NCBI GenBank assembly: GCA_019428855.1
Contig: JAHYJV010000004.1
Location: 1 to 54,187 of the forward strand
Length of the DNA stretch: 54,187 nt
DNA from: Patescibacteria group bacterium
Lineage (GTDB): Bacteria > Patescibacteriota > Minisyncoccia > JAHIHE01 > JAGLIN01
Direction: 5' to 3'
In this document: one piece after another, positions 1 to 54,187 of the stretch
How the letters are laid out: every line of letters starts with the position of its first letter
Position numbering within the stretch: the stretch's first letter is position 1
The notes under the pieces: generated by a model
Databases searched by the model: none
What the model saw: the letters and a program-made list of their open reading frames with translations, nothing else
What the model was told of the DNA's origin: nothing
Position numbers and translations under genes: made by a program

Positions 1-81
1 GCTATGATTTTAGCAATCGCTTTTGCTGAAGCCATCGCAATTTATGCCTTGGTTGTTGCTCTTATTATTAAATTCGTTTAA
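1..81 (+). CDS. atpE: F0 ATP synthase subunit c, C-terminal fragment (5' end outside window)
   Basis: Frame 1 reads AMILAIAFAEAIAIYALVVALIIKFV*, the second helix of a c-subunit including the ion-binding Glu (AFAEAI). The rest of the atp operon follows. Confidence 0.85.
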   Translation, partial: AMILAIAFAEAIAIYALVVALIIKFV

Positions 82-93
82 TAATCATTCAGT

Positions 94-119
94 CAAAAGA
101 GAAAGTAATTTCTCTTTTG
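94..119 (+). terminator. Stem-loop just after atpE (attenuator or stabiliser; no clear U-tract)
   Basis: caaaagagaaa-gtaa-tttctcttttg forms an 11-bp perfect stem 13 nt after the atpE stop. Confidence 0.35.
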
Positions 120-145
120 GGGTGTGAGTATTAGAATATTTGTAC

Positions 146-436
146 TTTGAAAATTGGAAATTAGGTTTTGGAGATAGTCCAAATAAAATAAAGAGAAGAG
201 TGATAATATTGAGTCGATTTAAATTCTACGATATAGTGCTAAATTTAGGATTGCATATGTTAAAAACAAATTCATTTAGTCCCATCAGTGCTACGATTGC
301 ATTTATTTTGTTTGTGACATTAGTAATAATTTTATATCGCTAAAAAAAGAATTGGAAAGCGAAAATAAAGCAAAAAAGCACGACTAAAAAGAAATATTTG
401 ATTTAATCTTTATTTCAAAACCTATTTTCTAATTTA
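146..436. repeat. Inverted-repeat-flanked element, family 2 (degenerate copy), in the atpE-atpF spacer
   Basis: The left arm tttgaaaattggaaattaggttttgga pairs imperfectly with the right arm ttcaaaacctattttctaattt. The arms resemble those of the 4236-4514 element. Confidence 0.45.
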
Positions 437-473
437 TTTACAAAATTAAAAAACTTTAAATTAATATAAATTT

Positions 474-971
474 ATGCCAGAAATATTTGATAAATTAGGA
501 CTTAATCCTAAACTACTTGTTGCTCAAGCTGTTAATTTTGTTTTGCTGTTGGTAATCTTGCAAAAAATTGGATATAAACCAATTTTGAAAATGCTCAACG
601 ACCGAACTGAAAAGATTGAAAAAAGCCTCAAACAAGCTAAAAAGATTGAAGAAGAGCTGAAAAATACAGAAGAGACAAAGATTGCCGAAATTAAAAAGGC
701 AAAACTTGAATCACAGGAAATTATCAAAGAAGCGAATGAAGTTGCAGAGAAAAAATCACTAGAAATGATTGAAAGAACTAGGGCAAAAACTCAAGAAATT
801 GTAGCAGATGCAAAACAAGAAATTCAAGCTGAAAAAGAATCTTCTATCAAAGAAGCAAAACAAGAAATCGCTAATATATCAATTCAAATTGCCAAAAAAA
901 TAATCGGTAATAATTTTGATGAAGATAAAGAAAAAGAATCGGTGAATGAAATTCTGGCAAAGATAAAATAA
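474..971 (+). CDS. atpF: F0 ATP synthase subunit b
   Basis: 165 aa with an N-terminal TM helix (LLVAQAVNFVLLLVILQKIG) followed by a long Lys/Glu-rich helix. Its position in the atp operon fits. Confidence 0.85.
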   Translation: MPEIFDKLGLNPKLLVAQAVNFVLLLVILQKIGYKPILKMLNDRTEKIEKSLKQAKKIEEELKNTEETKIAEIKKAKLESQEIIKEANEVAEKKSLEMIERTRAKTQEIVADAKQEIQAEKESSIKEAKQEIANISIQIAKKIIGNNFDEDKEKESVNEILAKIK

Positions 972-990
972 ATAAGCTTTCCTTATTTTC

Positions 991-1122
991 TGTCATTCCG
1001 AAATCAGCGATAGCGAGTGAGGAATCTCTGAACTTTCTAAATTTCACCTAGACTTATATTATTTTCTTTTATAATTTTATCTATAAATTTCTCACCTTCG
1101 TTCCTCAAGTTCGAAATGACAA
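991..1122. repeat. Palindromic TGTCAT-type element (family 1)
   Basis: Termini tgtcattccgaaat ... tcgaaatgacaa are inverted repeats. The interior carries gcgagtgaggaatctc-type motifs. It lies between atpF and atpH. Confidence 0.6.
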
Positions 1123-1159
1123 TTTTTATTGTAAAAAAACATTATAAAATATACTAAAT

Positions 1160-1552
1160 ATGAAAATTACACCTAAACAATATGCCATTAGCTTATACGA
1201 ATCAACACTAAAGATTGATAAGGTTCAAGCTGAACAAAGAATTGGAAATTTCATCGAAATTCTGAGAAAAAATAACGATCTTTCTTTAATTGAGAAAATC
1301 ATTGAACAATATTATAAATATTACAGAGAGCAAAGTAACATCTCAAAAATTCAAGTTACAAGTGCGAAAAAATTAAACCCAGAAATTTTAAATAAGATCA
1401 TCCAAAAGTTTAATAAGCAAATTGAGATTGAAGAAATTATTGATGAATCGCTAATTGGTGGATTTGTCCTCCGAGTAGATGACAATCTTTTGATTGATGG
1501 TAGTGTGAAAAAGAAACTCGAAAACCTCAAAAAGAATATAACTAAAGTTTAA
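1160..1552 (+). CDS. atpH: F1 ATP synthase subunit delta (OSCP), short form
   Basis: 130 aa. The C-terminal LIGGFVLRVDDNLLIDGSVKKKL matches the delta/OSCP signature. Operon position fits. Confidence 0.8.
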   Translation: MKITPKQYAISLYESTLKIDKVQAEQRIGNFIEILRKNNDLSLIEKIIEQYYKYYREQSNISKIQVTSAKKLNPEILNKIIQKFNKQIEIEEIIDESLIGGFVLRVDDNLLIDGSVKKKLENLKKNITKV

Positions 1553-1576
1553 TTTTAAAATCATAATTTAAATAAA

Positions 1577-3073
1577 ATGAATAGTCATATTATCGAAAAT
1601 TTAAAACAACAAATTGCACAAACAAAACTTGAAACTCAAGTTGAAAAAGTTGGCAAGGTTGTCAAAATTGCTGACGGTGTTGCAACCCTCAACGGTCTGA
1701 CAGAAGTTATGAGTGGCGAACTTCTGGAATTTCCAAATAACATTTTTGGTGTTGCCTTGAATCTTGAAGAAGACAGTATCGGAGCGATGATTCTGGGAAA
1801 TTATCTGAAAATTAAGGAAGGAGATGTTGTCAAAAGCACTGGAAGAATTATGGAGGTTCCAGTTGGTGAGAACATGATTGGCCGCGTTGTAAATGCCCTC
1901 GGTGTACCAATTGACGGCAAGGGTGAAATCAAAACCGATAAATTCTATCCAGTTGAAAATACGGCTCCTGGAGTTATCACCAGAAAATCAGTAGATACTC
2001 CCCTTGCAACAGGAATCAAGGCAATTGATTCCATGATTCCAATCGGACGAGGTCAAAGAGAATTGATTATTGGGGACCGACAAACTGGAAAAACAGCGAT
2101 TGCGATTGATACAATTATTAACCAAAAAGGTAAAGGTGTGACTTGTATCTATGTTGCCATTGGACAAAAAGAATCAAAAGTTGCCAAAATTGTGGCCAAA
2201 CTGAAAGAAAGTGGAGCAATGGAACATACAATTATTGTTCTGGCTGGTGCTTCAGATCCGGCTTCAATGTCATATATCGCACCATATACTGGTTGCGCAA
2301 TTGGAGAATATTTTATGGATCAAAATCAAGATGCTTTAATTGTCTTTGATGATTTAAGTAAGCATGCTTGGGCTTATAGACAAGTTTCGTTGATTTTGCG
2401 AAGGCCGCCAGGACGAGAAGCATATCCTGGAGATATTTTCTATCTTCATTCTAGATTATTGGAAAGAGCGGCGAAGCGTGATGAAAAATATGGCGGTGGT
2501 TCCTTGACTGCCTTACCAATTATTGAAACTCAAGCCGGAGATGTTAGTGCTTATATTCCAACAAATGTCATCTCAATTACAGATGGTCAGATTTTCTTAG
2601 AAACAGATTTATTCTATCAAGGGATTAGACCAGCGATTAATCCTGGAATTTCAGTTTCTCGTGTGGGATCTGCTGCTCAAACCAAGGCCATGAAAAAAGT
2701 GGCTGGAAAACTCAGACTTGAACTTGCTCAATTTCGGGAGTTAGCCGCCTTTGCACAATTTTCATCTGACCTCGACAAAGAAACCAAAGAGAGAATTGAA
2801 AGAGGAAAAAGATTAGTAGAGGTTCTTAAACAAGGTCAATATGATCCTATGGAAACAGAAGACCAAGTTGCGATAATTTTTGCAACCATTAATGGATTTC
2901 TAGACGAGGTGGCAGTTGAAAAAGTGAAAGATTTTGAAAGAGATATGCTGGACTTTTTAAGAGACAAGAATGCTCATATACTTGAAGATATCGCCAAAGA
3001 AGGAAAAATATCCGATGAAACTGAAAAAGATTTGAAAGAAGCAATTAAGGAATTCAAAGAGAAACAAGTGTAA
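1577..3073 (+). CDS. atpA: F1 ATP synthase subunit alpha
   Basis: 498 aa with Walker A GDRQTGKT, plus [26 protein letters not shown] and ITDGQIFLE. Confidence 0.97.
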
Positions 3074-3111
3074 AGACAATATGGCAATATAACAATTTAG
3101 CAATTTATCTT

Positions 3112-4008
3112 ATGCAATCCACACAACAAATCAGAAGACAAATTCAATCAACCCAAAACACCTCGCAAATCACCAAAGCGATGGAAATGGTTGCTGCTTC
3201 CAAGATGAAAAAATCTCAGCAAGCTGCTCTTTTGGCCCGTCCTTATGCCGAAGCAGCTTTGAATATTTTGCAAAGTGTCAGCGAATCAGTTGAGCCAACG
3301 AAGCACTGCTTGCTTGAAAATCGAGAAGTTCATAATTTATGCCTAGTTGTTGTCACATCTGACAAAGGTCTTTGTGGCGGATTCAATGGTAATGTTCTCA
3401 AAGAAGCAGAAAAAATTGTCAACGCCAATGAAAATAAAAGCATCTCTATCATCGCTATTGGCAAAAAAGCTGAAACTTATTTCAAAAAAAGAAATGACAT
3501 ATCTGCTGTTTTCAATGGTATTGGAGATACAGTGGAACTTCGTGAAACACTGCCGATTTCAAAACTTTTGATTAACGAATTTACAGAAAAAAAATATGAT
3601 GGAATAGTAGCTGTTTATAATAATTACATTTCAACAATCAAACAAGATGTGAAGGTGAAAAAACTTTTACCAATAACTAGAAGAAGCCTAGAAGAAACAG
3701 TTGAAGAAATTGAAGACATGACCAAGAGCGAACACAAAGAAAATAATGGTGTTGATTATACTTTTGAGCCATCTGCTTCCAAAGTTTTGTGCGCCCTACT
3801 TCCAAATCTTGTGGAAACGCAAGTTTATCATGTCATCCTTGAATCAAATGCCTCAGAACATAGTGCCCGCATGGTGGCCATGAAGAACGCCACTGACAAC
3901 GCTAAAGAAATGCTTGGTGATTTGAAATTATTATATAACTATATCAGACAACAAAAAATTACTCAGGAAATCAGTGAAATTTCAGCCGGAGTTGCTGCAC
4001 AGGAATAA
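3112..4008 (+). CDS. atpG: F1 ATP synthase subunit gamma
   Basis: 298 aa. Gamma hallmarks are the N-terminal IRRQIQSTQNTSQITKAMEMVAASKMKK and the C-terminal RQQKITQEISEISAG. Confidence 0.93.
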   Translation: MQSTQQIRRQIQSTQNTSQITKAMEMVAASKMKKSQQAALLARPYAEAALNILQSVSESVEPTKHCLLENREVHNLCLVVVTSDKGLCGGFNGNVLKEAEKIVNANENKSISIIAIGKKAETYFKKRNDISAVFNGIGDTVELRETLPISKLLINEFTEKKYDGIVAVYNNYISTIKQDVKVKKLLPITRRSLEETVEEIEDMTKSEHKENNGVDYTFEPSASKVLCALLPNLVETQVYHVILESNASEHSARMVAMKNATDNAKEMLGDLKLLYNYIRQQKITQEISEISAGVAAQE

Positions 4009-4010
4009 AC

Positions 4011-4216
4011 TTGTCATTCTGAGCTTGACTCAGAATCCTTCGTCTATAACAATAAGTCAATCCCATAAATCACCGAACATTAACATAAAAAGAAAATATA
4101 ACAATTATCTTAAACGAAAAATCAACTGTGTTTGTACTGTAGATGAACGAATGTTGAAAGCTAAACAAACTAAGACATAACATCAAAAAGATTCTGAATT
4201 AAGTTCAGAATGATAA
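4011..4216. repeat. Palindromic TGTCAT-type element (family 1)
   Basis: The left end ttgtcattctgagcttgactcagaatcc and the right end attctgaattaagttcagaatgataa each fold into a hairpin. The outer termini are inverted repeats. Confidence 0.6.
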
Positions 4217-4235
4217 ATATAAATGTACATTAAAA

Positions 4236-4514
4236 TTTGAAAATTGAGTTTTGGAATATATTTCAATAATAATGAAAGATATTGATGAAGCGATCTAAAT
4301 ACGATTATGGTTTAAAAAAAGAAATAAAGAAACTATGGAAATAGTATATAATCAGAAGTTTAAAAATAAAATTTAAAAAAGCAGCGGAAAATCTCGTAAG
4401 AATGAAAGGAGAGGTGAGTTCGAAAAAATTTGGAATAGCTCATCTTCGCTACGAACTAAAACAACTAGAAGAAGGAAGTTAAGACAACTTCCTTTCCAAA
4501 ACTCAATTTTTAAA
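4236..4514. repeat. Inverted-repeat-flanked element, family 2
   Basis: tttgaaaattgagttttggaa (4236-4256) matches the reverse complement of ttccaaaactcaatttttaaa (4494-4514) at 20 of 21 positions. An internal 9-bp hairpin is aaggaagtt/aacttcctt. Confidence 0.6.
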
Positions 4515-4599
4515 TACTATTTTGGAGTTCACCCTCCAGGGTCTAAATCAAGTGCTTGCTTGCAGAATGAAGGGCAGACTCCAGCGATATAAAAAATAA

Positions 4600-6000
<1,401 letters not shown>

Positions 6001-6063
6001 AATCATATCTTACTAACTGACCAATTTAATAAATTTGATTCTTCGAGTATAAAATAAAAGAAT

Positions 6064-6474
6064 ATGAAAATAAACCTACAAGTCATAACTCCCGAAAAAA
6101 TTGCTTTTCAAGGTGAAGCTGATGGTGTTTCGATTCCCACAAAAAGCGGAGAAATTACAGTTTTAGCTAATCACATTCCCATAATCAGCACGATGAAACA
6201 TGGCGAGCTTGTCATTCGTAATGGCAAAGAAGAAATTTATATGGCGGTTTGTAACGGCTTTATCGAAGTGAAAAAGAATTGTGTCATTGTGATGACTGAC
6301 ATTGCAGAAAGAATTGCTGAAATTGATGAAGAAAAAGCGATAGAAGCGAAAGAAAAAGCCAAGAAACTTCTTTTTGAAAAAGACCGTCTTTCCGACCTTG
6401 CTTTTGCTGACACCACGGCTATGCTTGAAAAATCTCTGGCTAGAATCAAGGTTGCCAGAAGAAAGAGGAGATAA
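6064..6474 (+). CDS. atpC: F1 ATP synthase subunit epsilon
   Basis: 136 aa. The N-terminal LQVITPEKIAFQGEADGVSIPTKSGEITVLANHIP beta-sandwich and a C-terminal helical hairpin fit epsilon. It is the last atp gene. Confidence 0.9.
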   Translation: MKINLQVITPEKIAFQGEADGVSIPTKSGEITVLANHIPIISTMKHGELVIRNGKEEIYMAVCNGFIEVKKNCVIVMTDIAERIAEIDEEKAIEAKEKAKKLLFEKDRLSDLAFADTTAMLEKSLARIKVARRKRR

Positions 6475-6481
6475 AGAGTGT

Positions 6482-6686
6482 TTGTCACTGCGAACTTGAA
6501 TGAAAAACTTTTGAATATTACGCACTGTATTTTTAATAGTCAATGGTGCATCAACGGAAATACAAGCACAATTATTTTTACATTTAATCTGAACATCCGT
6601 AATTTAACTTTTATGAAATATGTAATGATTTATAGGACAGATTAATTGCTATAAACGAAAGATCTGATTCAAGTTCAAAATGACAA
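6482..6686. repeat. Palindromic TGTCAT-type element (family 1)
   Basis: The left end ttgtcactgcgaacttgaatg matches the reverse complement of the right end attcaagttcaaaatgacaa (about 19-bp terminal inverted repeats). It starts 8 nt after the atpC stop. Confidence 0.6.
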
Positions 6687-6696
6687 TTTAAATAAT

Positions 6697-7692
6697 ATGA
6701 ATATCAAACAAACTCTTCAAAATTCAATAGAGAAATTAGAATCACGCAAAATTCCTTCCGCCAATATTGATGCGGAAGTTTTGTTATTGGGAGCGTTGAA
6801 TAAAAAACAATTAAACAATAATATTCATAGTTCTAAACTCGGGATTGCCACGATGCCCTATGAGACTTCCGGCATTGACGGTTGGAGAATTACAAGAAGC
6901 TGGCTCTATGCACACAATGATTATGAACTGACTAGTGAGGAAAGTGTTTTGTTTGATAGTTATATAAATCGAAGAATTAAACACGAACCAGTGGCATATA
7001 TCATAAATAAAAAAGAATTTTACGGTTATGAATTTTTCATAAATGGAAATGTCTTAATCCCACGCCCCGAAACAGAATTAATCGTAGAAAATGTTTTGCA
7101 AATTATAAATGAGAGAAAAGATTTGAATAATAAATTTACTTTAATCGATATTGGAACTGGCTCAGGATGTATCTTGATTAGTATTTTAAATGAATTTAAA
7201 AAAAATAATAATCTAAAATATATAAATCAATCAATCGCAATTGATATTTCCAAAAGAGCAATTGAAATTGCCAAGATAAATGCGAAAAAATATAATCTGG
7301 AAAAAAATATAAAATATATTTCCAGTGACTTTAAAAAAATTATTAATCAAAAATTATTTTTCAATTCAAATAATTTTATTATCACTGCCAACCTTCCATA
7401 TATTTCAAGCGACAACTATGAAAAACTTGATAATAGTGTGAAGGACTTTGAACCAAAGCTTGCCCTTACTGCTGGAATAGATGGTTTAGATGAAATTAAA
7501 AAATTACTACATTCAATTTCAAAAATTAAGCTCCAATCAAATCAAATATTATATTTTCTCCTTGAAGTAGATCCTAGTCAAATTAATTTTATTATAAAAC
7601 TATTAGATAAATATTTCAATGATATTAAAAGCCTAATAATCAAGGATTTAAGCGATAAAAACAGGATTATAGTTTTAAAAATAAGCTTCTAG
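6697..7692 (+). CDS. prmC: Release-factor glutamine N5-methyltransferase (PrmC/HemK) with an N-terminal-domain insertion
   Basis: 331 aa with IPRPETE, the SAM motif DIGTGSGCI, and the catalytic NLPY (NPPY-type) motif in ITANLPYIS. It ends in TAG. Confidence 0.85.
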   Translation: MNIKQTLQNSIEKLESRKIPSANIDAEVLLLGALNKKQLNNNIHSSKLGIATMPYETSGIDGWRITRSWLYAHNDYELTSEESVLFDSYINRRIKHEPVAYIINKKEFYGYEFFINGNVLIPRPETELIVENVLQIINERKDLNNKFTLIDIGTGSGCILISILNEFKKNNNLKYINQSIAIDISKRAIEIAKINAKKYNLEKNIKYISSDFKKIINQKLFFNSNNFIITANLPYISSDNYEKLDNSVKDFEPKLALTAGIDGLDEIKKLLHSISKIKLQSNQILYFLLEVDPSQINFIIKLLDKYFNDIKSLIIKDLSDKNRIIVLKISF

Positions 7693-7742
7693 CATAAATT
7701 AAAACACGGCCTTGAAACCGTATTTTAATTTGTACACAAAGC

Positions 7743-7883
7743 TTATTTTTTCTTAGTAGTTTTCTTTTTAGCAGCTGGTTTTTTCTTGGCAACTTTTTTT
7801 ACAGCTTTTTTAGCAACTTTTTTCTTAGCAACTTTTTTTACAGCTTTTTTAGCAGCTGGTTTTTTCTTTTTTGCTACAACCAT
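7743..7883 (-). CDS. Small Lys/Ala-rich basic protein (histone H1-like nucleoid-associated protein), 46 aa; not in the ORF track
   Basis: Hand translation gives MVVAKKKKPAAKKAVKKVAKKKVAKKAVKKVAKKKPAAKKKTTKKK*. A strong SD GGAGGTG sits 6 nt upstream of the ATG (minus strand gaaaggaggtgttgtaaATG). Confidence 0.7.
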   Translation of the reverse strand: MVVAKKKKPAAKKAVKKVAKKKVAKKAVKKVAKKKPAAKKKTTKKK

Positions 7884-8378
7884 TTACAACACCTCCTTTC
7901 TTTATTAGTTAACACCAAATAATTTAAATCATATTCTATATGCGTTACATTTTCGTTTAATGTGTAATGATTTAATTTATTATATTTATAAATTTTTTTA
8001 TTTCTGATTTAATTATATAATAAAATAAAACAATTTACAATACTCTGTCAACATATTTAATTAAAAATAATTTTTATAATATATTTTTTATATTTTAAAA
8101 AATTTACCAGATATTTTTTATTGTAAGATATAGTTTCAAATTTTTTATATTATTATTTCTGAGTAATTAATAAATTTTATGATATTATTTTTATTATATA
8201 TTTAATTATTATGAATAAATATATTTTTTATTGATATTATTAATTTAGATTATTGGTATTTCATAAATAAGCACTACTTTTGCCTTATACTTGCTAATAT
8301 ATGCTACTTATGTTAGCATCTAAGTAGTGGGATCTTTAACAATTTAACCTAAATTTGAAAGGAGGTGAAACATGCACA

Positions 8379-9044
8379 ATGGATAATGAAATCGAAATTA
8401 CTACTAATGACTCAAAGGGACTAGTTGATAAAATAAAAGATTGGAGTTATGAAAATTGGCAAACAATTTTAGTTGTCTTGATTGTTCTTATCGTTGGAGT
8501 TAGTGCTTATAATTATAATCAAGAAGAAAACGATAAAACTGGGGATAACTCTGTAGCTGTTGTTGATGAAATTGAAAATAATAGCAACGATAAAAATAAT
8601 GTTGCCGCTGACGTAACAGATGAAGAAAAAGAAATTATTGCCGAAGAAACTGATATGCAAGAAGCTGAAGTTAATGATAATCAAATTACAAATACAAACA
8701 ATAATAGTCAAGTCGCGAAGATTGAAACCGAAAAGGGTAAAGTTCTCTCAAGCAAGGACCAAGATGGAAAAACCTATACCGCAACTGCTAGCTACGGAGA
8801 AGGAATTACTCACCTAGCAAGGCATGCCTTTAATGAATATCTTCAAGAAAATAATATTGATGTCAATTTAAGCCAAGAACAAAAAATATATATAGAAGAC
8901 TATATGCAAAATAGAAAAGGAAATCAAAAAATTAAAATTGGACATCAAGAAACATTCTCCGAAGGTTTAATTCAAGAAGCAATATCTCAAGCAAGTAATT
9001 TATCAGATGCAGCTATACAAAATCTTAAAAAATATATAAAATAA
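8379..9044 (+). CDS. Hypothetical membrane-anchored protein (acidic low-complexity linker plus C-terminal globular domain)
   Basis: The ORF track starts at TTG 8355, which lies inside the SD. ATG 8379 is preceded by aaaGGAGGTGaaacatgcaca. A TM helix WQTILVVLIVLIVGVSAY is present. Confidence 0.75.
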   Translation: MDNEIEITTNDSKGLVDKIKDWSYENWQTILVVLIVLIVGVSAYNYNQEENDKTGDNSVAVVDEIENNSNDKNNVAADVTDEEKEIIAEETDMQEAEVNDNQITNTNNNSQVAKIETEKGKVLSSKDQDGKTYTATASYGEGITHLARHAFNEYLQENNIDVNLSQEQKIYIEDYMQNRKGNQKIKIGHQETFSEGLIQEAISQASNLSDAAIQNLKKYIK

Positions 9045-9124
9045 ACGCATCCAATTGCTCCATATTATCAAGTTCTAGTATATAAACGCTCAATACAAAA
9101 AACTTTCAAAATGCATCAAAATAT

Positions 9125-9157
9125 AAAAAAACTGGACAACTATGGTCCAGTTTTTTT
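9125..9157. terminator. Bidirectional intrinsic terminator at a convergent gene junction
   Basis: aaaaaa-actggac-aactatg-gtccagt-ttttttt. A 7-bp stem is flanked by an A-run and a T-run. Confidence 0.7.
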
Positions 9158-9177
9158 ATATTTAGTTTATTTATCTT

Positions 9178-9252
9178 CTTCCAGTCTAGAATCTAACGCA
9201 ACAATATTGGCACGAAGCGCTAAATGTGTTAAGTTAGATTCTAGACTGGAAG
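9178..9252. repeat. Perfect 20-bp inverted repeat with a 35-nt spacer
   Basis: cttccagtctagaatctaac (9178-9197) is the exact reverse complement of gttagattctagactggaag (9233-9252). It lies 5 nt from the stop of the 9257-10687 gene. Confidence 0.8.
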
Positions 9253-9256
9253 TAAC

Positions 9257-10687
9257 TTAGTTTCTAGAATTTAAGCTTAATTCTTCTTCATACAAATCAG
9301 CGTAAAGCATTACCTGGTTCGGATAGAAAAACAAGTTTTTTGACCTCCAGTTTCCGCCTCCTAAATATCTTCCTGCTGCTTCATATTCTGCATTATAATC
9401 ACCACCAATAACACCAGGTATATCAGAGACTTTCACAGCCATAGCAGCCATAGCATCTGCTAAATCCCACGGATTTGGAGGATAATGACCCGTCACCTCG
9501 CTAATTCTTTGCTCGTATGCTATCCAGGTTGTGGGAATAAATTGAGCAGGTCCCATTGCCCCACCACAACCATAAGTCGGCTCGCGGGAAACTTTCACAG
9601 AGTCAGGTTCAATTCCCAATCGATCTACAATAGAAAAGAATGCTTTTTTCTCATCTGCCGCTCTTTTCAAATAGTATTCCTTTCTGGTTGTATAAATTTT
9701 TGATAATCTTATGTAGCATCCATACATATCATTTTCGAAAGTTCCACTACCCGTATTTTTTCCCAAATTAGATTCAACTTTTAAAATTCCTAATAAATAT
9801 GCCGGCCTAACTCCAATTACAGAGCCAATATGTTTCGCCGCCGAAAAAGCATCATCAAATTTAATTTTATTTCCTAGGCTTTGTAAATCATAAAGCTGAG
9901 CTTTAAGTGAAGGTAAAATGTTTTTATTTTCTTCTAAGAGTTGATTAAATTGTGCTTCTTCTCCCTTAGTGACTTCTAGTAATTCATCTTTCTGAATCTT
10001 AAGCACGGCCATTGATTCATTTTGACCTGATTTAATTTGAATTAATTTTCCCATACCTTCTCTTTGTTCATTAAGCTCTTTTTCTTTTAATTCAAGTTCC
10101 TTTTTTTCATTTTTTAGATCTACGATTGTCATAAACACTTTATCTTTCAACGAATCCATGGCATCAACTTCATTGAAAAATTCGGAAATATCACCTTTGG
10201 CAATCAATATCTCTAAAAGAGAGTCTTGCTCATATGTATATAGGGCCTTAATCAAATTTTTGAGATTTAACCGATCCCTTATGATTTTGTCTTCTCCTTC
10301 TTTTATTTTTTGTTCAATATCTTCTAATTCAAGTTCGGCTTCCTCAATTGATAATGAGGTCTGTTTAATTTCAAGTTCATTTTTGGATATATTGCTATTA
10401 TACAAACTAATCTCTCTTTTTAAGGTTCGCTCTTTATTTTGTTGTGCCTTTATCTCAGCTTCAAAATCTTTGATTTTATCTTCTATGGCATTAATTTCTT
10501 CTCTCTTTTCACTAATCAATTTATTTGTTTCTTCTAAGTCAAATTGCTCATCGCTGGATTGCGCAAAGCTTAAACTTTCAGCTACAGCGCTAGAAAAAAT
10601 TATGCTCAAAAAAAACAAACCACAAAACAAGAATGCTTTGTGGTTGTACGACAAAAGAATTTTAATATTTTTAATCACTGAACTCAT
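9257..10687 (-). CDS. Secreted or anchored coiled-coil protein with a C-terminal lytic-transglycosylase-like domain
   Basis: 476 aa with an N-terminal hydrophobic segment and about 250 aa of Glu/Lys heptad-rich sequence. The C-terminus carries LKVESNLG and GGAMGPAQFIPTTW motifs typical of lytic murein transglycosylases. Confidence 0.75.
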   Translation of the reverse strand: MSSVIKNIKILLSYNHKAFLFCGLFFLSIIFSSAVAESLSFAQSSDEQFDLEETNKLISEKREEINAIEDKIKDFEAEIKAQQNKERTLKREISLYNSNISKNELEIKQTSLSIEEAELELEDIEQKIKEGEDKIIRDRLNLKNLIKALYTYEQDSLLEILIAKGDISEFFNEVDAMDSLKDKVFMTIVDLKNEKKELELKEKELNEQREGMGKLIQIKSGQNESMAVLKIQKDELLEVTKGEEAQFNQLLEENKNILPSLKAQLYDLQSLGNKIKFDDAFSAAKHIGSVIGVRPAYLLGILKVESNLGKNTGSGTFENDMYGCYIRLSKIYTTRKEYYLKRAADEKKAFFSIVDRLGIEPDSVKVSREPTYGCGGAMGPAQFIPTTWIAYEQRISEVTGHYPPNPWDLADAMAAMAVKVSDIPGVIGGDYNAEYEAAGRYLGGGNWRSKNLFFYPNQVMLYADLYEEELSLNSRN

Positions 10688-10794
10688 AAAAACTAAATTA
10701 AGCTTAAAAGCACATCAAAGGACAATCTCTTTTGAGATAATACTGAAATTCCTATGATTTAAAATAAAAAAAATTTTAACTTAATAGGTTTAAT

Positions 10795-11472
10795 CTACTT
10801 TTCTTCTTTCTTTTTCTGATCGTCATCAGCTGAAGCCTCATCTTGCTTTTCTGTACCCTCAACAGCTTCCACATTTTCTTCAACTTTTTCTTCCAAATCT
10901 TCAAGATCTTGTGCTGTTCGCGGAGCAGTTACTGTAACAATTACTACTTCAGGATTAGTGAGAATTTCAATACTTTCTGGAAGATTTAAATCCTTGACTC
11001 TTACCATATCATCAATTTTTTTTAATTGAGATAAGTCAACTTCAATGTTATGGATAAGATCTGATGGCAAACATTTAATTTCAAACACATCATGACTCTT
11101 AACCAAAACTCCGCCTTCGCCTTTTACTGCTGGAGACTCTCCGACAAAAACAACATTCACATTAGTTATAATTTTCTTGTCCATTCTTACTTGATATAAA
11201 TCAAAATGAATAATACTGTCAGTAACTGGATCTGTTTGAAAATCGGTAATTACAACTTTTCCAAAAGATTTGTCATCAATTTTCAAATTAAGCAATGTAC
11301 TCTCCCCTGCCTGTTTTAATATTTTTTTAAATATTTTCCCCTCAATTTTGATACTTTGATTTTCCTTTTTATACCCATAAACTATCCCAGGAACATAACC
11401 CTCTACCCTAAGCCTGTTTGCCTGATTTTTTTTCGCTTCTCTCGTTTTCGCTAATATTTCTAGTGTTTCCAT
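10795..11472 (-). CDS. rplY: Ribosomal protein L25 (Ctc form) with an acidic C-terminal tail
   Basis: 225 aa. The N-terminus RLRVEGYVPGIVYG and two beta-barrel-like halves fit L25/Ctc. It ends in TAG. Confidence 0.88.
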   Translation of the reverse strand: METLEILAKTREAKKNQANRLRVEGYVPGIVYGYKKENQSIKIEGKIFKKILKQAGESTLLNLKIDDKSFGKVVITDFQTDPVTDSIIHFDLYQVRMDKKIITNVNVVFVGESPAVKGEGGVLVKSHDVFEIKCLPSDLIHNIEVDLSQLKKIDDMVRVKDLNLPESIEILTNPEVVIVTVTAPRTAQDLEDLEEKVEENVEAVEGTEKQDEASADDDQKKKEEK

Positions 11473-11480
11473 AGTATATA

Positions 11481-11783
11481 TTACTTATTTTTTAAAAATT
11501 TATGCATTTCAAGAACATCATCATACTCAACACAACTATGTTCTTCTATGCTTTTAAAATCATCTTCCATAATATCTGATGTCATACTAATCGATGTTAT
11601 TCCAAAAGCCCCTGTCATGATTAACATCATAATAGAACCTTGACAATTTTTGCAATTTAGATATAGAGTGACAACCCCTTCTTTACTGTTCATTACTTTA
11701 ATATCTTTTTTTTCATATTTATAATCACACAATGGACATTTAGTCATAATTTGCATGCCAGCCGTTTGATTAGATTTTGACAT
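11481..11783 (-). CDS. Hypothetical zinc-ribbon protein
   Basis: 100 aa with CPLC...CKNC followed by a hydrophobic stretch IMMLIMTGAFGITSI. No family was recognised. Confidence 0.55.
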   Translation of the reverse strand: MSKSNQTAGMQIMTKCPLCDYKYEKKDIKVMNSKEGVVTLYLNCKNCQGSIMMLIMTGAFGITSISMTSDIMEDDFKSIEEHSCVEYDDVLEMHKFLKNK

Positions 11784-12060
11784 AATATTTGTTTTTAGTT
11801 TATTTAAGCTTAAATTTCGTGTTTCAAACTATAAAACATAACATATACATCTTAATATAATATACTGAGTATGTCAAGATTATGTTTATGCTACGATAAT
11901 TGAATTCTACCAAAAATTAACTATTTAATCAAATGGGTCTAATGGGGATTATTGACGTCTAAGCAATAAACATATATACTAAATAAGTCGTTCAAGAATT
12001 ATAGCGATTTTAAGAGAGGAAATTTATTATAATATAAGCGATACAATTAATACAAAAATA

Positions 12061-12097
12061 AACAAAAAACCGGGAAAAAATACCCGAGTTTTTGTTT
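12061..12097. terminator. Bidirectional intrinsic terminator downstream of the murE-like gene
   Basis: aacaaaaaaCCGGG-aaaaaata-CCCGaG-tttttgttt. The GC stem has AT extensions on both sides. Confidence 0.65.
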
Positions 12098-12100
12098 GGG

Positions 12101-13402
12101 CTATTTGTTTCTTTCTCTAATTTTCAATGCCTTGCGAACAATTTCCCTGTCATCCCACGGAATTTTTTCCTCTCCACAAACCATAAATTGCTCCGCTCCT
12201 TTTCCCGTAATAATAACCAAATCATCCTTTTGAGCCATATTAATTGCTTTTTGAATGGCTTCTTTCCGATCTGACATCCGAAAAAAAGTTTCTCCAAGAA
12301 TTTTATTTTTTACTCCCGCGACAACTTGATCAATAATCTCTTCTGGATCTTCACTGTATGGGTCTTCATTGGTAATAATTACGATATCAGCATACTCTGA
12401 AGCCAATTCTCCGCCCTTGGCCCGATAAGTCTTATCACGATCTCCTGTACCACCCAAAACGGCAATCATTCTTTTTTGTACAGTCGGTTTCACAGCTCTA
12501 TAAACATTTCGCAGAGAATCAGGAGAATGTGCATAATCTACGATAATTTCAAAATCTTGTCCTTCCTGAATTTTTTCCAGTCTTCCAGGAATGTTTTTAA
12601 TTGATTCTAATGCCTTTTTAATGGCAAGTGGCCTGATGTTTTCAGCAAGTCCAACTGCCGTGGCTGCCAATGAATTATAAATATTAAACTCACCAATAAG
12701 TGGCAACTGCACTGGCATTTTCCCCTTATCCGTCTTTACTGCAAATTCTAGACCTCCTTTTTTGGAAATAATATCCTCCGCTTTTAATAATTTGATATTT
12801 TCCAAATCTCCATAGCCCTTGAGAGAGAAAGCATATTTTCTCGGACCTTTGAAGTTCAAAAAGCTTCTCAAATTTTCATCATCATAGTTGACGACTATAT
12901 TTTCCAAATCTTTGGTCAGCAATGCATTATGTGAATTCTTATAGTTTTCGTAAGTTTTGTGATAGTCAAGATGATCGCTCATCATATTTGTCAGCACAAC
13001 CGTTTTATATTTCACTCCCCAATGCCGAAATTGCACAAGCCCATGTGAAGAAATTTCCACAATTGCATAATCACATTTTTCTTTAACTGCTTTTTTCAAA
13101 AATTTTTGCAAATAGAATGGAGACGGAGTCGTCAGTTTGATGTCATTGAGCCATTTCTTCTTTCCAATTTGAAAATTTGCCGTAGAGAGCATAGCAACTT
13201 TATGACCACCTTCTTCCAAAACCTTGGCAATCATATTCGTCGTAGTTGTCTTTCCTTTTGTTCCAGCCACACCAATAATCCTGATTTTTCTTTTTGGAAA
13301 ATTGTACATTGCCACAGCCAAAATAGCCCTCACTTTGTGTGTAAATAAAATAAAGCTATAAGGAACAATTTTTCTTAACTTCTGCTTAATTCGGTAAATC
13401 AT
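12101..13402 (-). CDS. murE: Mur ligase, MurE-like (UDP-MurNAc-tripeptide synthetase) with a very short N-terminal region
   Basis: 433 aa with P-loop GVAGTKGKTTT, plus DYAHSPDSL, TNEDPYSEDP and ITGKGAEQF. Only about 45 residues precede the P-loop. Confidence 0.75.
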   Translation of the reverse strand: MIYRIKQKLRKIVPYSFILFTHKVRAILAVAMYNFPKRKIRIIGVAGTKGKTTTTNMIAKVLEEGGHKVAMLSTANFQIGKKKWLNDIKLTTPSPFYLQKFLKKAVKEKCDYAIVEISSHGLVQFRHWGVKYKTVVLTNMMSDHLDYHKTYENYKNSHNALLTKDLENIVVNYDDENLRSFLNFKGPRKYAFSLKGYGDLENIKLLKAEDIISKKGGLEFAVKTDKGKMPVQLPLIGEFNIYNSLAATAVGLAENIRPLAIKKALESIKNIPGRLEKIQEGQDFEIIVDYAHSPDSLRNVYRAVKPTVQKRMIAVLGGTGDRDKTYRAKGGELASEYADIVIITNEDPYSEDPEEIIDQVVAGVKNKILGETFFRMSDRKEAIQKAINMAQKDDLVIITGKGAEQFMVCGEEKIPWDDREIVRKALKIRERNK

Positions 13403-13532
13403 ATTTATAAATTATCAATTAATTAAGGTTGTAACGAGATTAATAAATTATATATTTCCTCGTTTAAATCACAAAAATCATCTTGGGAAATTTGACGGAT
13501 TTTCAAATCTAGCAATGTAACAATTTTGACAC

Positions 13533-16229
13533 TTATCTACTCTTTTTAATTAAAAATAAATATTTGATAACTTCAATTATCACAAGTTCTACTAAGAAGA
13601 CAAATATCATCAAAGACCAATCCGCCAAGTTAAGAGGAACTGTCTTCAAGATGCTTTGAAAAAAAGGATGATAGATGCCAAACATTTGAAAAGTAAAAGC
13701 AAATACAACAGCTGCAATTAAATACCAATTTGAAAACATATTTTTCGCAAAGAATGAATGTCTAAATGACCGAACCGAAAAAACATAAATCAAGGAATCA
13801 ATAGCAAGAATTGAAAAAGTTATGGTATTCGCTCTGGCAAAATCTCCAGTTACATTAAAAACATACCAGAAAACAGCTAACGACAAAATTCCACTTGAAA
13901 TACTTATAGCAATAATCAAAGTTTTAATTTCCAAATTCAGCAATGGTTCATTGGTTTTGCGTGGGGGTTCTTTCATGATATTCTCTTCTTTGGGCTCCAA
14001 AGTTAAAGCTGCGTCAGGAAGACCGTCTGTGACGAGATTAATCCAAAGGATTTGTACGGCAGTCAAGGGAAGGGATATTTCCTTGGGCAGAAAAAGAAGT
14101 GCTCCCATAATCACAATTACTTCACTAAAACTATCAGAGATAAGATAGACAATTATTTTCCTAATGTTTTCATAGATTACGCGCCCTTGTTCAACGGTGG
14201 TAATAATGGTTTTCAAATTATTGTCCAAAAGTATAATGTCAGCAGTTCCTTTAGCAACCTCCGTTCCGCTACCTAGAGCAATTCCGATATCAGACGATTT
14301 TAAGGCTGGTGCATCATTCACTCCATCTCCGGTCATAGCCACAACCTCTCCTTTGCTTTGGAGAGCATCAACAATTCTCAATTTATGATGAGGAGCCACG
14401 CGAGCATAGACCTTTATCTTCCCAACTATATTATTAAAATCTTTTGTGCTCATTTGATCCAGCTGCTGACCGTCTAGAATATTTTGATTATCAACCTTCA
14501 TCCCTAGCTCATTGGCAATGGTTTTGGCCGTTAGACGATTATCTCCAGTTATCATTACAATCCTTATTCCAGCCTCTTTGGCGAGTTTTATAGTCTGTTT
14601 TGCTTCTACTCTAATTGGATCCTTAATAGCAATTAATCCCACAAAAACAAGATTATTAACTAATTCATCATCATTTTCTTCAATGAAGTTATCTACGATT
14701 TTTTTATCTTCAACGGCTTTAAAGGCAACAGCAAGTATTCTTAATCCCTTTCTACTTAAATCTTCCTGACTTTTTTTTAAAAATTTCAAATTCTCTTCTG
14801 TCATTATTTTCTTTTTGCCTTCAATCAAGACATATCGAGATCTGTTAATGATTTCTTCGGGAGCACCCTTAGCATAAATTTCAAAGTTATCAGCGTCAGA
14901 TTTATTCAATGTCGCCATGAATTTTCTCTCTGAATTAAACGGAATCTCACCAATTCTTTTGTAATCCTTTCTTATTTTCTGCGGATCGATGCCGATGCTC
15001 CGGCCGGAATATAAAAGTGCTTTTTCTGTATAATCTCCATGAATTTTCCAATGCTCTGATGTTTCCTGCGCATTTTCCACTATCGCATTATTACAGATTA
15101 ATCCTATCTTAACAGCAACTATATGAGCTAATTTATGCTTCTCTTCTTTGATGAGCTTATCTTTTAAATTTTTCGCAATCGAAAATACAGAACTCATTGT
15201 AACAATGTGATCGACCTTCATTTTTCCCTCGGTAAGTGTTCCAGTTTTATCCGTACAAATCACAGTAGTACTACCAAGAGTCTCGGCAGCTACCAATTTT
15301 CTGACTAGAGATCCTTTTTTCAAAATTCTTTGCATGCCGATTGCCAACACCACCGTTACAGCCACTAATAAGCCTTCGGGAATTGCCGCTACGGCCACCG
15401 CTACGGCAATCGTAAATATTTCTTCAAAGTGAATACCGCGAAATAGTCCGATAGCTAAAATAATTATTACTATTAGAAAAGTTAATATTCCAAACATTTT
15501 ACTGAAAGCAGCTAATTGCTTCTGTAAGGGAGTTTCTTCAGTCTCCGTTTCTTTTAGTAGTTGGGCAATTTGACCAAATTTTGTCTCAATGCCAATTGAT
15601 GTCACAACCATCATTCCTCGACCTCGGGAAATTGCCGTTCCCATATAAACCATATTATCTTTACTTTCTTCAACGACTTGTTTATCTTGAATTTTTGAAA
15701 CCTTAGTAATTGGAACAGATTCCCCCGTTAAGCTTGACTCATCGACATCAAGTTCATGGGCTTCAAGAATTCGACCATCCGCGGGAATTCGATCTCCTGC
15801 CCGAAGCACAATGATATCTCCGATAACAATATCTTCTGAATTTATTTCTTTTTCTATGCCGTCCCTGATAACATCTGATTTGTGCTGCACCATTTCCTTT
15901 AACTTCGCCAATGAATTCTCCGCCTTAGACTCCTGAATAAATCCCACAATTGTGTTGAGGAAAACCGCAAAAAGTATCACACTCGCATCAACCATTTCCT
16001 CAAAAATAAAAGAGATTAAAGCTGCGACCAAAAGAATATAAACCAAAGGGCTCTTAAATTGATTTATCAAAATTGTCAGTGCTGAAAATTTCTTTTTTAC
16101 TGGCAAAGCGTTCTTGCCATATTTTTTCAAGCGATGCTCCGCCTTATCTGAAGCAAGCCCATTTTGAGAAGACTTTAAATCCTCTAAAACATTTTTAATA
16201 CTTAAATTATGCCATTCTTTTTTTTGCAT
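13533..16229 (-). CDS. Cation-transporting P-type ATPase, type II (Ca2+/SERCA-like)
   Basis: 898 aa with LTGESVP, IPEGL, the phosphorylation site DKTGTLT, MITGDN and GDGVNDAPAL. Confidence 0.93.
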   Translation of the reverse strand: MQKKEWHNLSIKNVLEDLKSSQNGLASDKAEHRLKKYGKNALPVKKKFSALTILINQFKSPLVYILLVAALISFIFEEMVDASVILFAVFLNTIVGFIQESKAENSLAKLKEMVQHKSDVIRDGIEKEINSEDIVIGDIIVLRAGDRIPADGRILEAHELDVDESSLTGESVPITKVSKIQDKQVVEESKDNMVYMGTAISRGRGMMVVTSIGIETKFGQIAQLLKETETEETPLQKQLAAFSKMFGILTFLIVIIILAIGLFRGIHFEEIFTIAVAVAVAAIPEGLLVAVTVVLAIGMQRILKKGSLVRKLVAAETLGSTTVICTDKTGTLTEGKMKVDHIVTMSSVFSIAKNLKDKLIKEEKHKLAHIVAVKIGLICNNAIVENAQETSEHWKIHGDYTEKALLYSGRSIGIDPQKIRKDYKRIGEIPFNSERKFMATLNKSDADNFEIYAKGAPEEIINRSRYVLIEGKKKIMTEENLKFLKKSQEDLSRKGLRILAVAFKAVEDKKIVDNFIEENDDELVNNLVFVGLIAIKDPIRVEAKQTIKLAKEAGIRIVMITGDNRLTAKTIANELGMKVDNQNILDGQQLDQMSTKDFNNIVGKIKVYARVAPHHKLRIVDALQSKGEVVAMTGDGVNDAPALKSSDIGIALGSGTEVAKGTADIILLDNNLKTIITTVEQGRVIYENIRKIIVYLISDSFSEVIVIMGALLFLPKEISLPLTAVQILWINLVTDGLPDAALTLEPKEENIMKEPPRKTNEPLLNLEIKTLIIAISISSGILSLAVFWYVFNVTGDFARANTITFSILAIDSLIYVFSVRSFRHSFFAKNMFSNWYLIAAVVFAFTFQMFGIYHPFFQSILKTVPLNLADWSLMIFVFLVELVIIEVIKYLFLIKKSR

Positions 16230-16440
16230 TTGTTCATAATTATTTTTTTATTTTTACACCTAAAAATACATAGCTTTAAACTATATACTACTAAAAATAC
16301 CATAAATTTAGTTTTTGAGCAAAAAAAAGAGCTCTACACTAATAACTGTGGTGGATAACTAAAGAAGTGGTAGAATTATATTGAAGAATTAATAATAATC
16401 TTAACTGTTAAAAACTACACTTCACTTAATTTTATAAACA

Positions 16441-16925
16441 TTGTCATCCCGAGTGACGAAAGGAGCCGAGGGATCCCTCTTAATCTCACAAAATTCTATC
16501 AAACATCAATCTCGAATCTAGTAAAGATTCCGAATCTGGAATTTTGCAAAAAACCGTTAGCTCCATGTATCCTGACTGAAGCCTTGTGTGATTTTCAGCA
16601 AACTTTTTCTGATTCGCACAGATCTTCGCAGGGCTACCGCCACAATGGAGCCAGCTCTTGATAATGAGGATGTCTCGCATCTTGTAAAGCACCTGTTTCT
16701 GGTTCACGCGTTTGCACTATAAAGATGCCTAGCAAGATGCAGGGAATTATCGAAAACCTCTGAGAGTGTCAAATATAGAGAGAGCGATTTCTCCGCTCCG
16801 CTATCTTGCGGTCGGAATACAGCTATGTGTTACTATTTACTTTCGAACAAAACTACTTGACTAGGGTCAGGTTAGCTCTCGCTTCACTTCCATACTTGAC
16901 CACTACACATTTTAACAAAGAGCCT
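16441..16925. ncRNA. Candidate large structured RNA of unknown class (GC-rich, ORF-free spacer)
   Basis: Hand counts give 32/60 G+C in 16621-16680 versus 12/60 in 16261-16320. Several GC-rich helices are visible, for example 16792-16816 tccg-ct-ccgc/gcgg-t-cgga, 16677-16684/16733-16740 and 16560-16566/16645-16651. No protein-like ORF is present. Confidence 0.5.
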
Positions 16926-16936
16926 AAGTCTTTAAT

Positions 16937-17656
16937 TTATTTTTTCTTCTCATCTTTATATATATCAAAATTATATCCAAACCGATTTCCTTGATCATCC
17001 TTGCCTTTAATTGCCCACCAAATTCCAACGCCGATACTTTGCAGGATTATTTTCAAATGTCCTTCTTTAGCAAATCTTCTGGGAGAAACTTTTATCTTTG
17101 AACCCTTCATCACTCTGAACTTTCCAATTTTTCCAATTCGTTTGGCATAGTCTGAATCTTCACCCAAAATAATTCTTTCGTCAAATCCTTTGATTTTTTC
17201 ATGCATCTCTTTTCTGGCAAAGATGCACCAGCCGCCTGCAAAGGGACTAATTTTTTGAAAAGTCATTGCTAAAGTATTCCAAAAAGCATAGAACAGGCGA
17301 TCAAGAAATATACCCTGTACAAAGGCTCTTGGCACAGCACAGTCTAACTTCCGATCTTGAAATTCTTCCACAAGTAATTCCAAAAAGAACTCGTCCGCCA
17401 GCTCCGTATCAGAATCAAGAAAAAGCAAGATTTCTCCCTGGGCAATTTTTGCTCCTAAATTTCTACCCGAACCAGGCATCCCTCCTTGAGTTAAAACACA
17501 ATTATATTGTTTGGCAATTTTTGGGGTTTTGTCTTCTGATTTATTATCTGCCACAATTATTTCATAATCAGCAAAAGTCTGTTTGCGGATACTTTCGAGA
17601 AGCTTCGGTAGATATACTTCCTCGTTTTTTGTAGGAATAATAATTGATAAAATCAT
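16937..17656 (-). CDS. Glycosyltransferase family 2
   Basis: 239 aa with the N-terminus LSIIIPTKNEEVYLPKLLESI, plus ADNKSEDKT and a DxD motif (FLDSDTEL). Confidence 0.88.
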   Translation of the reverse strand: MILSIIIPTKNEEVYLPKLLESIRKQTFADYEIIVADNKSEDKTPKIAKQYNCVLTQGGMPGSGRNLGAKIAQGEILLFLDSDTELADEFFLELLVEEFQDRKLDCAVPRAFVQGIFLDRLFYAFWNTLAMTFQKISPFAGGWCIFARKEMHEKIKGFDERIILGEDSDYAKRIGKIGKFRVMKGSKIKVSPRRFAKEGHLKIILQSIGVGIWWAIKGKDDQGNRFGYNFDIYKDEKKK

Positions 17657-17688
17657 AATTTATAATTAAAAAATAAATTAAGCTTCCA

Positions 17689-18837
17689 TTATTTAATTAA
17701 ACTCCTGTACAATTTCACAATTTTTTCCACCCATGGAACAATCTCAAATTTTCTGGCATTTTCCTTGGCTTTCTCAGCCATTTTTTTTCTCAATTCCTCG
17801 TTTCCTGCGATTTGCAAAACTTTTTCAGCGAATTCTTCTTCTGAATTACTAGTTAAAAATCCGTCTTCTCCGTCTTGCACAATATCCTCAATTCCGCTAG
17901 CACGAATCGCCACCACCGGGGAGCCAGCTGCCATCGCTTCAACTGCCACAAGCCCTTGTGTTTCCGTGTGGGAAGCAAAAACAAAAATATCGCTGGCTTG
18001 ATAGAGATTGATAATTTCATTTTTATCAACAAGTCCCGTAAAAACAACATCTTTTTCCAGCCCAATATTTTTCGCCATTTCTTCCAGCTCTTTTCTCACC
18101 GCACCATCCCCTACTATCATCAACTTAATCTTTCCAAACTTCTTCTTCATCAAAGAAAATGATTCTACAATAAATTTTATATTTTTTTCTTCCACAAGCC
18201 TGCTCGCAGTAATAAGCATTATCTCGTCGGATTTAATTTTATATTTCTCACGAATCTGATTTCTTTGACAAGTAGAATTGGCGAAATTATCAATATCTAT
18301 GCCGCTTGGGATGATACTAATTGGAGCCACAATTTTATGATCCCGAAGTAATGTCTTTATCGCTGTTGAAGGAGCGATGACATTATCACATTGATTCGAA
18401 TAACCAACTGTCACTTTTCTGATATATTTTTTAGCGATGAAACCAGGAACCAAAGGGATATAGTGAGAATAGTCTTCATACTTAATGTGATAAGTAAAAA
18501 CCAAAGGAATATTCAACTCCTTGGAAAATTTCAATGCCTCCGAACCCAATGAATATGGCTGATGAGAATGTAGAATGTCCAACTTTAAATCCTTGACAAC
18601 CTCCTTCATCTTTGATCCAAATGGAATTGGAATGACATAAAAATATCCACCATAATTAAAGCGGACACTTTTATAACGATAAATATTTTTTACTTCATCT
18701 TGATAGTTTGGATATTGTGGCGCAAAAATAAATACTTCGTGCCCTGACCCTTCAAGACCCTTGGAAAGATTAATAACCGAGGTTTCCATTCCACCTTTCG
18801 AAGGTGTATAATAATTGATAAACATTCCTATTCTCAT
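17689..18837 (-). CDS. Glycosyltransferase family 4 (GT-B)
   Basis: The C-terminal ETQGLVAVEAMAAGSPVVA motif supports GT4. Start chosen at MRIGMFINYY (18837); the track start at 18894 would overlap the upstream gene by 35 nt. Confidence 0.85.
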   Translation of the reverse strand: MRIGMFINYYTPSKGGMETSVINLSKGLEGSGHEVFIFAPQYPNYQDEVKNIYRYKSVRFNYGGYFYVIPIPFGSKMKEVVKDLKLDILHSHQPYSLGSEALKFSKELNIPLVFTYHIKYEDYSHYIPLVPGFIAKKYIRKVTVGYSNQCDNVIAPSTAIKTLLRDHKIVAPISIIPSGIDIDNFANSTCQRNQIREKYKIKSDEIMLITASRLVEEKNIKFIVESFSLMKKKFGKIKLMIVGDGAVRKELEEMAKNIGLEKDVVFTGLVDKNEIINLYQASDIFVFASHTETQGLVAVEAMAAGSPVVAIRASGIEDIVQDGEDGFLTSNSEEEFAEKVLQIAGNEELRKKMAEKAKENARKFEIVPWVEKIVKLYRSLIK

Positions 18838-18859
18838 ATTTTTTTTATTAGTTATAAAT

Positions 18860-19339
18860 CTATTTTTCAACTTCTTTATTTTTCCGATCTTCAATTATTT
18901 TCAAGCTTTTTTTTATATGAAAAACTATGCTATTCCAAAATGAAGGAAGATACACAAAGCTCGCAAAAATCATGGCTATCAAAATAACAGCATCATAACT
19001 CATACGAGTCCAATAATCGTCCTCGAGCTTAAACCACATTCCAATTTCATCAAAAGTCAATGCAATTCCAATGCCATATAAAATTCCAATTTTAAGCCTA
19101 TTTTTGTCATCTTTGTGAACAAGAGCAAGAAACCCGGCAATAGCCATAATGACAATTCCGTAATTAAGATGATGAATATGATAACCTTTTATATAAAGAT
19201 ATGGATCGTCTATAACTCCAAAAGTTCCCAACAAGACATAAATCCTGACAATTATAAATGTCAATAAAAAAGAAACAAGTACCACAAAACTCATTCTTTT
19301 CCTATGTCTTTCTACAAGTTTATAATAAAAATGATTCAA
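18860..19339 (-). CDS. Hypothetical integral membrane protein
   Basis: 159 aa with about 4 hydrophobic helices. It lies in the same operon as the glycosyltransferases. Confidence 0.65.
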   Translation of the reverse strand: MNHFYYKLVERHRKRMSFVVLVSFLLTFIIVRIYVLLGTFGVIDDPYLYIKGYHIHHLNYGIVIMAIAGFLALVHKDDKNRLKIGILYGIGIALTFDEIGMWFKLEDDYWTRMSYDAVILIAMIFASFVYLPSFWNSIVFHIKKSLKIIEDRKNKEVEK

Positions 19340-19371
19340 CTTTATATTAGCTTAATGATAAATAATAAAAG

Positions 19372-20286
19372 TTAATAATACCTAACATCAATTTTTGAAA
19401 ACATAAGGTCAAATTCTATGTCTACTTTTTTTATCACACTATCATAATTTGAACTTGTATATTCTTTCAAGCTTCTTTCCATTCCAATGTCATTAAAATT
19501 ATCAGTGATTAGAAACTTGTCTAATGATATTTTCACACCCATCTCTCTTGGTATTCTCAAGTTAATTTTAGAACCTCTTGATTTTATTCTCATCTTCTTA
19601 ATTGCATTATTAACGATTATTTCATTGTCACTTAAATTAGAATCTAAAATGAATTCCGAAACATTAAGATTTGCTGCATTAAACTTATTGACACTCATTT
19701 TGGTATTAGCTTTTATTCTAACTGGGAGTTCTTTTCCGATTTTAAGATCCCATAAATGATTGTCTTCCCAAGGACTAAAAATATAATTGCTAAGAGAATT
19801 TCCAGAAATTTCATATATGTCCCCTATGTCAAACTCTCGATAGTATGTGTACGGAACAACACCACGTGACACAGAAAGATCACCGGTAATTAGATTACTC
19901 TCGTTCTCATTTATAAATAGCGTCCCTGAAGAAAAGTCCAAATTAATATCAACCACCTTGTCCTTAGAGACAGGCTCTTGGTTTATTTTATATGTTTCTA
20001 TTTTTCTAGGTTCAAAAAGGTCGCCATCCTGATAAACATAAGCTATGCCAAAAACAGCGAACACAACTATAATTGGAGACAAAATCTTTATAAAAGAAAG
20101 TTTTGTTTTCCTGCAAATCATATCAATCCCAACAACTACAAAAAAAAGAGGCCATAATCGTAAAAATTGATACACAACATTAATCTCCAAAAAACCTAGA
20201 GAAATCCAGAGGGACACGAACCCAAAAAGAAGAATATAAAGACCATTTGAAATTCTTTCAATTATTTTTGACATTTTGTTTGACAA
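19372..20286 (-). CDS. Hypothetical membrane protein, LiaF-like architecture (N-terminal TM bundle plus beta-rich C-terminal domain)
   Basis: 304 aa. The LRLWPLFFVVVGIDM motif resembles LiaF-type N-terminal TM regions. The family assignment is tentative. Confidence 0.6.
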   Translation of the reverse strand: MSNKMSKIIERISNGLYILLFGFVSLWISLGFLEINVVYQFLRLWPLFFVVVGIDMICRKTKLSFIKILSPIIVVFAVFGIAYVYQDGDLFEPRKIETYKINQEPVSKDKVVDINLDFSSGTLFINENESNLITGDLSVSRGVVPYTYYREFDIGDIYEISGNSLSNYIFSPWEDNHLWDLKIGKELPVRIKANTKMSVNKFNAANLNVSEFILDSNLSDNEIIVNNAIKKMRIKSRGSKINLRIPREMGVKISLDKFLITDNFNDIGMERSLKEYTSSNYDSVIKKVDIEFDLMFSKIDVRYY

Positions 20287-20455
20287 TTATCTTATTTAAT
20301 TAATTATACCATACTTTCGGAAATAATTTAACACTTACAAATCATCATTAAAAAAAATAGCAATCTAAACTGCGAAAGAAATTTTTTACTACAATTTTGA
20401 GCTAAATAAAAACTATCATAGCGATAGTCTTTATAAAAGGAAAATTTATTTGTGC

Positions 20456-21106
20456 TTATTTATCTTCTCTTTTTTCTAATTCCCTGTCTATTAAATATCT
20501 AAAATCATCAATCTTAGGAAGATACCTGCTATTTTCAGAATTAATAACTTTTTTACCATTAACATAGAATGTTGGAGTGCCTGTCAGATCATCCAATTCT
20601 CCCATAGATTTTTCTTTATTAATTTTATCAATATATTTATTATCAGCCATACAATTGTTAAATTTATCCATCTCTAATTCTAACTCAACTGCAAATTTAC
20701 CTAGATTTTCTAATTGCAGATTATTTTGATTTTTATAAAGTTTTTCATGCATGTCCCAAAATTTTCCTTGTTCTCTGGCACATTCAGATGCCATTGAAGC
20801 ATTCTCCGCATTTTCATGGATGCTTAAAGGAAAATGACGATAATCAAGCCAAACCTTTCCCTCATAATCTTTCAAAATTTCTTCTAAGACGACATACATA
20901 TTTCCACAAGCAGGACATTGATAATCTCCGTATTCCGTAATCGTCACAACATCAGGATTATGCTCATAATCAGAAATCAGTGCATCTTTTTCAATCGTAT
21001 CACCTGAAAAATATATTATGGCTCCAAAAATGACCACAATAACTCCCAAGAAAAAAATGGGACTGGAAAGAATTTTTTGCATAGTGCTTTCATTATTTTT
21101 TTTCAT
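20456..21106 (-). CDS. Membrane-anchored DsbA-family thiol:disulfide oxidoreductase
   Basis: 216 aa with an N-terminal TM helix, the active site YGDYQCPACGNM, and HFPL(S)IHENA plus GTPTFYVNG (cis-Pro loop region). Confidence 0.88.
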   Translation of the reverse strand: MKKNNESTMQKILSSPIFFLGVIVVIFGAIIYFSGDTIEKDALISDYEHNPDVVTITEYGDYQCPACGNMYVVLEEILKDYEGKVWLDYRHFPLSIHENAENASMASECAREQGKFWDMHEKLYKNQNNLQLENLGKFAVELELEMDKFNNCMADNKYIDKINKEKSMGELDDLTGTPTFYVNGKKVINSENSRYLPKIDDFRYLIDRELEKREDK

Positions 21107-21124
21107 TATTTTTATTTTTATGAA

Positions 21125-22204
21125 TTAATTATTATTTATTTTTTTCTCAATTATGTTTTCAAATTCTTCAAAGGGTTGAGCACCACTTAAAAATTCATTA
21201 TTAATAAAAAATGCTGGAGTTCCGCTAATTCCGTATGCCAAACCAATTTCAATATCGCTCTGAACTTTTTCTTCATATTTTCCAGAATCAAGACAATCAC
21301 TAAATTCATCCACATCTAAGTCTAAATTTTTTGCGGTTTTCTTGAGATCAGGGATTAATAATTTATTTTGATCTTCAAACATCGCATCATGCATTTCCCA
21401 AAATTTTCCTTGATCATTGGCACATTCTGAGGCCTCGGCTGCTTTTTTGGCATTATCGTGAATTGGTAGAGGGAAATGTTTAAATACTATCCTAACATCC
21501 TCTCCGTATTTATCAAGAACCTGTTGAACTGTTTCTTTTGCACCAGAACAAAAGGGGCATTCAAAATCACTAAACTCAACAATAGTGATTTTAGCATCTT
21601 CAGAACCTTTTGAAATATCATTATCACTAATTTGAAATACTTCTAAATATCTACCAACGGGAATACCAATCATAGCTGTATTTAAATAATAGTTTTCATC
21701 CTTGTTAAGAAAAACATCTTTGATTTGCTCGTATTCTTTGATTTCAACGAGCCGATTATCAAAAATTAACGCCGGAATTGATTTTATGAAAAAAGTTTCA
21801 ATTAATTCAACAGCTTCTGGAGTTTCAAAACCAATGTCTTGCACATTTAATGTTGGAATAGCCGTACTCTTAATCATCTCAATAACTTCTTGATAATCGC
21901 AATTTTCACAATCTTTATCAGTGATTATTCTTACATTCACTACTGGATCATCAAAAGCAACCCAGGTTTTTCCGTTTTGTTCGAATGCCTTAACTTCTCC
22001 TCCTGGAATTTTTATTTCGTCATTAGAAAAAAAATCAATTCCGAAACTTCCAGTGATAATAAAGCCCATGAGCAAACCGAAAATTATCAAAATGGCATTA
22101 AAATCGATGATTTTTTTACTTTTTTTGCGAGAATTTTGACTTAATGCGAGATTAGTAAACTTATCGCTATCATTTTCTCCGTCAAAATTATTTATTATCT
22201 CCAT
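21125..22204 (-). CDS. Two-domain DsbA-family protein (extra N-terminal thioredoxin-like domain)
   Basis: 359 aa with a TM anchor, an N-terminal domain carrying CENC, and a C-terminal DsbA domain with FSDFECPFCSG, HFPLPIHDNA and GTPAFFINN. Confidence 0.85.
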   Translation of the reverse strand: MEIINNFDGENDSDKFTNLALSQNSRKKSKKIIDFNAILIIFGLLMGFIITGSFGIDFFSNDEIKIPGGEVKAFEQNGKTWVAFDDPVVNVRIITDKDCENCDYQEVIEMIKSTAIPTLNVQDIGFETPEAVELIETFFIKSIPALIFDNRLVEIKEYEQIKDVFLNKDENYYLNTAMIGIPVGRYLEVFQISDNDISKGSEDAKITIVEFSDFECPFCSGAKETVQQVLDKYGEDVRIVFKHFPLPIHDNAKKAAEASECANDQGKFWEMHDAMFEDQNKLLIPDLKKTAKNLDLDVDEFSDCLDSGKYEEKVQSDIEIGLAYGISGTPAFFINNEFLSGAQPFEEFENIIEKKINNN

Positions 22205-22214
22205 ACAAGAAATT

Positions 22215-22982
22215 TTAATTGTTATTAATTTTCGATAATTTATTTTTCTTTACTAATTTTAATATTACAAAAGGTAATATTAATAGTAACAACCATTGAC
22301 TATGGGTCAAATTATAATATCTACTATCACAAAGGTATAAATCCGTGCAACGCACAAAGTCGGAAAAGAATCTAATCACTATATAAACAAGTATAACTAA
22401 TAGTGTTAATATTCCTTCCTTTAGATTTACCTTTCTAAGATAGCAAATTATGACAATAATGACAATACCACCAATAAGATGATATAGCGCCACAGGATGA
22501 CGTATGCTTCCATCAAGATATATTCTTCCCCACGGTAAATTAGTAATTTTCCCAATATGGTCATAAACCAAAAAACATCCAATTCTAGTTATGATTAAAG
22601 CAATAATCGCTCCCAAAATCAAATTATCTAGTATTTTATATATATTAATTTTTTTAGATTTGGCATAAATATACAGGAAAATATACGACAGTAAAACACC
22701 ACCCAAAAAAGAAAATCCACTACTATATATATAAATAATGTCCTCAACGCCTTTTATTGTATTATAATTGAATAATATATCAGCTGACTTAGAGCCCAAA
22801 ATCATTCCAATAAGCATAATTACAAAAATGTCCCAGATATAATCTTGATTAATATTCTTTTTCTTGGCATCCTTTAACGACAGATATAATGCCAGAAGGA
22901 CCCCGACAGCCACAAATAAACCCCAAATTTGAATTGTAATTGGTCCAAAAGTTATGCTATTGTATGAAAAGTATGGAATCAT
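22215..22982 (-). CDS. lgt: Prolipoprotein diacylglyceryl transferase
   Basis: 255 aa, polytopic, with FGPITIQIWGLFVAVGVLLAL, RIGCFLVYDHIGKITNLPWG and RHPVALYH. Confidence 0.8.
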   Translation of the reverse strand: MIPYFSYNSITFGPITIQIWGLFVAVGVLLALYLSLKDAKKKNINQDYIWDIFVIMLIGMILGSKSADILFNYNTIKGVEDIIYIYSSGFSFLGGVLLSYIFLYIYAKSKKINIYKILDNLILGAIIALIITRIGCFLVYDHIGKITNLPWGRIYLDGSIRHPVALYHLIGGIVIIVIICYLRKVNLKEGILTLLVILVYIVIRFFSDFVRCTDLYLCDSRYYNLTHSQWLLLLILPFVILKLVKKNKLSKINNN

Positions 22983-23109
22983 TATGGTTATTTAAAGTTC
23001 GCTGATTTTCTCCGATTATTCCTCTCTTGGATAAAAAGAATCGAAATCCCCCTGTTTTAAATTTTGATAAATTTATCTTATTTAAGAAAAATAGCTGAAA
23101 ATTATTACA

Positions 23110-23132
23110 TTAAGGAGGTTCAACCTCCTTAA
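23110..23132 (-). terminator. Hairpin overlapping the uvrC stop codon
   Basis: ttaaggagg-ttcaa-cctccttaa forms a 9-bp stem. The downstream minus-strand sequence is only moderately T-rich. Confidence 0.45.
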
Positions 23133-24346
23133 TTTTTTATACTTCTTAGCTTGCGATGATAAGAAATTGCAAACCGATGTGCTTCATCACGCATTTTTTT
23201 AATGAATTCAATATCGGGGAAAATATATCCTCTTGGGGATGAGGAAAATAATTTCTCCCCTTTTCGATCTGGTCCTTTGGCAATTGCAACTATGGGGATA
23301 TTCAAATTATAATTTTTCAAAACCATACGAGCAACATTTTTCTGTCCCAAGCCCCCATCAACGATGATTAAAGATGGCATCTGCCAATCTTGATGGGTGA
23401 ATCTTCTCTCAAATACTTCCTTGAGCATAGCAACATCATTTGCCCCAGCAACGGACTTTATTTTGAATTTTCGATATTCGTTTTTATCTGGCTTGCCAAG
23501 AGAAAATACCACCATACTTCCCACAGAATGTTCACCACTCATATTAGAAATATCATAAGCCTCCGCTCGAAGGGGAAATTTTTCATACTTATTTTTCAAC
23601 ATTTCATCTTTTCTGATAAACGCCGTGTCTCGAATATGATTCAAGGAAAACAATTGATTTCGTTTAATTGCCGCACTCTCATATTTCATTTCTTTTGAGT
23701 CCTGCTTCATTCCCTGCTCAATTTTCTTGATTATCATTTCTTTCTTTCCTGATAAGAATAATTTTATATTATTGATAATTTTTTGATATTCTTTTTTTGA
23801 AATATCACCAACTTTTCCAGAAGCATAGCCTTTCATATAGTATCTTCGATATAAGTTTGTAGTTTTATTTTCCTGACTACTATCATAATCAAAAATATTT
23901 ACCAAGAGGCCGATAACCTTTTCAGCTTCCCATTTTGAAAGATATGGCCCAAAAATATATTTCGATTTAATTTTCTTTTTATCTGTGGGCCTCGTGATTA
24001 AAACCTTGGGATATTCTTCATTAGTGATAATTATATTCACAAAGGATTTATCATCTTTTAGTTTGATGTTATATTTCGGTGTAAATTTATTGATGAGATT
24101 CGCTTCCAAAATCAAAGCTTCCATAACATTGTCTGTTTCCTTGTAAACAATTTTGTCTATGTCTTTAACAAGGGCAGCAGTCTTATTATCAAGTGCGCCA
24201 GTGAAATATGAACTAACTCTATTTTTCAAGGAAGTTGCCTTGCCGATATAAATAATTTTGTCAGCTTTATCTTTCATTAAATAAACCCCAGGTGAATCTG
24301 GAAATTTTTTAACTTTCTTCTTTGTATCGTTTTGATGATTTTGCAT
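23129..24346 (-). CDS. uvrC: Excinuclease ABC subunit C, compact form lacking the C-terminal (HhH)2 domain
   Basis: 405 aa with GIY-YIG (PGVYLMKDKADKIIYIGKATSLKNRVSSYF), a UVR-like MKYESAAIKRNQLFSL, and YDISNMSGEHSVGSMVVF, IIVDGGLGQ, EAHRFAISYHR. The protein ends right after that last motif. Confidence 0.85.
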   Translation of the reverse strand: MQNHQNDTKKKVKKFPDSPGVYLMKDKADKIIYIGKATSLKNRVSSYFTGALDNKTAALVKDIDKIVYKETDNVMEALILEANLINKFTPKYNIKLKDDKSFVNIIITNEEYPKVLITRPTDKKKIKSKYIFGPYLSKWEAEKVIGLLVNIFDYDSSQENKTTNLYRRYYMKGYASGKVGDISKKEYQKIINNIKLFLSGKKEMIIKKIEQGMKQDSKEMKYESAAIKRNQLFSLNHIRDTAFIRKDEMLKNKYEKFPLRAEAYDISNMSGEHSVGSMVVFSLGKPDKNEYRKFKIKSVAGANDVAMLKEVFERRFTHQDWQMPSLIIVDGGLGQKNVARMVLKNYNLNIPIVAIAKGPDRKGEKLFSSSPRGYIFPDIEFIKKMRDEAHRFAISYHRKLRSIKN

Positions 24347-24514
24347 TTATCTAAAATAAAAAAAGAAATAAAAATTGTATTTATCATTCTTGTAAATACA
24401 GGTTCTAGAATTAAACTTGAAAGAATAGACACTAAAAGCTACATCTTAATCTCATCATAACTGAACAAAAAAACTGGCAATAGAACCAATTTTTTTACAG
24501 TTCATTAAAAATAT

Positions 24515-24826
24515 TTATAAATCGCAGCCGACTCCTGCCATTTGAATTGCCTTAGTCGGACATTCTGTTTCGCAAATTCCACAACCCTTGCAATAATCCA
24601 TATCCGCATCTGTCACCCTTATTTTTTCTTTTCCATCAACAATAATTTTTTCTGTCTTAATTGCCATATCAGGACAAAATACTGCGCAACGCATACAGTC
24701 AATACATTTTTGCTTATCACGCACCGGCATTTTTGCTTTCCAGTTTCCCGTCTTAAATTCTTTTGAATTTCCCGCTTCAATTATTTTTCCCCCGATTGGG
24801 ATTTGTTTTGATGTTTTCAATTTCAT
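24515..24826 (-). CDS. porD: 2-oxoacid:ferredoxin oxidoreductase delta subunit (2x[4Fe-4S] ferredoxin-like)
   Basis: 103 aa with CIDCMRCAVFCPD and CKGCGICETECP. It lies immediately downstream of the gamma subunit. Confidence 0.85.
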   Translation of the reverse strand: MKLKTSKQIPIGGKIIEAGNSKEFKTGNWKAKMPVRDKQKCIDCMRCAVFCPDMAIKTEKIIVDGKEKIRVTDADMDYCKGCGICETECPTKAIQMAGVGCDL

Positions 24827-24870
24827 AAATTATTAACTTAAATATTTTATTTTTTATTTTTTTTGAAAAT

Positions 24871-25440
24871 CTATATTTCTATAGTTTCATATCCTTCTTT
24901 CAACGCCTCAATGTTTTTCTCCACCATTTCTGCGGATAATTTTTTCTCAAACTTTTCTTTTGTTTCTTCAATAGCATGTTCATATGGAATCAGAGGAACG
25001 AGCTTTATAATAACTCCCATAATGGCTGTATTTGGTAAATCTCTGCCAATTATTTTCATCGCTATTCCCTTGGCATCAACTGTATAAATTTTACATTTTT
25101 TCTTTTTCAATTTTTTCTTAAGGCTCTCAACTTTTTCACATGTGTTTACAACTACAATTCCGCCATCAGCCAAGCCTTCTATCACATCAACATTCAAAAG
25201 AAGTGAAGGATCCAAGACAACTACCATATCAGGAGTTCTGATGTCGCTATACAAATTAATAGGATTTTTACTCAGTCTCAGAAATGTTTTCATTGGAGCT
25301 CCCGATCTTTCTGGTCCATATTCTGAAAAAGCTTGCGCAAAACACCCTTCCTCAATTGAAGCTTCAGCAATAATTTGCGCCGCCGTTTTAGCACCCTGTC
25401 CGCCACGAGAATGAATTCTGATTTGATATATATTTTCCAT
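24871..25440 (-). CDS. porC: 2-oxoacid:ferredoxin oxidoreductase gamma subunit
   Basis: 189 aa with IRIHSRGGQGAKTAAQIIAEA, typical of the POR/VOR gamma N-terminus. Confidence 0.85.
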   Translation of the reverse strand: MENIYQIRIHSRGGQGAKTAAQIIAEASIEEGCFAQAFSEYGPERSGAPMKTFLRLSKNPINLYSDIRTPDMVVVLDPSLLLNVDVIEGLADGGIVVVNTCEKVESLKKKLKKKKCKIYTVDAKGIAMKIIGRDLPNTAIMGVIIKLVPLIPYEHAIEETKEKFEKKLSAEMVEKNIEALKEGYETIEI

Positions 25441-25805
25441 AATAATTTAAGATTAATAATATTAATAAAAAAAATAAAGTTCAGGAAATACAACCGACTC
25501 ATAACTTATAATGGCTATGATAAAAATAATTATACCACGAAAAATGGTTTCTTCAAACTTTTTCTGTTTCTTACTGTTATTATTAAATATATTCCGTATA
25601 AACCAATTAACCCTATGCCAATCATTATAACTGCTAAATCGTTGATAGTCCGAGTATCAAATTAACAAGACTTATTACCGCAAAAAGGACATCCTCGGAC
25701 AGGTTTAAAAATTGAGGTGACATAAATTTCGGAAGAACAAAAATAAATGCAAGTCATAAAAATGAAATGATAATTACCTTTTTCTTGCTCATATGTTTTT
25801 TATAT

Positions 25806-26834
25806 TTAATTATTAATTTTCCATGTCTCAATAATTGGTACAACAGTTATATAAGGAATAACAACTGTTCTCATTTTAACAGACAAGATGTCTTTCAATT
25901 CAACCATTTGCTTCTCTGTTAAATATCCAGAATATTGCAAGGTTATCTCAATCGTAGTTACTTCACTCTGTTCATTGATCTCAACGCTTGTAATCGTGGA
26001 ATCAGGAATGATAGCTGCGATAGTTTCTCTGACCACATTCTGTCCGTTACTTTCCTTAACAATATTACTTGTAATCAAAAAAAGTATTGTAGCCATAAAA
26101 ATTAATAATAAAGATGCCCAACGAATATTACTTTTTCTTTGTTCTTTTCCTTTTTCGGAAATTGGTCCCTTAAACCTTGCCATTAGGAATAGAATAGAGG
26201 ATGAAAAAGTAACTGCAATAAGATTTGACATCAGAAGAATAAAGGCCCCACCTGCCATCGACAGATTCCCGTGAGAAATCGAAAGTCCCATCACTGCAAT
26301 CGGAGGAACAATAGCCGCGGCAATTACAACTCCGGCAATTGAGGCACCAATTTTTGGATAGGTAATAACAAAAGCACCGACAAATCCAGCTGCAAGAGCG
26401 ATGAAAAGTTCAAAAATTGTCGGTGAGGTACGAGACAAAAATTCACTTCCCTGTAAGGCATAACCTGGAGACATAAAACCCAAAAGAAAAGCAATCACAA
26501 AAATAACTGATGTACTTTTCAACAAAGTAAAAACAGAGCTCTGAATCAGTTTTGATTTACCTCTGATTATAGCCATTGACAAACTAAGGATTGGCCACAC
26601 CAAGGGAGCGAGAAGCATTCCGCCAATAACTACCGCGGACGAATTTACCACCAATCCCAATGTTATAATTATCCCAGAAAATATTGTCAAAACATAATAA
26701 TCAAAATCCCCTTTTGCATTTTCCTTAATTTCCTCATAAACTTTAGCTTGTCTTTTGCAATCGACATGAAATGGATCTATTATTTTTTCCATATCCTTTA
26801 TTTTTTCTTTGACAATTTCTTCTTGTATTTCCAT
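25806..26834 (-). CDS. DUF389-like integral membrane protein
   Basis: 342 aa with a soluble N-terminus followed by VVIGGMLLAPLVWPIL and repeated Gly/Ala-rich TM helices. The family call is from memory of DUF389 motifs. Confidence 0.65.
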   Translation of the reverse strand: MEIQEEIVKEKIKDMEKIIDPFHVDCKRQAKVYEEIKENAKGDFDYYVLTIFSGIIITLGLVVNSSAVVIGGMLLAPLVWPILSLSMAIIRGKSKLIQSSVFTLLKSTSVIFVIAFLLGFMSPGYALQGSEFLSRTSPTIFELFIALAAGFVGAFVITYPKIGASIAGVVIAAAIVPPIAVMGLSISHGNLSMAGGAFILLMSNLIAVTFSSSILFLMARFKGPISEKGKEQRKSNIRWASLLLIFMATILFLITSNIVKESNGQNVVRETIAAIIPDSTITSVEINEQSEVTTIEITLQYSGYLTEKQMVELKDILSVKMRTVVIPYITVVPIIETWKINN

Positions 26835-27004
26835 AGTTTTATTTTATTATTAAAAAGAATTTCTAAATTATATAGAGCCTACTGATTTCCATTTTTTTAA
26901 ATTAAATGAGATAAATTTATCAAATCTGAATATATAATTTAATGCATGGAGATTTTAATATTTACTAAACAGGGACAGTCCTTTTTAATTTTGTCCTCCT
27001 TTTT

Positions 27005-27119
27005 AGGGGGAGCTAGAGGTGGTAGGAATTAGGTAGATTGTATTTTAGACATCAGTGGAATTTACCCCTCCTAATCCCTCCATTTGACTACCGCTCTAGG
27101 CAGGCTCTTGTCTCCCCTT
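27005..27119. ncRNA. GC-rich rod-like hairpin (~115 nt), candidate small structured RNA or element
   Basis: Consecutive pairings are aggggag/ctcccctt, ctagag/ctctag, gtggtag/ctaccgc (one G-U), gaattagg/cctaatcc (7 of 8) and ggtagatt/aatttacc. It lies in an otherwise AT-rich spacer. Confidence 0.4.
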
Positions 27120-27145
27120 ACCTAGCGAGAGGAATATTTTATAAG

Positions 27146-28237
27146 TTACTTAATTTCCATAAGCTGAAATATTTCTTTGGCAATCATAAGTTCTTCATTG
27201 GTTTGAATAACCAATTTTTTCATTTTATTCGAATCTTTGAATTTAGCTAATACTAATTTTCGAATTATCTTACTACGATATCCAACAGTTCCTGTAAAAA
27301 CAATAGCATCGACATCACCCAAAACTGCTTTATAAGCCCCAATATATTTTTTTATTTTATATGTATATAATTTCAAGATATCCATCATTTCTTCATCACC
27401 ATTTTCGGCACGATATGCAATTTCATAAATATTATTCGCCTTTTTTCCAGCCAAGCCCCTAAGACCACTTTGTTTGTTTAGCAAATGATCAACTGCCTCA
27501 ATGCGATTTTTGATATCATTATTTAATTCTATTTTTTTATTTCTCAAAAGCTCCAATATTATTCCAGAATCAATATCTCCGCACCTTGACTCCATAGGGA
27601 TTCCTTCCATAGGTGTGAAACCCATTGAAGTATCAATTGCCTTGCCATTTTTGATAGCTGTAATGCTTGCACCACCGCCTAAATGGCATGTAATTAAATT
27701 TAATTTATTTTCTGATTTACCAAGCTTTTTAGCTGCTTCAAGCAACATATATTTGTGTGATGTCCCATGAAATCCATATCTTCTAATTCCATATTGATGA
27801 TAAAATTCTTTTGGAATAGCATATAAATAGGCATATTCTGGAAGATCTTTATAAAATGCTGTATCAAAAACTGCTACATTTTTTGCGCTTTTTATCAAGT
27901 TCATAGAAGCTTTTATTCCTTCAAGGTTTGCCGGATTATGAAGCGGAGCAAGATGATTAAACTTTTCAATTTCTTGCAAATTCTTTTTATTTATTATAAT
28001 AGGATTATAAAATTTTTCTCCGCCATGGACAACTCGATGTCCGACATATTTTATATTTTCTGTGTTTCCAATTTCTTTCAAGGCAAATACAAGAGCTTGA
28101 GTATGATTTTTCACTTTTCCACTTCCAATATCCTCTATAAACCCTTCTTGCAATTCTTTCAAATTAAAATCAAAAACCTTGTACTTCAAAGAAGTGCTGC
28201 CGGAATTGAGGACGAGGATTTGATTATTTTTTTTCAT
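27146..28237 (-). CDS. ackA: Acetate kinase
   Basis: 363 aa with ILVLNSGSTSLKYKVF, GHRVVHGG, YGFHGTSH, CHLGGGASI and NEELMIA. Confidence 0.93.
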   Translation of the reverse strand: MKKNNQILVLNSGSTSLKYKVFDFNLKELQEGFIEDIGSGKVKNHTQALVFALKEIGNTENIKYVGHRVVHGGEKFYNPIIINKKNLQEIEKFNHLAPLHNPANLEGIKASMNLIKSAKNVAVFDTAFYKDLPEYAYLYAIPKEFYHQYGIRRYGFHGTSHKYMLLEAAKKLGKSENKLNLITCHLGGGASITAIKNGKAIDTSMGFTPMEGIPMESRCGDIDSGIILELLRNKKIELNNDIKNRIEAVDHLLNKQSGLRGLAGKKANNIYEIAYRAENGDEEMMDILKLYTYKIKKYIGAYKAVLGDVDAIVFTGTVGYRSKIIRKLVLAKFKDSNKMKKLVIQTNEELMIAKEIFQLMEIK

Positions 28238-28252
28238 TACCTTAAAATTAAT

Positions 28253-28350
28253 CAGTCATCCTGAACTTGTTTCAGGATCTTTAATGTTATACGCTAAAAC
28301 AATATTTCGCGAAACAGACAACAGACTCTGAAATAAATTCAGAATGACAA
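28253..28350. repeat. Palindromic TGTCAT-type element (family 1)
   Basis: cagtcatcctgaacttgtttcaggatc ... ctctgaaataaattcagaatgacaa. There are two terminal hairpins and inverted outer ends. It lies between pduL and ackA. Confidence 0.6.
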
Positions 28351-28362
28351 TAAAATATATTC

Positions 28363-28938
28363 TTAATCTAAAACAACTTCTCCATCTTCATAACTAGAAA
28401 TTCCAGAAGCATTTCCTTCATCCGTATCGATATGCATAGCCCAGGCATAATTTTTATCAACACGAGCCACTACATTTTCAAATATTAACCCTCTATCACC
28501 TTCAGTTTTAATTTTTAAGAAATTCCCGTCTTTGACATTAATTTCTTCCGCTTCTTCGGGGGTCATATGGACATGTCTTTTAGAAATAATTACTCCATAT
28601 TCAATTACCACTTCTCCTTTGGGACCAATAATTTTCATCCCAGGCGAATCTTTCACATCTCCCGACCTTCGCAGTGGTGGATTTATCCTGAATTTTCTTG
28701 CTTCCGTTTCTGAAATCTCAATTTGAGTATAATCTCTTAACGGTCCTACAATACGCACTTTTTCAATTTCAAAATATTCATCTTTAATTTTGACAATCTC
28801 ATTTGCGGCAAACATCTCAGGTTGAGAAAGTTTTTTTTTAACCGTGAGCTCCGCACCCACACCAAATAATTTTTCAAAATCTTCTTTCTTAAGATGAATA
28901 TGTCTGGCTGAAACTTCAATATTAACTTTTTTGTTCAT
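28363..28938 (-). CDS. pduL: PduL-type phosphate acyltransferase (phosphotransacetylase analogue)
   Basis: 191 aa with two half-domains, each carrying the signature VSARHIHL / ISKRHVHM. It sits directly upstream of ackA. Confidence 0.8.
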   Translation of the reverse strand: MNKKVNIEVSARHIHLKKEDFEKLFGVGAELTVKKKLSQPEMFAANEIVKIKDEYFEIEKVRIVGPLRDYTQIEISETEARKFRINPPLRRSGDVKDSPGMKIIGPKGEVVIEYGVIISKRHVHMTPEEAEEINVKDGNFLKIKTEGDRGLIFENVVARVDKNYAWAMHIDTDEGNASGISSYEDGEVVLD

Positions 28939-28985
28939 AATTATAAATAATCTTTTATATTTACATTATAGCATAAAAATTTATT

Positions 28986-29002
28986 TTAAGGACAGTCCTT
29001 AA
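28986..29002. promoter_or_regulatory. 17-bp perfect palindrome TTAAGGACAGTCCTTAA (operator candidate or weak terminator)
   Basis: It lies between the GT4 stop (29010) and the pduL start (28938). The core GGACAGTCC recurs at 26973-26981. Confidence 0.35.
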
Positions 29003-29009
29003 AATATTT

Positions 29010-30089
29010 CTATCTTTTATCTAACATCATCCTATAAACCTCCTCATATCCATCAACCATTTTCTCAATCGTGAAATTTTCTTCCACATGCTTTCGGCAA
29101 TCCGCTCGTTTGATTTGGTCTATATTTTTTATTGCTTCCATCATTTCCTTTTCGTTTTCAACAATGAATCCAGTTTTACCGTGTTTGACGACTTCGGTAA
29201 CTGAACCACGGTTAAAGGCAATAACTGGCGTTCCACAGGCCATCGCCTCAATCATTACCAAGCCAAACGGTTCTTCCCAATTAATGGGAAATAAAAGTGC
29301 TTTTGCTCCGCCAAGAAAACCAGATAATTTATTTCTATCTAAAAATCCAACATTTTCAATCTCTCCCTTTTTCAAAAATGGCCTTACCTTTTCATCATAA
29401 AAACCACCACCCCAAATATTTCCTGCCATTTTTAATTTTTCCTTTGATTTAATAGCAACTTGAACTGCCGTGTCTATTCCCTTTTCTTTGGAATATCTTC
29501 CCAAAAATGCGAGATAATTGCCCTGCTTTTCTTGAAATTTGAAACTCTTTAAATCCAGCCCATTATAAACCGTCCCCACATAATTCAAATCAGGCATTCC
29601 TTTTCTTTGATTATCACTAATAGAAATATAATTGGCCTTATTTTTCCATTGACAATAAGCAATCATCTGATTCCAGCTCGCATCCATCGGATCATGTAAG
29701 GTGAAAACTGTCGGCGTCTTAGTCAGATTGACAAAAGGCAAAATTTTTGGCACCAAATGATAGGCGTGAATGATTTCAAATTTTCCCTTTTGAGAATCTT
29801 CATACATTTTGGATGCCAAAATCTGTTCATAGAGAGTCATCTGCAACTGATCATGAAACCCACCACTCATTGCTTTGTCTTTTAGATTATAATATGAGGT
29901 CATACCCGCCGTCACCTTTTTCATTTTAATTGTTGAATCTTCTGAAGTATAAAGCGTCACATCATGTCCTCTTTTTTCAAGTTCTGTCACAACTAAATAC
30001 GCCAAATCCATCGGAGCATAAATTATCTCTTTCGGCAGAGGACAAGAAAATTCATTCGTAGAATAAAACGCGATTTTAAATTTTTTCAT
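29010..30089 (-). CDS. Glycosyltransferase family 4 (GT-B)
   Basis: 359 aa with EEPFGLVMIEAMACGTPVIA. Confidence 0.85.
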   Translation of the reverse strand: MKKFKIAFYSTNEFSCPLPKEIIYAPMDLAYLVVTELEKRGHDVTLYTSEDSTIKMKKVTAGMTSYYNLKDKAMSGGFHDQLQMTLYEQILASKMYEDSQKGKFEIIHAYHLVPKILPFVNLTKTPTVFTLHDPMDASWNQMIAYCQWKNKANYISISDNQRKGMPDLNYVGTVYNGLDLKSFKFQEKQGNYLAFLGRYSKEKGIDTAVQVAIKSKEKLKMAGNIWGGGFYDEKVRPFLKKGEIENVGFLDRNKLSGFLGGAKALLFPINWEEPFGLVMIEAMACGTPVIAFNRGSVTEVVKHGKTGFIVENEKEMMEAIKNIDQIKRADCRKHVEENFTIEKMVDGYEEVYRMMLDKR

Positions 30090-30213
30090 TTTAGAATTTT
30101 AGTTCATTAATGAAAGTTATTTTATTCGTAATGAGATGATTAATCATATTAAAATATTAGGCGAAATGAAGAGCAATCTCTCTACTTCATTTCACTGCAA
30201 TCGGAATGACAAA

Positions 30214-31221
30214 CTATAAATAACTTACCTGCACATCTCCCAGTCTCTTTTCAATATCGTCCTTACTCAAAATTCCATTCTGAGCGCCGTATTCTCCGAC
30301 GACATTTCCGCTGTTTAAAACTCCAAATCTCAAAGCTATTTCAATATTTTCATTTTGCATATAGCTAGCAACTAAAGCACTTCCAAACGAATCACCGGCG
30401 CCAGTTGAATCAACTTTTATTTTTGATGTTGCTGGTGCATATAATATTTTTTCCCCATCATAAGCATAGGCTCCTTCTGGACCATCAGTTATAATCACAT
30501 TTTTAGGACCCCATTTTTTAATGATAGTCAAAAGAATTTTTGCATCCATTATTTCATTAAAATCAAGCTTAATTTTTTCATCGCTTCCGACAAACTCAAT
30601 TGCCTCGTCTTTATTAATAATTAATATTTCGGTATTTTTAAAAGTATTTTCTAGCTCTTTTTTGCCAGTACTTATTTGAGTTGCCCCAGGATTCCAGGCT
30701 AATTTCACATCTTTTCTCTCCACTACTTTATTTATTTCAGACAAATCTTCCTGCCAATTTCCAGCCATAGATGTAAGATATATCCATTTTGTCTGATTAA
30801 TTTCTTCTTCTTTAACCTCAAGAAAATCACTCGCCCCCTTGTAAACAAAAATTACTCTATCGCCATTTTTTTTGTCGACAACCACGAGAGAAGATCCTGT
30901 TTTCCTTTCTTGGTCAATTTGAATTAAGTCTGTCTTAATCCCTATTTTATTTAAATTCTTTTTCATTGAATCACCATCGTCATCTTTTCCAACCCGACAA
31001 TTCACAGCAACATTGAGGCCTAATTTTGCAAAAGTTGCCGCAGAATTACATGCTCCTCCACCAAAATTAAAATATACCTCTTCACTTCTTATTTTTGCTC
31101 CATGTTCAAAACAAAAAAGTGCTTGCTCAGTTAAATTTTCTGGAGTTTCAATAACCTTTCCTTTGTCTGTCAAAAAAGTTATATCACGAGTTGCTCCACC
31201 GATTGTTATAATGTCATACAT
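30214..31221 (-). CDS. PfkB-family carbohydrate kinase
   Basis: 335 aa with the N-terminus DIITIGGATRD, plus NFGGGACNSA and the C-terminal DSTGAGDSFGSA. Confidence 0.85.
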   Translation of the reverse strand: MYDIITIGGATRDITFLTDKGKVIETPENLTEQALFCFEHGAKIRSEEVYFNFGGGACNSAATFAKLGLNVAVNCRVGKDDDGDSMKKNLNKIGIKTDLIQIDQERKTGSSLVVVDKKNGDRVIFVYKGASDFLEVKEEEINQTKWIYLTSMAGNWQEDLSEINKVVERKDVKLAWNPGATQISTGKKELENTFKNTEILIINKDEAIEFVGSDEKIKLDFNEIMDAKILLTIIKKWGPKNVIITDGPEGAYAYDGEKILYAPATSKIKVDSTGAGDSFGSALVASYMQNENIEIALRFGVLNSGNVVGEYGAQNGILSKDDIEKRLGDVQVSYL

Positions 31222-31389
31222 AATTTAGTATTTAGTATTTAGTATTTAGTATCAAGCTAAGAAAGCTCTAAAAAACTAATAAATTTCTATTTTAAAATTT
31301 ATTTTTTTCCTTAAATCATAGACTCCTAGCTCTGCGAGAATGACAAAAACTGCATTTTTCAGAGGGTCCCTTAATTCTTGATACTAATT

Positions 31390-32943
31390 TTATTTCTCCA
31401 ACAAACTCCCCAAAACCATATCTTTTGGTTTTTCTATTCCCAATACATCTAAGATGGTCGGAAAAACATTTCCTAAGATTCCATTTTTTTTCAATCTACA
31501 TCTACCACTTGTGCATTTATTTCTCGCCAAAATAAAAGGAACTGGATTTTTACTGTGCATCGTCATTTTTTCCCCTGTTTTCAAATCAATCATTTCGTCA
31601 GCATTGCCATGGTCTGCAGTCACAACCGCCGTTCCTCCACTTTCTAACACTTTTTCAATCACACGCTTCAGACACTTATCAAGGAACTCAACAGCTATAA
31701 TTGTGGCCTTGAGGTTTCCGGTATGCCCCACCATATCAGCATTAGCATAATTTACTGCGATAAAATCATAAACACTATATTCTATATTTGAAACAATAAC
31801 ATCAGTAACATCGCCAGCTGACATTTCCGGTTTCTGGTCATATGAAAAAACATTCTCCGACTTCACCTGCTCTCTTTCTTCCCCACCAATTGGATTCTTA
31901 TGGCCACCATTTAAAAAATATGTAATATGGGGATATTTTTCCTCCTCCGCAATATATAGCTGTTTCTTATCATGCAAAACAAAAGGAAGAGTGTTTGAGG
32001 TCGCCTGAGACTGATATGCGACACTAATCGGTAAATCAGGACCAAGATCGACCAAAGCACAAATAAATATATTTTTCAAAGAGTGTGGTTTGTTTTGATA
32101 TTCAATTATTTTATCAAGAACAAATAATTTTACAAACTGCCGAGCTCTATCTCCACGAATATTAAAATGAATGACTGTATCGTTATTTTTTATTTTGGCG
32201 ATAGGTTGATTTTTTTCATCAACTATAACAGTAGGAACAATAAATTCATCTGTCAGGTCTTGTTTATATGAATTTTCAACAGCATTTTCAGCGGTGTGAC
32301 TCTTTGCACCCTCACCCAAAACCATCGCATCGTATGCCCTTTGCAGCCTAGTCCAATGTTTTACTCTGTCCATTCCATAATATCTTCCTCCAATGGTAGC
32401 AATTTTCCCAATGCCTATTTTTCTAATTTGCTCATTTAAATATTTTAAATAAATAAGAGCTCTTTTCTCATAAGTATCTCTGCCGTCTGTGAAAAGATGA
32501 AGATAAACCTGTTTAACCCCCTTTTGTTTGGCCAGTTTCAAGAGAGCATAAAGATGTTCTGGATCACTATGAGGACTATCTAAATCAGAAAGTAATCCCA
32601 TAAAATGTAAATTACTTTTTTCTTTTAAGGCGTGATCAATGGTTTTTATGAGACTGGCGTTCATGAAAAATTTTCCAGATTCAATATCCTCTCTGATGAT
32701 TTGAGAATCTTGTTTGATAATCCTCCCAGCACCAATATTAATATGACCTGCCTCGCTGCCGCTTCTTTCACCTTCTGACAAACCCACTGCTAGTCCAGTC
32801 GCATTCAATGTTGTGTACGAATGCTTCTTAATCAAATTATCATAAAAAGGCTTTTTGGCAAGCTCAATGGCATTGCCCCTATTTTTCGGTGCCACTCCCC
32901 ACCCATCAAGGATTATTAAAATGTTTGTTGGTTTTTTATACAT
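31390..32943 (-). CDS. gpmI: 2,3-bisphosphoglycerate-independent phosphoglycerate mutase
   Basis: 517 aa with ILIILDGWG, SEAGHINIGAGR, NYANADMVGHTG and TADHGNA. Confidence 0.93.
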   Translation of the reverse strand: MYKKPTNILIILDGWGVAPKNRGNAIELAKKPFYDNLIKKHSYTTLNATGLAVGLSEGERSGSEAGHINIGAGRIIKQDSQIIREDIESGKFFMNASLIKTIDHALKEKSNLHFMGLLSDLDSPHSDPEHLYALLKLAKQKGVKQVYLHLFTDGRDTYEKRALIYLKYLNEQIRKIGIGKIATIGGRYYGMDRVKHWTRLQRAYDAMVLGEGAKSHTAENAVENSYKQDLTDEFIVPTVIVDEKNQPIAKIKNNDTVIHFNIRGDRARQFVKLFVLDKIIEYQNKPHSLKNIFICALVDLGPDLPISVAYQSQATSNTLPFVLHDKKQLYIAEEEKYPHITYFLNGGHKNPIGGEEREQVKSENVFSYDQKPEMSAGDVTDVIVSNIEYSVYDFIAVNYANADMVGHTGNLKATIIAVEFLDKCLKRVIEKVLESGGTAVVTADHGNADEMIDLKTGEKMTMHSKNPVPFILARNKCTSGRCRLKKNGILGNVFPTILDVLGIEKPKDMVLGSLLEK

Positions 32944-33117
32944 AAATAATTTTAATTTCTAATTTTCAATTTCTAATTTTTATTAAATTTCTAATAAATT
33001 AATTTTAAACATAAATTCTATCGTTTGAAGTTTTAATTATTTTATCTCCGTTGACTCCATGTCTCTTGACTGGAGAATCTTGCGATTTTGAATATAACAG
33101 TTATAAGAAAACAAAAA

Positions 33118-33618
33118 TTAACTTATTGATTTAAATATAAGCATAGAAGTAATTATCAGAAATAATGATAACACAATAAAAAAATCTGATTTGAGTATTT
33201 TTGCTGAATTTTTTGCAAACACACAGATAAAAAATAAAAACATGCCAATGGCAACATATGCAAAATAAGGATGAAAATTATAGATATACCCCACAAAAAA
33301 AATAGTTGATATCATCAAAATAAATAAGGATATTAAGAAGTATAAAAAAAATGATCCTAAAAACAAAATCATGCTAAAGTTCTTTTTATTTTTTTTATTT
33401 CTAGAATCTCTAATAATTCCAAAAATAAACATTGGAACAGATACTAAAAGAAGAAATATAAAAATATTTCCAATAATATCATTTATTATCAATTCTTCTG
33501 GGGTATATTTATCGTAACCATCTAAGATAAAGGCTGAAGCAGAATAAATTGGCAAGATTAATCCCAAAAAAATAATCATTGCGCAATTTAATTTGTTTTT
33601 AGGATTTAAAATTTTCAT
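33118..33618 (-). CDS. Hypothetical integral membrane protein
   Basis: 166 aa with 4-5 hydrophobic helices. No family was recognised. Confidence 0.55.
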   Translation of the reverse strand: MKILNPKNKLNCAMIIFLGLILPIYSASAFILDGYDKYTPEELIINDIIGNIFIFLLLVSVPMFIFGIIRDSRNKKNKKNFSMILFLGSFFLYFLISLFILMISTIFFVGYIYNFHPYFAYVAIGMFLFFICVFAKNSAKILKSDFFIVLSLFLIITSMLIFKSIS

Positions 33619-33781
33619 ATTTATATAATTAATACTACAAATTCAATATCTTGTAGTTTCGTTTTATCGTAACCATCGAAAGACTCTAGATTCGCCAGCT
33701 GGCAGACAGAATAACACAACAATTATTGCTACAATCAAACATTATAAGTTGCTATAATAATTTTATAACAATCATTTATCC

Positions 33782-35044
33782 CTATTCACTTTCAATCTCC
33801 ATTAATCGATTATATTTTGCTAATCTTTCTCCCCTAGAAAGCGAACCGGCTTTGAGAAAATCAGCTCCAGTTGCAACTGCAAGATCCGCGATAAAATTAT
33901 CGCAAGTTTCACCACTTCTGTGAGAAACAATGATTTTCCAACCGGCTTTTTGTGCCATATTCACACAATCCATTGTTTCGGAAAGTGTCCCAATCTGATT
34001 CAACTTGATAATAATTGCATTGGCACAATCACCATCAATTGCTTTTTTCAATCTTTTGATATTCGTCACAGTCAAGTCATCAGCAACAATCATAATTTCC
34101 TTATTTTTAGAAATTATTTTTTTCTTCATTTCCTTCCACTGTTCCCATTCTTCCTCATTCAAGCCATCTTCAATTGAAATTAAAGGATATTTTTTAATCC
34201 ATTCAAGATATAAGGCGATTAGTCGATTATAATCCAAAGAGATATGTTCTGGTTTGACAATATACTCTCCACTGTCGGAATCACAAAATGAATTTGCAGC
34301 AGTATCGATGGCAAGTGCAACATCCCTCCCAACAACATAGCCAGATTTTTCTATTGCTTCTATAATTAAATCAAATGTTTGTGCATGAGAATCAAGCCTC
34401 GGAGCAAATCCCCCTTCATCTCCCACTCCTATAGAAAGTCCCATGCTAGAAAGAATTGACTTTAAGTTATGGAAAATTTCGCTACCTGCTCTCACTCTCT
34501 CTTCGGCTGATTTTATTCCTAAAGGGACAATCATAAACTCTTGAACCGAAAGTCCACTGTCAGCATGCTTTCCACCATTTACAATGTTAAACATCGGAAT
34601 CGGCATTTTAAAAGTGGTCATCTTGAATCCAAATGTCTTTGCCAAATATTTATAAAGAGGTTTGTTTGTTGCAATCGCTCCAGCACGAGCACACGCCAGC
34701 GACACTCCCAAAATTGCATTGGCTCCTAGGTTAGACTTGTTTTCAGTTCCATCAAGGTCAAGCATCATCTTATCAATTTTTTTCTGATTTGTAACAATCT
34801 CCCCTTTTAATAATTTATTTATTTTCTTATTAACATTGGAACAAGCATTTAAAGTACCTTTTCCCCCATATCTTTTATGATCATCTCTCAATTCCAAAGC
34901 TTCAAATTCACCCGTGGATGCTCCAGATGGAACGGAAGCAATCGCTCTGGTTTTATTTTCTAAAATAACCTCAACTTCAACAGTTGGATTTCCACGAGAA
35001 TCAAGAATTTCTCTAGCAATAATTTTTTTTATCTTCCTTGTCAT
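33782..35044 (-). CDS. eno: Enolase
   Basis: 420 aa with REILDSRGNPTVEVEV, GDEGGFAP, IKLNQIGTLSET and SHRSGETCD. Confidence 0.96.
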   Translation of the reverse strand: MTRKIKKIIAREILDSRGNPTVEVEVILENKTRAIASVPSGASTGEFEALELRDDHKRYGGKGTLNACSNVNKKINKLLKGEIVTNQKKIDKMMLDLDGTENKSNLGANAILGVSLACARAGAIATNKPLYKYLAKTFGFKMTTFKMPIPMFNIVNGGKHADSGLSVQEFMIVPLGIKSAEERVRAGSEIFHNLKSILSSMGLSIGVGDEGGFAPRLDSHAQTFDLIIEAIEKSGYVVGRDVALAIDTAANSFCDSDSGEYIVKPEHISLDYNRLIALYLEWIKKYPLISIEDGLNEEEWEQWKEMKKKIISKNKEIMIVADDLTVTNIKRLKKAIDGDCANAIIIKLNQIGTLSETMDCVNMAQKAGWKIIVSHRSGETCDNFIADLAVATGADFLKAGSLSRGERLAKYNRLMEIESE

Positions 35045-35091
35045 AGTATTTATTATAAATTTTATTAAGCTGGATTATTAAATTTTTACTT

Positions 35092-35625
35092 TTATAGAAC
35101 ATTGAATTCGTTGGAATAGAATAATTCAGATTTTTGGCACTCTTGCTCTCCGGGCTTTTTACAATCAAAAAAAATCCGAACGACACTTCTATATACTCCC
35201 GCTTCTTTCGATGACAATATTACTCGACAATCCTTGACGCTATCTTCTTTTTTAAAACCTGTTTTATCATAATCCTTATCTTTCTGATAACTAGTTATTT
35301 CCTGCCAAGAACCATTAATCTTTTTCTCAAATCTATCCTGATATTCGCAAGGCTCCAAATATATAGATTTTTCAAAATGATTTTCCACTGACAATATAAT
35401 CTGATCTCCAATTTTATAATGTTCTTTTTCAGTAGAAACAATAATTTTTTGAATATCTAATTTCGTATTATTTGAAAAATTTTCACTACTATCAAACATT
35501 GACAATGTTAAGAATGAAAAAATCGGAATAATCATAATCATTAAAATCACTTTAAAAAATATATTATTATCTACATTTTTATTATTTTTTTTATTACTCG
35601 TTTTTTTGATTATTTTTTTTTTCAT
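35092..35625 (-). CDS. Hypothetical N-terminally anchored Cys-containing protein
   Basis: 177 aa with a Lys-rich N-terminus, one TM helix and four Cys in the extracytoplasmic part. Confidence 0.6.
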   Translation of the reverse strand: MKKKIIKKTSNKKNNKNVDNNIFFKVILMIMIIPIFSFLTLSMFDSSENFSNNTKLDIQKIIVSTEKEHYKIGDQIILSVENHFEKSIYLEPCEYQDRFEKKINGSWQEITSYQKDKDYDKTGFKKEDSVKDCRVILSSKEAGVYRSVVRIFFDCKKPGEQECQKSELFYSNEFNVL

Positions 35626-35651
35626 AAGTTTAAATTAAATTACTTAATAAA

Positions 35652-36827
35652 TTATTCAATCTTATTTATACCTATAACTGCGATATTATTGGCTATGAGA
35701 ATTTTTTTATAATTACACACTTTTTTATAACCATAGACTTCTATATTTTTTTCACTAACTTCAAGCATGGTCTCGATAAATGATTTTTCATTACTGTAAT
35801 TACTATCTGGTACAAGTGTGAACTTATTACCATCCGTGCTCAATAAAACATAATAATAATCTTTCTCAAATTTTTCGACAGTAATTTTTCCAGTAACTTT
35901 CACAATTTCTTCAATTAAGCATCCTGTTTCAATTATAAATACATCCTTTTTATCGTTCCAAAGACTTCGAGATCTTTTCAAAGTTGCGAGGTGTAAATTA
36001 TTTTCATCAATTATATTAACATTTTCAATAATCCTACTTTTTTTATACATATAAAAAATCAAATCATTAGAGTCTGCATTTCCAATTAATACTAAATTAT
36101 TTGATTTTCTATCTTCTTCTGATAACTCTTTTATTTTCTTTGTTTTTATACTTTTCGGTAAATTCAGCATTTCGACAATTTTCAGATCACTTTTATCCAG
36201 ATAGTCTCCTGTTACTATTATCGTGTTCTCGTCCATATCGATTAAAGCTATTTCTTCCAAAAAATTATTTCCTGTTTCATCTTTGGTTAAAACCTTTGCA
36301 ATCTTTCCGTATGTAATGATTTTATATATACAAATATTCTCGTTTATCATTTCACAATCATCATCATTAAGATTCTCAAATCTGGCTGATAGTTCGAAAA
36401 ATGAACCGTTTGATTTATACACATAATAATACTCAGGGTTAATCGGATCTTGAAAATTATCAACAGAGATATATTCTTTTAAAATGCTATATATTTCAGA
36501 ACTTTCATCATTCAACTTTATTCCCTTTTCACTAACAAAATATGAATCATTTTCATCATAATATTTTTCCAATGCCACTTCAACCTCATGCAAGTCATTT
36601 TTTCGTTCTTGGTCTTTATTTTTTATAATGTCTTCAAGTCTTAATTGATCTTCATTTTGGGCATTACTAATTTGCTCTTGCACAATCTCCTCGTGATATA
36701 AAATATTATTTTTTACCAATATAAAAAGAGTGGTTACTACCAGAACAATAATTAAAGCAAATATGCCTAATAATTTTTTCTTATTATTTGTGCAATTACA
36801 AGCAATTTTTTTTATAATATTACTCAA
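35652..36827 (-). CDS. Anchored pilin-like-domain protein with an extra C-terminal domain
   Basis: 391 aa with a TM anchor, RKNDLHEVEVALEKYYDENDSYF, and DPINPEYYYVYKSNGSFFELSARFENLNDDDCEMINENICIYKI. It is paralogous to 36848-37405. Confidence 0.7.
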   Translation of the reverse strand: MSNIIKKIACNCTNNKKKLLGIFALIIVLVVTTLFILVKNNILYHEEIVQEQISNAQNEDQLRLEDIIKNKDQERKNDLHEVEVALEKYYDENDSYFVSEKGIKLNDESSEIYSILKEYISVDNFQDPINPEYYYVYKSNGSFFELSARFENLNDDDCEMINENICIYKIITYGKIAKVLTKDETGNNFLEEIALIDMDENTIIVTGDYLDKSDLKIVEMLNLPKSIKTKKIKELSEEDRKSNNLVLIGNADSNDLIFYMYKKSRIIENVNIIDENNLHLATLKRSRSLWNDKKDVFIIETGCLIEEIVKVTGKITVEKFEKDYYYVLLSTDGNKFTLVPDSNYSNEKSFIETMLEVSEKNIEVYGYKKVCNYKKILIANNIAVIGINKIE

Positions 36828-36847
36828 TTTGATTTATTTATAAGTAT

Positions 36848-37405
36848 TTAATTTGTGATTTTATAAATACAGATAGCATCTATTATCTTGCACTCTGAAT
36901 CTTTTATATTTTCAAGCCTAGCAGTTAATCGAAAGCTTTTACCATCGGAAGATTGATAAGTATAATAATATTCAGGATCTTTTGGGTCTTTTAAGCTATC
37001 TTTACCTGTAAAATTAACAAGATTTTTACTTATTTCTGAATCTTGATTAGATAATTTAGTTTCTTCTATGCTCAATGGATAGTTTCCATTGTTCACATCG
37101 GCATATAATTGAAGTGCAAATTTTATATCTCTTAAGTTGGCTTTCCGAAGTTGATCATTAGCTTTGCCAAACTTATCTAATATGAAATCTGCTGCTTCTG
37201 TATGCTCCTTCTTGACATCTTGATTATTATTTTCAGCTTTTATATCGCTTATATCTTGTTGAGAAATATTTCTCTTACTATCTAAGATTGAAATAATATC
37301 ATTTTTGAAAAAATAGACTGACAAAATAGGCAATAAAACAATTAGAAGAATTAATATCTTACTCGGACCTTTTCTTCTATTTTTAATTATATTGTCATTT
37401 TCCAT
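36848..37405 (-). CDS. Anchored pilin-like-domain protein
   Basis: 185 aa with a TM anchor, ANLRDIKFALQLYADVNNGNYP, and DPKDPEYYYTYQSSDGKSFRLTARLENIKDSECKIIDAICIYKI. No G/FTLIE prepilin cleavage motif is present. Confidence 0.7.
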   Translation of the reverse strand: MENDNIIKNRRKGPSKILILLIVLLPILSVYFFKNDIISILDSKRNISQQDISDIKAENNNQDVKKEHTEAADFILDKFGKANDQLRKANLRDIKFALQLYADVNNGNYPLSIEETKLSNQDSEISKNLVNFTGKDSLKDPKDPEYYYTYQSSDGKSFRLTARLENIKDSECKIIDAICIYKITN

Positions 37406-37441
37406 GTTTTTATATTATTAGTTATTATTAGAAAAACAATA

Positions 37442-37551
37442 TTGTTCGAGTGGAGCGGTAGCGAAATCGAGAACTGGGTCGTATAATATATTTACCGAAG
37501 AACTGTTTTGCATGGCACGGACTTCTCGACTCGTTACTCTCGCTCGAATAA
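37442..37551. repeat. Palindromic element, variant of family 1
   Basis: ttgttcgagtggagcggtagcgaaatcgagaac pairs with the inverted copy cttctcgactcgttactctcgctcgaataa. Confidence 0.5.
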
Positions 37552-37617
37552 TATTTAAGATAGTTTGAAGAATATTATAAATTTATTACCATTTACCCCA
37601 ATCCCCTTGTATCAATT

Positions 37618-37851
37618 TCATTTTTTCTCACGACTCCAATCTTTGATTTGTATTTCCCTTTTTCTCGCTGTTTCAAGATTATCATATTCTTCGACATAAA
37701 CCACCTCCTTTGGTTTGTGCCTATGAGTAAATTTTGAACCAATATTATTGACATGCTAGGACCATCTCAAATCTGGTTTCCATGTCATACCGGTATAATA
37801 ATATCCATCTATGCATTCAATAATATAAAAATACCATTTCCAGTTTTCCAT
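37618..37851 (-). pseudogene. GIY-YIG (UPF0213-type) small nuclease gene interrupted by an in-frame TAG
   Basis: Hand translation gives MENWKWYFYIIECIDGYYYTGMTWKPDLRWS*HVNNIGSKFTHRHKPKEVVYVEEYDNLETARKREIQIKDWSREKK*. The TAG is at 37756-37758. Both halves match the family. Confidence 0.75.
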
Positions 37852-37897
37852 GTTATTATTATAACATTATTTTATAAATATTTCTACAGCTCAAGAA

Positions 37898-39058
37898 TTA
37901 TTTTAGTGCCTCAATCCCTGGCATTTTTTCTCCAGCTAAAAATTCAAGCATTGCTCCACCCCCAGTACAAACATAATCTACCTTATCAAGATATCCAAAC
38001 TGACTAAGGGCTGCAATGGTATCTCCTCCTCCAATTATTTTATATCCCTTTGATTTTACCATGGCTTCCGCAATTTTTCGAGTACCTGATGCAAATTTTT
38101 CATTTTCAAATTTTCCCATCGGACCATTCCAAATAATCATTTTTGAATCCACAATTATTTTTGAAAATAGTTCTTCCGTATCAGGACCGATATCCAGAAT
38201 TCTCTCGTCTCCAATTTTACCCACAGGAGTAAGTTCAACTCTCTTAATTTTTGAATTACAGACAATTACATCAAAGGGAATATACAATTTTTTATTATCA
38301 AGATCTATTTTTTTTGCTTCTTCGGGGTCTATATCGCCAATTAATGACTGACCCGTATCAATTCCCTTGGCTTTCAAAATCACATTTGCTACAACTCCGC
38401 CCACAAGAATATGATTATATTTATCCATAACAAACTTGATTATCGGCAATTTGGTTTCTGCTTTTGCACCTCCGATAATTATTGTCGCTGGTTTCTGGGG
38501 ATTATTTATAGCCTCTGAAAGAATCTTAACTTCTTTTTCCAAAAGAAATCCCGCATAGGATGGCAAAAATTTTGTAATTGCTGAAACGGAAGCATGAGCA
38601 CGATGCGAAACAGAAAAAGCATCGTTGACATAAATGTCAGCACTGCTCGCTAATTTCCTGGCAAACTCTTCATCGTCCTTTTCTTCCTCTTTATAAAATC
38701 GCAAATTTTCCAAAAGTACAATTTCGCCTGCTTGCATTTCATCCACAATTTCCTTCACCATATCTCCGACACAATCTGGAGCTCTCGTCACAGAAAGTTC
38801 AAGCAGTTCTGATAATCTATCTTGCACTGGTCCAAGTTTCATTTCTTCAACCACTTTTCCTTCTGGTCTGCCAAGATGAGCCATCAGAATAATTTTTGCT
38901 TCTTTTTTAAGCAAGTACTGAATCGTCGGCAAAACGGCCTTAATTCTCCAGTCTTCCTTGCCATCCACCACGCCGTCATCTCCCACTGGCACATTAAAAT
39001 CAACCCGCACCAGAACTTTTTTACCTTTTAAATTTTTAATTTCTCTTATTGATTTCAT
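37898..39058 (-). CDS. pgk: Phosphoglycerate kinase
   Basis: 386 aa with VLVRVDFNVP, IIGGAKAETK, WNGPMG(K)FE and GGGDTIAA. Confidence 0.96.
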   Translation of the reverse strand: MKSIREIKNLKGKKVLVRVDFNVPVGDDGVVDGKEDWRIKAVLPTIQYLLKKEAKIILMAHLGRPEGKVVEEMKLGPVQDRLSELLELSVTRAPDCVGDMVKEIVDEMQAGEIVLLENLRFYKEEEKDDEEFARKLASSADIYVNDAFSVSHRAHASVSAITKFLPSYAGFLLEKEVKILSEAINNPQKPATIIIGGAKAETKLPIIKFVMDKYNHILVGGVVANVILKAKGIDTGQSLIGDIDPEEAKKIDLDNKKLYIPFDVIVCNSKIKRVELTPVGKIGDERILDIGPDTEELFSKIIVDSKMIIWNGPMGKFENEKFASGTRKIAEAMVKSKGYKIIGGGDTIAALSQFGYLDKVDYVCTGGGAMLEFLAGEKMPGIEALK

Positions 39059-39533
39059 AACAAGATTTTAAAATAAAAAAATATACCTCTAAATTGTCAT
39101 AAATTTATTTTCATTTATAACTATTTAAGCTTATGTATATTATACCACTATATTTAAATGTGACAAAGACCAAACACAAACAAAATACCTGATTCAATAA
39201 TGATTTAAATTATTCAATATTGTGCAAAAAATACCCCAAATAAATATTTGAAGTACTAATTTTAGACTTTATATGTTTATTTTATTTTTTCAAATAATCA
39301 CAATCACCATTCCATTCTTTAAGGTGTACCCCTTGTCAAGACAGTAATATTTGTTGAATTAGGTGGATTTTTAAGTTTAAAAATTAGTAAAACTATACAA
39401 AAACCGACCATGCTCTTGGCGAAAACAACTAGCACCGATTCCTTTTGTATTTTATTTAATGTCATATAATTGTTTTATTGAATTATATTAAAACCATTGA
39501 CTTATTTATCTCAAATTATAAAGTGAATTAAAA

Positions 39534-39591
39534 TTGTCATGGTGAGCTTGTCGAACTATATCGTTGTCCATTCGACAAGCTCAGGATAACA
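39534..39591. repeat. Compact TGTCAT-type palindromic element (family 1)
   Basis: ttgtcatggtGAGCTTGTCGAActatatcgttgtccaTTCGACAAGCTCaggataaca, with a 12-bp perfect stem. Confidence 0.65.
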
Positions 39592-39654
39592 TTATGGATT
39601 AATTTATCATAACAAATAAAGTTAAATTATATTATAACACTGTTTAATTATATA

Positions 39655-39690
39655 TCAAAAAAAATACCCCACTCATAAAGTAAGGGTATT
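39655..39690 (-). terminator. Intrinsic terminator of the Ehr-like operon
   Basis: The minus strand reads aataccc-(14-nt loop)-gggtatt followed by a T8 run, about 20 nt after the stop of the large-subunit gene. Confidence 0.6.
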
Positions 39691-39710
39691 TCAAAAAAAT
39701 ATTCGAATAA

Positions 39711-41276
39711 TTATCTGTCGTAACCAGAATAGGAAAGATTAAAACTTTTGTTGATAAGCGGAAAATCGAGTAGTACACTTCCAACTGCAACATGTGGTAA
39801 GACTGACCAATTCAAAAATGATGCGTCGCGAGCTTGAACTCTGCTAATTTTTCCCTCATTATCTGTAGCGACAAAATAGACAATGCTACCCCGCCATCCT
39901 TCAGCAATTCCGATTGCCAAAGAATTTTTCTTGAAATTTGAAATTGAAGAAGTCTTGATTTCTCCTGCTGGCAATTCATTTAAGGCTTGATATATCAAAC
40001 TAAATGAGGAAGACACTTCTTTGACTCGAACCATAAATCTTGCATAAACATCGCCCTCTTTTTCAATTGCAATTGAAAGATTCAACTTTGAATAAGCGGC
40101 ATAGGAAAAATTGATTCTGGCATCAGATAAGATTCCAAGAGCCTTGGCTGAGACACCGCAAACTCCATGATCTTTGGCAATTTGAGAATCCATAGAACCA
40201 GTCCCCTTCAAGCGATTAATCAGCGAACTACTATCTAAAGCAATATTTATAAACTCTTTAAAATCTTTTTCAATTTCTTTTAGTTTAGAAGTTATTTCCA
40301 TTAAATCTGAAATTTCTTTTTTCACACCACCGATTGTGTTCACGCCTCGCAGAAAACGGCTGTCCGTCAATCGTTGATTAATTTGCATAATCATTTCTCT
40401 CAATCTTGCTCCATTACTTCCACCAAAGCTAAACCCAGCATCAAGCATAATAAAACCGATATCGTTGAAGTGATTTGCAATTCTTTCGAGTTCGGCAAAA
40501 ATAACTCGTAAATATTTCGCTCGAAGAGGAGCGGAAATGTCACCTATCAATTCCAAAGATTGACAAAAAGCGAGTGAATGACCGAAAGAACTATCGCCAG
40601 ATATTCTTTCTGAAAGAGCTATTTTCTTTTCCAAGGGCAGAACTTCAAAAAGTTTTTCGCTTCCCTTGTGAGTATAACCCAAAAGTGGTTCAAGATTTAT
40701 TATTTCTTCTCCAAGCATACTGAAGCGGAAATGACCCGGTTCAATTATTCCAGCATGCACTGGACCGACTGGAACTTCATAAATTCCCTCACCTCCAACC
40801 CTCTTAAATCGATGTGATTTTTCATGAGCCATTTCAATTTTTTTATTCCACGGGAAATCTTTTCTCAAAGGAAAAACATTTGCAGGCCAGTTTTCATGCA
40901 AAAGAACTTTTTCTGGATAATAATGACCAACTATCTGAAGTCCGAACATCGTCATAATTTCTCGCTCATACCAAGAAGTTTCATGAATGACCTTTACGAG
41001 TGATGGAAATTCTTCGGTATTTTGCAATTTGAGATATGGAACCAAAAAGAACTTTTCCCCTGGCAATCCAAAGACATAAAAAATTTTAAAAGAGTTATTT
41101 TCTTTTCTTTCGTCTATGGCTGTCATCGTCATTAGAGTCATCTTGTCTGCAAAATAAAGTTTCTGACAAACAGTTTCAATTTCGCTGACAGACACCTCAA
41201 AAAGAAGAAGATTATTTTTCTCTTCTACGGAACTTTGAGTAGGAATATATTTTTCAATTAATTCTTGTTTATTCAT
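39711..41276 (-). CDS. Fused NuoC-like + NuoD/HycE-like large subunit of a group-4-hydrogenase-related complex, lacking all NiFe cysteines
   Basis: 521 aa. The N-terminal half shows a 30-kDa/NuoC-type fold (WYEREIMTMFG). The large-subunit motifs read ERISGDSSFGHSLAFCQSLE (canonical R-x-C-G-x-C) and, at the C-terminus, NLSYSGYDR* (canonical D-P-C-x-x-C-x-x-R). Confidence 0.88.
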   Translation of the reverse strand: MNKQELIEKYIPTQSSVEEKNNLLLFEVSVSEIETVCQKLYFADKMTLMTMTAIDERKENNSFKIFYVFGLPGEKFFLVPYLKLQNTEEFPSLVKVIHETSWYEREIMTMFGLQIVGHYYPEKVLLHENWPANVFPLRKDFPWNKKIEMAHEKSHRFKRVGGEGIYEVPVGPVHAGIIEPGHFRFSMLGEEIINLEPLLGYTHKGSEKLFEVLPLEKKIALSERISGDSSFGHSLAFCQSLELIGDISAPLRAKYLRVIFAELERIANHFNDIGFIMLDAGFSFGGSNGARLREMIMQINQRLTDSRFLRGVNTIGGVKKEISDLMEITSKLKEIEKDFKEFINIALDSSSLINRLKGTGSMDSQIAKDHGVCGVSAKALGILSDARINFSYAAYSKLNLSIAIEKEGDVYARFMVRVKEVSSSFSLIYQALNELPAGEIKTSSISNFKKNSLAIGIAEGWRGSIVYFVATDNEGKISRVQARDASFLNWSVLPHVAVGSVLLDFPLINKSFNLSYSGYDR

Positions 41277-41285
41277 AATTGAGAT

Positions 41286-42740
41286 TTAAGAAAATAATTT
41301 AACAGAATTCAAAATCAAGGATTGTAAAAATGGCGGAATAACAAATCCGATACAGAAGAGAATAATAACAATCATAATCAAAGGGGAAATAGATAAGCCA
41401 TGTTCTTCCTCATTTATAATCCCAGCAGGAACTTCTCCAAAAAGCATAGTAGAAATATGTTTCATAAAACCTACAAAAGCAATTGCCAAACCAATAATTG
41501 CGAATGTCACAATAATAGGATGAGCTGAGATTCCGGCAGAGAGAATATAAAACTCAGTCAGAAATATTCCAAAAGGAGGCATGCCGATTATCGATAATAT
41601 TCCAGCAATAAACAGAATGCTTGTGATTGGTAAAGCAGTTAGAGTTCCTCTGACATCTGCAATTTTGGTTGAATTATATTTCAAAAATATATTTCCAGCA
41701 GAAAGAAAAAGAAGTGATTTAGTAAGAGCATGATATACCATATGAAGTAGTGCCGCATAAATTCCGATTCCACCAAATCCAAAGCCTAAAGTGATAAGAC
41801 CCATGTGTTCGATACTGGAATAGGCCAAAAGCCGCTTATAGTTTTGTGACACCGAAATCATAAACCCAGCGAAAAGAATTGAAATCATACCAAAAAATAA
41901 CATCAGGTTTTGTGTAAATTGCGGATCTATGGAAGTGTCTATCACAATTTTAAAACGCAAAATTGAATAAAGAGCGACATTTAAAAGCACACCAGATAAT
42001 AAACTACTAATTGGAACTGGTGCCTTGGAATGAGCATCAGGAAGCCAGGTATGCATGGGCACCAAGCCCATCTTTGTGCCATAACCAACTAAAAGGAAAA
42101 CGAAAGCAATCTTGATAACCGCAGGATTAAGACTAGAAGATAGTAATAGAATATCCTGCCATGTCACGAATCCCCCAATTGTCTCGTGAAGAGAAATTGA
42201 AGCTAAAAATATTAGCGTTCCCAAGAATGCCAATAGCAACCCAACTGAATTTATAACTAAATATTTCCAAGCTGCCTCAATTGAAGTTTTCTTGCTATAA
42301 AAACTAATTAAAAAAGCTGTTGAAAGAGTTGTTGCTTCAACTGCAACCCACATTAAAATTGGACTGGCAACCTGCACGGCGAATAGCATCGTAAAAAGAA
42401 AAGAGTGCAATAAAATATGATATTGTCGAACGCGACTAAAACCGATAGTCCCATTCTTAACCTCCGCACGCAAATATCCGATAGAATACACTGAAGCTGT
42501 AAAGCCAACGATTGCTATAATTAAAAGTAATATTGCTCCCAAGGAATCAACAAAAAAATATGGTGCCAATGAAGATGAGCCGTTCTCAAGAACAGTATAT
42601 ATTATTTTTGCCACCGTAAAAAATTCAATTACTGTCGCCAATAAAATAATATATTCCAAAAAGACTTGCTGTTTTCGTTTCACGAAAAAAGACGAAATTG
42701 CTGCTATAGCTGGAGTGAGAATAAGAATTAGTATTTCCAT
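41286..42740 (-). CDS. HyfF/NuoN/MrpD-like antiporter-type membrane subunit
   Basis: 484 aa, about 14 TM helices, with HTWLPDAHSKAPVPISSLLSGVLLNVALY. Confidence 0.88.
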   Translation of the reverse strand: MEILILILTPAIAAISSFFVKRKQQVFLEYIILLATVIEFFTVAKIIYTVLENGSSSLAPYFFVDSLGAILLLIIAIVGFTASVYSIGYLRAEVKNGTIGFSRVRQYHILLHSFLFTMLFAVQVASPILMWVAVEATTLSTAFLISFYSKKTSIEAAWKYLVINSVGLLLAFLGTLIFLASISLHETIGGFVTWQDILLLSSSLNPAVIKIAFVFLLVGYGTKMGLVPMHTWLPDAHSKAPVPISSLLSGVLLNVALYSILRFKIVIDTSIDPQFTQNLMLFFGMISILFAGFMISVSQNYKRLLAYSSIEHMGLITLGFGFGGIGIYAALLHMVYHALTKSLLFLSAGNIFLKYNSTKIADVRGTLTALPITSILFIAGILSIIGMPPFGIFLTEFYILSAGISAHPIIVTFAIIGLAIAFVGFMKHISTMLFGEVPAGIINEEEHGLSISPLIMIVIILFCIGFVIPPFLQSLILNSVKLFS

Positions 42741-42760
42741 ATTTTTTTAATCTTTAATCT

Positions 42761-43417
42761 TTAATCTTGCAATTTTTTTATTTCAGAAATGTTAAGAGAG
42801 CCAAAATTTTTATAAACCATTGAGATAAACACTACCGCAATCACAATCCAAACAGAAATATCAAAAAGAATACCAAGCTCGAGAACCAAAGTCTGTTTAA
42901 TTTCAATCAAAAAGGCAAAAGAGATAATACTATTTTCAAGATAAAGTATACCAATAATTTGAGAAAGCGCTCCGCGTCGATTGATTATCAAAAAAATTGA
43001 AGATAAAATACTTGCTATGGCAAACGGAATGGTCTTGTCCACTTTTTCTGACAGAGAAATGAGAACCTCAAAAACAGATGAATTGGCAAAAATCACAATA
43101 AACATCACAACGAAGAGAGTGACAGGAGTAGAAAGATATGAACTTGCTGATGATTTTACTTGATTATTATTAATCAGCTTCAAAAAGAAACGAGGTGCGA
43201 TAATGACTTTTACCAAAAACATAATGATGGCCGTTACAAGAAGAGTAATTGAAGATTCGGAATAGGAAATTAAAATCAGCATCAAAAAAACCACCGTAGA
43301 TTGAAGAAGATAGAACAAAACAAGATTCTTGTTTTTCTTTACCATCTGCGAAAAAACAACAATCAAGAATATGATAATTTCGGCAAAAAATAGAAATTGT
43401 AGAATTGAATAATCCAT
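42761..43417 (-). CDS. HyfE-like small membrane subunit
   Basis: 218 aa, about 7 TM helices. Size and position match HyfE of hydrogenase-4-type operons. Confidence 0.7.
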   Translation of the reverse strand: MDYSILQFLFFAEIIIFLIVVFSQMVKKNKNLVLFYLLQSTVVFLMLILISYSESSITLLVTAIIMFLVKVIIAPRFFLKLINNNQVKSSASSYLSTPVTLFVVMFIVIFANSSVFEVLISLSEKVDKTIPFAIASILSSIFLIINRRGALSQIIGILYLENSIISFAFLIEIKQTLVLELGILFDISVWIVIAVVFISMVYKNFGSLNISEIKKLQD

Positions 43418-43426
43418 ATATCTTAT

Positions 43427-44356
43427 TTAAATTACGGTTATTATAATGGCAATCATCCCCAAAACAAGTGAGGTCAAAAGCAAATCTGGAAGTCGAAAAA
43501 ATCTCAATTTCGCAATGGTTGATTCAAGGACAGCGATGCTTACTGCCATGACTAATATTTTTATCAAAAATAAAATCAAAGCAATCGCAACTGGCACGAT
43601 TTCAACATTTTGAGCAATTCCCCAAGGGAAAAATATACTTGTTCCTAAAGAAATAAAGATCAGAAGCTTGTTAGCCGCTGCCCACTCAACGAGTGCCAAT
43701 CTTTTTCCGGAATATTCCAAAATCATTGCTTCATGAATCATAGTCAGTTCAAGATGAGTAGCAGGATTATCAAATGGATATCGAGCACATTCCGCCAAAA
43801 GAGCAATATAAAAAGCAATAAATGCGATTACAACTGGTGCCAACATAGAGAATGGAACAACGGAAATAGCGTTGACCATTTCAGAAATATTGGCAGTTTT
43901 GGCAAGTAAAGCAACTGAGAACAACGAAAATATTAATCCACCTTCAGTCAAAGCAGCCACAGTCATTTCTCGGCTTGATCCCGTTCCCCCAAAAACACTT
44001 CCTGTATCCAAGCCAGCCAAGGCCAAGAAAAAAGTTCCAAGAGCAATCAAATAAACAAAGAGTAAGAAATCGCCCAAAGGAGAAAAAGTTGCCATGGTGC
44101 TGATCATCGGGATACCAGCTGAAATGACAATTGTGACGGCAAACAAAAGATATGGTGTGTAGCGAAAAATCCAAGAAGCAGTTTCAGAAATTACTTCATC
44201 CTTATGGAACAATTTCCAAAGATCACGATATGGCTGAAAAATACTCGCTCCTTGACGATTCTGAAATCGCGCTTTTATTTTTCTGATAATACCAACAATT
44301 AAAGGAGAAAGTCCCGGAATTAAAAGTGCTTGAAATATAAATAGTATGATTGACAT
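43427..44356 (-). CDS. HycD/HyfC/NuoH-like membrane subunit
   Basis: 309 aa, polytopic, with RKIKARFQNRQGASIFQPYRDLWKLF (typical NuoH/HycD N-terminal loop) and ECARYPFDNPATHLEL. Confidence 0.85.
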   Translation of the reverse strand: MSIILFIFQALLIPGLSPLIVGIIRKIKARFQNRQGASIFQPYRDLWKLFHKDEVISETASWIFRYTPYLLFAVTIVISAGIPMISTMATFSPLGDFLLFVYLIALGTFFLALAGLDTGSVFGGTGSSREMTVAALTEGGLIFSLFSVALLAKTANISEMVNAISVVPFSMLAPVVIAFIAFYIALLAECARYPFDNPATHLELTMIHEAMILEYSGKRLALVEWAAANKLLIFISLGTSIFFPWGIAQNVEIVPVAIALILFLIKILVMAVSIAVLESTIAKLRFFRLPDLLLTSLVLGMIAIIITVI

Positions 44357-44360
44357 TTTT

Positions 44361-46397
44361 TTATCGAGTTACCAAAATAAGTAAAATCACAATTGTGATA
44401 AGGATATATAAAAGATAAAAATTAACAATACCACATTGAATCCTCCTTAAGAAATTTGCAATTTTATATACAAAATTACTAATAGGACAATATAAATATT
44501 TGTTATATAGGTCATTCATTCTTAAACTAACAGTACTAGATTTGGTAAAATATTTTATATTTGAATCGTCATATTCTCTGTTAATTTGTTTAGTAGGTTT
44601 CAAAATTCCACTAAAAATCATTACGATTGACCTTGAAAAACTGGTTGCTGTAATTTCCATTCGTGGGGTTAGATTCCCTCCACAATCCCAAGTTGAATAA
44701 ATTTTTTCTTTCTGTCTTCGACTAATCCAATTAAAGAAAATAAATGAGAATACAAAAGTAAGAAGCAATGCTATTAAAACTGGAATTATTGCCAGAGAAG
44801 AAGAATTATTCTGTGTATGGAAAGTTATTCCTTCAACCAATACAAGCGAAATACCAGCAAAAATACTCAGACTTCCAGCAAGAGATTCCAAATATGGGAT
44901 TACGAAAATAGAAAATACTCCCAAGGCAAGACATGCCAAGGAAAGAACAGCCATTGGTAAACGAAGTAAAAGTGATGATTCTTTGGCATTTTCACTTTTT
45001 TGACTTCGCGGTTTTGCCAAAAAAGTAATTCCAAAGGCCTTCACGAAACAAGCAGCAGCAAGCCCACCTGTCAAAGCAAGAGATGCAATGCCAAAAATAA
45101 AAACACCTTTTGTAAAAATATCAAACTGCATCACTCCTAAAAAAAGAGCTTGAAAAGTCAGCCACTCGCTTACAAATCCATTAAAAGGAGGAAGAGCTGA
45201 AATTGAAATAGCACCTACTAGGAAAAATAAAGCTGTCTGAGGCATTATTTTTATCAATCCTCCGTATTCTTCAATATTTCTTGTACGAGTTGCGAGCACA
45301 ACTGAACCTGCCCCCAAGAAAAGGAGAGACTTGAAAATGGCATGATTCATCGTATGAAATAAAGCAGCGACCAAAGCTAGTAATGCGAGTGATTTCAAAT
45401 CAAAAGACAAAAATACCAAAGAACTACCAACGCCTAACAGAATTATACCGATATTTTCAACGCTGTGATAAGCAAGTAATTTTTTAATATCATGCTCACT
45501 AATGGCATAAAGAACTCCAAGAAGAGAAGAAATAGCACCGACAATAATAATCAACAATCCAAACCATAGAGGTGTAATTGGAATAACATCAAAGAATAAT
45601 CTTATCAGCATCAAAATTCCTGTTTTAATCATCACTCCAGACATAATCGCTGAAACTTGAGATGGTGCTGCTGGGTGAGCCTTCGGAAGCCAAATATGCA
45701 AAGGAATGATTCCAGCCTTAGTTCCAAATCCTGCTAACATCAGTAAAGATACAATCGAAATCCAAAAAGATGGCAAGCTTGAAACATTTTCGCGAATTAC
45801 ATCAAAATCAAAAGATCCTAAAAAGCTATACAAAATTAAAAAAGCTAACAGTATTCCACCTGTAGCAATATGTGTCATAATAAAATATAAAAATCCAGCC
45901 TTGATACTCTCCTTATGTTTATGTTCAAAAATCACGAGAAAATATGAAGTCAAGGACATAATTTCCCAAACAAAAAGGAAATATAAAGCATTGTTCGCCG
46001 ATGCGACCAAAATCATGCTCAAAATAAAAAAATTATAAAAAAACCCGAATAAACCGAGATTGTATTCTTTATAAAATTGTCTCATATAACCAATTGCATA
46101 AATACTGCTCAAAAGAGAAACTACGGAAATTATCAAAATAAAAAAAGCAGAAAGCATATCGATTTTCACATTGACTGGCAATAGTGAAAAAGTTAAGGGC
46201 AATTGCAAAGTATAAATATTATTATATAGCAAAACATTTCCGGATAATAAAATTCCAAATAATGAGCCAAGAGCAGCACAGGAATTTGCCCACCAGTTTG
46301 CCATATTATTATTTCGCCGAAAAAGAAGTGAGCCAATTGAACCCAGGACGAAAATTCCAGCTAAAATAAAAAATTCTTTTTGTAGTAATAGACCCAT
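44361..46397 (-). CDS. HyfB/HycC/NuoL-like antiporter-type membrane subunit
   Basis: 678 aa with HIWLPKAHPAAPSQVSAIMSGVMIKTG. Confidence 0.88.
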   Translation of the reverse strand: MGLLLQKEFFILAGIFVLGSIGSLLFRRNNNMANWWANSCAALGSLFGILLSGNVLLYNNIYTLQLPLTFSLLPVNVKIDMLSAFFILIISVVSLLSSIYAIGYMRQFYKEYNLGLFGFFYNFFILSMILVASANNALYFLFVWEIMSLTSYFLVIFEHKHKESIKAGFLYFIMTHIATGGILLAFLILYSFLGSFDFDVIRENVSSLPSFWISIVSLLMLAGFGTKAGIIPLHIWLPKAHPAAPSQVSAIMSGVMIKTGILMLIRLFFDVIPITPLWFGLLIIIVGAISSLLGVLYAISEHDIKKLLAYHSVENIGIILLGVGSSLVFLSFDLKSLALLALVAALFHTMNHAIFKSLLFLGAGSVVLATRTRNIEEYGGLIKIMPQTALFFLVGAISISALPPFNGFVSEWLTFQALFLGVMQFDIFTKGVFIFGIASLALTGGLAAACFVKAFGITFLAKPRSQKSENAKESSLLLRLPMAVLSLACLALGVFSIFVIPYLESLAGSLSIFAGISLVLVEGITFHTQNNSSSLAIIPVLIALLLTFVFSFIFFNWISRRQKEKIYSTWDCGGNLTPRMEITATSFSRSIVMIFSGILKPTKQINREYDDSNIKYFTKSSTVSLRMNDLYNKYLYCPISNFVYKIANFLRRIQCGIVNFYLLYILITIVILLILVTR

Positions 46398-46403
46398 AGA
46401 TTT

Positions 46404-46940
46404 TTATTTCTTTTCAGACTCCCTCTCTAGCGATTTTAAAATTTCCAGTAATGCGCACAACACTCTTTTGGGAGATGGGGGGTCTCCAGGAATTTGAAAA
46501 TCAACTGGAATTACTTTTTCTACTCCGTCCATAACCGCATATGATCCTTTGAAAATTCCGCCATCAATCGCATCGTCCCCTACTGCCACTACAAATTTGG
46601 GCTCAGGCGTGGCTTCATATGTCTTCCGAAGAGCAACTGCCATATTTCGAGAAACAGGTCCCGTTACCAAAAGCATATCTGCATGTCTAGGTGAAGCAAC
46701 AAAATGAATTCCAAATCGTTCGACATCATAGAAAGAATTCCCAAGCGCTGTCAGCTCCTGTTCGCAAGCATTAGAAGAGCCGGCATCAACTTCTCGAATA
46801 GCAAGAGAACCACGAAACAATTTCTTTATTTTTTCGCTCAATTCCTTACTGATAAGCTTGATATCCTTTTCCTTATACAAATCTTCCGGCATAATCAATG
46901 TCTTCGGATTAGAAAAAGTTTTTATATAAAGACTTGGCAT
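46404..46940 (-). CDS. NuoB/HycG-like small subunit lacking three of the four [4Fe-4S] cysteine ligands
   Basis: 178 aa with ERFGIHFVASPRHADMLLVTGPV. The ligand motifs read DAGSSNACE (canonical GSCNGC), VGDDAIDGG (canonical G-x-C-A-x-x-G-G) and IPGDPPSP (canonical PGCPP). Confidence 0.88.
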   Translation of the reverse strand: MPSLYIKTFSNPKTLIMPEDLYKEKDIKLISKELSEKIKKLFRGSLAIREVDAGSSNACEQELTALGNSFYDVERFGIHFVASPRHADMLLVTGPVSRNMAVALRKTYEATPEPKFVVAVGDDAIDGGIFKGSYAVMDGVEKVIPVDFQIPGDPPSPKRVLCALLEILKSLERESEKK

Positions 46941-47136
46941 ATAATATCAATTAAACGGTTCTAAAAATAAAAAAACACCACAATGAATAAATTCATAAAG
47001 CATCAAATAATCTATCAAGATTAATTATACAAAATACTCGGCGCTTATTCTCTGTGACTACACAAAACACATTAAGATTTAGGCACAATTTATTTTATTA
47101 AATCCTTATATAAGATTAATACTTTTGTAAACTTTG

Positions 47137-47406
47137 TCAATAGCATGTATTAGTCCAACACATTCTGGACAATAAATTATTATTAATCATATAATCCACG
47201 GGGGATTGCAAGCCCAAGTTCTCAACTACTATTTTTGTTTCTCCCTCTAAATCCCATGCAAAAGGAAAATCTCCATTAAACGCTTCAAGAAACAGAGGCC
47301 CATTTTTGTAAAAATTCAAGGAAACTTCTTCCCCTTCAACCAAGCCCTTAACCTCAGTTTCACTATTATATAAATAAACTAGGCTATAGACCATCAGAAA
47401 CTTCAT
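47137..47406 (-). CDS. Hypothetical protein
   Basis: 89-aa ORF with no recognisable family. The coding call rests on length and context only. Confidence 0.4.
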   Translation of the reverse strand: MKFLMVYSLVYLYNSETEVKGLVEGEEVSLNFYKNGPLFLEAFNGDFPFAWDLEGETKIVVENLGLQSPVDYMINNNLLSRMCWTNTCY

Positions 47407-47563
47407 TATTTAATCTAAAATCCATGCAGCGGATTAGAAGGGTTTTGCATGTGTGTGGCATAAGCATAAGTTATAAAGTTAAAAGCTTGTAAAGTTATAA
47501 AGTTTTGTTAAAATTATAACAATCAATTTCAATAAATTTCTACTAATTTCCACAAATTTCATT

Positions 47564-49621
47564 CTATCCCGCTCCTCCTCCGCCACCACCTGCTCCACCA
47601 CCCGCTCCTCCGCCACCACCAGAAGCACCACTGGCGCCAGAACTGGAAATTGCGCTGTAAAATGAAGATGCAAAGCTAGCACTGAAAGCGGAAGAAGAAA
47701 ATGCGGAAGAATAAAATGAAGATGCCATATTTGTGGCTCCGACATACCAAGACGGCCGAGGAACATTCATCGATTCAAACGCCTTTGCCCATTTTTTCTC
47801 TACTCCAAAAATCATAGCATAAGGCAAATATTTCTCAAAATATTCTGGTTTTAAATTCTGCATCCTGTATTTTTCCGCCGTTTCCAAATACATCTTAAAT
47901 CCCAGCCAGTCTTCTTTGAGTTTTATTCCTTTGTCAGACAAGCGAGCTTCGTATTTGATGAAAGCGTAGAGAAATCCAATACTTACAATTCCTGTTGTTA
48001 TTAAAAAAAGTAATTGACTTATTCCAAAATTTAATCCTATAAGCATGTAAATAATATAAAATGGAAAGAAAAATATTTTCCAAAGTTTTGTTTTCTTTTT
48101 TTCTATTGTTAATCCAGTTTCAAAAGCTTTCGTGTCTAATTCAACTTCTTTATATATTTTATCTTTAATTTTTAATATTTTTTCATATAACACTCTTGCA
48201 TTTACTCTATCTTTCTTTAATTCTTCTGTAGAAAAATATTCTTTATTGTCAAAAAGCACATCTAAATATTTTCTTTCATAATCTTCAAGATTAGAAGCAC
48301 TTTCATATAGTTTGGCTTTTTTTATAATATAATTAACATATCTCTTTTCGGTTCTTTTAAGTGATATTAATAAAGTAAAAAGCATTAATAATACGGGTAA
48401 AATTAAAGAAAGAAAAAAGAAGATTTCTTTATATAAAGATAGGAACAATAAAAGTAAAAATAAAATTATAGCAAAAGGCAATATTAAAAAAAATAATATG
48501 AATGTCTTTATTAAATGACGCTCTCTGACTTTAGAGTTCAATTCAGGAACTTCCTCAATTCTCACATACCCCCTCACCGCCAGATCAACAATCGTCGCCG
48601 TTAAACCTTTATTTGTTAATCTTTCCTTTATAATAACTTCCGCCATGGCGGGCTTCAGATTTTGAGGCGGTTCATATTGCGGAACAATCGCACGCTTTCC
48701 TTCTCTTGATCTTTCCGTTTTATACCAATGGTAAAATCCATAAATAACCGCGCTGATAAATATCAAAATTGATAAAATATAGCCGTAATACATAAAAAGA
48801 AAATCTTTGAAATACGAGCCTTGACTGACAATGCCTTTTGGAAATCCTACGGCAACCGTAAAGTTTGTATTCGGCCTTATATTCCTTCCCCAAAATATTG
48901 CTTCGGTATTATCTTGATTAAAGTAATATCCGCCAGAAGATATCGGGTTAAATTCCGCTCCGTAAGAAAGAGGCAGTGCCTCGTTCCTACCGTCATTTAT
49001 ATCCCAATCGTCCATCCTCTCAGATAAGGGGAGGATAGGTGTGGTTTGAAAAATCGGGCTGGGAATATCCTCCGCATAAAGCCAAATCAGATCTTTATTA
49101 AATTTCTCTCCATTTTCCAAGCTTATTGTAACTTTCACATTCTGAATCGCGACATCCCTGACACTTGGTATTGCATTCCAATAAATTTCATCATAGTTTT
49201 TCAAAAAACTTATTCCACCATGAACTTTATATTTCACCGTCCAGCTTTTTTCTTCCTGATCAAAGTCCCGCCTCGCGAAATTCCACTGAATATACTTTGC
49301 ACCGTTTTTTAAATTTATAAACAGTTGGATTTTGGGGATTTTATTATTATCCCCGTCAAAAACTTCAATGTCCGTGATAGCATCTATCTTATTTAAAGAA
49401 ACATTGCGATTTACAAAACCAAAATTGCCATCAAAAAAATAAGTCTGTTTTTCTGTGACATCAAAAGTTGAGTCTTGGTTTATTTTTATATCAACTTCAA
49501 AATCTTTGTAATAATATTCTTTGGCGAAGGAAGTTTTGACATTAAAACAAAAAATAAAAACTATACTTACTACAAATAATAATTTATATATTTTCATATT
49601 TTTATTTATAAAATATTTCAT
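47564..49621 (-). CDS. DUF2207-like membrane protein with a Gly/Ser/Ala-rich C-terminal tail
   Basis: 685 aa with a signal peptide, a large extracytoplasmic domain, several TM helices and a tail ...SSGASGASGGGGGAGGGAGGGGGGAG. This architecture is typical of DUF2207. Confidence 0.75.
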   Translation of the reverse strand: MKYFINKNMKIYKLLFVVSIVFIFCFNVKTSFAKEYYYKDFEVDIKINQDSTFDVTEKQTYFFDGNFGFVNRNVSLNKIDAITDIEVFDGDNNKIPKIQLFINLKNGAKYIQWNFARRDFDQEEKSWTVKYKVHGGISFLKNYDEIYWNAIPSVRDVAIQNVKVTISLENGEKFNKDLIWLYAEDIPSPIFQTTPILPLSERMDDWDINDGRNEALPLSYGAEFNPISSGGYYFNQDNTEAIFWGRNIRPNTNFTVAVGFPKGIVSQGSYFKDFLFMYYGYILSILIFISAVIYGFYHWYKTERSREGKRAIVPQYEPPQNLKPAMAEVIIKERLTNKGLTATIVDLAVRGYVRIEEVPELNSKVRERHLIKTFILFFLILPFAIILFLLLLFLSLYKEIFFFLSLILPVLLMLFTLLISLKRTEKRYVNYIIKKAKLYESASNLEDYERKYLDVLFDNKEYFSTEELKKDRVNARVLYEKILKIKDKIYKEVELDTKAFETGLTIEKKKTKLWKIFFFPFYIIYMLIGLNFGISQLLFLITTGIVSIGFLYAFIKYEARLSDKGIKLKEDWLGFKMYLETAEKYRMQNLKPEYFEKYLPYAMIFGVEKKWAKAFESMNVPRPSWYVGATNMASSFYSSAFSSSAFSASFASSFYSAISSSGASGASGGGGGAGGGAGGGGGGAG

Positions 49622-49666
49622 AAATTATACATACCAAATTTCTTTGAATTACGAAATACAAATTTT

Positions 49667-49740
49667 TGTGTCATTTTGAGCCTTAAGCGAGAAATCCCTT
49701 CAATATTATGATCGCTATCGCTCATTTCGAAATGACAAAA
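49667..49740. repeat. TGTCAT-type palindromic element (family 1), first of a tandem pair
   Basis: tgtgtcattttgagccttaagcgagaaatccc ... gctatcgctcatttcgaaatgacaaaa. Confidence 0.6.
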
Positions 49741-49774
49741 GGAGACATTTCGTAATCCAAACGAAATAGCTAAA

Positions 49775-49849
49775 TTTGTCATAGTGAGCTCGTCGAACTA
49801 TGATAAATTTGACGCATTTTCTACCCTTCGACAAGCTCAGGGTGACAAA
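49775..49849. repeat. TGTCAT-type palindromic element (family 1), second of a tandem pair
   Basis: tttgtcatagtgagctcgtcgaac ... cttcgacaagctcagggtgacaaa. The core is related to the 39534-39591 copy. Confidence 0.6.
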
Positions 49850-49877
49850 TATATTGAATTTCGTAATTCAAGGAAAT

Positions 49878-50882
49878 TTATAACTCCTTCCCCACAAACT
49901 CTGCCATTTCCACAAATCGATTCGTATATCCGAATTCATTATCATACCATGCCAAAACCTTCACTAAATTACCATCCACTTTTGTCAGTGGTAAATCCAC
50001 GATTGAGGAAAACGAATTGCCTTTATAATCAACAGAAACCAACGGTTCGATAGTCACATTGATTACTCCCAAAGTGTCCTCATCACTCGCTTTTTGGAAA
50101 AGTGCATTCACTTCTTCAACGGTCGTATCTCTTTTGACAACTGCTGTAAAATCAACAATCGAAACTGTGGAAGTTGGCACACGCATGGCCATTCCATCAA
50201 GTTTGCCATTCAATTCTGGAATTGCTTCTGTGGCGGCAACTGCTGCACCAGTTGTGGTTGGAATTATACTAATGGCTGCTGCTCGTGCCCGACGCAAATC
50301 CTTATGAGGTAAATCCAAAATCCTCTGATCGTTTGTGTAACTATGCACCGTGGTCATAAAACCTTTTTCAATTCCGAGATTATCATTCAAAACTTTGACT
50401 ACTGGTGCCAAGCAATTAGTTGTGCAAGATCCATTAGAAACGATATTATCCTTGCTTGAGTCATAATCAAATTCATTTACTCCTAAAATCAATGTTTTGA
50501 TATTTCCACCCTTGCAAGGAGCACTGATGACAACTTTTTTTGCTCCCGCTTTCAAATGTTTTTCTGATCCTTCTACGGTAGTGAAAAATCCTGTACATTC
50601 CAAAACAACATCTACTTCCAATTCTTTCCACGGCAAAAGTTCCGGATCTTTTTGTGCAAAAACTTTGATTTTTTTTCCATCAACGATGATATGTTCCTCA
50701 TTAAATGAAACTTCTTTTTCATACTTTCCATAATTGGAATCATATTGTAATAAATGCGCCAAAGTTTTTGTGTCAGTTAAATCATTAACAGCCACAACTT
50801 CAAGATTTGGATGTTTGTCTAAAATCACTTTTAGAGCCGGTCTTCCAATTCGACCAAAACCATTAATTGCAATTTTTGTCAT
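49878..50882 (-). CDS. gap: Glyceraldehyde-3-phosphate dehydrogenase, type I
   Basis: 334 aa with INGFGRIGR, the active site SCTTNCLAP, and WYDNEFGY. Confidence 0.96.
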   Translation of the reverse strand: MTKIAINGFGRIGRPALKVILDKHPNLEVVAVNDLTDTKTLAHLLQYDSNYGKYEKEVSFNEEHIIVDGKKIKVFAQKDPELLPWKELEVDVVLECTGFFTTVEGSEKHLKAGAKKVVISAPCKGGNIKTLILGVNEFDYDSSKDNIVSNGSCTTNCLAPVVKVLNDNLGIEKGFMTTVHSYTNDQRILDLPHKDLRRARAAAISIIPTTTGAAVAATEAIPELNGKLDGMAMRVPTSTVSIVDFTAVVKRDTTVEEVNALFQKASDEDTLGVINVTIEPLVSVDYKGNSFSSIVDLPLTKVDGNLVKVLAWYDNEFGYTNRFVEMAEFVGKEL

Positions 50883-50932
50883 AGTTTTTTTATTAAATTA
50901 AAATTTAGCTTATTTAAATACTTTATATCTTT

Positions 50933-51652
50933 TTAATTAAACATGCAATAATTCTTATTACAATAATATGTTTTCACAATACTTCTTGTATTCTCACAAA
51001 ATAATTTCCTTTCTTCTCGAAAAAAATTCGCCTCGATAAAATAATCCTCTTCCCCCTCAACCTTCCTAATAGCATATCCGTTTTTCTCAAAGTCAGTAAC
51101 TTCTTCCTCACTCAAAGTCCCATTATCAACCATATCCTGAAAGGAATCGGGATAAGATTTATTACTATAATAGTAGGGATAATAATCACTATTTTCATAA
51201 GATAGTTCAACATAACCTTTAAGTTCCATTAGTTTAATCTTTTTAATTTCGGTCTCTTTCTCAGAGCAAAAAGATTTATTTAAATAATACCCATAAATTG
51301 AAAATGACAAAAGAAATAATCCCACAAGGAACATGCACACGGTGAGTGTGTCACTCGTGCTTATGGAACACTTCAAAATTCTCTGTGATTTCAAATGAGA
51401 AAAAACACATGATATTTTCTGAAAAGAAAAATAAAATGAGATTATAAAAAAAATAAATAAAACTACGAAATATAGTATATCTACATTTACAGCTCCGCAA
51501 ATCGTAGTTTCTTTTGGTATAAAAGAATTATTCCCACATTTAGTACTAAAAATATTCACTGCCAAAAGGATTGCAGACAGTAAAAATATGAATGACCAAA
51601 ATTTCCCTTTACTTACTTTTTTTTGGTTATTTTTATTTTCTTTAATTTTCAT
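50933..51652 (-). CDS. Hypothetical membrane protein with a Cys-containing C-terminal domain
   Basis: 239 aa with several hydrophobic helices followed by a soluble domain with Tyr-rich and Cys motifs. Confidence 0.55.
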   Translation of the reverse strand: MKIKENKNNQKKVSKGKFWSFIFLLSAILLAVNIFSTKCGNNSFIPKETTICGAVNVDILYFVVLFIFFIISFYFSFQKISCVFSHLKSQRILKCSISTSDTLTVCMFLVGLFLLSFSIYGYYLNKSFCSEKETEIKKIKLMELKGYVELSYENSDYYPYYYSNKSYPDSFQDMVDNGTLSEEEVTDFEKNGYAIRKVEGEEDYFIEANFFREERKLFCENTRSIVKTYYCNKNYCMFN

Positions 51653-51787
51653 TTATAGAAACATTACTATGGATTATTTTTATATTTTATCACAATTTAA
51701 TCAAAATAACCAATTTTGCAAAATTTAAAATTGTGCTATAATATTCTTATATTAACAAATCTTACGATAAATATCCAAATAAAAATC

Positions 51788-52762
51788 ATGAATGATAAAC
51801 AACTGCGAGGCTTCGTTTCATATCTTATCAAAAATAAACATACCGTATTTTCTCATACAGACGAAGAAGGGAAAATCAAGATAAAAAAAATAGATACTGG
51901 AAAAGATTTTACGCTTTGTCCTAAAAGACCTCTGTATTCTTTCAAAAAATTCTTTCTTCCACCCTGCCAAAAAATGATGGTTTTAAGCGATGACGAGACA
52001 ACCTTAAACAGAAATCCAAATGAAAAAATAGTTCTACTTGGGCTTCATTTTTATGATCTCAAAGCATTTACACTTATTAATCAAGTATATAGGAAGGATC
52101 CTCATTTTCAGAAAAAATTGAGAAATGCGATTGTTATCGGTCAAAGTCCAATTCCAGCTGAGCTTGAAGATTACCAAAAATTTGAAAAAGAAGTTCTCGA
52201 ACATCTCAAATTTGATATTTTTCTGGAAGCAAAATCTCACGGAAAGCAAGAATCATTCCGAATTTTTACAGGTTCAGAAGATGGACAAAGACTTTTGGAT
52301 GATTTTGGATATAGAGATTATGAAAATATTGAATATGTCGGCCCTGTTCCCAAAAAAGGTCTGGGACCAATTAATTCCATGCTAATTGAAAAAATCAAAA
52401 AATCTTGTGGTTCAAAAATTTGGAAAGAATTAGGGGAAAAATGTACTGATTGTGGAAAATGCACAATTGTTTGTCCGACTTGTTTTTGTTTTAAAATCAA
52501 GGATGAAATTAAAAAAGACGAAATCCTACGCTCTCGCGAATGGGACAGTTGTTTTTATGAGGAATTTTCCGAAATTTCAGGAGGACATAAATTTCTTGAT
52601 ACAACTGAGAAGAGAATTTATAATTATTACGACCATAAGTTTGTCAGAATACCAGAGGAATATGGAATGCCTGGGTGTATTTCGTGTGGAAGATGTACAG
52701 AGGTTTGCCCAGCAGGAATTGACATTAGAGCAGTTATAAAAAGGATTATCAAAGAGAATTAA
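51788..52762 (+). CDS. Iron-sulfur subunit, HydB (group-3b hydrogenase beta)/AsrA-like
   Basis: CTDCGKCTIVCPTCFC and CISCGRCTEVCPAGI are present. Start placed at ATG 51788 (MNDKQLRGF...), because the track's TTG 51716 extension is a low-complexity leader. Confidence 0.78.
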   Translation: MNDKQLRGFVSYLIKNKHTVFSHTDEEGKIKIKKIDTGKDFTLCPKRPLYSFKKFFLPPCQKMMVLSDDETTLNRNPNEKIVLLGLHFYDLKAFTLINQVYRKDPHFQKKLRNAIVIGQSPIPAELEDYQKFEKEVLEHLKFDIFLEAKSHGKQESFRIFTGSEDGQRLLDDFGYRDYENIEYVGPVPKKGLGPINSMLIEKIKKSCGSKIWKELGEKCTDCGKCTIVCPTCFCFKIKDEIKKDEILRSREWDSCFYEEFSEISGGHKFLDTTEKRIYNYYDHKFVRIPEEYGMPGCISCGRCTEVCPAGIDIRAVIKRIIKEN

Positions 52763-52952
52763 TTCGAGCAAATAACTGGAGTTCAGTTTTTAACCTGTAA
52801 AAAACTATTTTCTTACAATCGATTTACAATCTAAAAAGTGAACTCCGAAATAAGATAATTTAGTATAACAATGGCGATGTTAATCCTCTTGCAAGATTAC
52901 CACTAATAACATCTGTCTTAATATTGCCAATATTAATATCATAAAAATCTGC

Positions 52953-53774
52953 ATGAAAAATCAATACGAACCAATTCAAACCGAGATTGTGAAAATTGAA
53001 GAACTTTCACCTATTAATAAGCTTTTTACACTAAGAATTAAAAACGAGCAGACTCAAAATGCATTCAAGTTTCGACATGGACAATTTTTTATTCTTTCCG
53101 TTCCAGGGTTTGGCGAAGCTCCTTTTGGTTTTTGCTCAAGCCCGACAATCAAAGAAACTTTTCAAGTGTCCGTGGACAAGAGAGGAAGTCTGACTACAAA
53201 GCTTTTTGAGTTCAAAGTGGGAGCTGATATTGGAATCAGAGGTCCTTATGGTAATGGCTTTGATCGGAAAAAAATCAAAAACAGAAATCTCGTTCTCGTA
53301 GCTGGTGGATGCGGACTCTCCCCTCTGAGAACAATTATCCAAGATGCCAATCTTCATCCTGAAAATTTTCAAAATATTCAAATTTTTTATGGTTGTCGGA
53401 ATTCAGAACTCTTGGCATTCAAAAAAGATTATACTGATTGGAGTAAAAATATCGAAATAAATCTGACAGTCGATACACCAGACAAAAAATGGAAAAACAA
53501 TGTTGGCGTGGTCACAAATTTACTAACTCTAGAAAAAATCAAATCTGATTCCGTGGCAATTCTAGTCGGTCCGCCAATAATGTATAAGTTCGTCATTCAA
53601 AAACTGGTTGAACTTGGCTTGAGTGATGAGGACATCTATGTTTCACTGGAACGAAGAATGCATTGTGGGATTGGAATCTGTCAACATTGTGCCCTTGTCG
53701 GCGGAAAATATGTTTGCACCGATGGTCCCCTATTTTCCTATGCTGAGATTAAAGATACTCCTGAAGGGATTTAG
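52953..53774 (+). CDS. FAD/NAD(P)-binding [2Fe-2S] subunit, HydG (group-3b gamma)/AsrB/PyrK-like
   Basis: 273 aa with RHGQFFILSVPGFGEAPF, LVAGGCGLSPL and a C-terminal MHCGIGICQHCALVGGKYVCTDGP cluster motif. Confidence 0.82.
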   Translation: MKNQYEPIQTEIVKIEELSPINKLFTLRIKNEQTQNAFKFRHGQFFILSVPGFGEAPFGFCSSPTIKETFQVSVDKRGSLTTKLFEFKVGADIGIRGPYGNGFDRKKIKNRNLVLVAGGCGLSPLRTIIQDANLHPENFQNIQIFYGCRNSELLAFKKDYTDWSKNIEINLTVDTPDKKWKNNVGVVTNLLTLEKIKSDSVAILVGPPIMYKFVIQKLVELGLSDEDIYVSLERRMHCGIGICQHCALVGGKYVCTDGPLFSYAEIKDTPEGI

Positions 53775-53797
53775 AAAAGTAAAAGCTAAAAACTAAA

Positions 53798-54174
53798 ATG
53801 GAAAAAGAAAATCCGAAAACAACAAATAATCTAAAATACAGATCTTATGGATTTAGTTTAAATGTAATTAGCTTACTTGAATTGTTTCCCAAAAATTATA
53901 TTTACCAAACTATCGGCAAATAGCTATTAAGATCGGGAACTTCAATCGGAGCTAATATTATTGAAGCACAGGCAGGAAGAACAAGAAAAGATTTTTCAAA
54001 TTATTACCAAATCGCATTAAAAAGTGCGAATGAAACTAAATACTGGTTATCTATTTTAAAGAAAAAATCAAGACAAAAAAAGAAAATGATAAAATATCAG
54101 AATTACTAGAAGAACCTATTGCTATAAGCAAAATGCTCGGAGCAAGTTTGATTACTTTAAATAGCAAAAAATAA
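53798..54174 (+). pseudogene. Four-helix-bundle (23S rRNA intervening-sequence protein family) gene with an in-frame TAG and a 1-nt frameshift
   Basis: Translation reads ...LELFPKNYIYQTIGK*LLRSGTSIGANIIEAQAGRTRKDFSNYYQIALKSANETKYWLSILKK. The family-like tail IKTKKENDKISELLEEPIAISKMLGASLITLNSKK* continues in the +2 frame. TAG is at 53921-53923, and the total length of 377 nt is not a multiple of 3. Confidence 0.7.
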
Positions 54175-54187
54175 CATTAGATTTTCC

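Follow-up and report, generated by a model that had tools for sequence, protein, structure and literature searches.

Organization of the operon

What could a six-gene relative of the group-4 hydrogenases and complex I still do in a cell when its redox ligands have gone? Such an operon is carried by an ultrasmall CPR/Patescibacteria bacterium, in a window (the whole stretch of DNA analysed) of 54,187 nt. When the ORF list of the window was inspected, six ORFs were found on the minus strand between positions 39711 and 46940. They are given here in gene order, together with the element that follows them.

46404..46940, minus strand: small subunit, NuoB/HycG/HyfI-like, 178 aa (Pfam Oxidored_q6, 2.6e-25)
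44361..46397, minus strand: antiporter-like subunit A, HyfB/HycC/NuoL-like, 678 aa (Pfam Proton_antipo_M; NCBIfam)
43427..44356, minus strand: NuoH/HycD-like membrane anchor, 309 aa (Pfam NADHdh, 4.2e-45; alignment to HycD 7z0s_D, 1.2e-49)
42761..43417, minus strand: HyfE-like small membrane subunit, 218 aa (NCBIfam hydrogenase 4 membrane subunit, 7.5e-18)
41286..42740, minus strand: antiporter-like subunit D, HyfF/NuoM/N-like, 484 aa (Proton_antipo_M; NCBIfam hydrogenase 4 subunit F, 4e-133)
39711..41276, minus strand: large subunit, fused NuoC+NuoD/HycE-like, 521 aa (Pfam Complex1_30kDa and Complex1_49kDa)
39659..39685, minus strand: intrinsic-terminator-like hairpin (39685-39667) and T8 (terminator scan and direct sequence reading)

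The spacing between the six ORFs is 6, 4, 9, 20 and 9 nt, and the hairpin with its T8 lies 25 nt past the stop codon of the large-subunit gene. The first-pass annotation had described six tightly packed minus-strand genes (gaps of 4-20 nt) ending in a hairpin plus T8. The ORFs, gaps and terminator scan confirmed this, and the Pfam and NCBIfam models confirmed the gene order that it gave (NuoB-like, HyfB-like, NuoH/HycD-like, HyfE-like, HyfF-like and fused NuoC+NuoD/HycE-like). Its classification of the operon as Ehr-type also holds when the families and the ligand columns are compared with solved structures. The name Ehr (energy-converting hydrogenase-related) reportedly goes back to Marreiros et al. 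2013.

As had been claimed, a scan of the ORFs of at least 120 aa plus two smaller ones gave no hit to hyp, hycI or formate dehydrogenase genes, although small genes such as hypC would escape this set. The absence of 2x[4Fe-4S] proteins from the window holds for the NuoI/HycF type only. Two of other types are encoded, one PorD-type protein at 24515-24826 and a group 3b hydrogenase beta subunit at 51716-52762.

Loss of cofactor ligands in the cap subunits

When the small subunit was aligned to HycG (7z0s_G), MbhJ (6cfw_J) and NDUFS7, the positions of the former [4Fe-4S] ligands were occupied by S56, C59, D123 and D153, and the extra NuoB tandem position by A58. In the alignment of the large subunit to E. 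coli HycE (7z0s_E), S226, S229, S515 and G518 stand where HycE has its NiFe cysteines. The HycE motif RvCgiCg reads RiS226-G-D-S229, and dpCysCtdR reads nlS515-y-s-G518-y-D-R. G227 falls in the column of the NuoD quinone-site Tyr. This residue-by-residue comparison with solved structures agrees with the initial description, in which all four NiFe cysteines and three of the four small-subunit cluster cysteines were lost and only C59 was kept. The C-terminus of the large subunit corresponds to the end of mature HycE, and the protease-cleaved C-terminal extension is therefore absent. An AF2 model of this subunit (pLDDT 82, pTM 0.85) has HycE as its closest fold match (TM 0.85), and a HycE-like fold is thus predicted to be kept.

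The large subunit carries the Ehr signature of the family motif table (R-I-S-G-D-S-S ... L-S-Y-S-G-x-D). That Ehr large subunits lacking the NiFe cysteines form a monophyletic clade in CPR had already been described (Jaffe et al. 2020, PMC7304191), of which the first-pass annotation was unaware, and papers of 2023-2025 still call the function of Ehr unknown (PMC10432482, PMC12342949).

A cluster-less clade with a conserved cap

Neighbour-joining of the large-subunit sequences places the window in one clade with 25 loci whose small subunits have lost the cluster cysteines. A small subunit is present in 107 other Ehr loci; 105 of these keep all four of its cysteines (C-x-x-C...C...C-P-P), and likewise the true NiFe relatives (9/9). 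Cluster retention by ordinary Ehr complexes is what sets the cluster-less CPR clade apart, a point absent from the earlier description. The replacements at the four ligand positions of the clade include SCDD, DCDD, DADD, SEGD, NEGD, DVES, SAES and others, and the equivalent of C59 is A, E, V or D in relatives. Since the replacements vary and the residual C59 is itself variable, the cysteines are not simply displaced and the clade has no substitute ligand set. Most sampled members place two or three carboxylates in the former cluster pocket.

No ferredoxin-like gene or domain was found in the operons of the cluster-less clade, whereas many other Ehr loci have a ferredoxin domain fused to the small subunit or a ferredoxin-like gene beside the small-subunit gene. 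Judged by the alignments, the clade has lost every redox cofactor site: neither the NiFe site nor that of the proximal [4Fe-4S] cluster (the N2 equivalent) is left, nor any ferredoxin-like subunit. The proposal that this module cannot move electrons in the way of any characterised relative holds, given the ligand columns and the clade-wide loss with non-conserved replacements.

Large-subunit homologues from many CPR phyla share 56-70 % identity. The mean pairwise identities within the clade are S 0.62, L 0.57, B 0.61, A 0.55, D 0.52 and C 0.46, so that by this measure conservation of the cofactor-less cap equals that of the membrane arm. Intact copies of all six genes occur in the window and in about 30 related loci; the sole fragmented copy (L082) comes from an assembly in which the atp genes are fragmented as well. 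The sequences support strong purifying selection on the operon.

Membrane arm

The match of subunit A to the NCBIfam model hydrogenase 4 subunit B (2.7e-197) scores 657 bits, slightly below the curated cut-off of 667. When aligned to HycC (7z0s_C) and MbhH, subunit A shows the conserved residues E145, K227, K258, H348, H352, K356 and E411. Subunit D, aligned to MbhH and E. coli NuoM, retains E135, K223, H333, H337, K341 and E396 and has N254 at the TM8 position. No variation was seen in the clade at the equivalents of the NuoL/M/N and HycC residues TM5 Glu, TM7 Lys, TM8 Lys, TM11 His/Lys and TM12 Glu/Lys, nor at about ten carboxylates of the NuoH-like anchor (D117, E130, E138, E189, D196, E203, E209, E214, E224 and E278 in the window). 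The HyfE-like subunit gave weak matches to Pfam Oxidored_q2 and MbsG (6u8y_G), its C-terminal part is NuoK/MrpC-like, and its K70 and E161 are invariant.

Linkage to ATP synthase genes

The window begins within an ATP synthase operon:

1..6474, plus strand: F1Fo ATP synthase genes (Pfam), comprising the C-terminal tail of the c subunit (AFAEAIAIYALVV), atpF, atpH, atpA, atpG, atpD and atpC

Here the atp operon lies 33 kb from the Ehr operon and on the opposite strand. When the surroundings of the clade members were compared, atp genes were found within 10 kb of the Ehr operon in 10 of the 26 independent loci, and nearby in none of the 135 other Ehr loci (Fisher p = 2e-9). In L083 the order atpH-A-G-D-C is followed after a 3-nt gap by the Ehr operon, and in L006 the Ehr operon separates atpG from atpD, with 5 and 24 nt on its two sides. 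Such atp-linked loci occur in all sub-branches of the clade in the large-subunit tree. In the literature searched we found neither this linkage, nor the loss of cluster ligands as the mark of a clade, nor the absence of the ferredoxin module, nor the equal conservation of cap and membrane arm, nor the invariant ion-channel residues.

From the observed subunit set, ligand loss, conservation and genetic linkage to the atp genes, we infer ion movement without redox chemistry; the kind of ion and the direction proposed below are likewise conjecture. We tentatively favour, with a probability of roughly 45 %, a redox-independent ion translocator that works together with the F1Fo ATP synthase. What is left of the complex besides the cap is a full membrane arm for ion translocation, in which two antiporter-like subunits of the Mrp/NuoL type are joined by NuoH-like and HyfE-like subunits rich in conserved carboxylates. 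Transmembrane ion gradients may drive the complex or be fed by it, and the leading idea, by analogy, is Mrp-like cation/proton exchange. The complex might use the proton gradient from ATP hydrolysis in this fermenting bacterium, or alternatively convert another gradient for the ATP synthase. The redox-dead NuoB/NuoCD cap would then act as a conformational gate and not as an electron input. The first-pass annotation had suggested a redox-independent translocator tied to the F1Fo ATPase; the tie is strengthened by the fused and inserted atp operons, and the function itself is still a suggestion.

Several points count against this reading. Mrp antiporters work with additional small subunits (MrpE, MrpF, MrpG and the MrpB portion of MrpA), none of which is present here, and they have no NuoB/NuoD cap. 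The partnership with ATP synthase is weakened because the atp operon of the window is distant and an adjacent atp gene is absent in 16 of the 26 clade loci.

Alternative explanations

The conserved cap could instead carry out non-redox chemistry or sensing at its Ser/Asp pocket, coupled to ion translocation in either direction. A small molecule might be bound or converted there, for example in an inorganic-carbon or protonation reaction, and the coupling would resemble that of DabAB or the CO2-hydration systems of the CupA-NDH-1 type. S226, G227, D228, S515 and G518, which are common to cluster-containing Ehr complexes, hardly vary throughout all Ehr, and the same is true of the loop HAGIIEPGHFRF. 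The cap equals the membrane arm in conservation and shares these residues, which would suit a ligand or chemistry better than a mere plug and counts against the favoured translocator as well. In addition, the gene directly downstream in L088 encodes a protein with a beta-carbonic-anhydrase-like motif pair (C-x-D-x-R ... H-x-x-C); a similar gene and a SulP/STAS anion transporter gene are found directly downstream in L170 and L011, respectively. However, these downstream genes are not conserved and are missing from the window, the motif matches are short and have no family-model support, and the pocket has no conserved set of typical metal-binding His/Cys. The loop and the residues surrounding the pocket are invariant in true hydrogenases too, so their conservation may mean conformational coupling only. 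We consider pocket chemistry unlikely.

A redox-driven pump is a further candidate, in which electrons from a docking partner would reach a substrate in the conserved Ser/Asp pocket without an intrinsic cluster. The partner might be a group 3b hydrogenase, ferredoxin reduced by 2-oxoacid:ferredoxin oxidoreductase, or another protein. The window contains PorC/PorD-type genes and the following hydrogenase genes:

51716..53774, plus strand: group 3b [NiFe] hydrogenase beta (HydB/ShyB-like) and gamma (HydG/ShyC-like) genes (Pfam, NCBIfam)

These genes at 51716-53774 had been overlooked in the first-pass annotation. They lie 4.8 kb upstream of the Ehr operon and are divergent from it; in the closest relatives of the window, the corresponding genes diverge from the Ehr small-subunit gene at about 100 nt (L085) and about 700 nt (L086/L087). 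With a 3b hydrogenase adjoining in the sublineage of the window, a redox partner is conceivable, and the pocket motif (R-[IV]-S-G-D-[ST]-[ST] ... S-Y-[SA]-G) is common to cluster-keeping Ehr. However, the hydrogenase neighbourhood is restricted to this one sublineage (the window, L085 and L086/L087), whereas the atp linkage extends over the whole clade, and no conserved partner gene was found upstream or downstream of the clade Ehr operons. The clade-wide loss of the cluster ligands, with non-conserved replacements, and the absence of a ferredoxin-like subunit also speak against a pump of this kind. Judging from the structures of complex I and hydrogenases, the pocket probably lies too deep below the surface for direct electron tunnelling without a relay. 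A redox pump is quite improbable.

A decaying or non-functional remnant of a hydrogenase or Ehr operon, which the loss of every cofactor ligand might suggest, is hardly credible and already contradicted by the intact and strongly conserved orthologues, the identity between CPR phyla, the invariant membrane-arm residues and the tight operon-like spacing with a terminator.

Comparison with known systems

The complex was compared with the closest known systems. The operon shares with Ehr the same six genes, a group-4 hydrogenase/NuoD-type large subunit without NiFe cysteines and the motif S-G-D...S-Y-S-G, and the window groups with CPR sequences as the published CPR clade does. Ordinary Ehr complexes (found in Nitrospira, Acidobacteria, Verrucomicrobia, Rokubacteria, ammonia-oxidising archaea and Firmicutes) keep the four cluster cysteines, and a 2x[4Fe-4S] domain or gene is often present in addition, whereas the clade of the window has neither. 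Within Ehr at large, linkage to the atp operon occurs only in the cluster-less clade.

HycE, HycG, HycC and HycD of E. coli Hyc/FHL-1 (PDB 7Z0S) are the best sequence and fold matches of four subunits, and among the NCBIfam models those of HyfB, HyfE and HyfF (E. coli Hyf/FHL-2) fit the other membrane subunits best. Unlike Hyc and Hyf, the operon lacks the NiFe ligands, the small-subunit [4Fe-4S] cluster, the HycF/HyfH and HycB/HyfA ferredoxin subunits, formate dehydrogenase and the HycI-type C-terminal extension, and no hyp gene was found in the window.

The core of NuoB, NuoC/D, NuoH and antiporter-like subunits is shared with complex I and Pyrococcus MBH/MBS (PDB 4HEA, 6CFW, 6U8Y). To our knowledge, every characterised member of these families keeps a cluster beside the NuoD-like subunit and a NuoI-like subunit. 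The operon of the window lacks both. Members of these families are reviewed in PMC8165549.

Membership of the operon in Mrp (PDB 6Z16, 7QRU, 7D3U) was rejected, as it has a NuoH-like subunit and a NuoB/NuoD cap that Mrp lacks, and is missing MrpE, F and G and the MrpB-like part of MrpA. In its working, however, Mrp is most likely the closest likeness of the complex: Mrp needs no redox cofactor, has two NuoL-type subunits with the same Glu/Lys/His chain, and has a counterpart in the operon for its NuoK/MrpC-like element.

Operon organization and subunit identities

The Ehr-type operon consists of six head-to-tail ORFs on the minus strand, running from 46940 down to 39711 in the window with intergenic gaps of 6, 4, 9, 20 and 9 nt. 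A hairpin (39685-39667) with a T8 run follows 25 nt past the last stop codon. The six products were assigned to families by Pfam and NCBIfam profile searches.

Products of the operon, in gene order
Gene 1 (-): small subunit (S), 178 aa, NuoB/Oxidored_q6 profile
Gene 2 (-): antiporter-like subunit A, 678 aa, HyfB-like, 657 bits against the hydrogenase-4 subunit B model
Gene 3 (-): subunit B, 309 aa, NuoH/HycD-like by profile search
Gene 4 (-): subunit C, 218 aa, HyfE-like by profile search
Gene 5 (-): antiporter-like subunit D, 484 aa, HyfF-like by profile search
Gene 6 (-): large subunit (L), 521 aa, fused NuoC+NuoD by profile search

For the HyfE-like subunit, no useful relative was found among solved structures. 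The window is AT-rich (approximately 30-37% G+C), and every one of the closest homologues of the large subunit (56-70% identity) comes from a CPR/Patescibacteria MAG (Paceibacterota, Levy-, Uhr-, Wildermuth-, Magasanik- and Howlettbacteria).

Cofactor ligands and predicted fold

The first-pass annotation had reported that all four NiFe cysteines of the large subunit and three of the four cluster cysteines of the small subunit are replaced, and alignments against HycE, HycG, MbhJ and NDUFS7 agreed with it in every detail checked. When the large subunit was aligned with E. coli HycE (7z0s_E, E = 1.5e-67), the HycE motif R-V-C-G-I-C-G-F-A-H-S was placed opposite R-I-S226-G-D-S229-S-F-G-H-S, and the C-terminal motif D-P-C-Y-S-C-T-D-R opposite N-L-S515-Y-S-G518-Y-D-R. 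The four NiFe cysteine positions are thus S226, S229, S515 and G518. The D-Y motif of Nqo4 (the quinone-site Tyr region of NuoD) aligns opposite S226-G227. In the small subunit, comparison with HycG, MbhJ and mitochondrial NDUFS7 placed the cluster ligands at S56, C59, D123 and D153; A58 corresponds to the extra tandem-Cys position of NuoB, so that the tandem pair reads A58-C59.

Displacement of the ligands by a few residues was also considered. The only cysteines are C59 and C162 in the small subunit and C37, C238 and C373 in the large subunit, and C59 is A, E, V or D in relatives. An alternative cysteine set was therefore ruled out in both subunits.

The large subunit ends at ...S-G-Y-D-R, where mature HycE ends. 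The deposited HycE sequence extends 32 residues past that Arg, a stretch which corresponds to the extension cut off by HycI. As the window protein stops at the Arg, no proteolytic maturation step is expected. No hyp or hycI gene was found among the window ORFs scanned. The group 3b hydrogenase near the operon implies hyp genes somewhere in the genome.

None of the six operon genes encodes a HycF/HyfH/EchF-type subunit with a C-x-x-C-x-x-C-x-x-x-C motif. The absence of a NuoI/HycF-type subunit from the whole window, as first annotated, was upheld, because its two 2x[4Fe-4S] proteins are of the PorD and HydB types and belong to the following genes:

24515-25440 (-): PorC(gamma)- and PorD(delta)-type 2-oxoacid:ferredoxin oxidoreductase genes
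51716-53774 (+): group 3b [NiFe] hydrogenase beta (ShyB/HydB-like) and gamma (ShyC/HydG-like) genes, divergent from the operon and starting 4.8 kb upstream of it

The PorC/PorD-type genes have no porA or porB beside them; a UvrC-like gene and a DUF389 gene lie next to them instead.

A single-chain AlphaFold model of the large subunit (pLDDT 82, pTM 0.85; low confidence in the inter-domain/loop region 128-204) had HycE as its best structural match (TM 0.85), followed by E. coli NuoCD. Such a model confirms the fold and is uninformative on the pocket or the assembly.

Clade of cluster-less Ehr loci

A set of 170 related loci (numbered L001 onwards) was assembled, with 80 from GTDB species genomes, 80 from metagenomes and 10 from exact-protein look-ups. 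Their ORFs were called and matched to the six window proteins. In related loci not cut by contig ends, the same six genes were found together. The order S-A-B-C-D-L is shared by the window, its clade and also Rokubacteria; most other loci have A-B-C-D-L-S.

When a neighbour-joining tree (a rough method without support values) was drawn for about 160 large subunits, the window protein fell among Ehr sequences, apart from the true group-4 hydrogenases. This placement agrees with the CPR Ehr clade described previously (PMC7304191). In the same tree, the window and 25 loci without cluster cysteines formed a single clade. Among 150 small-subunit representatives (clusters at 50% identity), the cysteines were missing in 16 full-length sequences and a few truncated ones.

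By comparison, C-x-x-C...C...C-P-P was kept in 105 of the 107 other Ehr loci having a small subunit, the two exceptions being a truncated small subunit and L045, which has a NuoB-type tandem Cys-Cys. The NiFe CxxC motifs were retained in the true NiFe relatives (L016, L048, L050, L062, L065-L067, L070 and L103), and all nine relatives with NiFe cysteines also keep the cluster cysteines.

Within the clade, the four ligand positions read SCDD, TCDD, DCDD, DADD, TADD, DCDN, DCGD, SEGD or TEGD, and further combinations among the 50%-identity representatives include NEGD, DVES, DAAD, SAES, TDES and SVGN. Given such varied replacements, C59 is not conserved and there is no substitute ligand set. Most members, including the window, have two or three carboxylates at the former cluster positions; a few have one or none (SVGN).

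Many cluster-containing Ehr have a longer small subunit (240-350 aa) with C-x-x-C-x-x-C-x-x-x-C-P motifs, and in other such loci a small ferredoxin gene separates L from S. This ferredoxin module, fused or separate, is absent from the cluster-less clade loci. The large-subunit motif R-[IV]-S-G-D-[ST]-[ST] ... L-S-Y-[SA]-G-x-D is common to both kinds of Ehr (about 130 loci, from CPR to ammonia-oxidising archaea), and Ehr can be told from true hydrogenases only at the four Cys positions and at D228.

Some members of the clade differ in labelling or arrangement. Several cluster-less loci are from MAGs labelled as non-CPR (Firestonebacteria, Thermoleophilia, Endomicrobiales and Bdellovibrionales), which may be due to mis-binning or to real transfer. 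A contig labelled Fibrobacteria (L008:62-15703) has two Ehr-like operons, one cluster-less and the other more distant. On the basal branch of the clade, L075:6594-8192 and L155:6669-8405 contain a NuoH-like ORF of approximately 530-580 aa and a separate HyfE-like gene was not detected, which suggests that the two subunits are fused there.

Conservation of the operon

In the related loci, each of the six ORFs is intact. The sole fragmented copy, L082, is in an assembly where the atp genes are fragmented too. Decay, for which the first-pass annotation had named frameshifts or stops in orthologues as a sign, was rejected: the orthologues are intact and conserved. Mean pairwise identities in the clade were 0.62 for S, 0.57 for L, 0.61 for B, 0.55 for A, 0.52 for D and 0.46 for C, so the cofactor-less cap (the NuoB/NuoCD part) is under no less constraint than the membrane arm. 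The large-subunit loop H-A-G-I-I-E-P-G-H-F-R-F is invariant in cluster-less Ehr, other Ehr and true hydrogenases. Ion-pathway residues, identified by alignment to NuoL/M/N, HycC and MbhH, do not vary within the clade or among other Ehr.

Invariant residues of the membrane subunits (window numbering)
Subunit A: E145, K227, K258, H348, H352, K356, E411
Subunit D: E135, K223, H333, H337, K341; position 396 is E or K (E396 in the window)
Subunit B: D117, E130, E138, E189, D196, E203, E209, E214, E224, E278
Subunit C: K70, E161

By every sequence criterion available, the operon is functional.

Linkage to ATP synthase genes

A connection between the complex and the F1Fo ATPase had been proposed from the window alone, and the related loci reinforced it. 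Among the 26 independent clade loci whose flanks could be used, 10 have atp genes near Ehr, versus 0 of 135 cluster-containing loci (Fisher p = 2e-9); these 10 come from every sub-branch of the clade.

Arrangement of atp genes in clade loci
L083/L084: atpH-A-G-D-C, a 3-nt gap, then the small-subunit gene
L088, L096, L001, L075, L155, L013: atpG-D-C upstream, same strand
L006:1017-13383 (Saccharibacteria MAG CAYHUB010000003): all six Ehr genes between atpG and atpD, same strand, with gaps of 5 and 24 nt
L097: atpF-A-G 1.9 kb downstream of Ehr
L004: atp genes on both sides of Ehr, other strand

The window also contains ion-handling genes:

1-6474: F1Fo ATP synthase genes
13533-16229 (-): P-type cation-transporting ATPase, E1-E2 type, 898 aa

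The window begins inside the c subunit gene of the ATP synthase (1-78, plus strand), with the last helix ...AFAEAIAIYALVVALIIKFV and the tail A-F-A-E-A-I-A-I-Y. Because no Ser/Thr follows the ion-binding Glu, this helix, the only one of the subunit within the window, suggests a rotor which is proton-coupled rather than sodium-coupled. The window carries ackA, pduL and glycolytic genes as well; of the latter, pgk lies directly downstream of the operon and gapdh upstream.

Other neighbouring genes

A complete group 3b hydrogenase operon is divergent from the small-subunit gene in L085 and L086/L087, and this neighbourhood is confined to the window's own sublineage. No other conserved flanking gene was found; apart from atp and hydB/G, the window neighbours are not common to the related loci. 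At the window end, the place expected for hydD/hydA (as in L086) is occupied by a four-helix-bundle ('23S rRNA intervening sequence') type ORF at 53798-54100 (+), which is interrupted by an in-frame stop at 53921-53923.

The gene immediately upstream of the operon, 47564-49621 (-), encodes a DUF2207 membrane protein (685 aa) with a long Ser/Ala/Gly-rich tail ending in poly-Gly; it is not beside Ehr in related loci. An 89-aa upstream ORF (47137-47406) was rejected as a partner, as it could be assigned to no family and lacks a counterpart.

Between the Ehr terminator and pgk, a gap of 650 nt contains an inverted repeat (39521-39605) with 35-nt arms (74% complementary) and a perfect 13-nt core, TGAGCTTGTCGAA / TTCGACAAGCTCA, at 15-nt spacing. 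Rfam gave no match in the window, this repeat included. Two strong promoter-like sites (39658-39631 and 39166-39139, minus strand) are located in the same gap.

Genes 3' of the large subunit share no common family, and a conserved downstream partner was therefore rejected. In single loci, the gene directly 3' encodes a family-less protein with beta-carbonic-anhydrase-like motifs (CMDGR...HLFC in L088:11727-13367; CDDGR...HGC in L170:2669-4255) or a SulP/STAS transporter (L011:11576-13237). These three are suggestive of inorganic carbon or anions; other loci do not share them, and the window has none of them.

Possible function

The membrane arm is a complete one of the complex-I type, with every pathway residue in place. 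Since the conserved cap has no recognisable site for Ni-Fe, Fe-S or a ferredoxin module, energy input by electron transfer through the complex would be impossible. The earlier proposal that it cannot move electrons as its characterised relatives do is consistent with this. That would leave, as energy inputs, transmembrane gradients of the kind used by Mrp or events at the cap that involve no redox chemistry.

Judged from sequence comparison, our preferred reading is a gradient-driven cation/proton exchanger or gradient converter which would work with the F1Fo enzyme (probability roughly 0.45). A fermenter obtaining ATP from glycolysis and acetate kinase would rely on the ATPase to set up a proton gradient, and the Ehr complex would spend it, possibly on sodium extrusion or on pH/ion homeostasis. 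The coupling could also run in the opposite direction. Complex I has a redox-switchable negative charge where the clade carboxylates sit; more speculatively, the carboxylates in the N2 pocket of most members could render the cap sensitive to protonation or to the binding of cations.

A reading in which the conserved Ser/Asp pocket performs non-redox chemistry or senses a ligand would fit the strong conservation of the cap, and the few anecdotal neighbour genes point the same way; we regard it as unlikely, with some chance of being correct. Rather less credit is given to an external redox partner, for which the hydrogenase neighbourhood of one sublineage is the one observation in favour. Decay was rejected as highly improbable on account of the intact and conserved orthologues.

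To our knowledge, every characterised member of the complex I/membrane hydrogenase superfamily starts ion pumping via an Fe-S cluster beside the NuoD-like subunit. In the cluster-less clade, the former N2/NiFe pocket now has carboxylates and a conserved Ser/Asp motif. It is conceivable, as a long shot, that the cap is no relic but the working site of a new coupling: a complex-I-type machine whose switch, in place of electrons, would be protonation, cation binding or a non-redox ligand at this pocket, an ancestral F1Fo partner in CPR, possibly setting, converting or regulating the ion gradient. A widespread and strongly conserved clade with the whole architecture and no cofactor site is in any case a natural experiment on the coupling between cap and membrane arm.

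Nearly all CPR/Patescibacteria keep an F-type ATP synthase and have no respiratory chain (PMC11665869). A complex-I-like ion translocator whose genes have repeatedly become part of the atp operon readily suggests itself as the partner that the ATP synthase lacks in CPR, and the linkage makes an open question stated for CPR bioenergetics (PMC11665869) experimentally approachable.

Comparison with known systems

Ehr complexes are quoted in later papers as group-4-hydrogenase relatives without Ni-Fe ligands and with no assigned function (PMC6349859, PMC4758237, PMC10284858, PMC10432482, PMC12342949). Jaffe et al. 2020 found CPR sequences monophyletic inside the Ehr references, without metal-binding cysteines and 'likely cannot interact with H2', and made no mention of ATP synthase, antiporters or protons (PMC7304191). 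CPR Ehr without NiFe cysteines are thus already published and not new. No description of a cluster-less small subunit or of atp linkage in CPR Ehr was found in the literature searched; relative to that literature, the complete lack of cofactor sites in the clade and the atp linkage are new.

The window operon belongs to the published CPR Ehr clade. It has the Ehr gene set and the missing NiFe cysteines, but lacks the small-subunit cluster cysteines which other Ehr have as a rule; the cluster is present in essentially all other Ehr, hydrogenases and complex I. It differs from group 4 [NiFe] hydrogenases and formate hydrogenlyases (Hyc, Hyf, Ech, Mbh) in the absence of both NiFe CxxC motifs and of a HycF/HyfH/EchF-type 2x[4Fe-4S] subunit. 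It differs from complex I (Nuo/Nqo) in lacking the N2 ligands (A58-C59, D123, D153) and a NuoI-type gene, and the large subunit does not have the quinone-site Tyr and His of NuoD. As in Mrp, subunits A and D have the MrpA/MrpD-type Glu/Lys/His chain. However, MrpE, F, G and the MrpB part are not in the operon, which adds a NuoH-like subunit and the NuoB/NuoCD cap. By analogy, the complex would work most like Mrp, but it is not Mrp.

Follow-up and report, generated by a model that had tools for sequence, protein, structure and literature searches.

The window, here the whole 54,187-nucleotide stretch of Patescibacteria DNA that was analysed, encodes on its minus strand a six-gene operon (39711-46940) whose products resemble, in order, NuoB, HyfB, NuoH, HyfE, HyfF and NuoCD. 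The first gene specifies a small subunit of 178 residues homologous to NuoB, HycG and HyfI (46404..46940, minus strand; PF01058), and it is followed on the same strand by genes for four membrane subunits, namely a HyfB-like antiporter-type subunit of 678 residues (44361..46397, minus strand; NCBIfam 'hydrogenase 4 subunit B', 657 bits), a NuoH/HyfC/HycD-like subunit of 309 residues (43427..44356, minus strand; PF00146), a HyfE-like small membrane subunit of 218 residues with a NuoK-like C-terminal half (42761..43417, minus strand; NCBIfam 'hydrogenase 4 membrane subunit', PF00420) and a HyfF-like antiporter-type subunit of 484 residues (41286..42740, minus strand; PF00361, NCBIfam 'hydrogenase 4 subunit F'). 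The last gene encodes the large subunit, a NuoC-NuoD fusion of 521 residues homologous to HyfG and HycE (39711..41276), which is read from the minus strand, the plus-strand translation being riddled with stops, and which comprises the Pfam domains Complex1_30kDa (PF00329) and Complex1_49kDa (PF00346, E=2.5e-40). Its stop codon occupies 39711-39713 (minus strand), and directly past it a terminator-like hairpin with a T-run (39667..39685, minus strand) marks the end of the operon. The same six-subunit set recurs in about 160 related loci.

No NuoI/HycF/HyfH ferredoxin-like gene was found in the operon, and none of the NuoI/HycF type lies downstream of it, because no open reading frame of at least 50 residues occurs between the large-subunit stop and pgk. 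Neither the window nor the 652-bp spacer behind the large-subunit gene gave any match at gathering thresholds when scanned for Rfam families and tRNAs. Immediately next to the operon lie glycolysis genes and a group 3b hydrogenase; the window encodes the beta and gamma subunits of the latter together with a POR gamma/delta pair, and at a syntenic locus (L171) a full 3b hydrogenase lies divergently beside the operon. At the far end of the window are genes of an F1Fo ATP synthase (the end of c, then b, delta, alpha, gamma, beta and epsilon; 1..6474, plus strand; Pfam), the putative functional partner of the complex.

Loss of the NiFe ligands from the large subunit

A preliminary description of the large-subunit gene had proposed that both CxxC motifs that bind NiFe in group 4 enzymes are replaced, by Ser, Ser, Ser and Gly, and two alignments that agree in their column assignments, a phmmer comparison with Escherichia coli HycE (7z0s_E; E=1.5e-67) and a MAFFT alignment with HycE, HyfG and NuoCD, bear this out. 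Both place 'SERISGDSSFGHS' of the large subunit against 'SDRVCGICGFAHS' of HycE, and the end of the protein, 'NLSYSGYDR*', against HycE 'DPCYSCTDR' and the 32 residues that follow it, such that HycE C241, C244, C531 and C534 correspond to S226, S229, S515 and G518. The former L1 motif (R224-H233, 'RISGDSSFGH' as compared with HycE 'RVCGICGFAH'; 40578..40607, minus strand) departs from the R-x-C-G-x-C-x-x-x-H pattern of group 4 large subunits in that C241 and C244 have become S226 and S229, with D228 newly fixed; the DNA that the preliminary description had given for this motif, 40587-40607, does cover codons 224-230 on the minus strand. The former L2 motif with the C-terminus (N513-R521; 39714..39740, minus strand) likewise lacks the D-P-C-x-x-C-x-x-H/R pattern, C531 and C534 being replaced by Ser515 and Gly518. 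Because S226, G227, D228, H233, S515, Y516, G518 and D520 show no variation among 119 homologues of 56-70% identity (84 columns being invariant in all), the loss of ligands is neither chance nor a sequencing error. As far as sequence can tell, the canonical NiFe site is absent, as had been suggested.

The protein does stop right after D-R, its last residue, R521, matching R537, the C-terminus of mature HycE. With no C-terminal peptide left to cleave, endopeptidase-dependent maturation would be dispensed with, in line with the earlier proposal, and no member of the HycI or Hyp families was present among the approximately 47 open reading frames of the window that were scanned. A tail beyond the D-R position is absent from all 82 aligned locus sequences, and Firmicutes sisters that possess all four Cys ('RICGAC...' and 'ELCY[SA]C.DR'; L019, L051, L053, L065, L068, L069, L070 and L073) also end at D-R. 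A missing extension is thus not diagnostic of NiFe loss, since sisters bearing the Cys residues lack it too; its absence is inherited from a subgroup that includes these sisters, which are themselves presumably true hydrogenases.

Candidates for alternative metal ligands were considered and rejected. The nearly invariant Cys238 ('AFCQ'), nine residues down the helix, is also found in the Cys-bearing sisters L019, L051 and L068, and hence predates the loss of NiFe, while H233, E179 and D520 are ordinary hydrogenase residues.

Regardless of the missing ligands, the fold is kept, as the preliminary description had anticipated: the AlphaFold2 model of the large subunit (pLDDT 88) finds HycE (7z0s_E) as its top Foldseek match, with a TM score of 0.90.

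An Ehr clade with an altered small subunit

Group-4-related complexes without the CxxC NiFe motifs have been described as energy-converting hydrogenase-related complexes, or Ehr, of unknown function (PMC6349859, PMC10284858), and Jaffe et al. (2020, BMC Biol 18:69, PMC7304191) recognised within Ehr a monophyletic clade of the Candidate Phyla Radiation (CPR) that has no metal-binding Cys and that, in their words, 'likely cannot interact with H2'. The large subunit described here belongs to that clade, and its loss of NiFe ligands is already published. The complex displays the features of Ehr, namely a group-4-related large subunit without CxxC, co-encoded NuoB-like, NuoH-like and antiporter-like subunits, and the Ehr signature motifs, and all named sequences among the best 120 large-subunit homologues (56-70% identity) are from CPR/Patescibacteria. 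In a distance-based (neighbour-joining) tree of 164 large subunits, the only type of phylogeny used, the main clade nests among Ehr sequences with 100/100 bootstrap support; a divergent Patescibacteria clade (L066, L078 and L154) is also recovered in 100/100 replicates, and the two are joined in only 60/100. Several clade loci carry non-CPR labels from metagenome-assembled genomes (Firestonebacteria, Fibrobacteria, Thermoleophilia, Endomicrobiales and Bdellovibrionales), which may reflect mis-binning or lateral transfer; GC content does not discriminate between the two.

With other Ehr the complex shares the large-subunit signature 'SGD[ST]S..H' and 'NKSFNLSY[SA]G.D', the absence of a C-terminal tail, the six subunit types, the usual lack of a NuoI/HycF gene and the channel residues of the NuoH-like subunit. 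It differs in gene order, the small-subunit gene being first here and mostly last in other Ehr, although Rokubacteria-type Ehr also have it first. More consequential is the small subunit itself, where other Ehr keep the four Cys of the [4Fe-4S] cluster (120 CCCC sequences) and the CPR-dominated clade does not. Concordant phmmer alignments to HycG, MbhJ and NDUFS7 assign HycG C48, C51, C115 and C145 to S56, C59, D123 and D153, so that three of the four ligands of the proximal [4Fe-4S] cluster expected of a group 4 hydrogenase partner are gone. The pattern at these positions is T/S-C/E-D-D in 120/120 of the closest database homologues and S/T, C/E/A/T, D/G/E and D/N/S in all 21 clade loci, as opposed to CCCC in 120 of the 123 complete small subunits from outside the clade; in the alignment no other conserved Cys is found among clade small subunits, and every cluster-less small subunit falls within either the main or the divergent Patescibacteria clade. 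The small subunit is the most conserved protein of the operon (59-76% identity), the NuoH-like subunit (53-66%) also ranking among the best conserved, and its AlphaFold2 model is poor (pLDDT 52, pTM 0.51).

Cofactor ligands, on the evidence of these alignments, are lost from both cap subunits. Cys loss is no proof of a metal-free state, in that the Asp-rich replacements and the interchange of Cys and Glu could bind another metal. The complex is provisionally filed as a variant of Ehr, because the other Ehr examined keep their FeS Cys and the clade small subunits, without exception, do not. The main-text treatment of Ehr in Jaffe et al. (PMC7304191) covers the large subunit alone and makes no mention of the small-subunit ligands, the missing ferredoxin-like subunit, the membrane residues or the atp linkage described below. 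In the open-access literature we found no report that discusses the small subunit in CPR or connects the complex with ATP synthase, and no earlier description of either the cluster loss or the linkage.

The state of the two cap subunits bears on whether the complex could still be a redox-driven pump, its electrons supplied through an unrecognised cofactor or by a partner encoded elsewhere, such as the POR ferredoxin or the neighbouring 3b hydrogenase, as in the FDH-Ehr hypothesis. A redox partner is assumed in published hypotheses for Ehr (PMC6349859), and candidates are at hand in the POR and 3b hydrogenase genes of the window and in the full 3b hydrogenase beside the operon in L171. Nevertheless, we consider a redox pump quite unlikely, because the set of cluster-binding Cys is absent from both cap subunits and there is no NuoI/HyfH/HyfA-type subunit, which together leave electrons without a route from the surface to where the active site once was; quinone ligands are absent as well, and the 3b hydrogenase does not recur beside the operon within the clade. 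E. coli hydrogenase-4 (Hyf) and hydrogenase-3 of formate hydrogenlyase (HycE/HycG, 7Z0S) provide the best match in both sequence and structure, and HyfB, HyfC, HyfE, HyfF, HyfG and HyfI all have homologues here, including the NuoC-like N-terminal domain of the large subunit. Yet HycE/HyfG bind NiFe, are extended at the C-terminus by 32 residues and are served by the protease HycI, HycG/HyfI possess the [4Fe-4S] cluster, and HyfA, HyfH/HycF, HyfD and FdhF have no counterpart in the clade operon.

The preliminary description had further supposed that the fold is retained as it is in NuoD, and it is here that the earlier account must be revised. The Q-module of complex I (NuoCD, NuoB and NuoH) does offer parallels, with a Cys-less, NuoC-fused large subunit that ends at D-R and antiporter-like subunits in its architecture, and the large-subunit model matches E. 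coli NuoCD with a Foldseek TM score of 0.86. In Thermus thermophilus Nqo4, however, H38 of the beta1-beta2 loop and Y87 at the former L1 position are what we take to be the ligands of the quinone head group, and the corresponding residues of the large subunit are Ile178 and Gly227 (phmmer against 2fug_4; MAFFT against E. coli NuoCD). Complex I also possesses cluster N2 on NuoB, a NuoI subunit with two clusters and an NADH module; all are absent here, the partner subunit having no N2-type ligands and the operon no NuoI-type gene. Sequence and fold are nearer to HycE than to NuoCD, and quinone biosynthesis is generally missing from the CPR genomes covered in the literature, as noted for soil CPR (PMC8407418). 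A NuoD-like site that reduces quinone or another lipophilic acceptor is thus exceedingly improbable.

Nor does the cap resemble a decaying hydrogenase relic above membrane subunits that alone are functional. Complete loss of the catalytic ligands from both cap subunits might be expected of such a relic, whether it comprised the large subunit or the whole cap, but selection on the large-subunit gene is purifying, with dN/dS of 0.13 (dS 0.10) and 0.16 (dS 0.20) for two orthologue pairs, taken as two closer database pairs since no species-representative clade loci exceed 70% identity. These values indicate that the gene is not dead, a possibility left open by the preliminary description. The 84 invariant columns of the 119 large subunits, an open reading frame that is intact in all clade loci, the high conservation of the small subunit and the fact that many CPR lineages with very small genomes have retained the operon also speak against decay, and make a relic very improbable.

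Membrane subunits and linkage to the F1Fo ATP synthase

Although the cap has lost its cofactor ligands, the alignments show every residue known to translocate ions still in place in the four membrane subunits. In the HyfF-like subunit, E135, K223, H333, H337, K341 and E396 match key residues of NuoL, NuoM and NuoN and are kept across the clade; E145, K227, K258, H348, H352, K356 and E411 of the HyfB-like subunit are conserved; and the HyfE-like subunit retains the equivalent of NuoK Glu36 and a second acidic residue. The NuoH-like subunit is identical to the Cys-bearing sisters at E130, E138, E189, D196, E203, E209, E214, R129 and R285. A change of HycD Glu201 to His in this subunit was considered as a clade-specific feature and rejected, as it is common to all Ehr and to the Cys-bearing sisters.

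The atp genes lie 33 kb from the operon in the window, and in other lineages of the clade the two are fused. The operon is directly downstream of atpC in seven loci (L004, L016, L078, L095, L154, L169 and L170), is inserted between atpG and atpD in a Saccharibacteria locus (L009), lies upstream of atpF in L096 and sits between atp genes in L007. Such linkage is seen at 10 of 24 clade loci as compared with 0-1 of 90 other loci (Fisher p = 3e-7, a value that is only indicative because the loci are phylogenetically non-independent), and other Ehr lack it; the one equivocal case is an 'atpD' match of 33 bits beside the non-clade locus L033, which is probably another P-loop ATPase. The remaining 14 clade loci have no atp gene in the flank, of which often only about 4 kb is available upstream. 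Genes for ATP synthase are the only recurrent neighbours of the operon across the clade. Na+-binding c subunits are marked by a Ser/Thr in the c-subunit motif. The c subunits of the window ('AFAEAIAIY') and of L009 ('AFVEALGIF') are without it, ion specificity being judged here from the motif alone.

Candidate roles of the complex

The reading that we favour, and that we hold to be probable if only slightly so, is that the complex is a redox-independent, complex-I-like ion translocator that shares an ion circuit with the ATPase. The ligands are absent, and from this we infer that the complex would no longer perform redox chemistry and would instead act as a secondary ion translocator, most likely by Mrp-like exchange of cations and protons or else by way of a gated proton path. 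The ion circuit would be common to the complex and an F1Fo ATPase of the H+ type, and in a fermenter that ATPase would hydrolyse ATP and so energise the membrane. The NuoB/NuoCD cap may have been kept as a lid or gate of the NuoH-type channel, possibly as its ion-loading end, a role that would explain the high conservation of the cap. Conservation of 59-76% is, by way of counterpoint, not obviously required by a passive cap.

Mrp antiporters serve here as a working analogy. They operate independently of redox chemistry, their PF00361 subunits of the MrpA/MrpD type possess the same Glu/Lys/His set, with its conserved TM5 Glu, TM7 Lys and TM12 Lys/Glu, and Mrp-like modules have been discussed as evolutionary partners of membrane-bound hydrogenases (PMC8165549). 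The complex is nonetheless not a member of the Mrp family, which has no NuoB-, NuoD- or NuoH-like subunits and whose MrpB, MrpE, MrpF and MrpG have no counterpart here in Pfam or NCBIfam searches. A counterpoint to an Mrp-like mode is that canonical Mrp runs without the three Nuo-like subunits and with MrpE, MrpF and MrpG.

A different use of the cap is also conceivable, in which a new non-redox active site or ion-binding site has been made out of what were the NiFe and FeS sites. Binding or chemistry at this site would be coupled to ion translocation, much as CO2 hydration is on NDH-1 (CupA) or on DabAB. The pocket would be rich in carboxylates, formed by D122, D123, D126 and D153 of the small subunit with D228, E179 and H233 of the large subunit, and its ligand might be a cation, another metal or a substrate. 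Consistent with such a site, the replacements are fixed, two of the former Cys positions being Asp in 120/120 small subunits and a third alternating between Cys and Glu, D228 is invariant in the 119 large-subunit homologues, the cap is strongly conserved and the small subunit most of all, and there are precedents for non-redox chemistry on complex-I-type modules (PMC6981117, PMC12435202). However, Ehr that bear FeS clusters also have D228 and the first Asp of 'GD', former ligand positions are occupied by Gly, Asn or Ser in some members of the clade, Pfam and NCBIfam detect neither a known catalytic motif nor an extra domain, and no candidate substrate-related gene is a conserved neighbour. A rebuilt site of this kind is unlikely on present evidence.

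The redox-independent translocator can also be cast in a more ambitious form, which we regard as doubtful. The CPR-dominated clade would then be the first member of the complex I and group 4 superfamily without any redox cofactor, its NiFe and FeS sites converted into a carboxylate-rich site for ion loading or sensing, and the complex and the F1Fo ATPase would work as one functional unit, expressed from a shared transcript and perhaps in physical contact, which would be the main means by which these ultra-small bacteria without respiration set and convert their membrane ion gradients.

The large-subunit finding alone, already published, carries little weight. What Ehr complexes do has been an open question since 2013, and they occur widely, among others in Nitrospira, Acidobacteria and Thaumarchaeota. 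That a clade lacks the FeS ligands and yet stays under strong selection with its ion apparatus intact is an argument that the scaffold can carry out its core activity independently of redox chemistry. A natural cofactor-free junction between the Q-module and the membrane arm would be a useful comparison for the mechanism of complex I and, if the more ambitious form holds, the complex would be a complex I 'redox-deleted' by nature, in which the driving of the antiporter modules by the Q-module could be dissected. CPR/Patescibacteria are without respiratory chains, and little is understood of how their membranes are energised and regulated; for the missing partner of the ATPase in CPR, an operon that has repeatedly become fused to the atp operon or placed inside it is a strong candidate.

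Operon structure and the large subunit

The large-subunit gene (39711-41276, minus strand) encodes a 521-aa protein with a NuoC-like N-terminal domain (PF00329) and a NuoD/NiFe-large-subunit domain (PF00346). It is the sixth and last gene of a closely packed minus-strand operon, following genes for a NuoB-like small subunit (46404-46940) and for HyfB-like (44361-46397), NuoH/HyfC-like (43427-44356), HyfE-like (42761-43417) and HyfF-like (41286-42740) subunits. The operon contains no NuoI/HycF/HyfH-type ferredoxin subunit, HyfA or formate dehydrogenase; a terminator-like hairpin lies 3' of the large-subunit stop codon, and no ORF of at least 50 aa separates that stop from pgk. The intervening spacer (39059-39710), at 652 bp unusually long for so compact a genome, contains a perfect 12-bp inverted repeat (GAGCTTGTCGAA / TTCGACAAGCTC, 39544-39555 and 39571-39582) inside an imperfect 35-nt repeat and two strong promoter-like sites on the minus strand (39658-39631 and 39166-39139), and has no Rfam match at gathering score. 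At the other end of the operon, the small subunit is annotated in the database as P0121 (162 aa), which begins at Met17 and leaves out 46893-46940 (minus strand); homologues of 174-181 aa cover 98-100% of the 178-aa ORF, thus supporting the upstream ATG at 46940.

Among solved structures, the top match to the large subunit is E. coli HycE (7z0s_E, E=1.5e-67). The phmmer alignment places large-subunit SERISGDSSFGHS over HycE SDRVCGICGFAHS and 'NLSYSGYDR' over 'DPCYSCTDR', and identical columns are obtained by MAFFT with E. coli K-12 HycE, HyfG and NuoCD. Residues S226, S229, S515 and G518 occupy the positions of HycE C241, C244, C531 and C534, and the protein terminates at the equivalent of HycE R537, beyond which HycE and HyfG continue for 32 residues. 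The preliminary description, which had both NiFe CxxC motifs replaced and no C-terminal maturation peptide, is therefore correct, save that it left the strand unstated. It is also a rediscovery, since Jaffe et al. 2020 had reported that sequences of the Candidate Phyla Radiation (CPR) form a monophyletic clade within the complexes termed energy-converting hydrogenase-related (Ehr), one that lacks the cysteines for metal binding and, in their words, 'likely cannot interact with H2' (PMC7304191); the large-subunit observation is thus already known from the literature. The substitutions are fixed, as S226, G227, D228, H233, S515, Y516, G518 and D520 are invariant across 119 homologues of 56-70% identity. 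The named closest homologues all belong to CPR/Patescibacteria (Paceibacterota, Levybacteria, Uhrbacteria, Wildermuthbacteria, Magasanikbacteria and Howlettbacteria).

The AlphaFold2 model of the large subunit is confident (pLDDT 88, pTM 0.90) except in the beta1-beta2 loop (residues 160-200) and the final ~12 residues, where it is weak, and its best PDB match is HycE (TM 0.90), followed by E. coli NuoCD (TM 0.86). A fold reused as in NuoD, as first proposed, would bind quinone, but the NuoD quinone ligands are absent from the large subunit, where the aligned residues are Ile178 and Gly227; the alignment contradicts such a site, which we regard as extremely unlikely. By the defining tests, the protein is an Ehr large subunit, and neither a [NiFe] hydrogenase nor NuoD. 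The suggestion that the fold is nonetheless being kept has fared better. Two orthologue pairs give dN/dS of 0.13 (dS 0.10) and 0.16 (dS 0.20), indicating purifying selection on a gene that is not decaying, and contradicting the very unlikely alternative that the complex is a decaying relic.

Small-subunit ligands and the wider family

Judged from sequence, the small subunit is the point where the clade, that is, the CPR-dominated Ehr branch that includes the window operon, departs from known Ehr. The [4Fe-4S] ligands of HycG are C48, C51, C115 and C145 (motifs CxxC, GxC and GCPP), and all four cysteines are found in 120 of 123 complete non-clade small subunits. The corresponding residues in the window are S56, C59, D123 and D153 ('GSSNACEQE', 'GDDAIDGG', 'PGDPP'), in columns that are the same whether the phmmer alignment is to HycG, MbhJ or NDUFS7, and similar replacement is seen in 21/21 clade loci with a small subunit. 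The 120 closest homologues in the database have Thr or Ser, then Cys (115) or Glu (5), then Asp (120) at both remaining positions; other members have Ala, Thr or Glu in place of the last remaining cysteine, and clade small subunits conserve no further cysteine. We found no mention of this cluster loss in the main text of Jaffe et al. 2020 or in the other papers searched. With Asp fixed at two positions and more Asp in the loop, the replacements are not random, and missing cysteine ligands are no proof that metal is absent. A rebuilt, carboxylate-rich site, serving non-redox catalysis or metal binding and coupled to transport, is accordingly worth considering, if unlikely. The AlphaFold2 model of the small subunit reaches a pLDDT of only 52.

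Alignment-based scans of species-representative genomes and metagenomes yielded 160 loci, annotated by phmmer searches with the subunits of the window and of E. coli. CPR-dominated loci (49-61% identity) share the signature 'SGD[ST]S..H' plus 'NKSFNLSY[SA]G.D[LRM]' with no tail, which recurs in Ehr of ~40% identity from Nitrospira, Rokubacteria, Acidobacteria, Verrucomicrobia, Thaumarchaeota, Methanoperedens and some Firmicutes. Eight Firmicutes relatives with all four NiFe cysteines ('RICGAC', 'ELCY[SA]C.DR') also end at D-R. The missing maturation peptide was thus inherited from a subgroup to which Cys-bearing sequences also belong, and on this comparison its absence alone is no sign of NiFe loss. 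These sisters (L019, L051, L053, L065, L068, L069, L070 and L073, including Thermincola, Desulfosporosinus, Sporomusa and Ectobacillus) have a four-Cys small subunit but lack a C-terminal extension, and most are without a HycF-type gene; they are presumably true hydrogenases, and look like a Hyf-like type needing no endopeptidase maturation.

When 164 large subunits are placed in a neighbour-joining tree (distance trees only were built), bootstrap support is 100/100 for the main clade, 100/100 for a divergent Patescibacteria clade (L066, L078, L154) and 60/100 for their union, which contains every cluster-less small subunit and zero four-Cys ones. Five cluster-less members are binned outside CPR, as Firestonebacteria, Fibrobacteria, Thermoleophilia, Endomicrobiales and Bdellovibrionales (L005, L011, L012, L014, L015), and represent either CPR contigs that were mis-binned or genes passed laterally from CPR to other lineages; their GC contents (34-57%) are compatible with both. 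Tandem pairs of Ehr-type operons occur on single contigs in L011, L049, L119, L152 and L158 (for instance in Nitrospirota and a Fibrobacteria-labelled MAG), with differing large-subunit signatures, such as 'SGTSS' and 'SGDTT' in L049. Split HyfB-like and NuoH-like genes are found at L086 (4898-6946), L168 (6950-7880) and throughout L170, where atp genes are also split; in these long-read-derived contigs, the short-ORF breaks look like assembly frameshifts rather than pseudogenes.

Genomic context and linkage to ATP synthase

The operon has fermentation genes around it: the window encodes GAPDH, PGK, enolase, iPGM, a PfkB kinase, a PTAC-type phosphotransacylase and acetate kinase. It also encodes a POR gamma and delta-type 2x[4Fe-4S] ferredoxin pair (24515-25440, minus) with no adjoining POR alpha/beta, flanked downstream by a short UvrC-like protein (23129-24346, 405 aa, GIY-YIG and UvrC RNase H domains) and upstream by a DUF389 membrane protein. 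The beta (Fer4_22) and gamma (FAD/NAD-binding and DHODB Fe-S) subunits of a group 3b-like hydrogenase lie at 51716-53774 (plus), with delta and alpha expected past position 54187, where the window stops; L171 (63% identity) is arranged alike and carries all four 3b genes, divergent from the Ehr-like operon. FeS proteins are thus made by the organism, which probably also possesses a genuine NiFe hydrogenase beside the cofactor-less one, and the ligand loss is specific to this Ehr-like complex. That the complex is a redox enzyme whose cofactor or partner has escaped recognition, a role in which the neighbouring 3b hydrogenase or a ferredoxin might serve, seems improbable to us.

The sole recurrent neighbours across the clade are ATP synthase genes. 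The operon directly follows atpC in L004, L016, L078, L095, L154, L169 and L170, precedes atpF in L096 and lies between atp genes in L007. In L009, a Saccharibacteria MAG (CAYHUB010000003.1, 17-13380), it sits inside an otherwise complete atpBEFHAG-DC cluster, in the order atpB-E-F-H-A-G, SSU-HyfB-NuoH-HyfE-HyfF-LSU, atpD-C, on one strand with gaps of ~20 nt. Linkage is seen in 10/24 clade loci with usable flanks versus 1/90 other Ehr or hydrogenase loci (a weak 33-bit match); the Fisher p of 3e-7 is indicative only, because the loci are related. The other Ehr examined retain small-subunit cluster ligands and show no atp linkage, and the clade complex differs on both counts.

The window's own F1Fo cluster (1-6474, plus; the end of c followed by b, delta, alpha, gamma, beta, epsilon) lies 33 kb from the operon; its ~620-bp gap between gamma (end 4008) and beta (start 4627) is the junction at which the L009 operon is inserted. 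In Na+-binding c rings, Ser/Thr follows the carboxylate. The c-subunit motifs 'AFAEAIAIY' (window) and 'AFVEALGIF' (L009) have no such residue, which suggests H+ coupling; in the window's visible C-terminus, AFAEAIAIYALVVALIIKFV, the residue is Ala.

A P-type cation-transporting ATPase (13533-16229, minus; 898 aa, E1-E2 ATPase and cation ATPase N-/C-terminal domains) is a second primary ion pump within the same 54 kb. Directly upstream of the operon are an 89-aa ORF with no family match (47137-47406, minus) and a DUF2207 membrane protein whose C-terminal tail is long and rich in Gly, Ser and Ala (47564-49621, minus), neither a conserved neighbour in other clade loci. No tRNA genes or Rfam families were found anywhere in the window.

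Membrane subunits and proposed function

Both antiporter-like subunits retain equivalents of the NuoL/M/N TM5 Glu, TM7 Lys, TM8 Lys/His and TM12 Glu/Lys, HyfE retains the NuoK-type carboxylates, and the NuoH-like subunit retains the full HycD/HyfC set of acidic and basic residues, matching the Cys-bearing sisters at these positions. Between the window and clade loci, the most conserved operon protein is the small subunit (59-76% identity), followed by the NuoH-like (53-66%) and large (49-61%) subunits. As read from the genes, neither subunit of the NuoB/NuoCD cap carries canonical redox-cofactor ligands and no subunit for electron input is encoded; the membrane machinery for ion translocation is intact, and the genes are under purifying selection and genomically coupled to ATP synthase.

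We consider it somewhat probable that the complex translocates ions independently of redox chemistry, in the same circuit as the ATPase, a reading that includes Mrp-like exchange or a gated proton path. In the simplest version, Mrp-like cation/proton exchange, ATP hydrolysis in a fermenter would pump protons out, protons would re-enter through the antiporter-like subunits, and cations would exit through the NuoH/HyfE path. The cap could then serve the channel as its lid, its gate or a site for ion loading on the cytoplasmic side, which would fit its high conservation and fixed acidic replacements. In a close variant, the complex would control pH or pmf by way of a gated proton path. The clade complex may thus work like Mrp, yet it is not a member of the Mrp family; as a whole it is a variant of Ehr, of which the large-subunit cysteine loss is the published part.

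Follow-up and report, generated by a model that had tools for sequence, protein, structure and literature searches.

A conserved NuoB-like subunit without the proximal-cluster ligand set in a six-gene Ehr-type operon of a Patescibacteria group bacterium

In the window, i.e., the whole 54,187-nt stretch of DNA from this ultra-small (CPR) bacterium that was analyzed, the gene for a NuoB/HycG/EhrS-like small subunit (B; 178 aa, positions 46404..46940) heads a tight operon of six minus-strand genes in the order B–HyfB–HycD–HyfE–HyfF–NuoCD, with intergenic gaps of 4–20 nt. It is followed by a HyfB/NuoL-like antiporter subunit with an ND3-like C-terminal extension (678 aa, 44361..46397), a HycD/NuoH-like membrane anchor (309 aa, 43427..44356), a HyfE-like membrane subunit (218 aa, 42761..43417), a HyfF/NuoM/N-like antiporter subunit (484 aa, 41286..42740), and an EhrL/HycE-like large subunit in which NuoC and NuoD are fused (CD; 521 aa, 39711..41276). 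The HyfE-like protein shows only a weak NuoK/MrpC-like match (PF00420) and falls below the cutoff of the NCBIfam HyfE model NF008556. A terminator-like hairpin with a T-run (39667..39685, minus strand), 26 nt past the large-subunit stop, lies at the operon end; an Rfam scan of the window returned no matches. The subunits are those of Ehr complexes, an abbreviation reportedly expanded as energy-converting or Ech-hydrogenase-related, for a class attributed to Coppi in 2005 and said to have been defined by Marreiros et al. in 2013.

The small-subunit ORF is read from 46940 to 46404, the plus-strand frame being riddled with stops, and the 178-aa start was preferred over the 162-aa database call (P0001) because K7 and other N-terminal residues are kept in homologs. 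Its sole Pfam domain is PF01058 (Oxidored_q6; 89 bits against a gathering cutoff of 27, E = 2.6e-25), and the Pfam scan found no NuoI/Fer4 domain. Among the NCBIfam models, only the subfamily-level NuoB model NF005012 was exceeded (127 vs. 116); the TIGR01957 cutoff was not reached (114.6 vs. 142.7), and the protein stayed far below every cutoff of the NuoB equivalog models. The structure predicted from a 48-sequence alignment (mean pLDDT 59) resembles the fold of PSST, MbhJ and NuoB, with target-normalized Foldseek TM scores of 0.7–0.8 for this moderate-confidence model. Since AlphaFold pLDDT drops below 50 precisely at the former cluster loops (residues 53–75 and 124–136), the model was used for the fold only and not for pocket geometry.

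The ligand columns of the proximal [4Fe-4S] cluster were set by pairwise HMMER alignment to two proteins of solved structure, E. coli HycG (7z0s_G, E = 6.8e-29) and P. furiosus MbhJ (6cfw_J, E = 1.8e-28). The canonical CxxC aligns with S56 (minus-strand codon 46773..46775) and C59 (46764..46766, minus), the third ligand with D123 (46572..46574, minus), where G-x-C-A-x-x-G-G reads G-D-D-A-I-D-G-G, and the fourth with D153 (46482..46484, minus), where P-G-C-P-P reads P-G-D-P-P; C59 is the sole ligand-column Cys left. The family hallmarks and cluster motifs quoted in a first-pass annotation of this DNA are all present in the translation, among them VDAGSSNACE (51–60), AVGDDAIDGG (119–128), IPGDPPSP (150–157) and ERFGIHFVASPRHADMLLVTGPV. 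Its placement of C59, D123 and D153 in the ligand columns stands, whereas S55, which it had listed as the first position, is the equivalent of the conserved Ser in G-S-C-N-G-C, and the true column is S56. In homologs, position 56 is mostly Thr, also Ser or Asp, and roughly 10% of the cluster-less relatives have Glu at position 59; D153 never varies among the nearest homologs or the CPR loci, and a few cluster-less sequences farther off have Asn there. Further acidic residues (D52, E60, D122 and D126) flank the former cluster site. Only two cysteines, C59 and C162, occur in the entire small subunit, which therefore holds no alternative Cys ligand set.

The query and its 120 nearest database homologs display the ligand-column patterns TCDD (104), SCDD (12), TEDD (4) and SEDD (1), with D123 and D153 in 121/121 sequences. 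At least three of the four ligand cysteines are missing in 80/80 metagenome loci, and six cluster-less small subunits contain no Cys anywhere in the protein. Repeated across homologs and metagenome loci, the pattern is thus neither chance nor a sequencing error. Across CPR orthologs, both Asp codons are in use at D123 (GAC 6, GAT 4) and at D153 (GAT 6, GAC 6). B is the best-conserved of the six cassette subunits, averaging 69% identity, with 37% of its columns invariant vs. 13–31% in the other five, and identity across CPR classes amounts to 63–82%. Judged by these comparisons, the cluster-less small subunit is a state under purifying selection and not decay, in line with the functional shift, as opposed to random decay, proposed in the first-pass annotation.

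In a pooled alignment made up of cluster-less sequences only, the four-Cys ones having dropped out, at least two of the four ligand columns carry Asp or Glu in 200/203 cases, and G123 goes together with E59 in 12/13 (a raw count that ignores kinship); the carboxylate apparently alternates between positions 123 and 59. Two diverged representatives, with the patterns TCGN and SVGN, have no carboxylate at the four columns. Because some relatives lack Cys at the ligand columns and six proteins lack it altogether, a cubane cluster in the small subunit is very unlikely.

In the large subunit, the NiFe Cys columns opposite the HycE cysteines are occupied by S226, S229, S515 and G518, and the L1 (RxCGxC) and L2 (DPCxxC) motifs are replaced by ERISGDSSFGH and NLSYSGYDR. 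The C-terminal maturation extension is missing, the protein ending in GYDR where HycE has CTDR and 32 more residues. Its Ehr signature motifs are common to 24 other large subunits from genome loci. Y467 occupies the position of a His in four-Cys Ehr lineages; this His, in EGWRGxxxH, has changed convergently to Tyr, Phe or Cys in both cluster-less lineages and is Tyr in 29/31 metagenome loci. The operon contains no ferredoxin-type gene (HycF/EchF/MbhN), nor does such a gene recur near the 31 metagenome cassettes with full-length B and CD, whose neighbors vary. Without NiFe cysteines and without a NuoI/HycF domain or gene, the whole three-cluster wire is therefore missing. The co-occurrence with Cys-less large subunits, a question raised by the first-pass annotation, extends to every CPR cassette in which both subunits are present (nine genome-scan loci plus L001, and 31/31 metagenome loci).

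The only well-conserved cysteines of the entire complex are B-C59, L-C450, L-C572 and CD-C238, and on sequence grounds the peripheral arm is without a conserved Cys set able to hold a cluster. CD-C238 was considered as a new ligand partner of C59 and rejected, as four-Cys Ehr lineages have it too. The organism itself can make Fe-S and NiFe sites: the window encodes two subunits (beta and gamma) of a group 3b hydrogenase 4.8 kb from the cassette, and the full hydrogenase operon with HypA adjoins the cassette in a close relative. As a partner of the complex, this hydrogenase was discarded, its adjacency being restricted to the window's lineage (L027/L028). Adjacency to ATP synthase was likewise set aside: it is present at L001 and absent in the other loci checked, and the atpF of the window lies 39 kb away.

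Across Ehr, the typical small subunit is a NuoB-like protein fused with a NuoI-like 2x[4Fe-4S] domain (PMC6349859, Supplementary Note 4). Four small-subunit cysteines together with the fused 2x[4Fe-4S] domain were found in Verrucomicrobia and Vicinamibacteria, short four-Cys small subunits in Elusimicrobia and Acidimicrobiaceae, and a Fer4–PF01058 fusion in the loci L012, L015, L017 and L018, while the NiFe cysteines are missing in every Ehr lineage examined. As every Ehr lineage examined lacks the NiFe cysteines and many still have the four cluster cysteines, the NiFe loss is old and family-wide and the cluster loss later and nested within it, contrary to the coordinated loss of both sites suggested by the first-pass annotation. 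Nor is the proximal cluster strictly universal in the family, as had been assumed there: when representatives of the 150 nearest 50%-identity clusters were aligned with MAFFT --auto, the ligands were missing from about 25. Cluster loss is recurrent, with approximately 12–16 Fitch changes, and small subunits with the patterns SAES (P0152) and DAAD (P0123) are 85% and 77% identical, respectively, to four-Cys relatives. One genome (L096) encodes both a cluster-less B and a Fer4-fused four-Cys B beside two cassettes, and mixed assemblies may form there. The recurrent loss, the apparently independent loss in Methanospirillum and the convergent His change in the large subunit point to an Fe-S cluster that is dispensable for the core function of Ehr; such repeated dispensability would in turn indicate that this core function is redox-independent, and the view of Ehr would have to be revised.

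In the HyfB/NuoL-like subunit, E145, K227, H234, K258, H348, K356, E411 and C572 are conserved in 12/12 CPR orthologs, as are E135, K223 and K341 in the HyfF-like subunit, where E396 is found in 11/12 and N254 stands in place of NuoM K265. The HycD/NuoH-like anchor carries the Ehr-wide ND1-loop motif DNPATHLELTMIHEAM (43724-43771, minus strand), and Ehr with and without the cluster do not differ in this motif or in 16 charged residues of the subunit. The absence of two Glu from the ND1 loop (FDNPATHLEL vs. FDLAEAEQEL in HycD) was considered as a correlate of cluster loss and rejected, since the motif is Ehr-wide and also occurs in four-Cys lineages. The β1–β2 loop VPVGPVHAGIIEPGHFRF is invariant and is the same in Ehr lineages still holding the cluster. 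The PSST/NDUFS7 coupling loop FVASPRHAD (46677..46703, minus strand) is nearly invariant and aligns with the HycG stretch containing residues 69–80, which are defined as the HycG coupling loop (PMC9474812). Taken together, these alignments show an intact set of ion-translocation residues in both antiporter-like subunits and of E-channel charges in the anchor, along with intact β1–β2 and PSST loops and an intact ND3-loop Cys.

Since the cofactor sites are lost and the complex is nevertheless tightly conserved, it most likely moves ions without electron transfer. We consider it probable that the operon encodes a CPR-specific six-subunit Ehr without any redox cofactor, in which the small subunit was kept and which works as a redox-independent ion translocator. 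The small subunit would have given up electron transfer and been retained for both structure and coupling, acting jointly with the large subunit as cap and gate of the hydrophilic chamber over the NuoH-like anchor. A conserved pair of carboxylates would occupy the cavity left by the cluster, namely D153 together with D123, or with E59/D56 where position 123 is Gly; the pair could take part in a network of hydrogen bonds or salt bridges, or be the binding site of a proton or a hard cation. The geometry of the pair is putative, as it falls in loops that AlphaFold models poorly (pLDDT below 50). The whole complex may then act as an Mrp-like secondary cation/proton exchanger that manages pH, Na+ and membrane potential in a fermentative, ATPase-dependent CPR cell. 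In the literature, the role of Ehr is called unknown, and the activity of any Ehr complex has never been demonstrated (10.1101/765248).

Some points weigh against this redox-independent translocator. A purely secondary antiporter would have no obvious use for a peripheral arm of 700 residues, which Mrp does without, and a pocket that has gained a new ligand or metal could account equally well for the very strong conservation of B. MrpB/E/F/G-type Na+-module subunits are absent from the six-gene cassette. A more far-reaching proposal, which we put forward tentatively and judge improbable, is that the former [4Fe-4S] pocket has become a carboxylate proton/cation site that triggers or gates translocation, the CPR and Methanospirillum Ehr being redox-dead relatives of complex I in which the coupling apparatus is complete, from the peripheral arm and the PSST, β1–β2, ND1 and ND3 loops to the E-channel and two antiporter-like subunits. 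If true, the complex I-type trigger would have been swapped from the arrival of an electron to the binding of an ion or ligand.

The alternative that survives best, although we regard it as rather doubtful, is that the pocket forms a mononuclear metal or cation site (e.g., Ca2+, Mg2+, Na+, Mn2+, Fe2+ or Zn2+), and thus a gained non-redox function and not a passive cap; D153, D123/E59, C59 and T/S/D56 would serve as ligands, and the site would sense, gate or drive translocation. The invariance of D153 and D123 among the nearest homologs, the near-constant presence of at least two carboxylates, one of which apparently moves to 59 where Gly occupies 123, the acidic neighbors of the site, the standing of B as the best-conserved subunit, and the all-oxygen patterns TEDD and SEGD, which fit hard cations, are consistent with such a site. 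However, the ligand set varies among independent cluster-less lineages (DADN, SAES, TCGN, SVGN, SEAN), the pocket model is of low confidence, the small subunit matched no metal-dependent family in the Pfam and NCBIfam scans, and the carboxylates may merely stand in for the bulk and charge of the cluster. The carboxylate-ligated metal site entertained in the first-pass annotation thus gains some support from the carboxylate count and the apparent 123/59 swap and otherwise stays where it was.

Far less probable is an unconventional Fe-S cluster, held by one Cys together with Asp, Asp and Ser or Thr, that exchanges electrons with ferredoxin or with the group 3b hydrogenase. Single Asp, His or other non-Cys ligands of [4Fe-4S] clusters are known, the proximal cluster of MBS has three Cys (PMC7684303), and the hydrogenase lies near the cassette in the window and adjoins it in L027/L028; however, this neighbor is limited to one lineage, and the complex offers electrons neither a ferredoxin-type domain for entry nor an acceptor site in the large subunit. 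At most one ligand Cys is left, and related cluster-less lineages have Glu, Ala or Val in its place; six proteins are Cys-free, and Thr, the usual residue at position 56, is a poor ligand. To our knowledge, no natural cubane has three O-ligands. Finally, although CPR genomes are reduced and every catalytic cofactor ligand is gone, the idea that the cassette is what remains of a Hyf-type hydrogenase, non-functional and in decay, carries almost no weight and is effectively refuted by six intact ORFs in fixed order in 33/33 complete metagenome cassettes, invariant catalytic membrane residues, synonymous codon variation at the conserved Asp positions, the identity maintained across CPR classes, and the tight operon with its terminator.

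All mechanistic models of the complex I superfamily start from redox chemistry at the proximal cluster or next to it, and the conformational and electrostatic changes set off there are presumed to spread through interface loops into the membrane arm. The Ehr described here is a widespread and strongly conserved member of this superfamily in which the loops, E-channel and antiporter residues are kept, and the cluster, the NiFe site and the electron entry domain are gone. If it is active, either the peripheral module works without electron transfer, by structural gating in an Mrp-like manner, or another trigger has replaced the redox step. CPR bacteria, which are otherwise without electron transport chains, gain an energy-related membrane complex with it. 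Cultured Methanospirillum has the cluster-less state too and thus brings biochemical and structural tests within reach.

Among known systems, the subunit set of the window matches that of Ehr in Geobacter sulfurreducens (GSU0739-45), Margulisbacteria, Elusimicrobia and Verrucomicrobia: HyfB-like, NuoH-like, HyfE-like, HyfF-like, NuoC–NuoD fusion and NuoB-like (PMC6349859, PMC7894505). The Cys-less large-subunit motifs E[RS][IV]SGD and KSFNLSY.G.D[LR] and the ND1-loop motif DNPxTHLELTMIHEAM are also shared with other Ehr; in contrast, their small subunit is typically a NuoI(Fer4)–NuoB fusion or a short four-Cys NuoB, whereas that of the window lacks both Fer4 and the cluster Cys set, and the gene order is B-first in the window and B-last in theirs. 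CPR large subunits without NiFe-binding cysteines were described as a monophyletic group within Ehr by Jaffe et al. 2020 (PMC7304191), and the window complex very probably belongs to this clade. That study deals with the large subunit only and does not mention the small-subunit Fe-S ligands, the missing ferredoxin domain or the antiporter subunits. Thus, the Cys-less CPR large subunit was already reported in 2020, and for the small-subunit ligand loss no paper was found in a full-text literature search, the Ehr-defining Marreiros et al. 2013 lying outside its reach.

The 'Pmh' operon of Methanospirillum (Mhun_1817-1822; Anderson et al. 2009, PMC2686161) and its orthologs in M. purgamenti and M. 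stamsii (L016, L019) are six-gene cassettes in the order L–H–E–N–CD–B with a Cys-less large subunit, and their small subunit, with D-A-D-N in the ligand columns and no Fer4 domain, is likewise cluster-less. Unlike the window, this cassette is archaeal and B-last; its B is only 56–61% identical, has Asn at position 153 and Ala at position 59, and carries two Cys outside the ligand columns, in columns 53 and 125. Homologs in the genetically tractable Methanosarcina acetivorans and M. mazei are mentioned in PMC2686161.

E. coli formate hydrogenlyase/hydrogenase-4 (PDB 7Z0S) is the best structural homolog for four window subunits, matching through HycG (E = 6.8e-29), HycE (1.5e-67), HycC (3.1e-76) and HycD (1.2e-49). 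The NuoC–NuoD fusion, the ND3-like extension and all four coupling loops are common to both (PMC9474812), but the NiFe site, the proximal cluster G1, HycF, HycB and FdhF of formate hydrogenlyase are all five absent from the window, which has additional HyfE- and HyfF-like subunits and keeps the TM7 Lys that is lost in HycC. MBS of Pyrococcus furiosus (PDB 6U8Y) shows reduced ligation, with two of four NiFe cysteines lost and a three-Cys proximal cluster (PMC7684303); it is nevertheless redox-driven with three [4Fe-4S] clusters, whereas the window has at most one ligand Cys and no ferredoxin subunit. Mrp (CPA3; PDB 6Z16 and 7QRU) operates redox-independently with NuoL/M/N-type subunits, and MrpA and MrpD match both antiporter-like window subunits significantly. 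Mrp has MrpB/C/E/F/G, which the window lacks, and is itself without the NuoB/NuoD/NuoH peripheral module that the window has; the two share the same Glu/Lys set, the TM5 Glu, TM7 Lys and TM12 Glu/Lys of Mrp being present in the window as E145/K227/E411 and E135/K223/E396, in 11–12 of 12 orthologs.

The small subunit gene, B, is an ORF of 178 codons at 46404-46940 on the minus strand; the plus-strand frame of the same positions is interrupted by stops. Its product matches Pfam family PF01058 (NADH:ubiquinone oxidoreductase 20 kDa / hydrogenase small subunit; E 2.6e-25), and among solved structures it matches E. coli HycG (7z0s_G, E 6.8e-29) and P. furiosus MbhJ (6cfw_J, E 1.8e-28) best, with dozens of complex I PSST/NuoB chains ranking next. 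A public gene call for B (P0001, 162 aa) begins at Met17, leaving out window 46893-46940; since residues 1-16 (K7 and others) are conserved in homologs, the sequences support the upstream ATG at 46940 as the true start of a 178-aa product. Residue-by-residue alignments place A53-G-S-S56-N-A-C59 opposite C-G-G-C-N-G-C of HycG and S-G-S-C-N-G-C of MbhJ, D123 opposite the Cys of G-A-C-G/P...GG, and D153 opposite that of P-G-C-P-P. The proximal-cluster cysteines of both references thus lie over S56, C59, D123 and D153, bearing out the cluster motifs and replaced ligand columns reported in the first-pass annotation. The change of state in B is confirmed, with one residue corrected: the first ligand is indeed replaced, but by S56 rather than S55, which is the conserved Ser preceding the first Cys. 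The position of every key codon was verified. Only two cysteines, C59 and C162, occur in the whole protein.

B belongs to a set of six genes in tandem on the minus strand, with intergenic gaps of 4-20 nt and a terminator-like hairpin 26 nt past the last stop. Domain models identify a HycD/NuoH-like anchor (H, 309 aa, 43427-44356), a HyfE-like subunit (E, 218 aa, 42761-43417) and a HyfF/NuoM-like antiporter subunit (N, 484 aa, 41286-42740), Pfam and NCBIfam models a HyfB/NuoL-like antiporter subunit (L, 678 aa, 44361-46397), and domain models together with a HycE alignment a fused NuoC-NuoD large subunit (CD, 521 aa, 39711-41276), all on the minus strand. None of the six operon genes encodes a ferredoxin-type (NuoI/HycF) subunit. 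The identical cassette and gene order recur at genome loci L001 and L003-L011 wherever the contig is long enough (L006 ends after the start of L), at L027-L030, and, among the matches listed, in 33 of 33 metagenome loci holding just the six cassette genes. Neighbours vary by locus (ATP synthase, group 3b hydrogenase, amine oxidases, glycolytic genes), and only 3 of 31 metagenome loci have a ferredoxin-like ORF within 1.5 kb of the cassette. The six genes form a unit of their own. On an 868-kb CPR contig (L001:17306-20546), an F-type ATP synthase operon (atpI, a, c, b, delta, alpha) follows the cassette after 119 bp, an adjacency seen at none of the other loci checked.

The window has a GC content of 32.7% and no Rfam family above gathering score across 1-54187. 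It also carries an ATP synthase b subunit at 474-971, while pgk (37898-39058) and gapdh (49878-50882), both glycolytic, lie on either side of the cassette region. Upstream of the operon lies the gene of a DUF2207 membrane protein (47564-49621, minus strand) whose C-terminal tail is rich in Gly, Ala and Ser (…SSGASGASGGGGGAGGGAGGGGGGAG); a long, probably spurious ORF (47479-47766) overlaps it in a different frame. Toward the window end, 51716-53774 on the plus strand encodes group 3b-type [NiFe] hydrogenase beta (2x[4Fe-4S], Fer4_22) and gamma (NAD_binding_1 plus DHODB_Fe-S_bind) subunits. At L027/L028 a full group 3b operon that includes a canonical small subunit of 256 aa, the large subunit and HypA adjoins the cassette, and a relative with such a complete operon and HypA beside its cassette has a B 80% identical to the window's. 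The host is therefore able to mature NiFe and Fe-S cofactors.

The large subunit aligns to E. coli HycE over residues 24-521, nearly its full length (E 1.5e-67). Its four NiFe Cys columns hold S226, S229, S515 and G518 (ERISGDSSFGH; NLSYSGYDR), and it ends at the HycE cleavage point, thus without a maturation extension. The L-like subunit keeps the equivalents of HycC E135 (E145), K239 (K258), H222, H328, K336 and E391 (E411), residues whose roles are taken from PMC9474812; the ND3-loop Cys537 of HycC corresponds to C572, and TM7 carries K227 where HycC has Leu. The N-like subunit keeps the equivalents of NuoM E144, K234 and E407, with K265 replaced by Asn, and each of these L-like and N-like residues is kept in 11 or 12 of 12 CPR orthologs. 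Residues 1-296 of the 309-residue anchor align to HycD (E 1.2e-49), and 16 anchor charged residues and the ND1-loop motif DNPxTHLELTMIHEAM are identical between cluster-retaining and cluster-less Ehr lineages. The ND1 (TM5-6) loop (residues 196-211, window 43724-43771) reads DNPATHLELTMIHEAM, whereas HycD has DLAEAEQEL-QEG; the replacement of two loop glutamates and insertion of three residues mark every Ehr lineage, whether or not it retains the cluster. The beta1-beta2 coupling loop VPVGPVHAGIIEPGHFRF is invariant in all Ehr, and the PSST loop FVASPRHAD of B is nearly so. Well-conserved cysteines in the entire complex are limited to B-C59, L-C450, L-C572 and CD-C238, the last present in four-Cys lineages too. 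[quoted passage not shown]

The 120 nearest homologs of B in a search space of 5.8 billion proteins share 66-82% identity with it, and their named hosts are Paceibacterota, Parcubacteria, Magasanikbacteria or Patescibacteria. At positions 56, 59, 123 and 153, these homologs and the query read TCDD (104), SCDD (12), TEDD (4) or SEDD (1), with no variation at D123 and D153. Of the first 600 pattern matches listed in a metagenome scan, at least 541 were relatives; at least three of the four ligand cysteines are absent from B in all 80 loci kept from these matches, six of which encode a Cys-free protein. Among 12 CPR orthologs compared, D123 is encoded by GAC (6) and GAT (4), and D153 by GAT (6) and GAC (6), so both amino acids are kept by selection despite synonymous divergence. 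B is also the most conserved of the operon proteins: its orthologs average 69% identity with the query and 37% of its columns are invariant, whereas the other five proteins reach 45-63% and 13-31%, respectively. B is under strong purifying selection, and the earlier proposal of a functional shift instead of random decay stands.

A genome scan for cassettes yielded 24 loci, 23 of which have an Ehr-type large subunit (motifs E[RS][IV]SGD and KSFNLSY.G.D[LR]) without NiFe cysteines; the exception, L026, is a true NuoB. Three states of B were found. In Verrucomicrobia and Vicinamibacteria (L012, L015, L017, L018) it has 290-345 aa, combining Fer4 and PF01058 with all four Cys, in agreement with the NuoI-NuoB fusion given for typical Ehr (PMC6349859 Supplementary Note 4). 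In Elusimicrobia and one Acidimicrobiaceae MAG it is short (162-185 aa), without Fer4 but with four Cys, and its motif GDCAI[DN]CG resembles the CPR motif GDDAIDGG most closely. In CPR (T/S/D-C-D-D) and three Methanospirillum genomes (D-A-D-N) it is short and the ligands are absent. As the large subunits lack NiFe cysteines across all three states, NiFe loss is placed as ancestral to Ehr and Fe-S loss as secondary. The first-pass interpretation is therefore only partly supported: with four-Cys B proteins beside Cys-less large subunits in other Ehr, the two losses were sequential and recurrent, not coordinated.

Of the 150 top-ranking representatives at 50% clustering, ~97 are C-C-C-C and ~25 ligand-less (SEGD, NEGD, DADN, DAAD, DVDD, SAES, ECED, TCGN and others). 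In a rough neighbour-joining tree of B (~117 columns, ligand columns masked), the CPR proteins form one clade and other cluster-less forms are dispersed among four-Cys relatives, with 15 state changes by Fitch parsimony (12-16 over eight bootstrap replicates). The homologs P0152 (SAES) and P0123 (DAAD) are 85% and 77% identical to the four-Cys P0179 and P0124, respectively. Recurrent loss of the cluster within Ehr is hard to avoid, which suggests that the core function of Ehr in general is not cluster-dependent.

Two MAGs labelled Syntrophales and Deltaproteobacteria (L009, CAZTLA010000002.1; L011, JAPLJX010000087.1) carry CPR-type, B-first cluster-less cassettes (B identity 63-66%), either as misbinned CPR contigs or through lateral transfer out of CPR; in L009 the L and N genes are split, possibly by frameshifts. 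A 322-kb metagenome contig, Ga0209417_1000050 (L096:3381-17978), holds two tandem cassettes in the order divergent L-H-N-CD, CPR-type B (T-C-D-D) with its own L-H-E-N-CD, and a 254-aa Fer4-fused four-Cys B, which looks as if a CPR-type cassette had been inserted between CD and B of a typical Ehr operon. Cluster-less and Fer4-fused four-Cys B are thus able to coexist in one genome, and the two forms might mix in assemblies.

We compared columns for those that are fixed in four-Cys lineages but differ in CPR and Methanospirillum alike. In B, only the ligand columns qualified; in the large subunit there were two positions, the clearer being Y467 (window 39876-39878) in EGWRGxxx[H], which aligns to HycE APRGDDIHW. 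This residue is His in 11 of 12 four-Cys lineages (L012 has four Cys and Tyr), Tyr in 10 of 10 CPR loci, Phe or Cys in Methanospirillum, and Tyr in 29 of 31 metagenome cassettes among the matches listed. This convergent change at 467 accompanies cluster loss, and the His may contact the cluster. At least two Asp/Glu occupy the four former ligand positions in 200 of 203 non-redundant cluster-less sequences. Gly123 is paired with Glu59 in 12 of 13 cases (Fisher p ~2e-13, kinship ignored), which looks like a carboxylate shifting place within the pocket. Two diverged representatives, TCGN and SVGN, depart from this pattern. The AlphaFold model of B is unreliable at the pocket.

The complex very probably contains no Fe-S cluster and transfers no electrons. 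B would be retained for structure and coupling, as part of the cap above the anchor subunit, with a carboxylate pair replacing the cluster as a polar network or as a proton/cation site. When the NiFe site and proximal cluster of E. coli FHL are damaged, the interface loops become disordered and the membrane arm is released (PMC9474812); the pocket therefore matters for assembly, which would explain the strong conservation of the replacement residues. The complex probably moves ions independently of redox chemistry, in the simplest case as a cation/proton exchanger of the Mrp type. Its assignment as a secondary antiporter is possible but tentative; the reading that combines this role with the absence of cluster and electron transfer is, as a whole, rather likely. 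No activity has been demonstrated for Ehr. The alternative that the pocket is a specific site for a metal or cation, acting as a sensor or driver, would fit the carboxylate pattern and its extreme conservation, but the ligand sets are inconsistent between independent lineages, and we regard it as unlikely. An Fe-S cluster with unconventional ligands is very improbable given Thr at position 56, Glu, Ala or Val at 59 in relatives and the Cys-free family members; the lowest Cys ligation known in the family is three, in MBS (PMC7684303). A decaying relic is contradicted by the conservation data and is scarcely credible.

By its sequences, the cassette belongs to Ehr, described as the Ech-hydrogenase-related cluster of Geobacter (EhrA, EhrC, EhrL, EhrS; PMC7894505) and, as cited in PMC6349859, as the complexes that Marreiros et al. 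2013 termed "energy-converting hydrogenase-related". Ehr as a kind and the Cys-less CPR large subunit are already published: in Jaffe et al. 2020, CPR large subunits that lack the metal-binding cysteines form a monophyletic clade within Ehr, the small subunit lying outside that analysis (PMC7304191). Anderson et al. 2009 described a six-gene operon of Methanospirillum hungatei (Mhun_1817-1822) whose large subunit lacks NiFe cysteines, with homologs in Methanosarcina, and did not discuss the small subunit (PMC2686161). In the literature searched, which excludes the defining paper of Marreiros et al. 2013, no account of proximal-cluster ligand loss in the Ehr small subunit was found, and we could not find a description of a variant in which the Fe-S wire is fully absent and all coupling elements are kept. 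The cultured Methanospirillum purgamenti and M. stamsii (L016:3343-10426, L019:3343-10435, L020) have an Ehr cassette whose B likewise lacks the four ligand Cys (D-A-D-N), with two Cys at other columns (VDCGSDNAAEI; VGDDACTGG). The cluster-less state is common in groundwater CPR and shared with cultured Methanospirillum.
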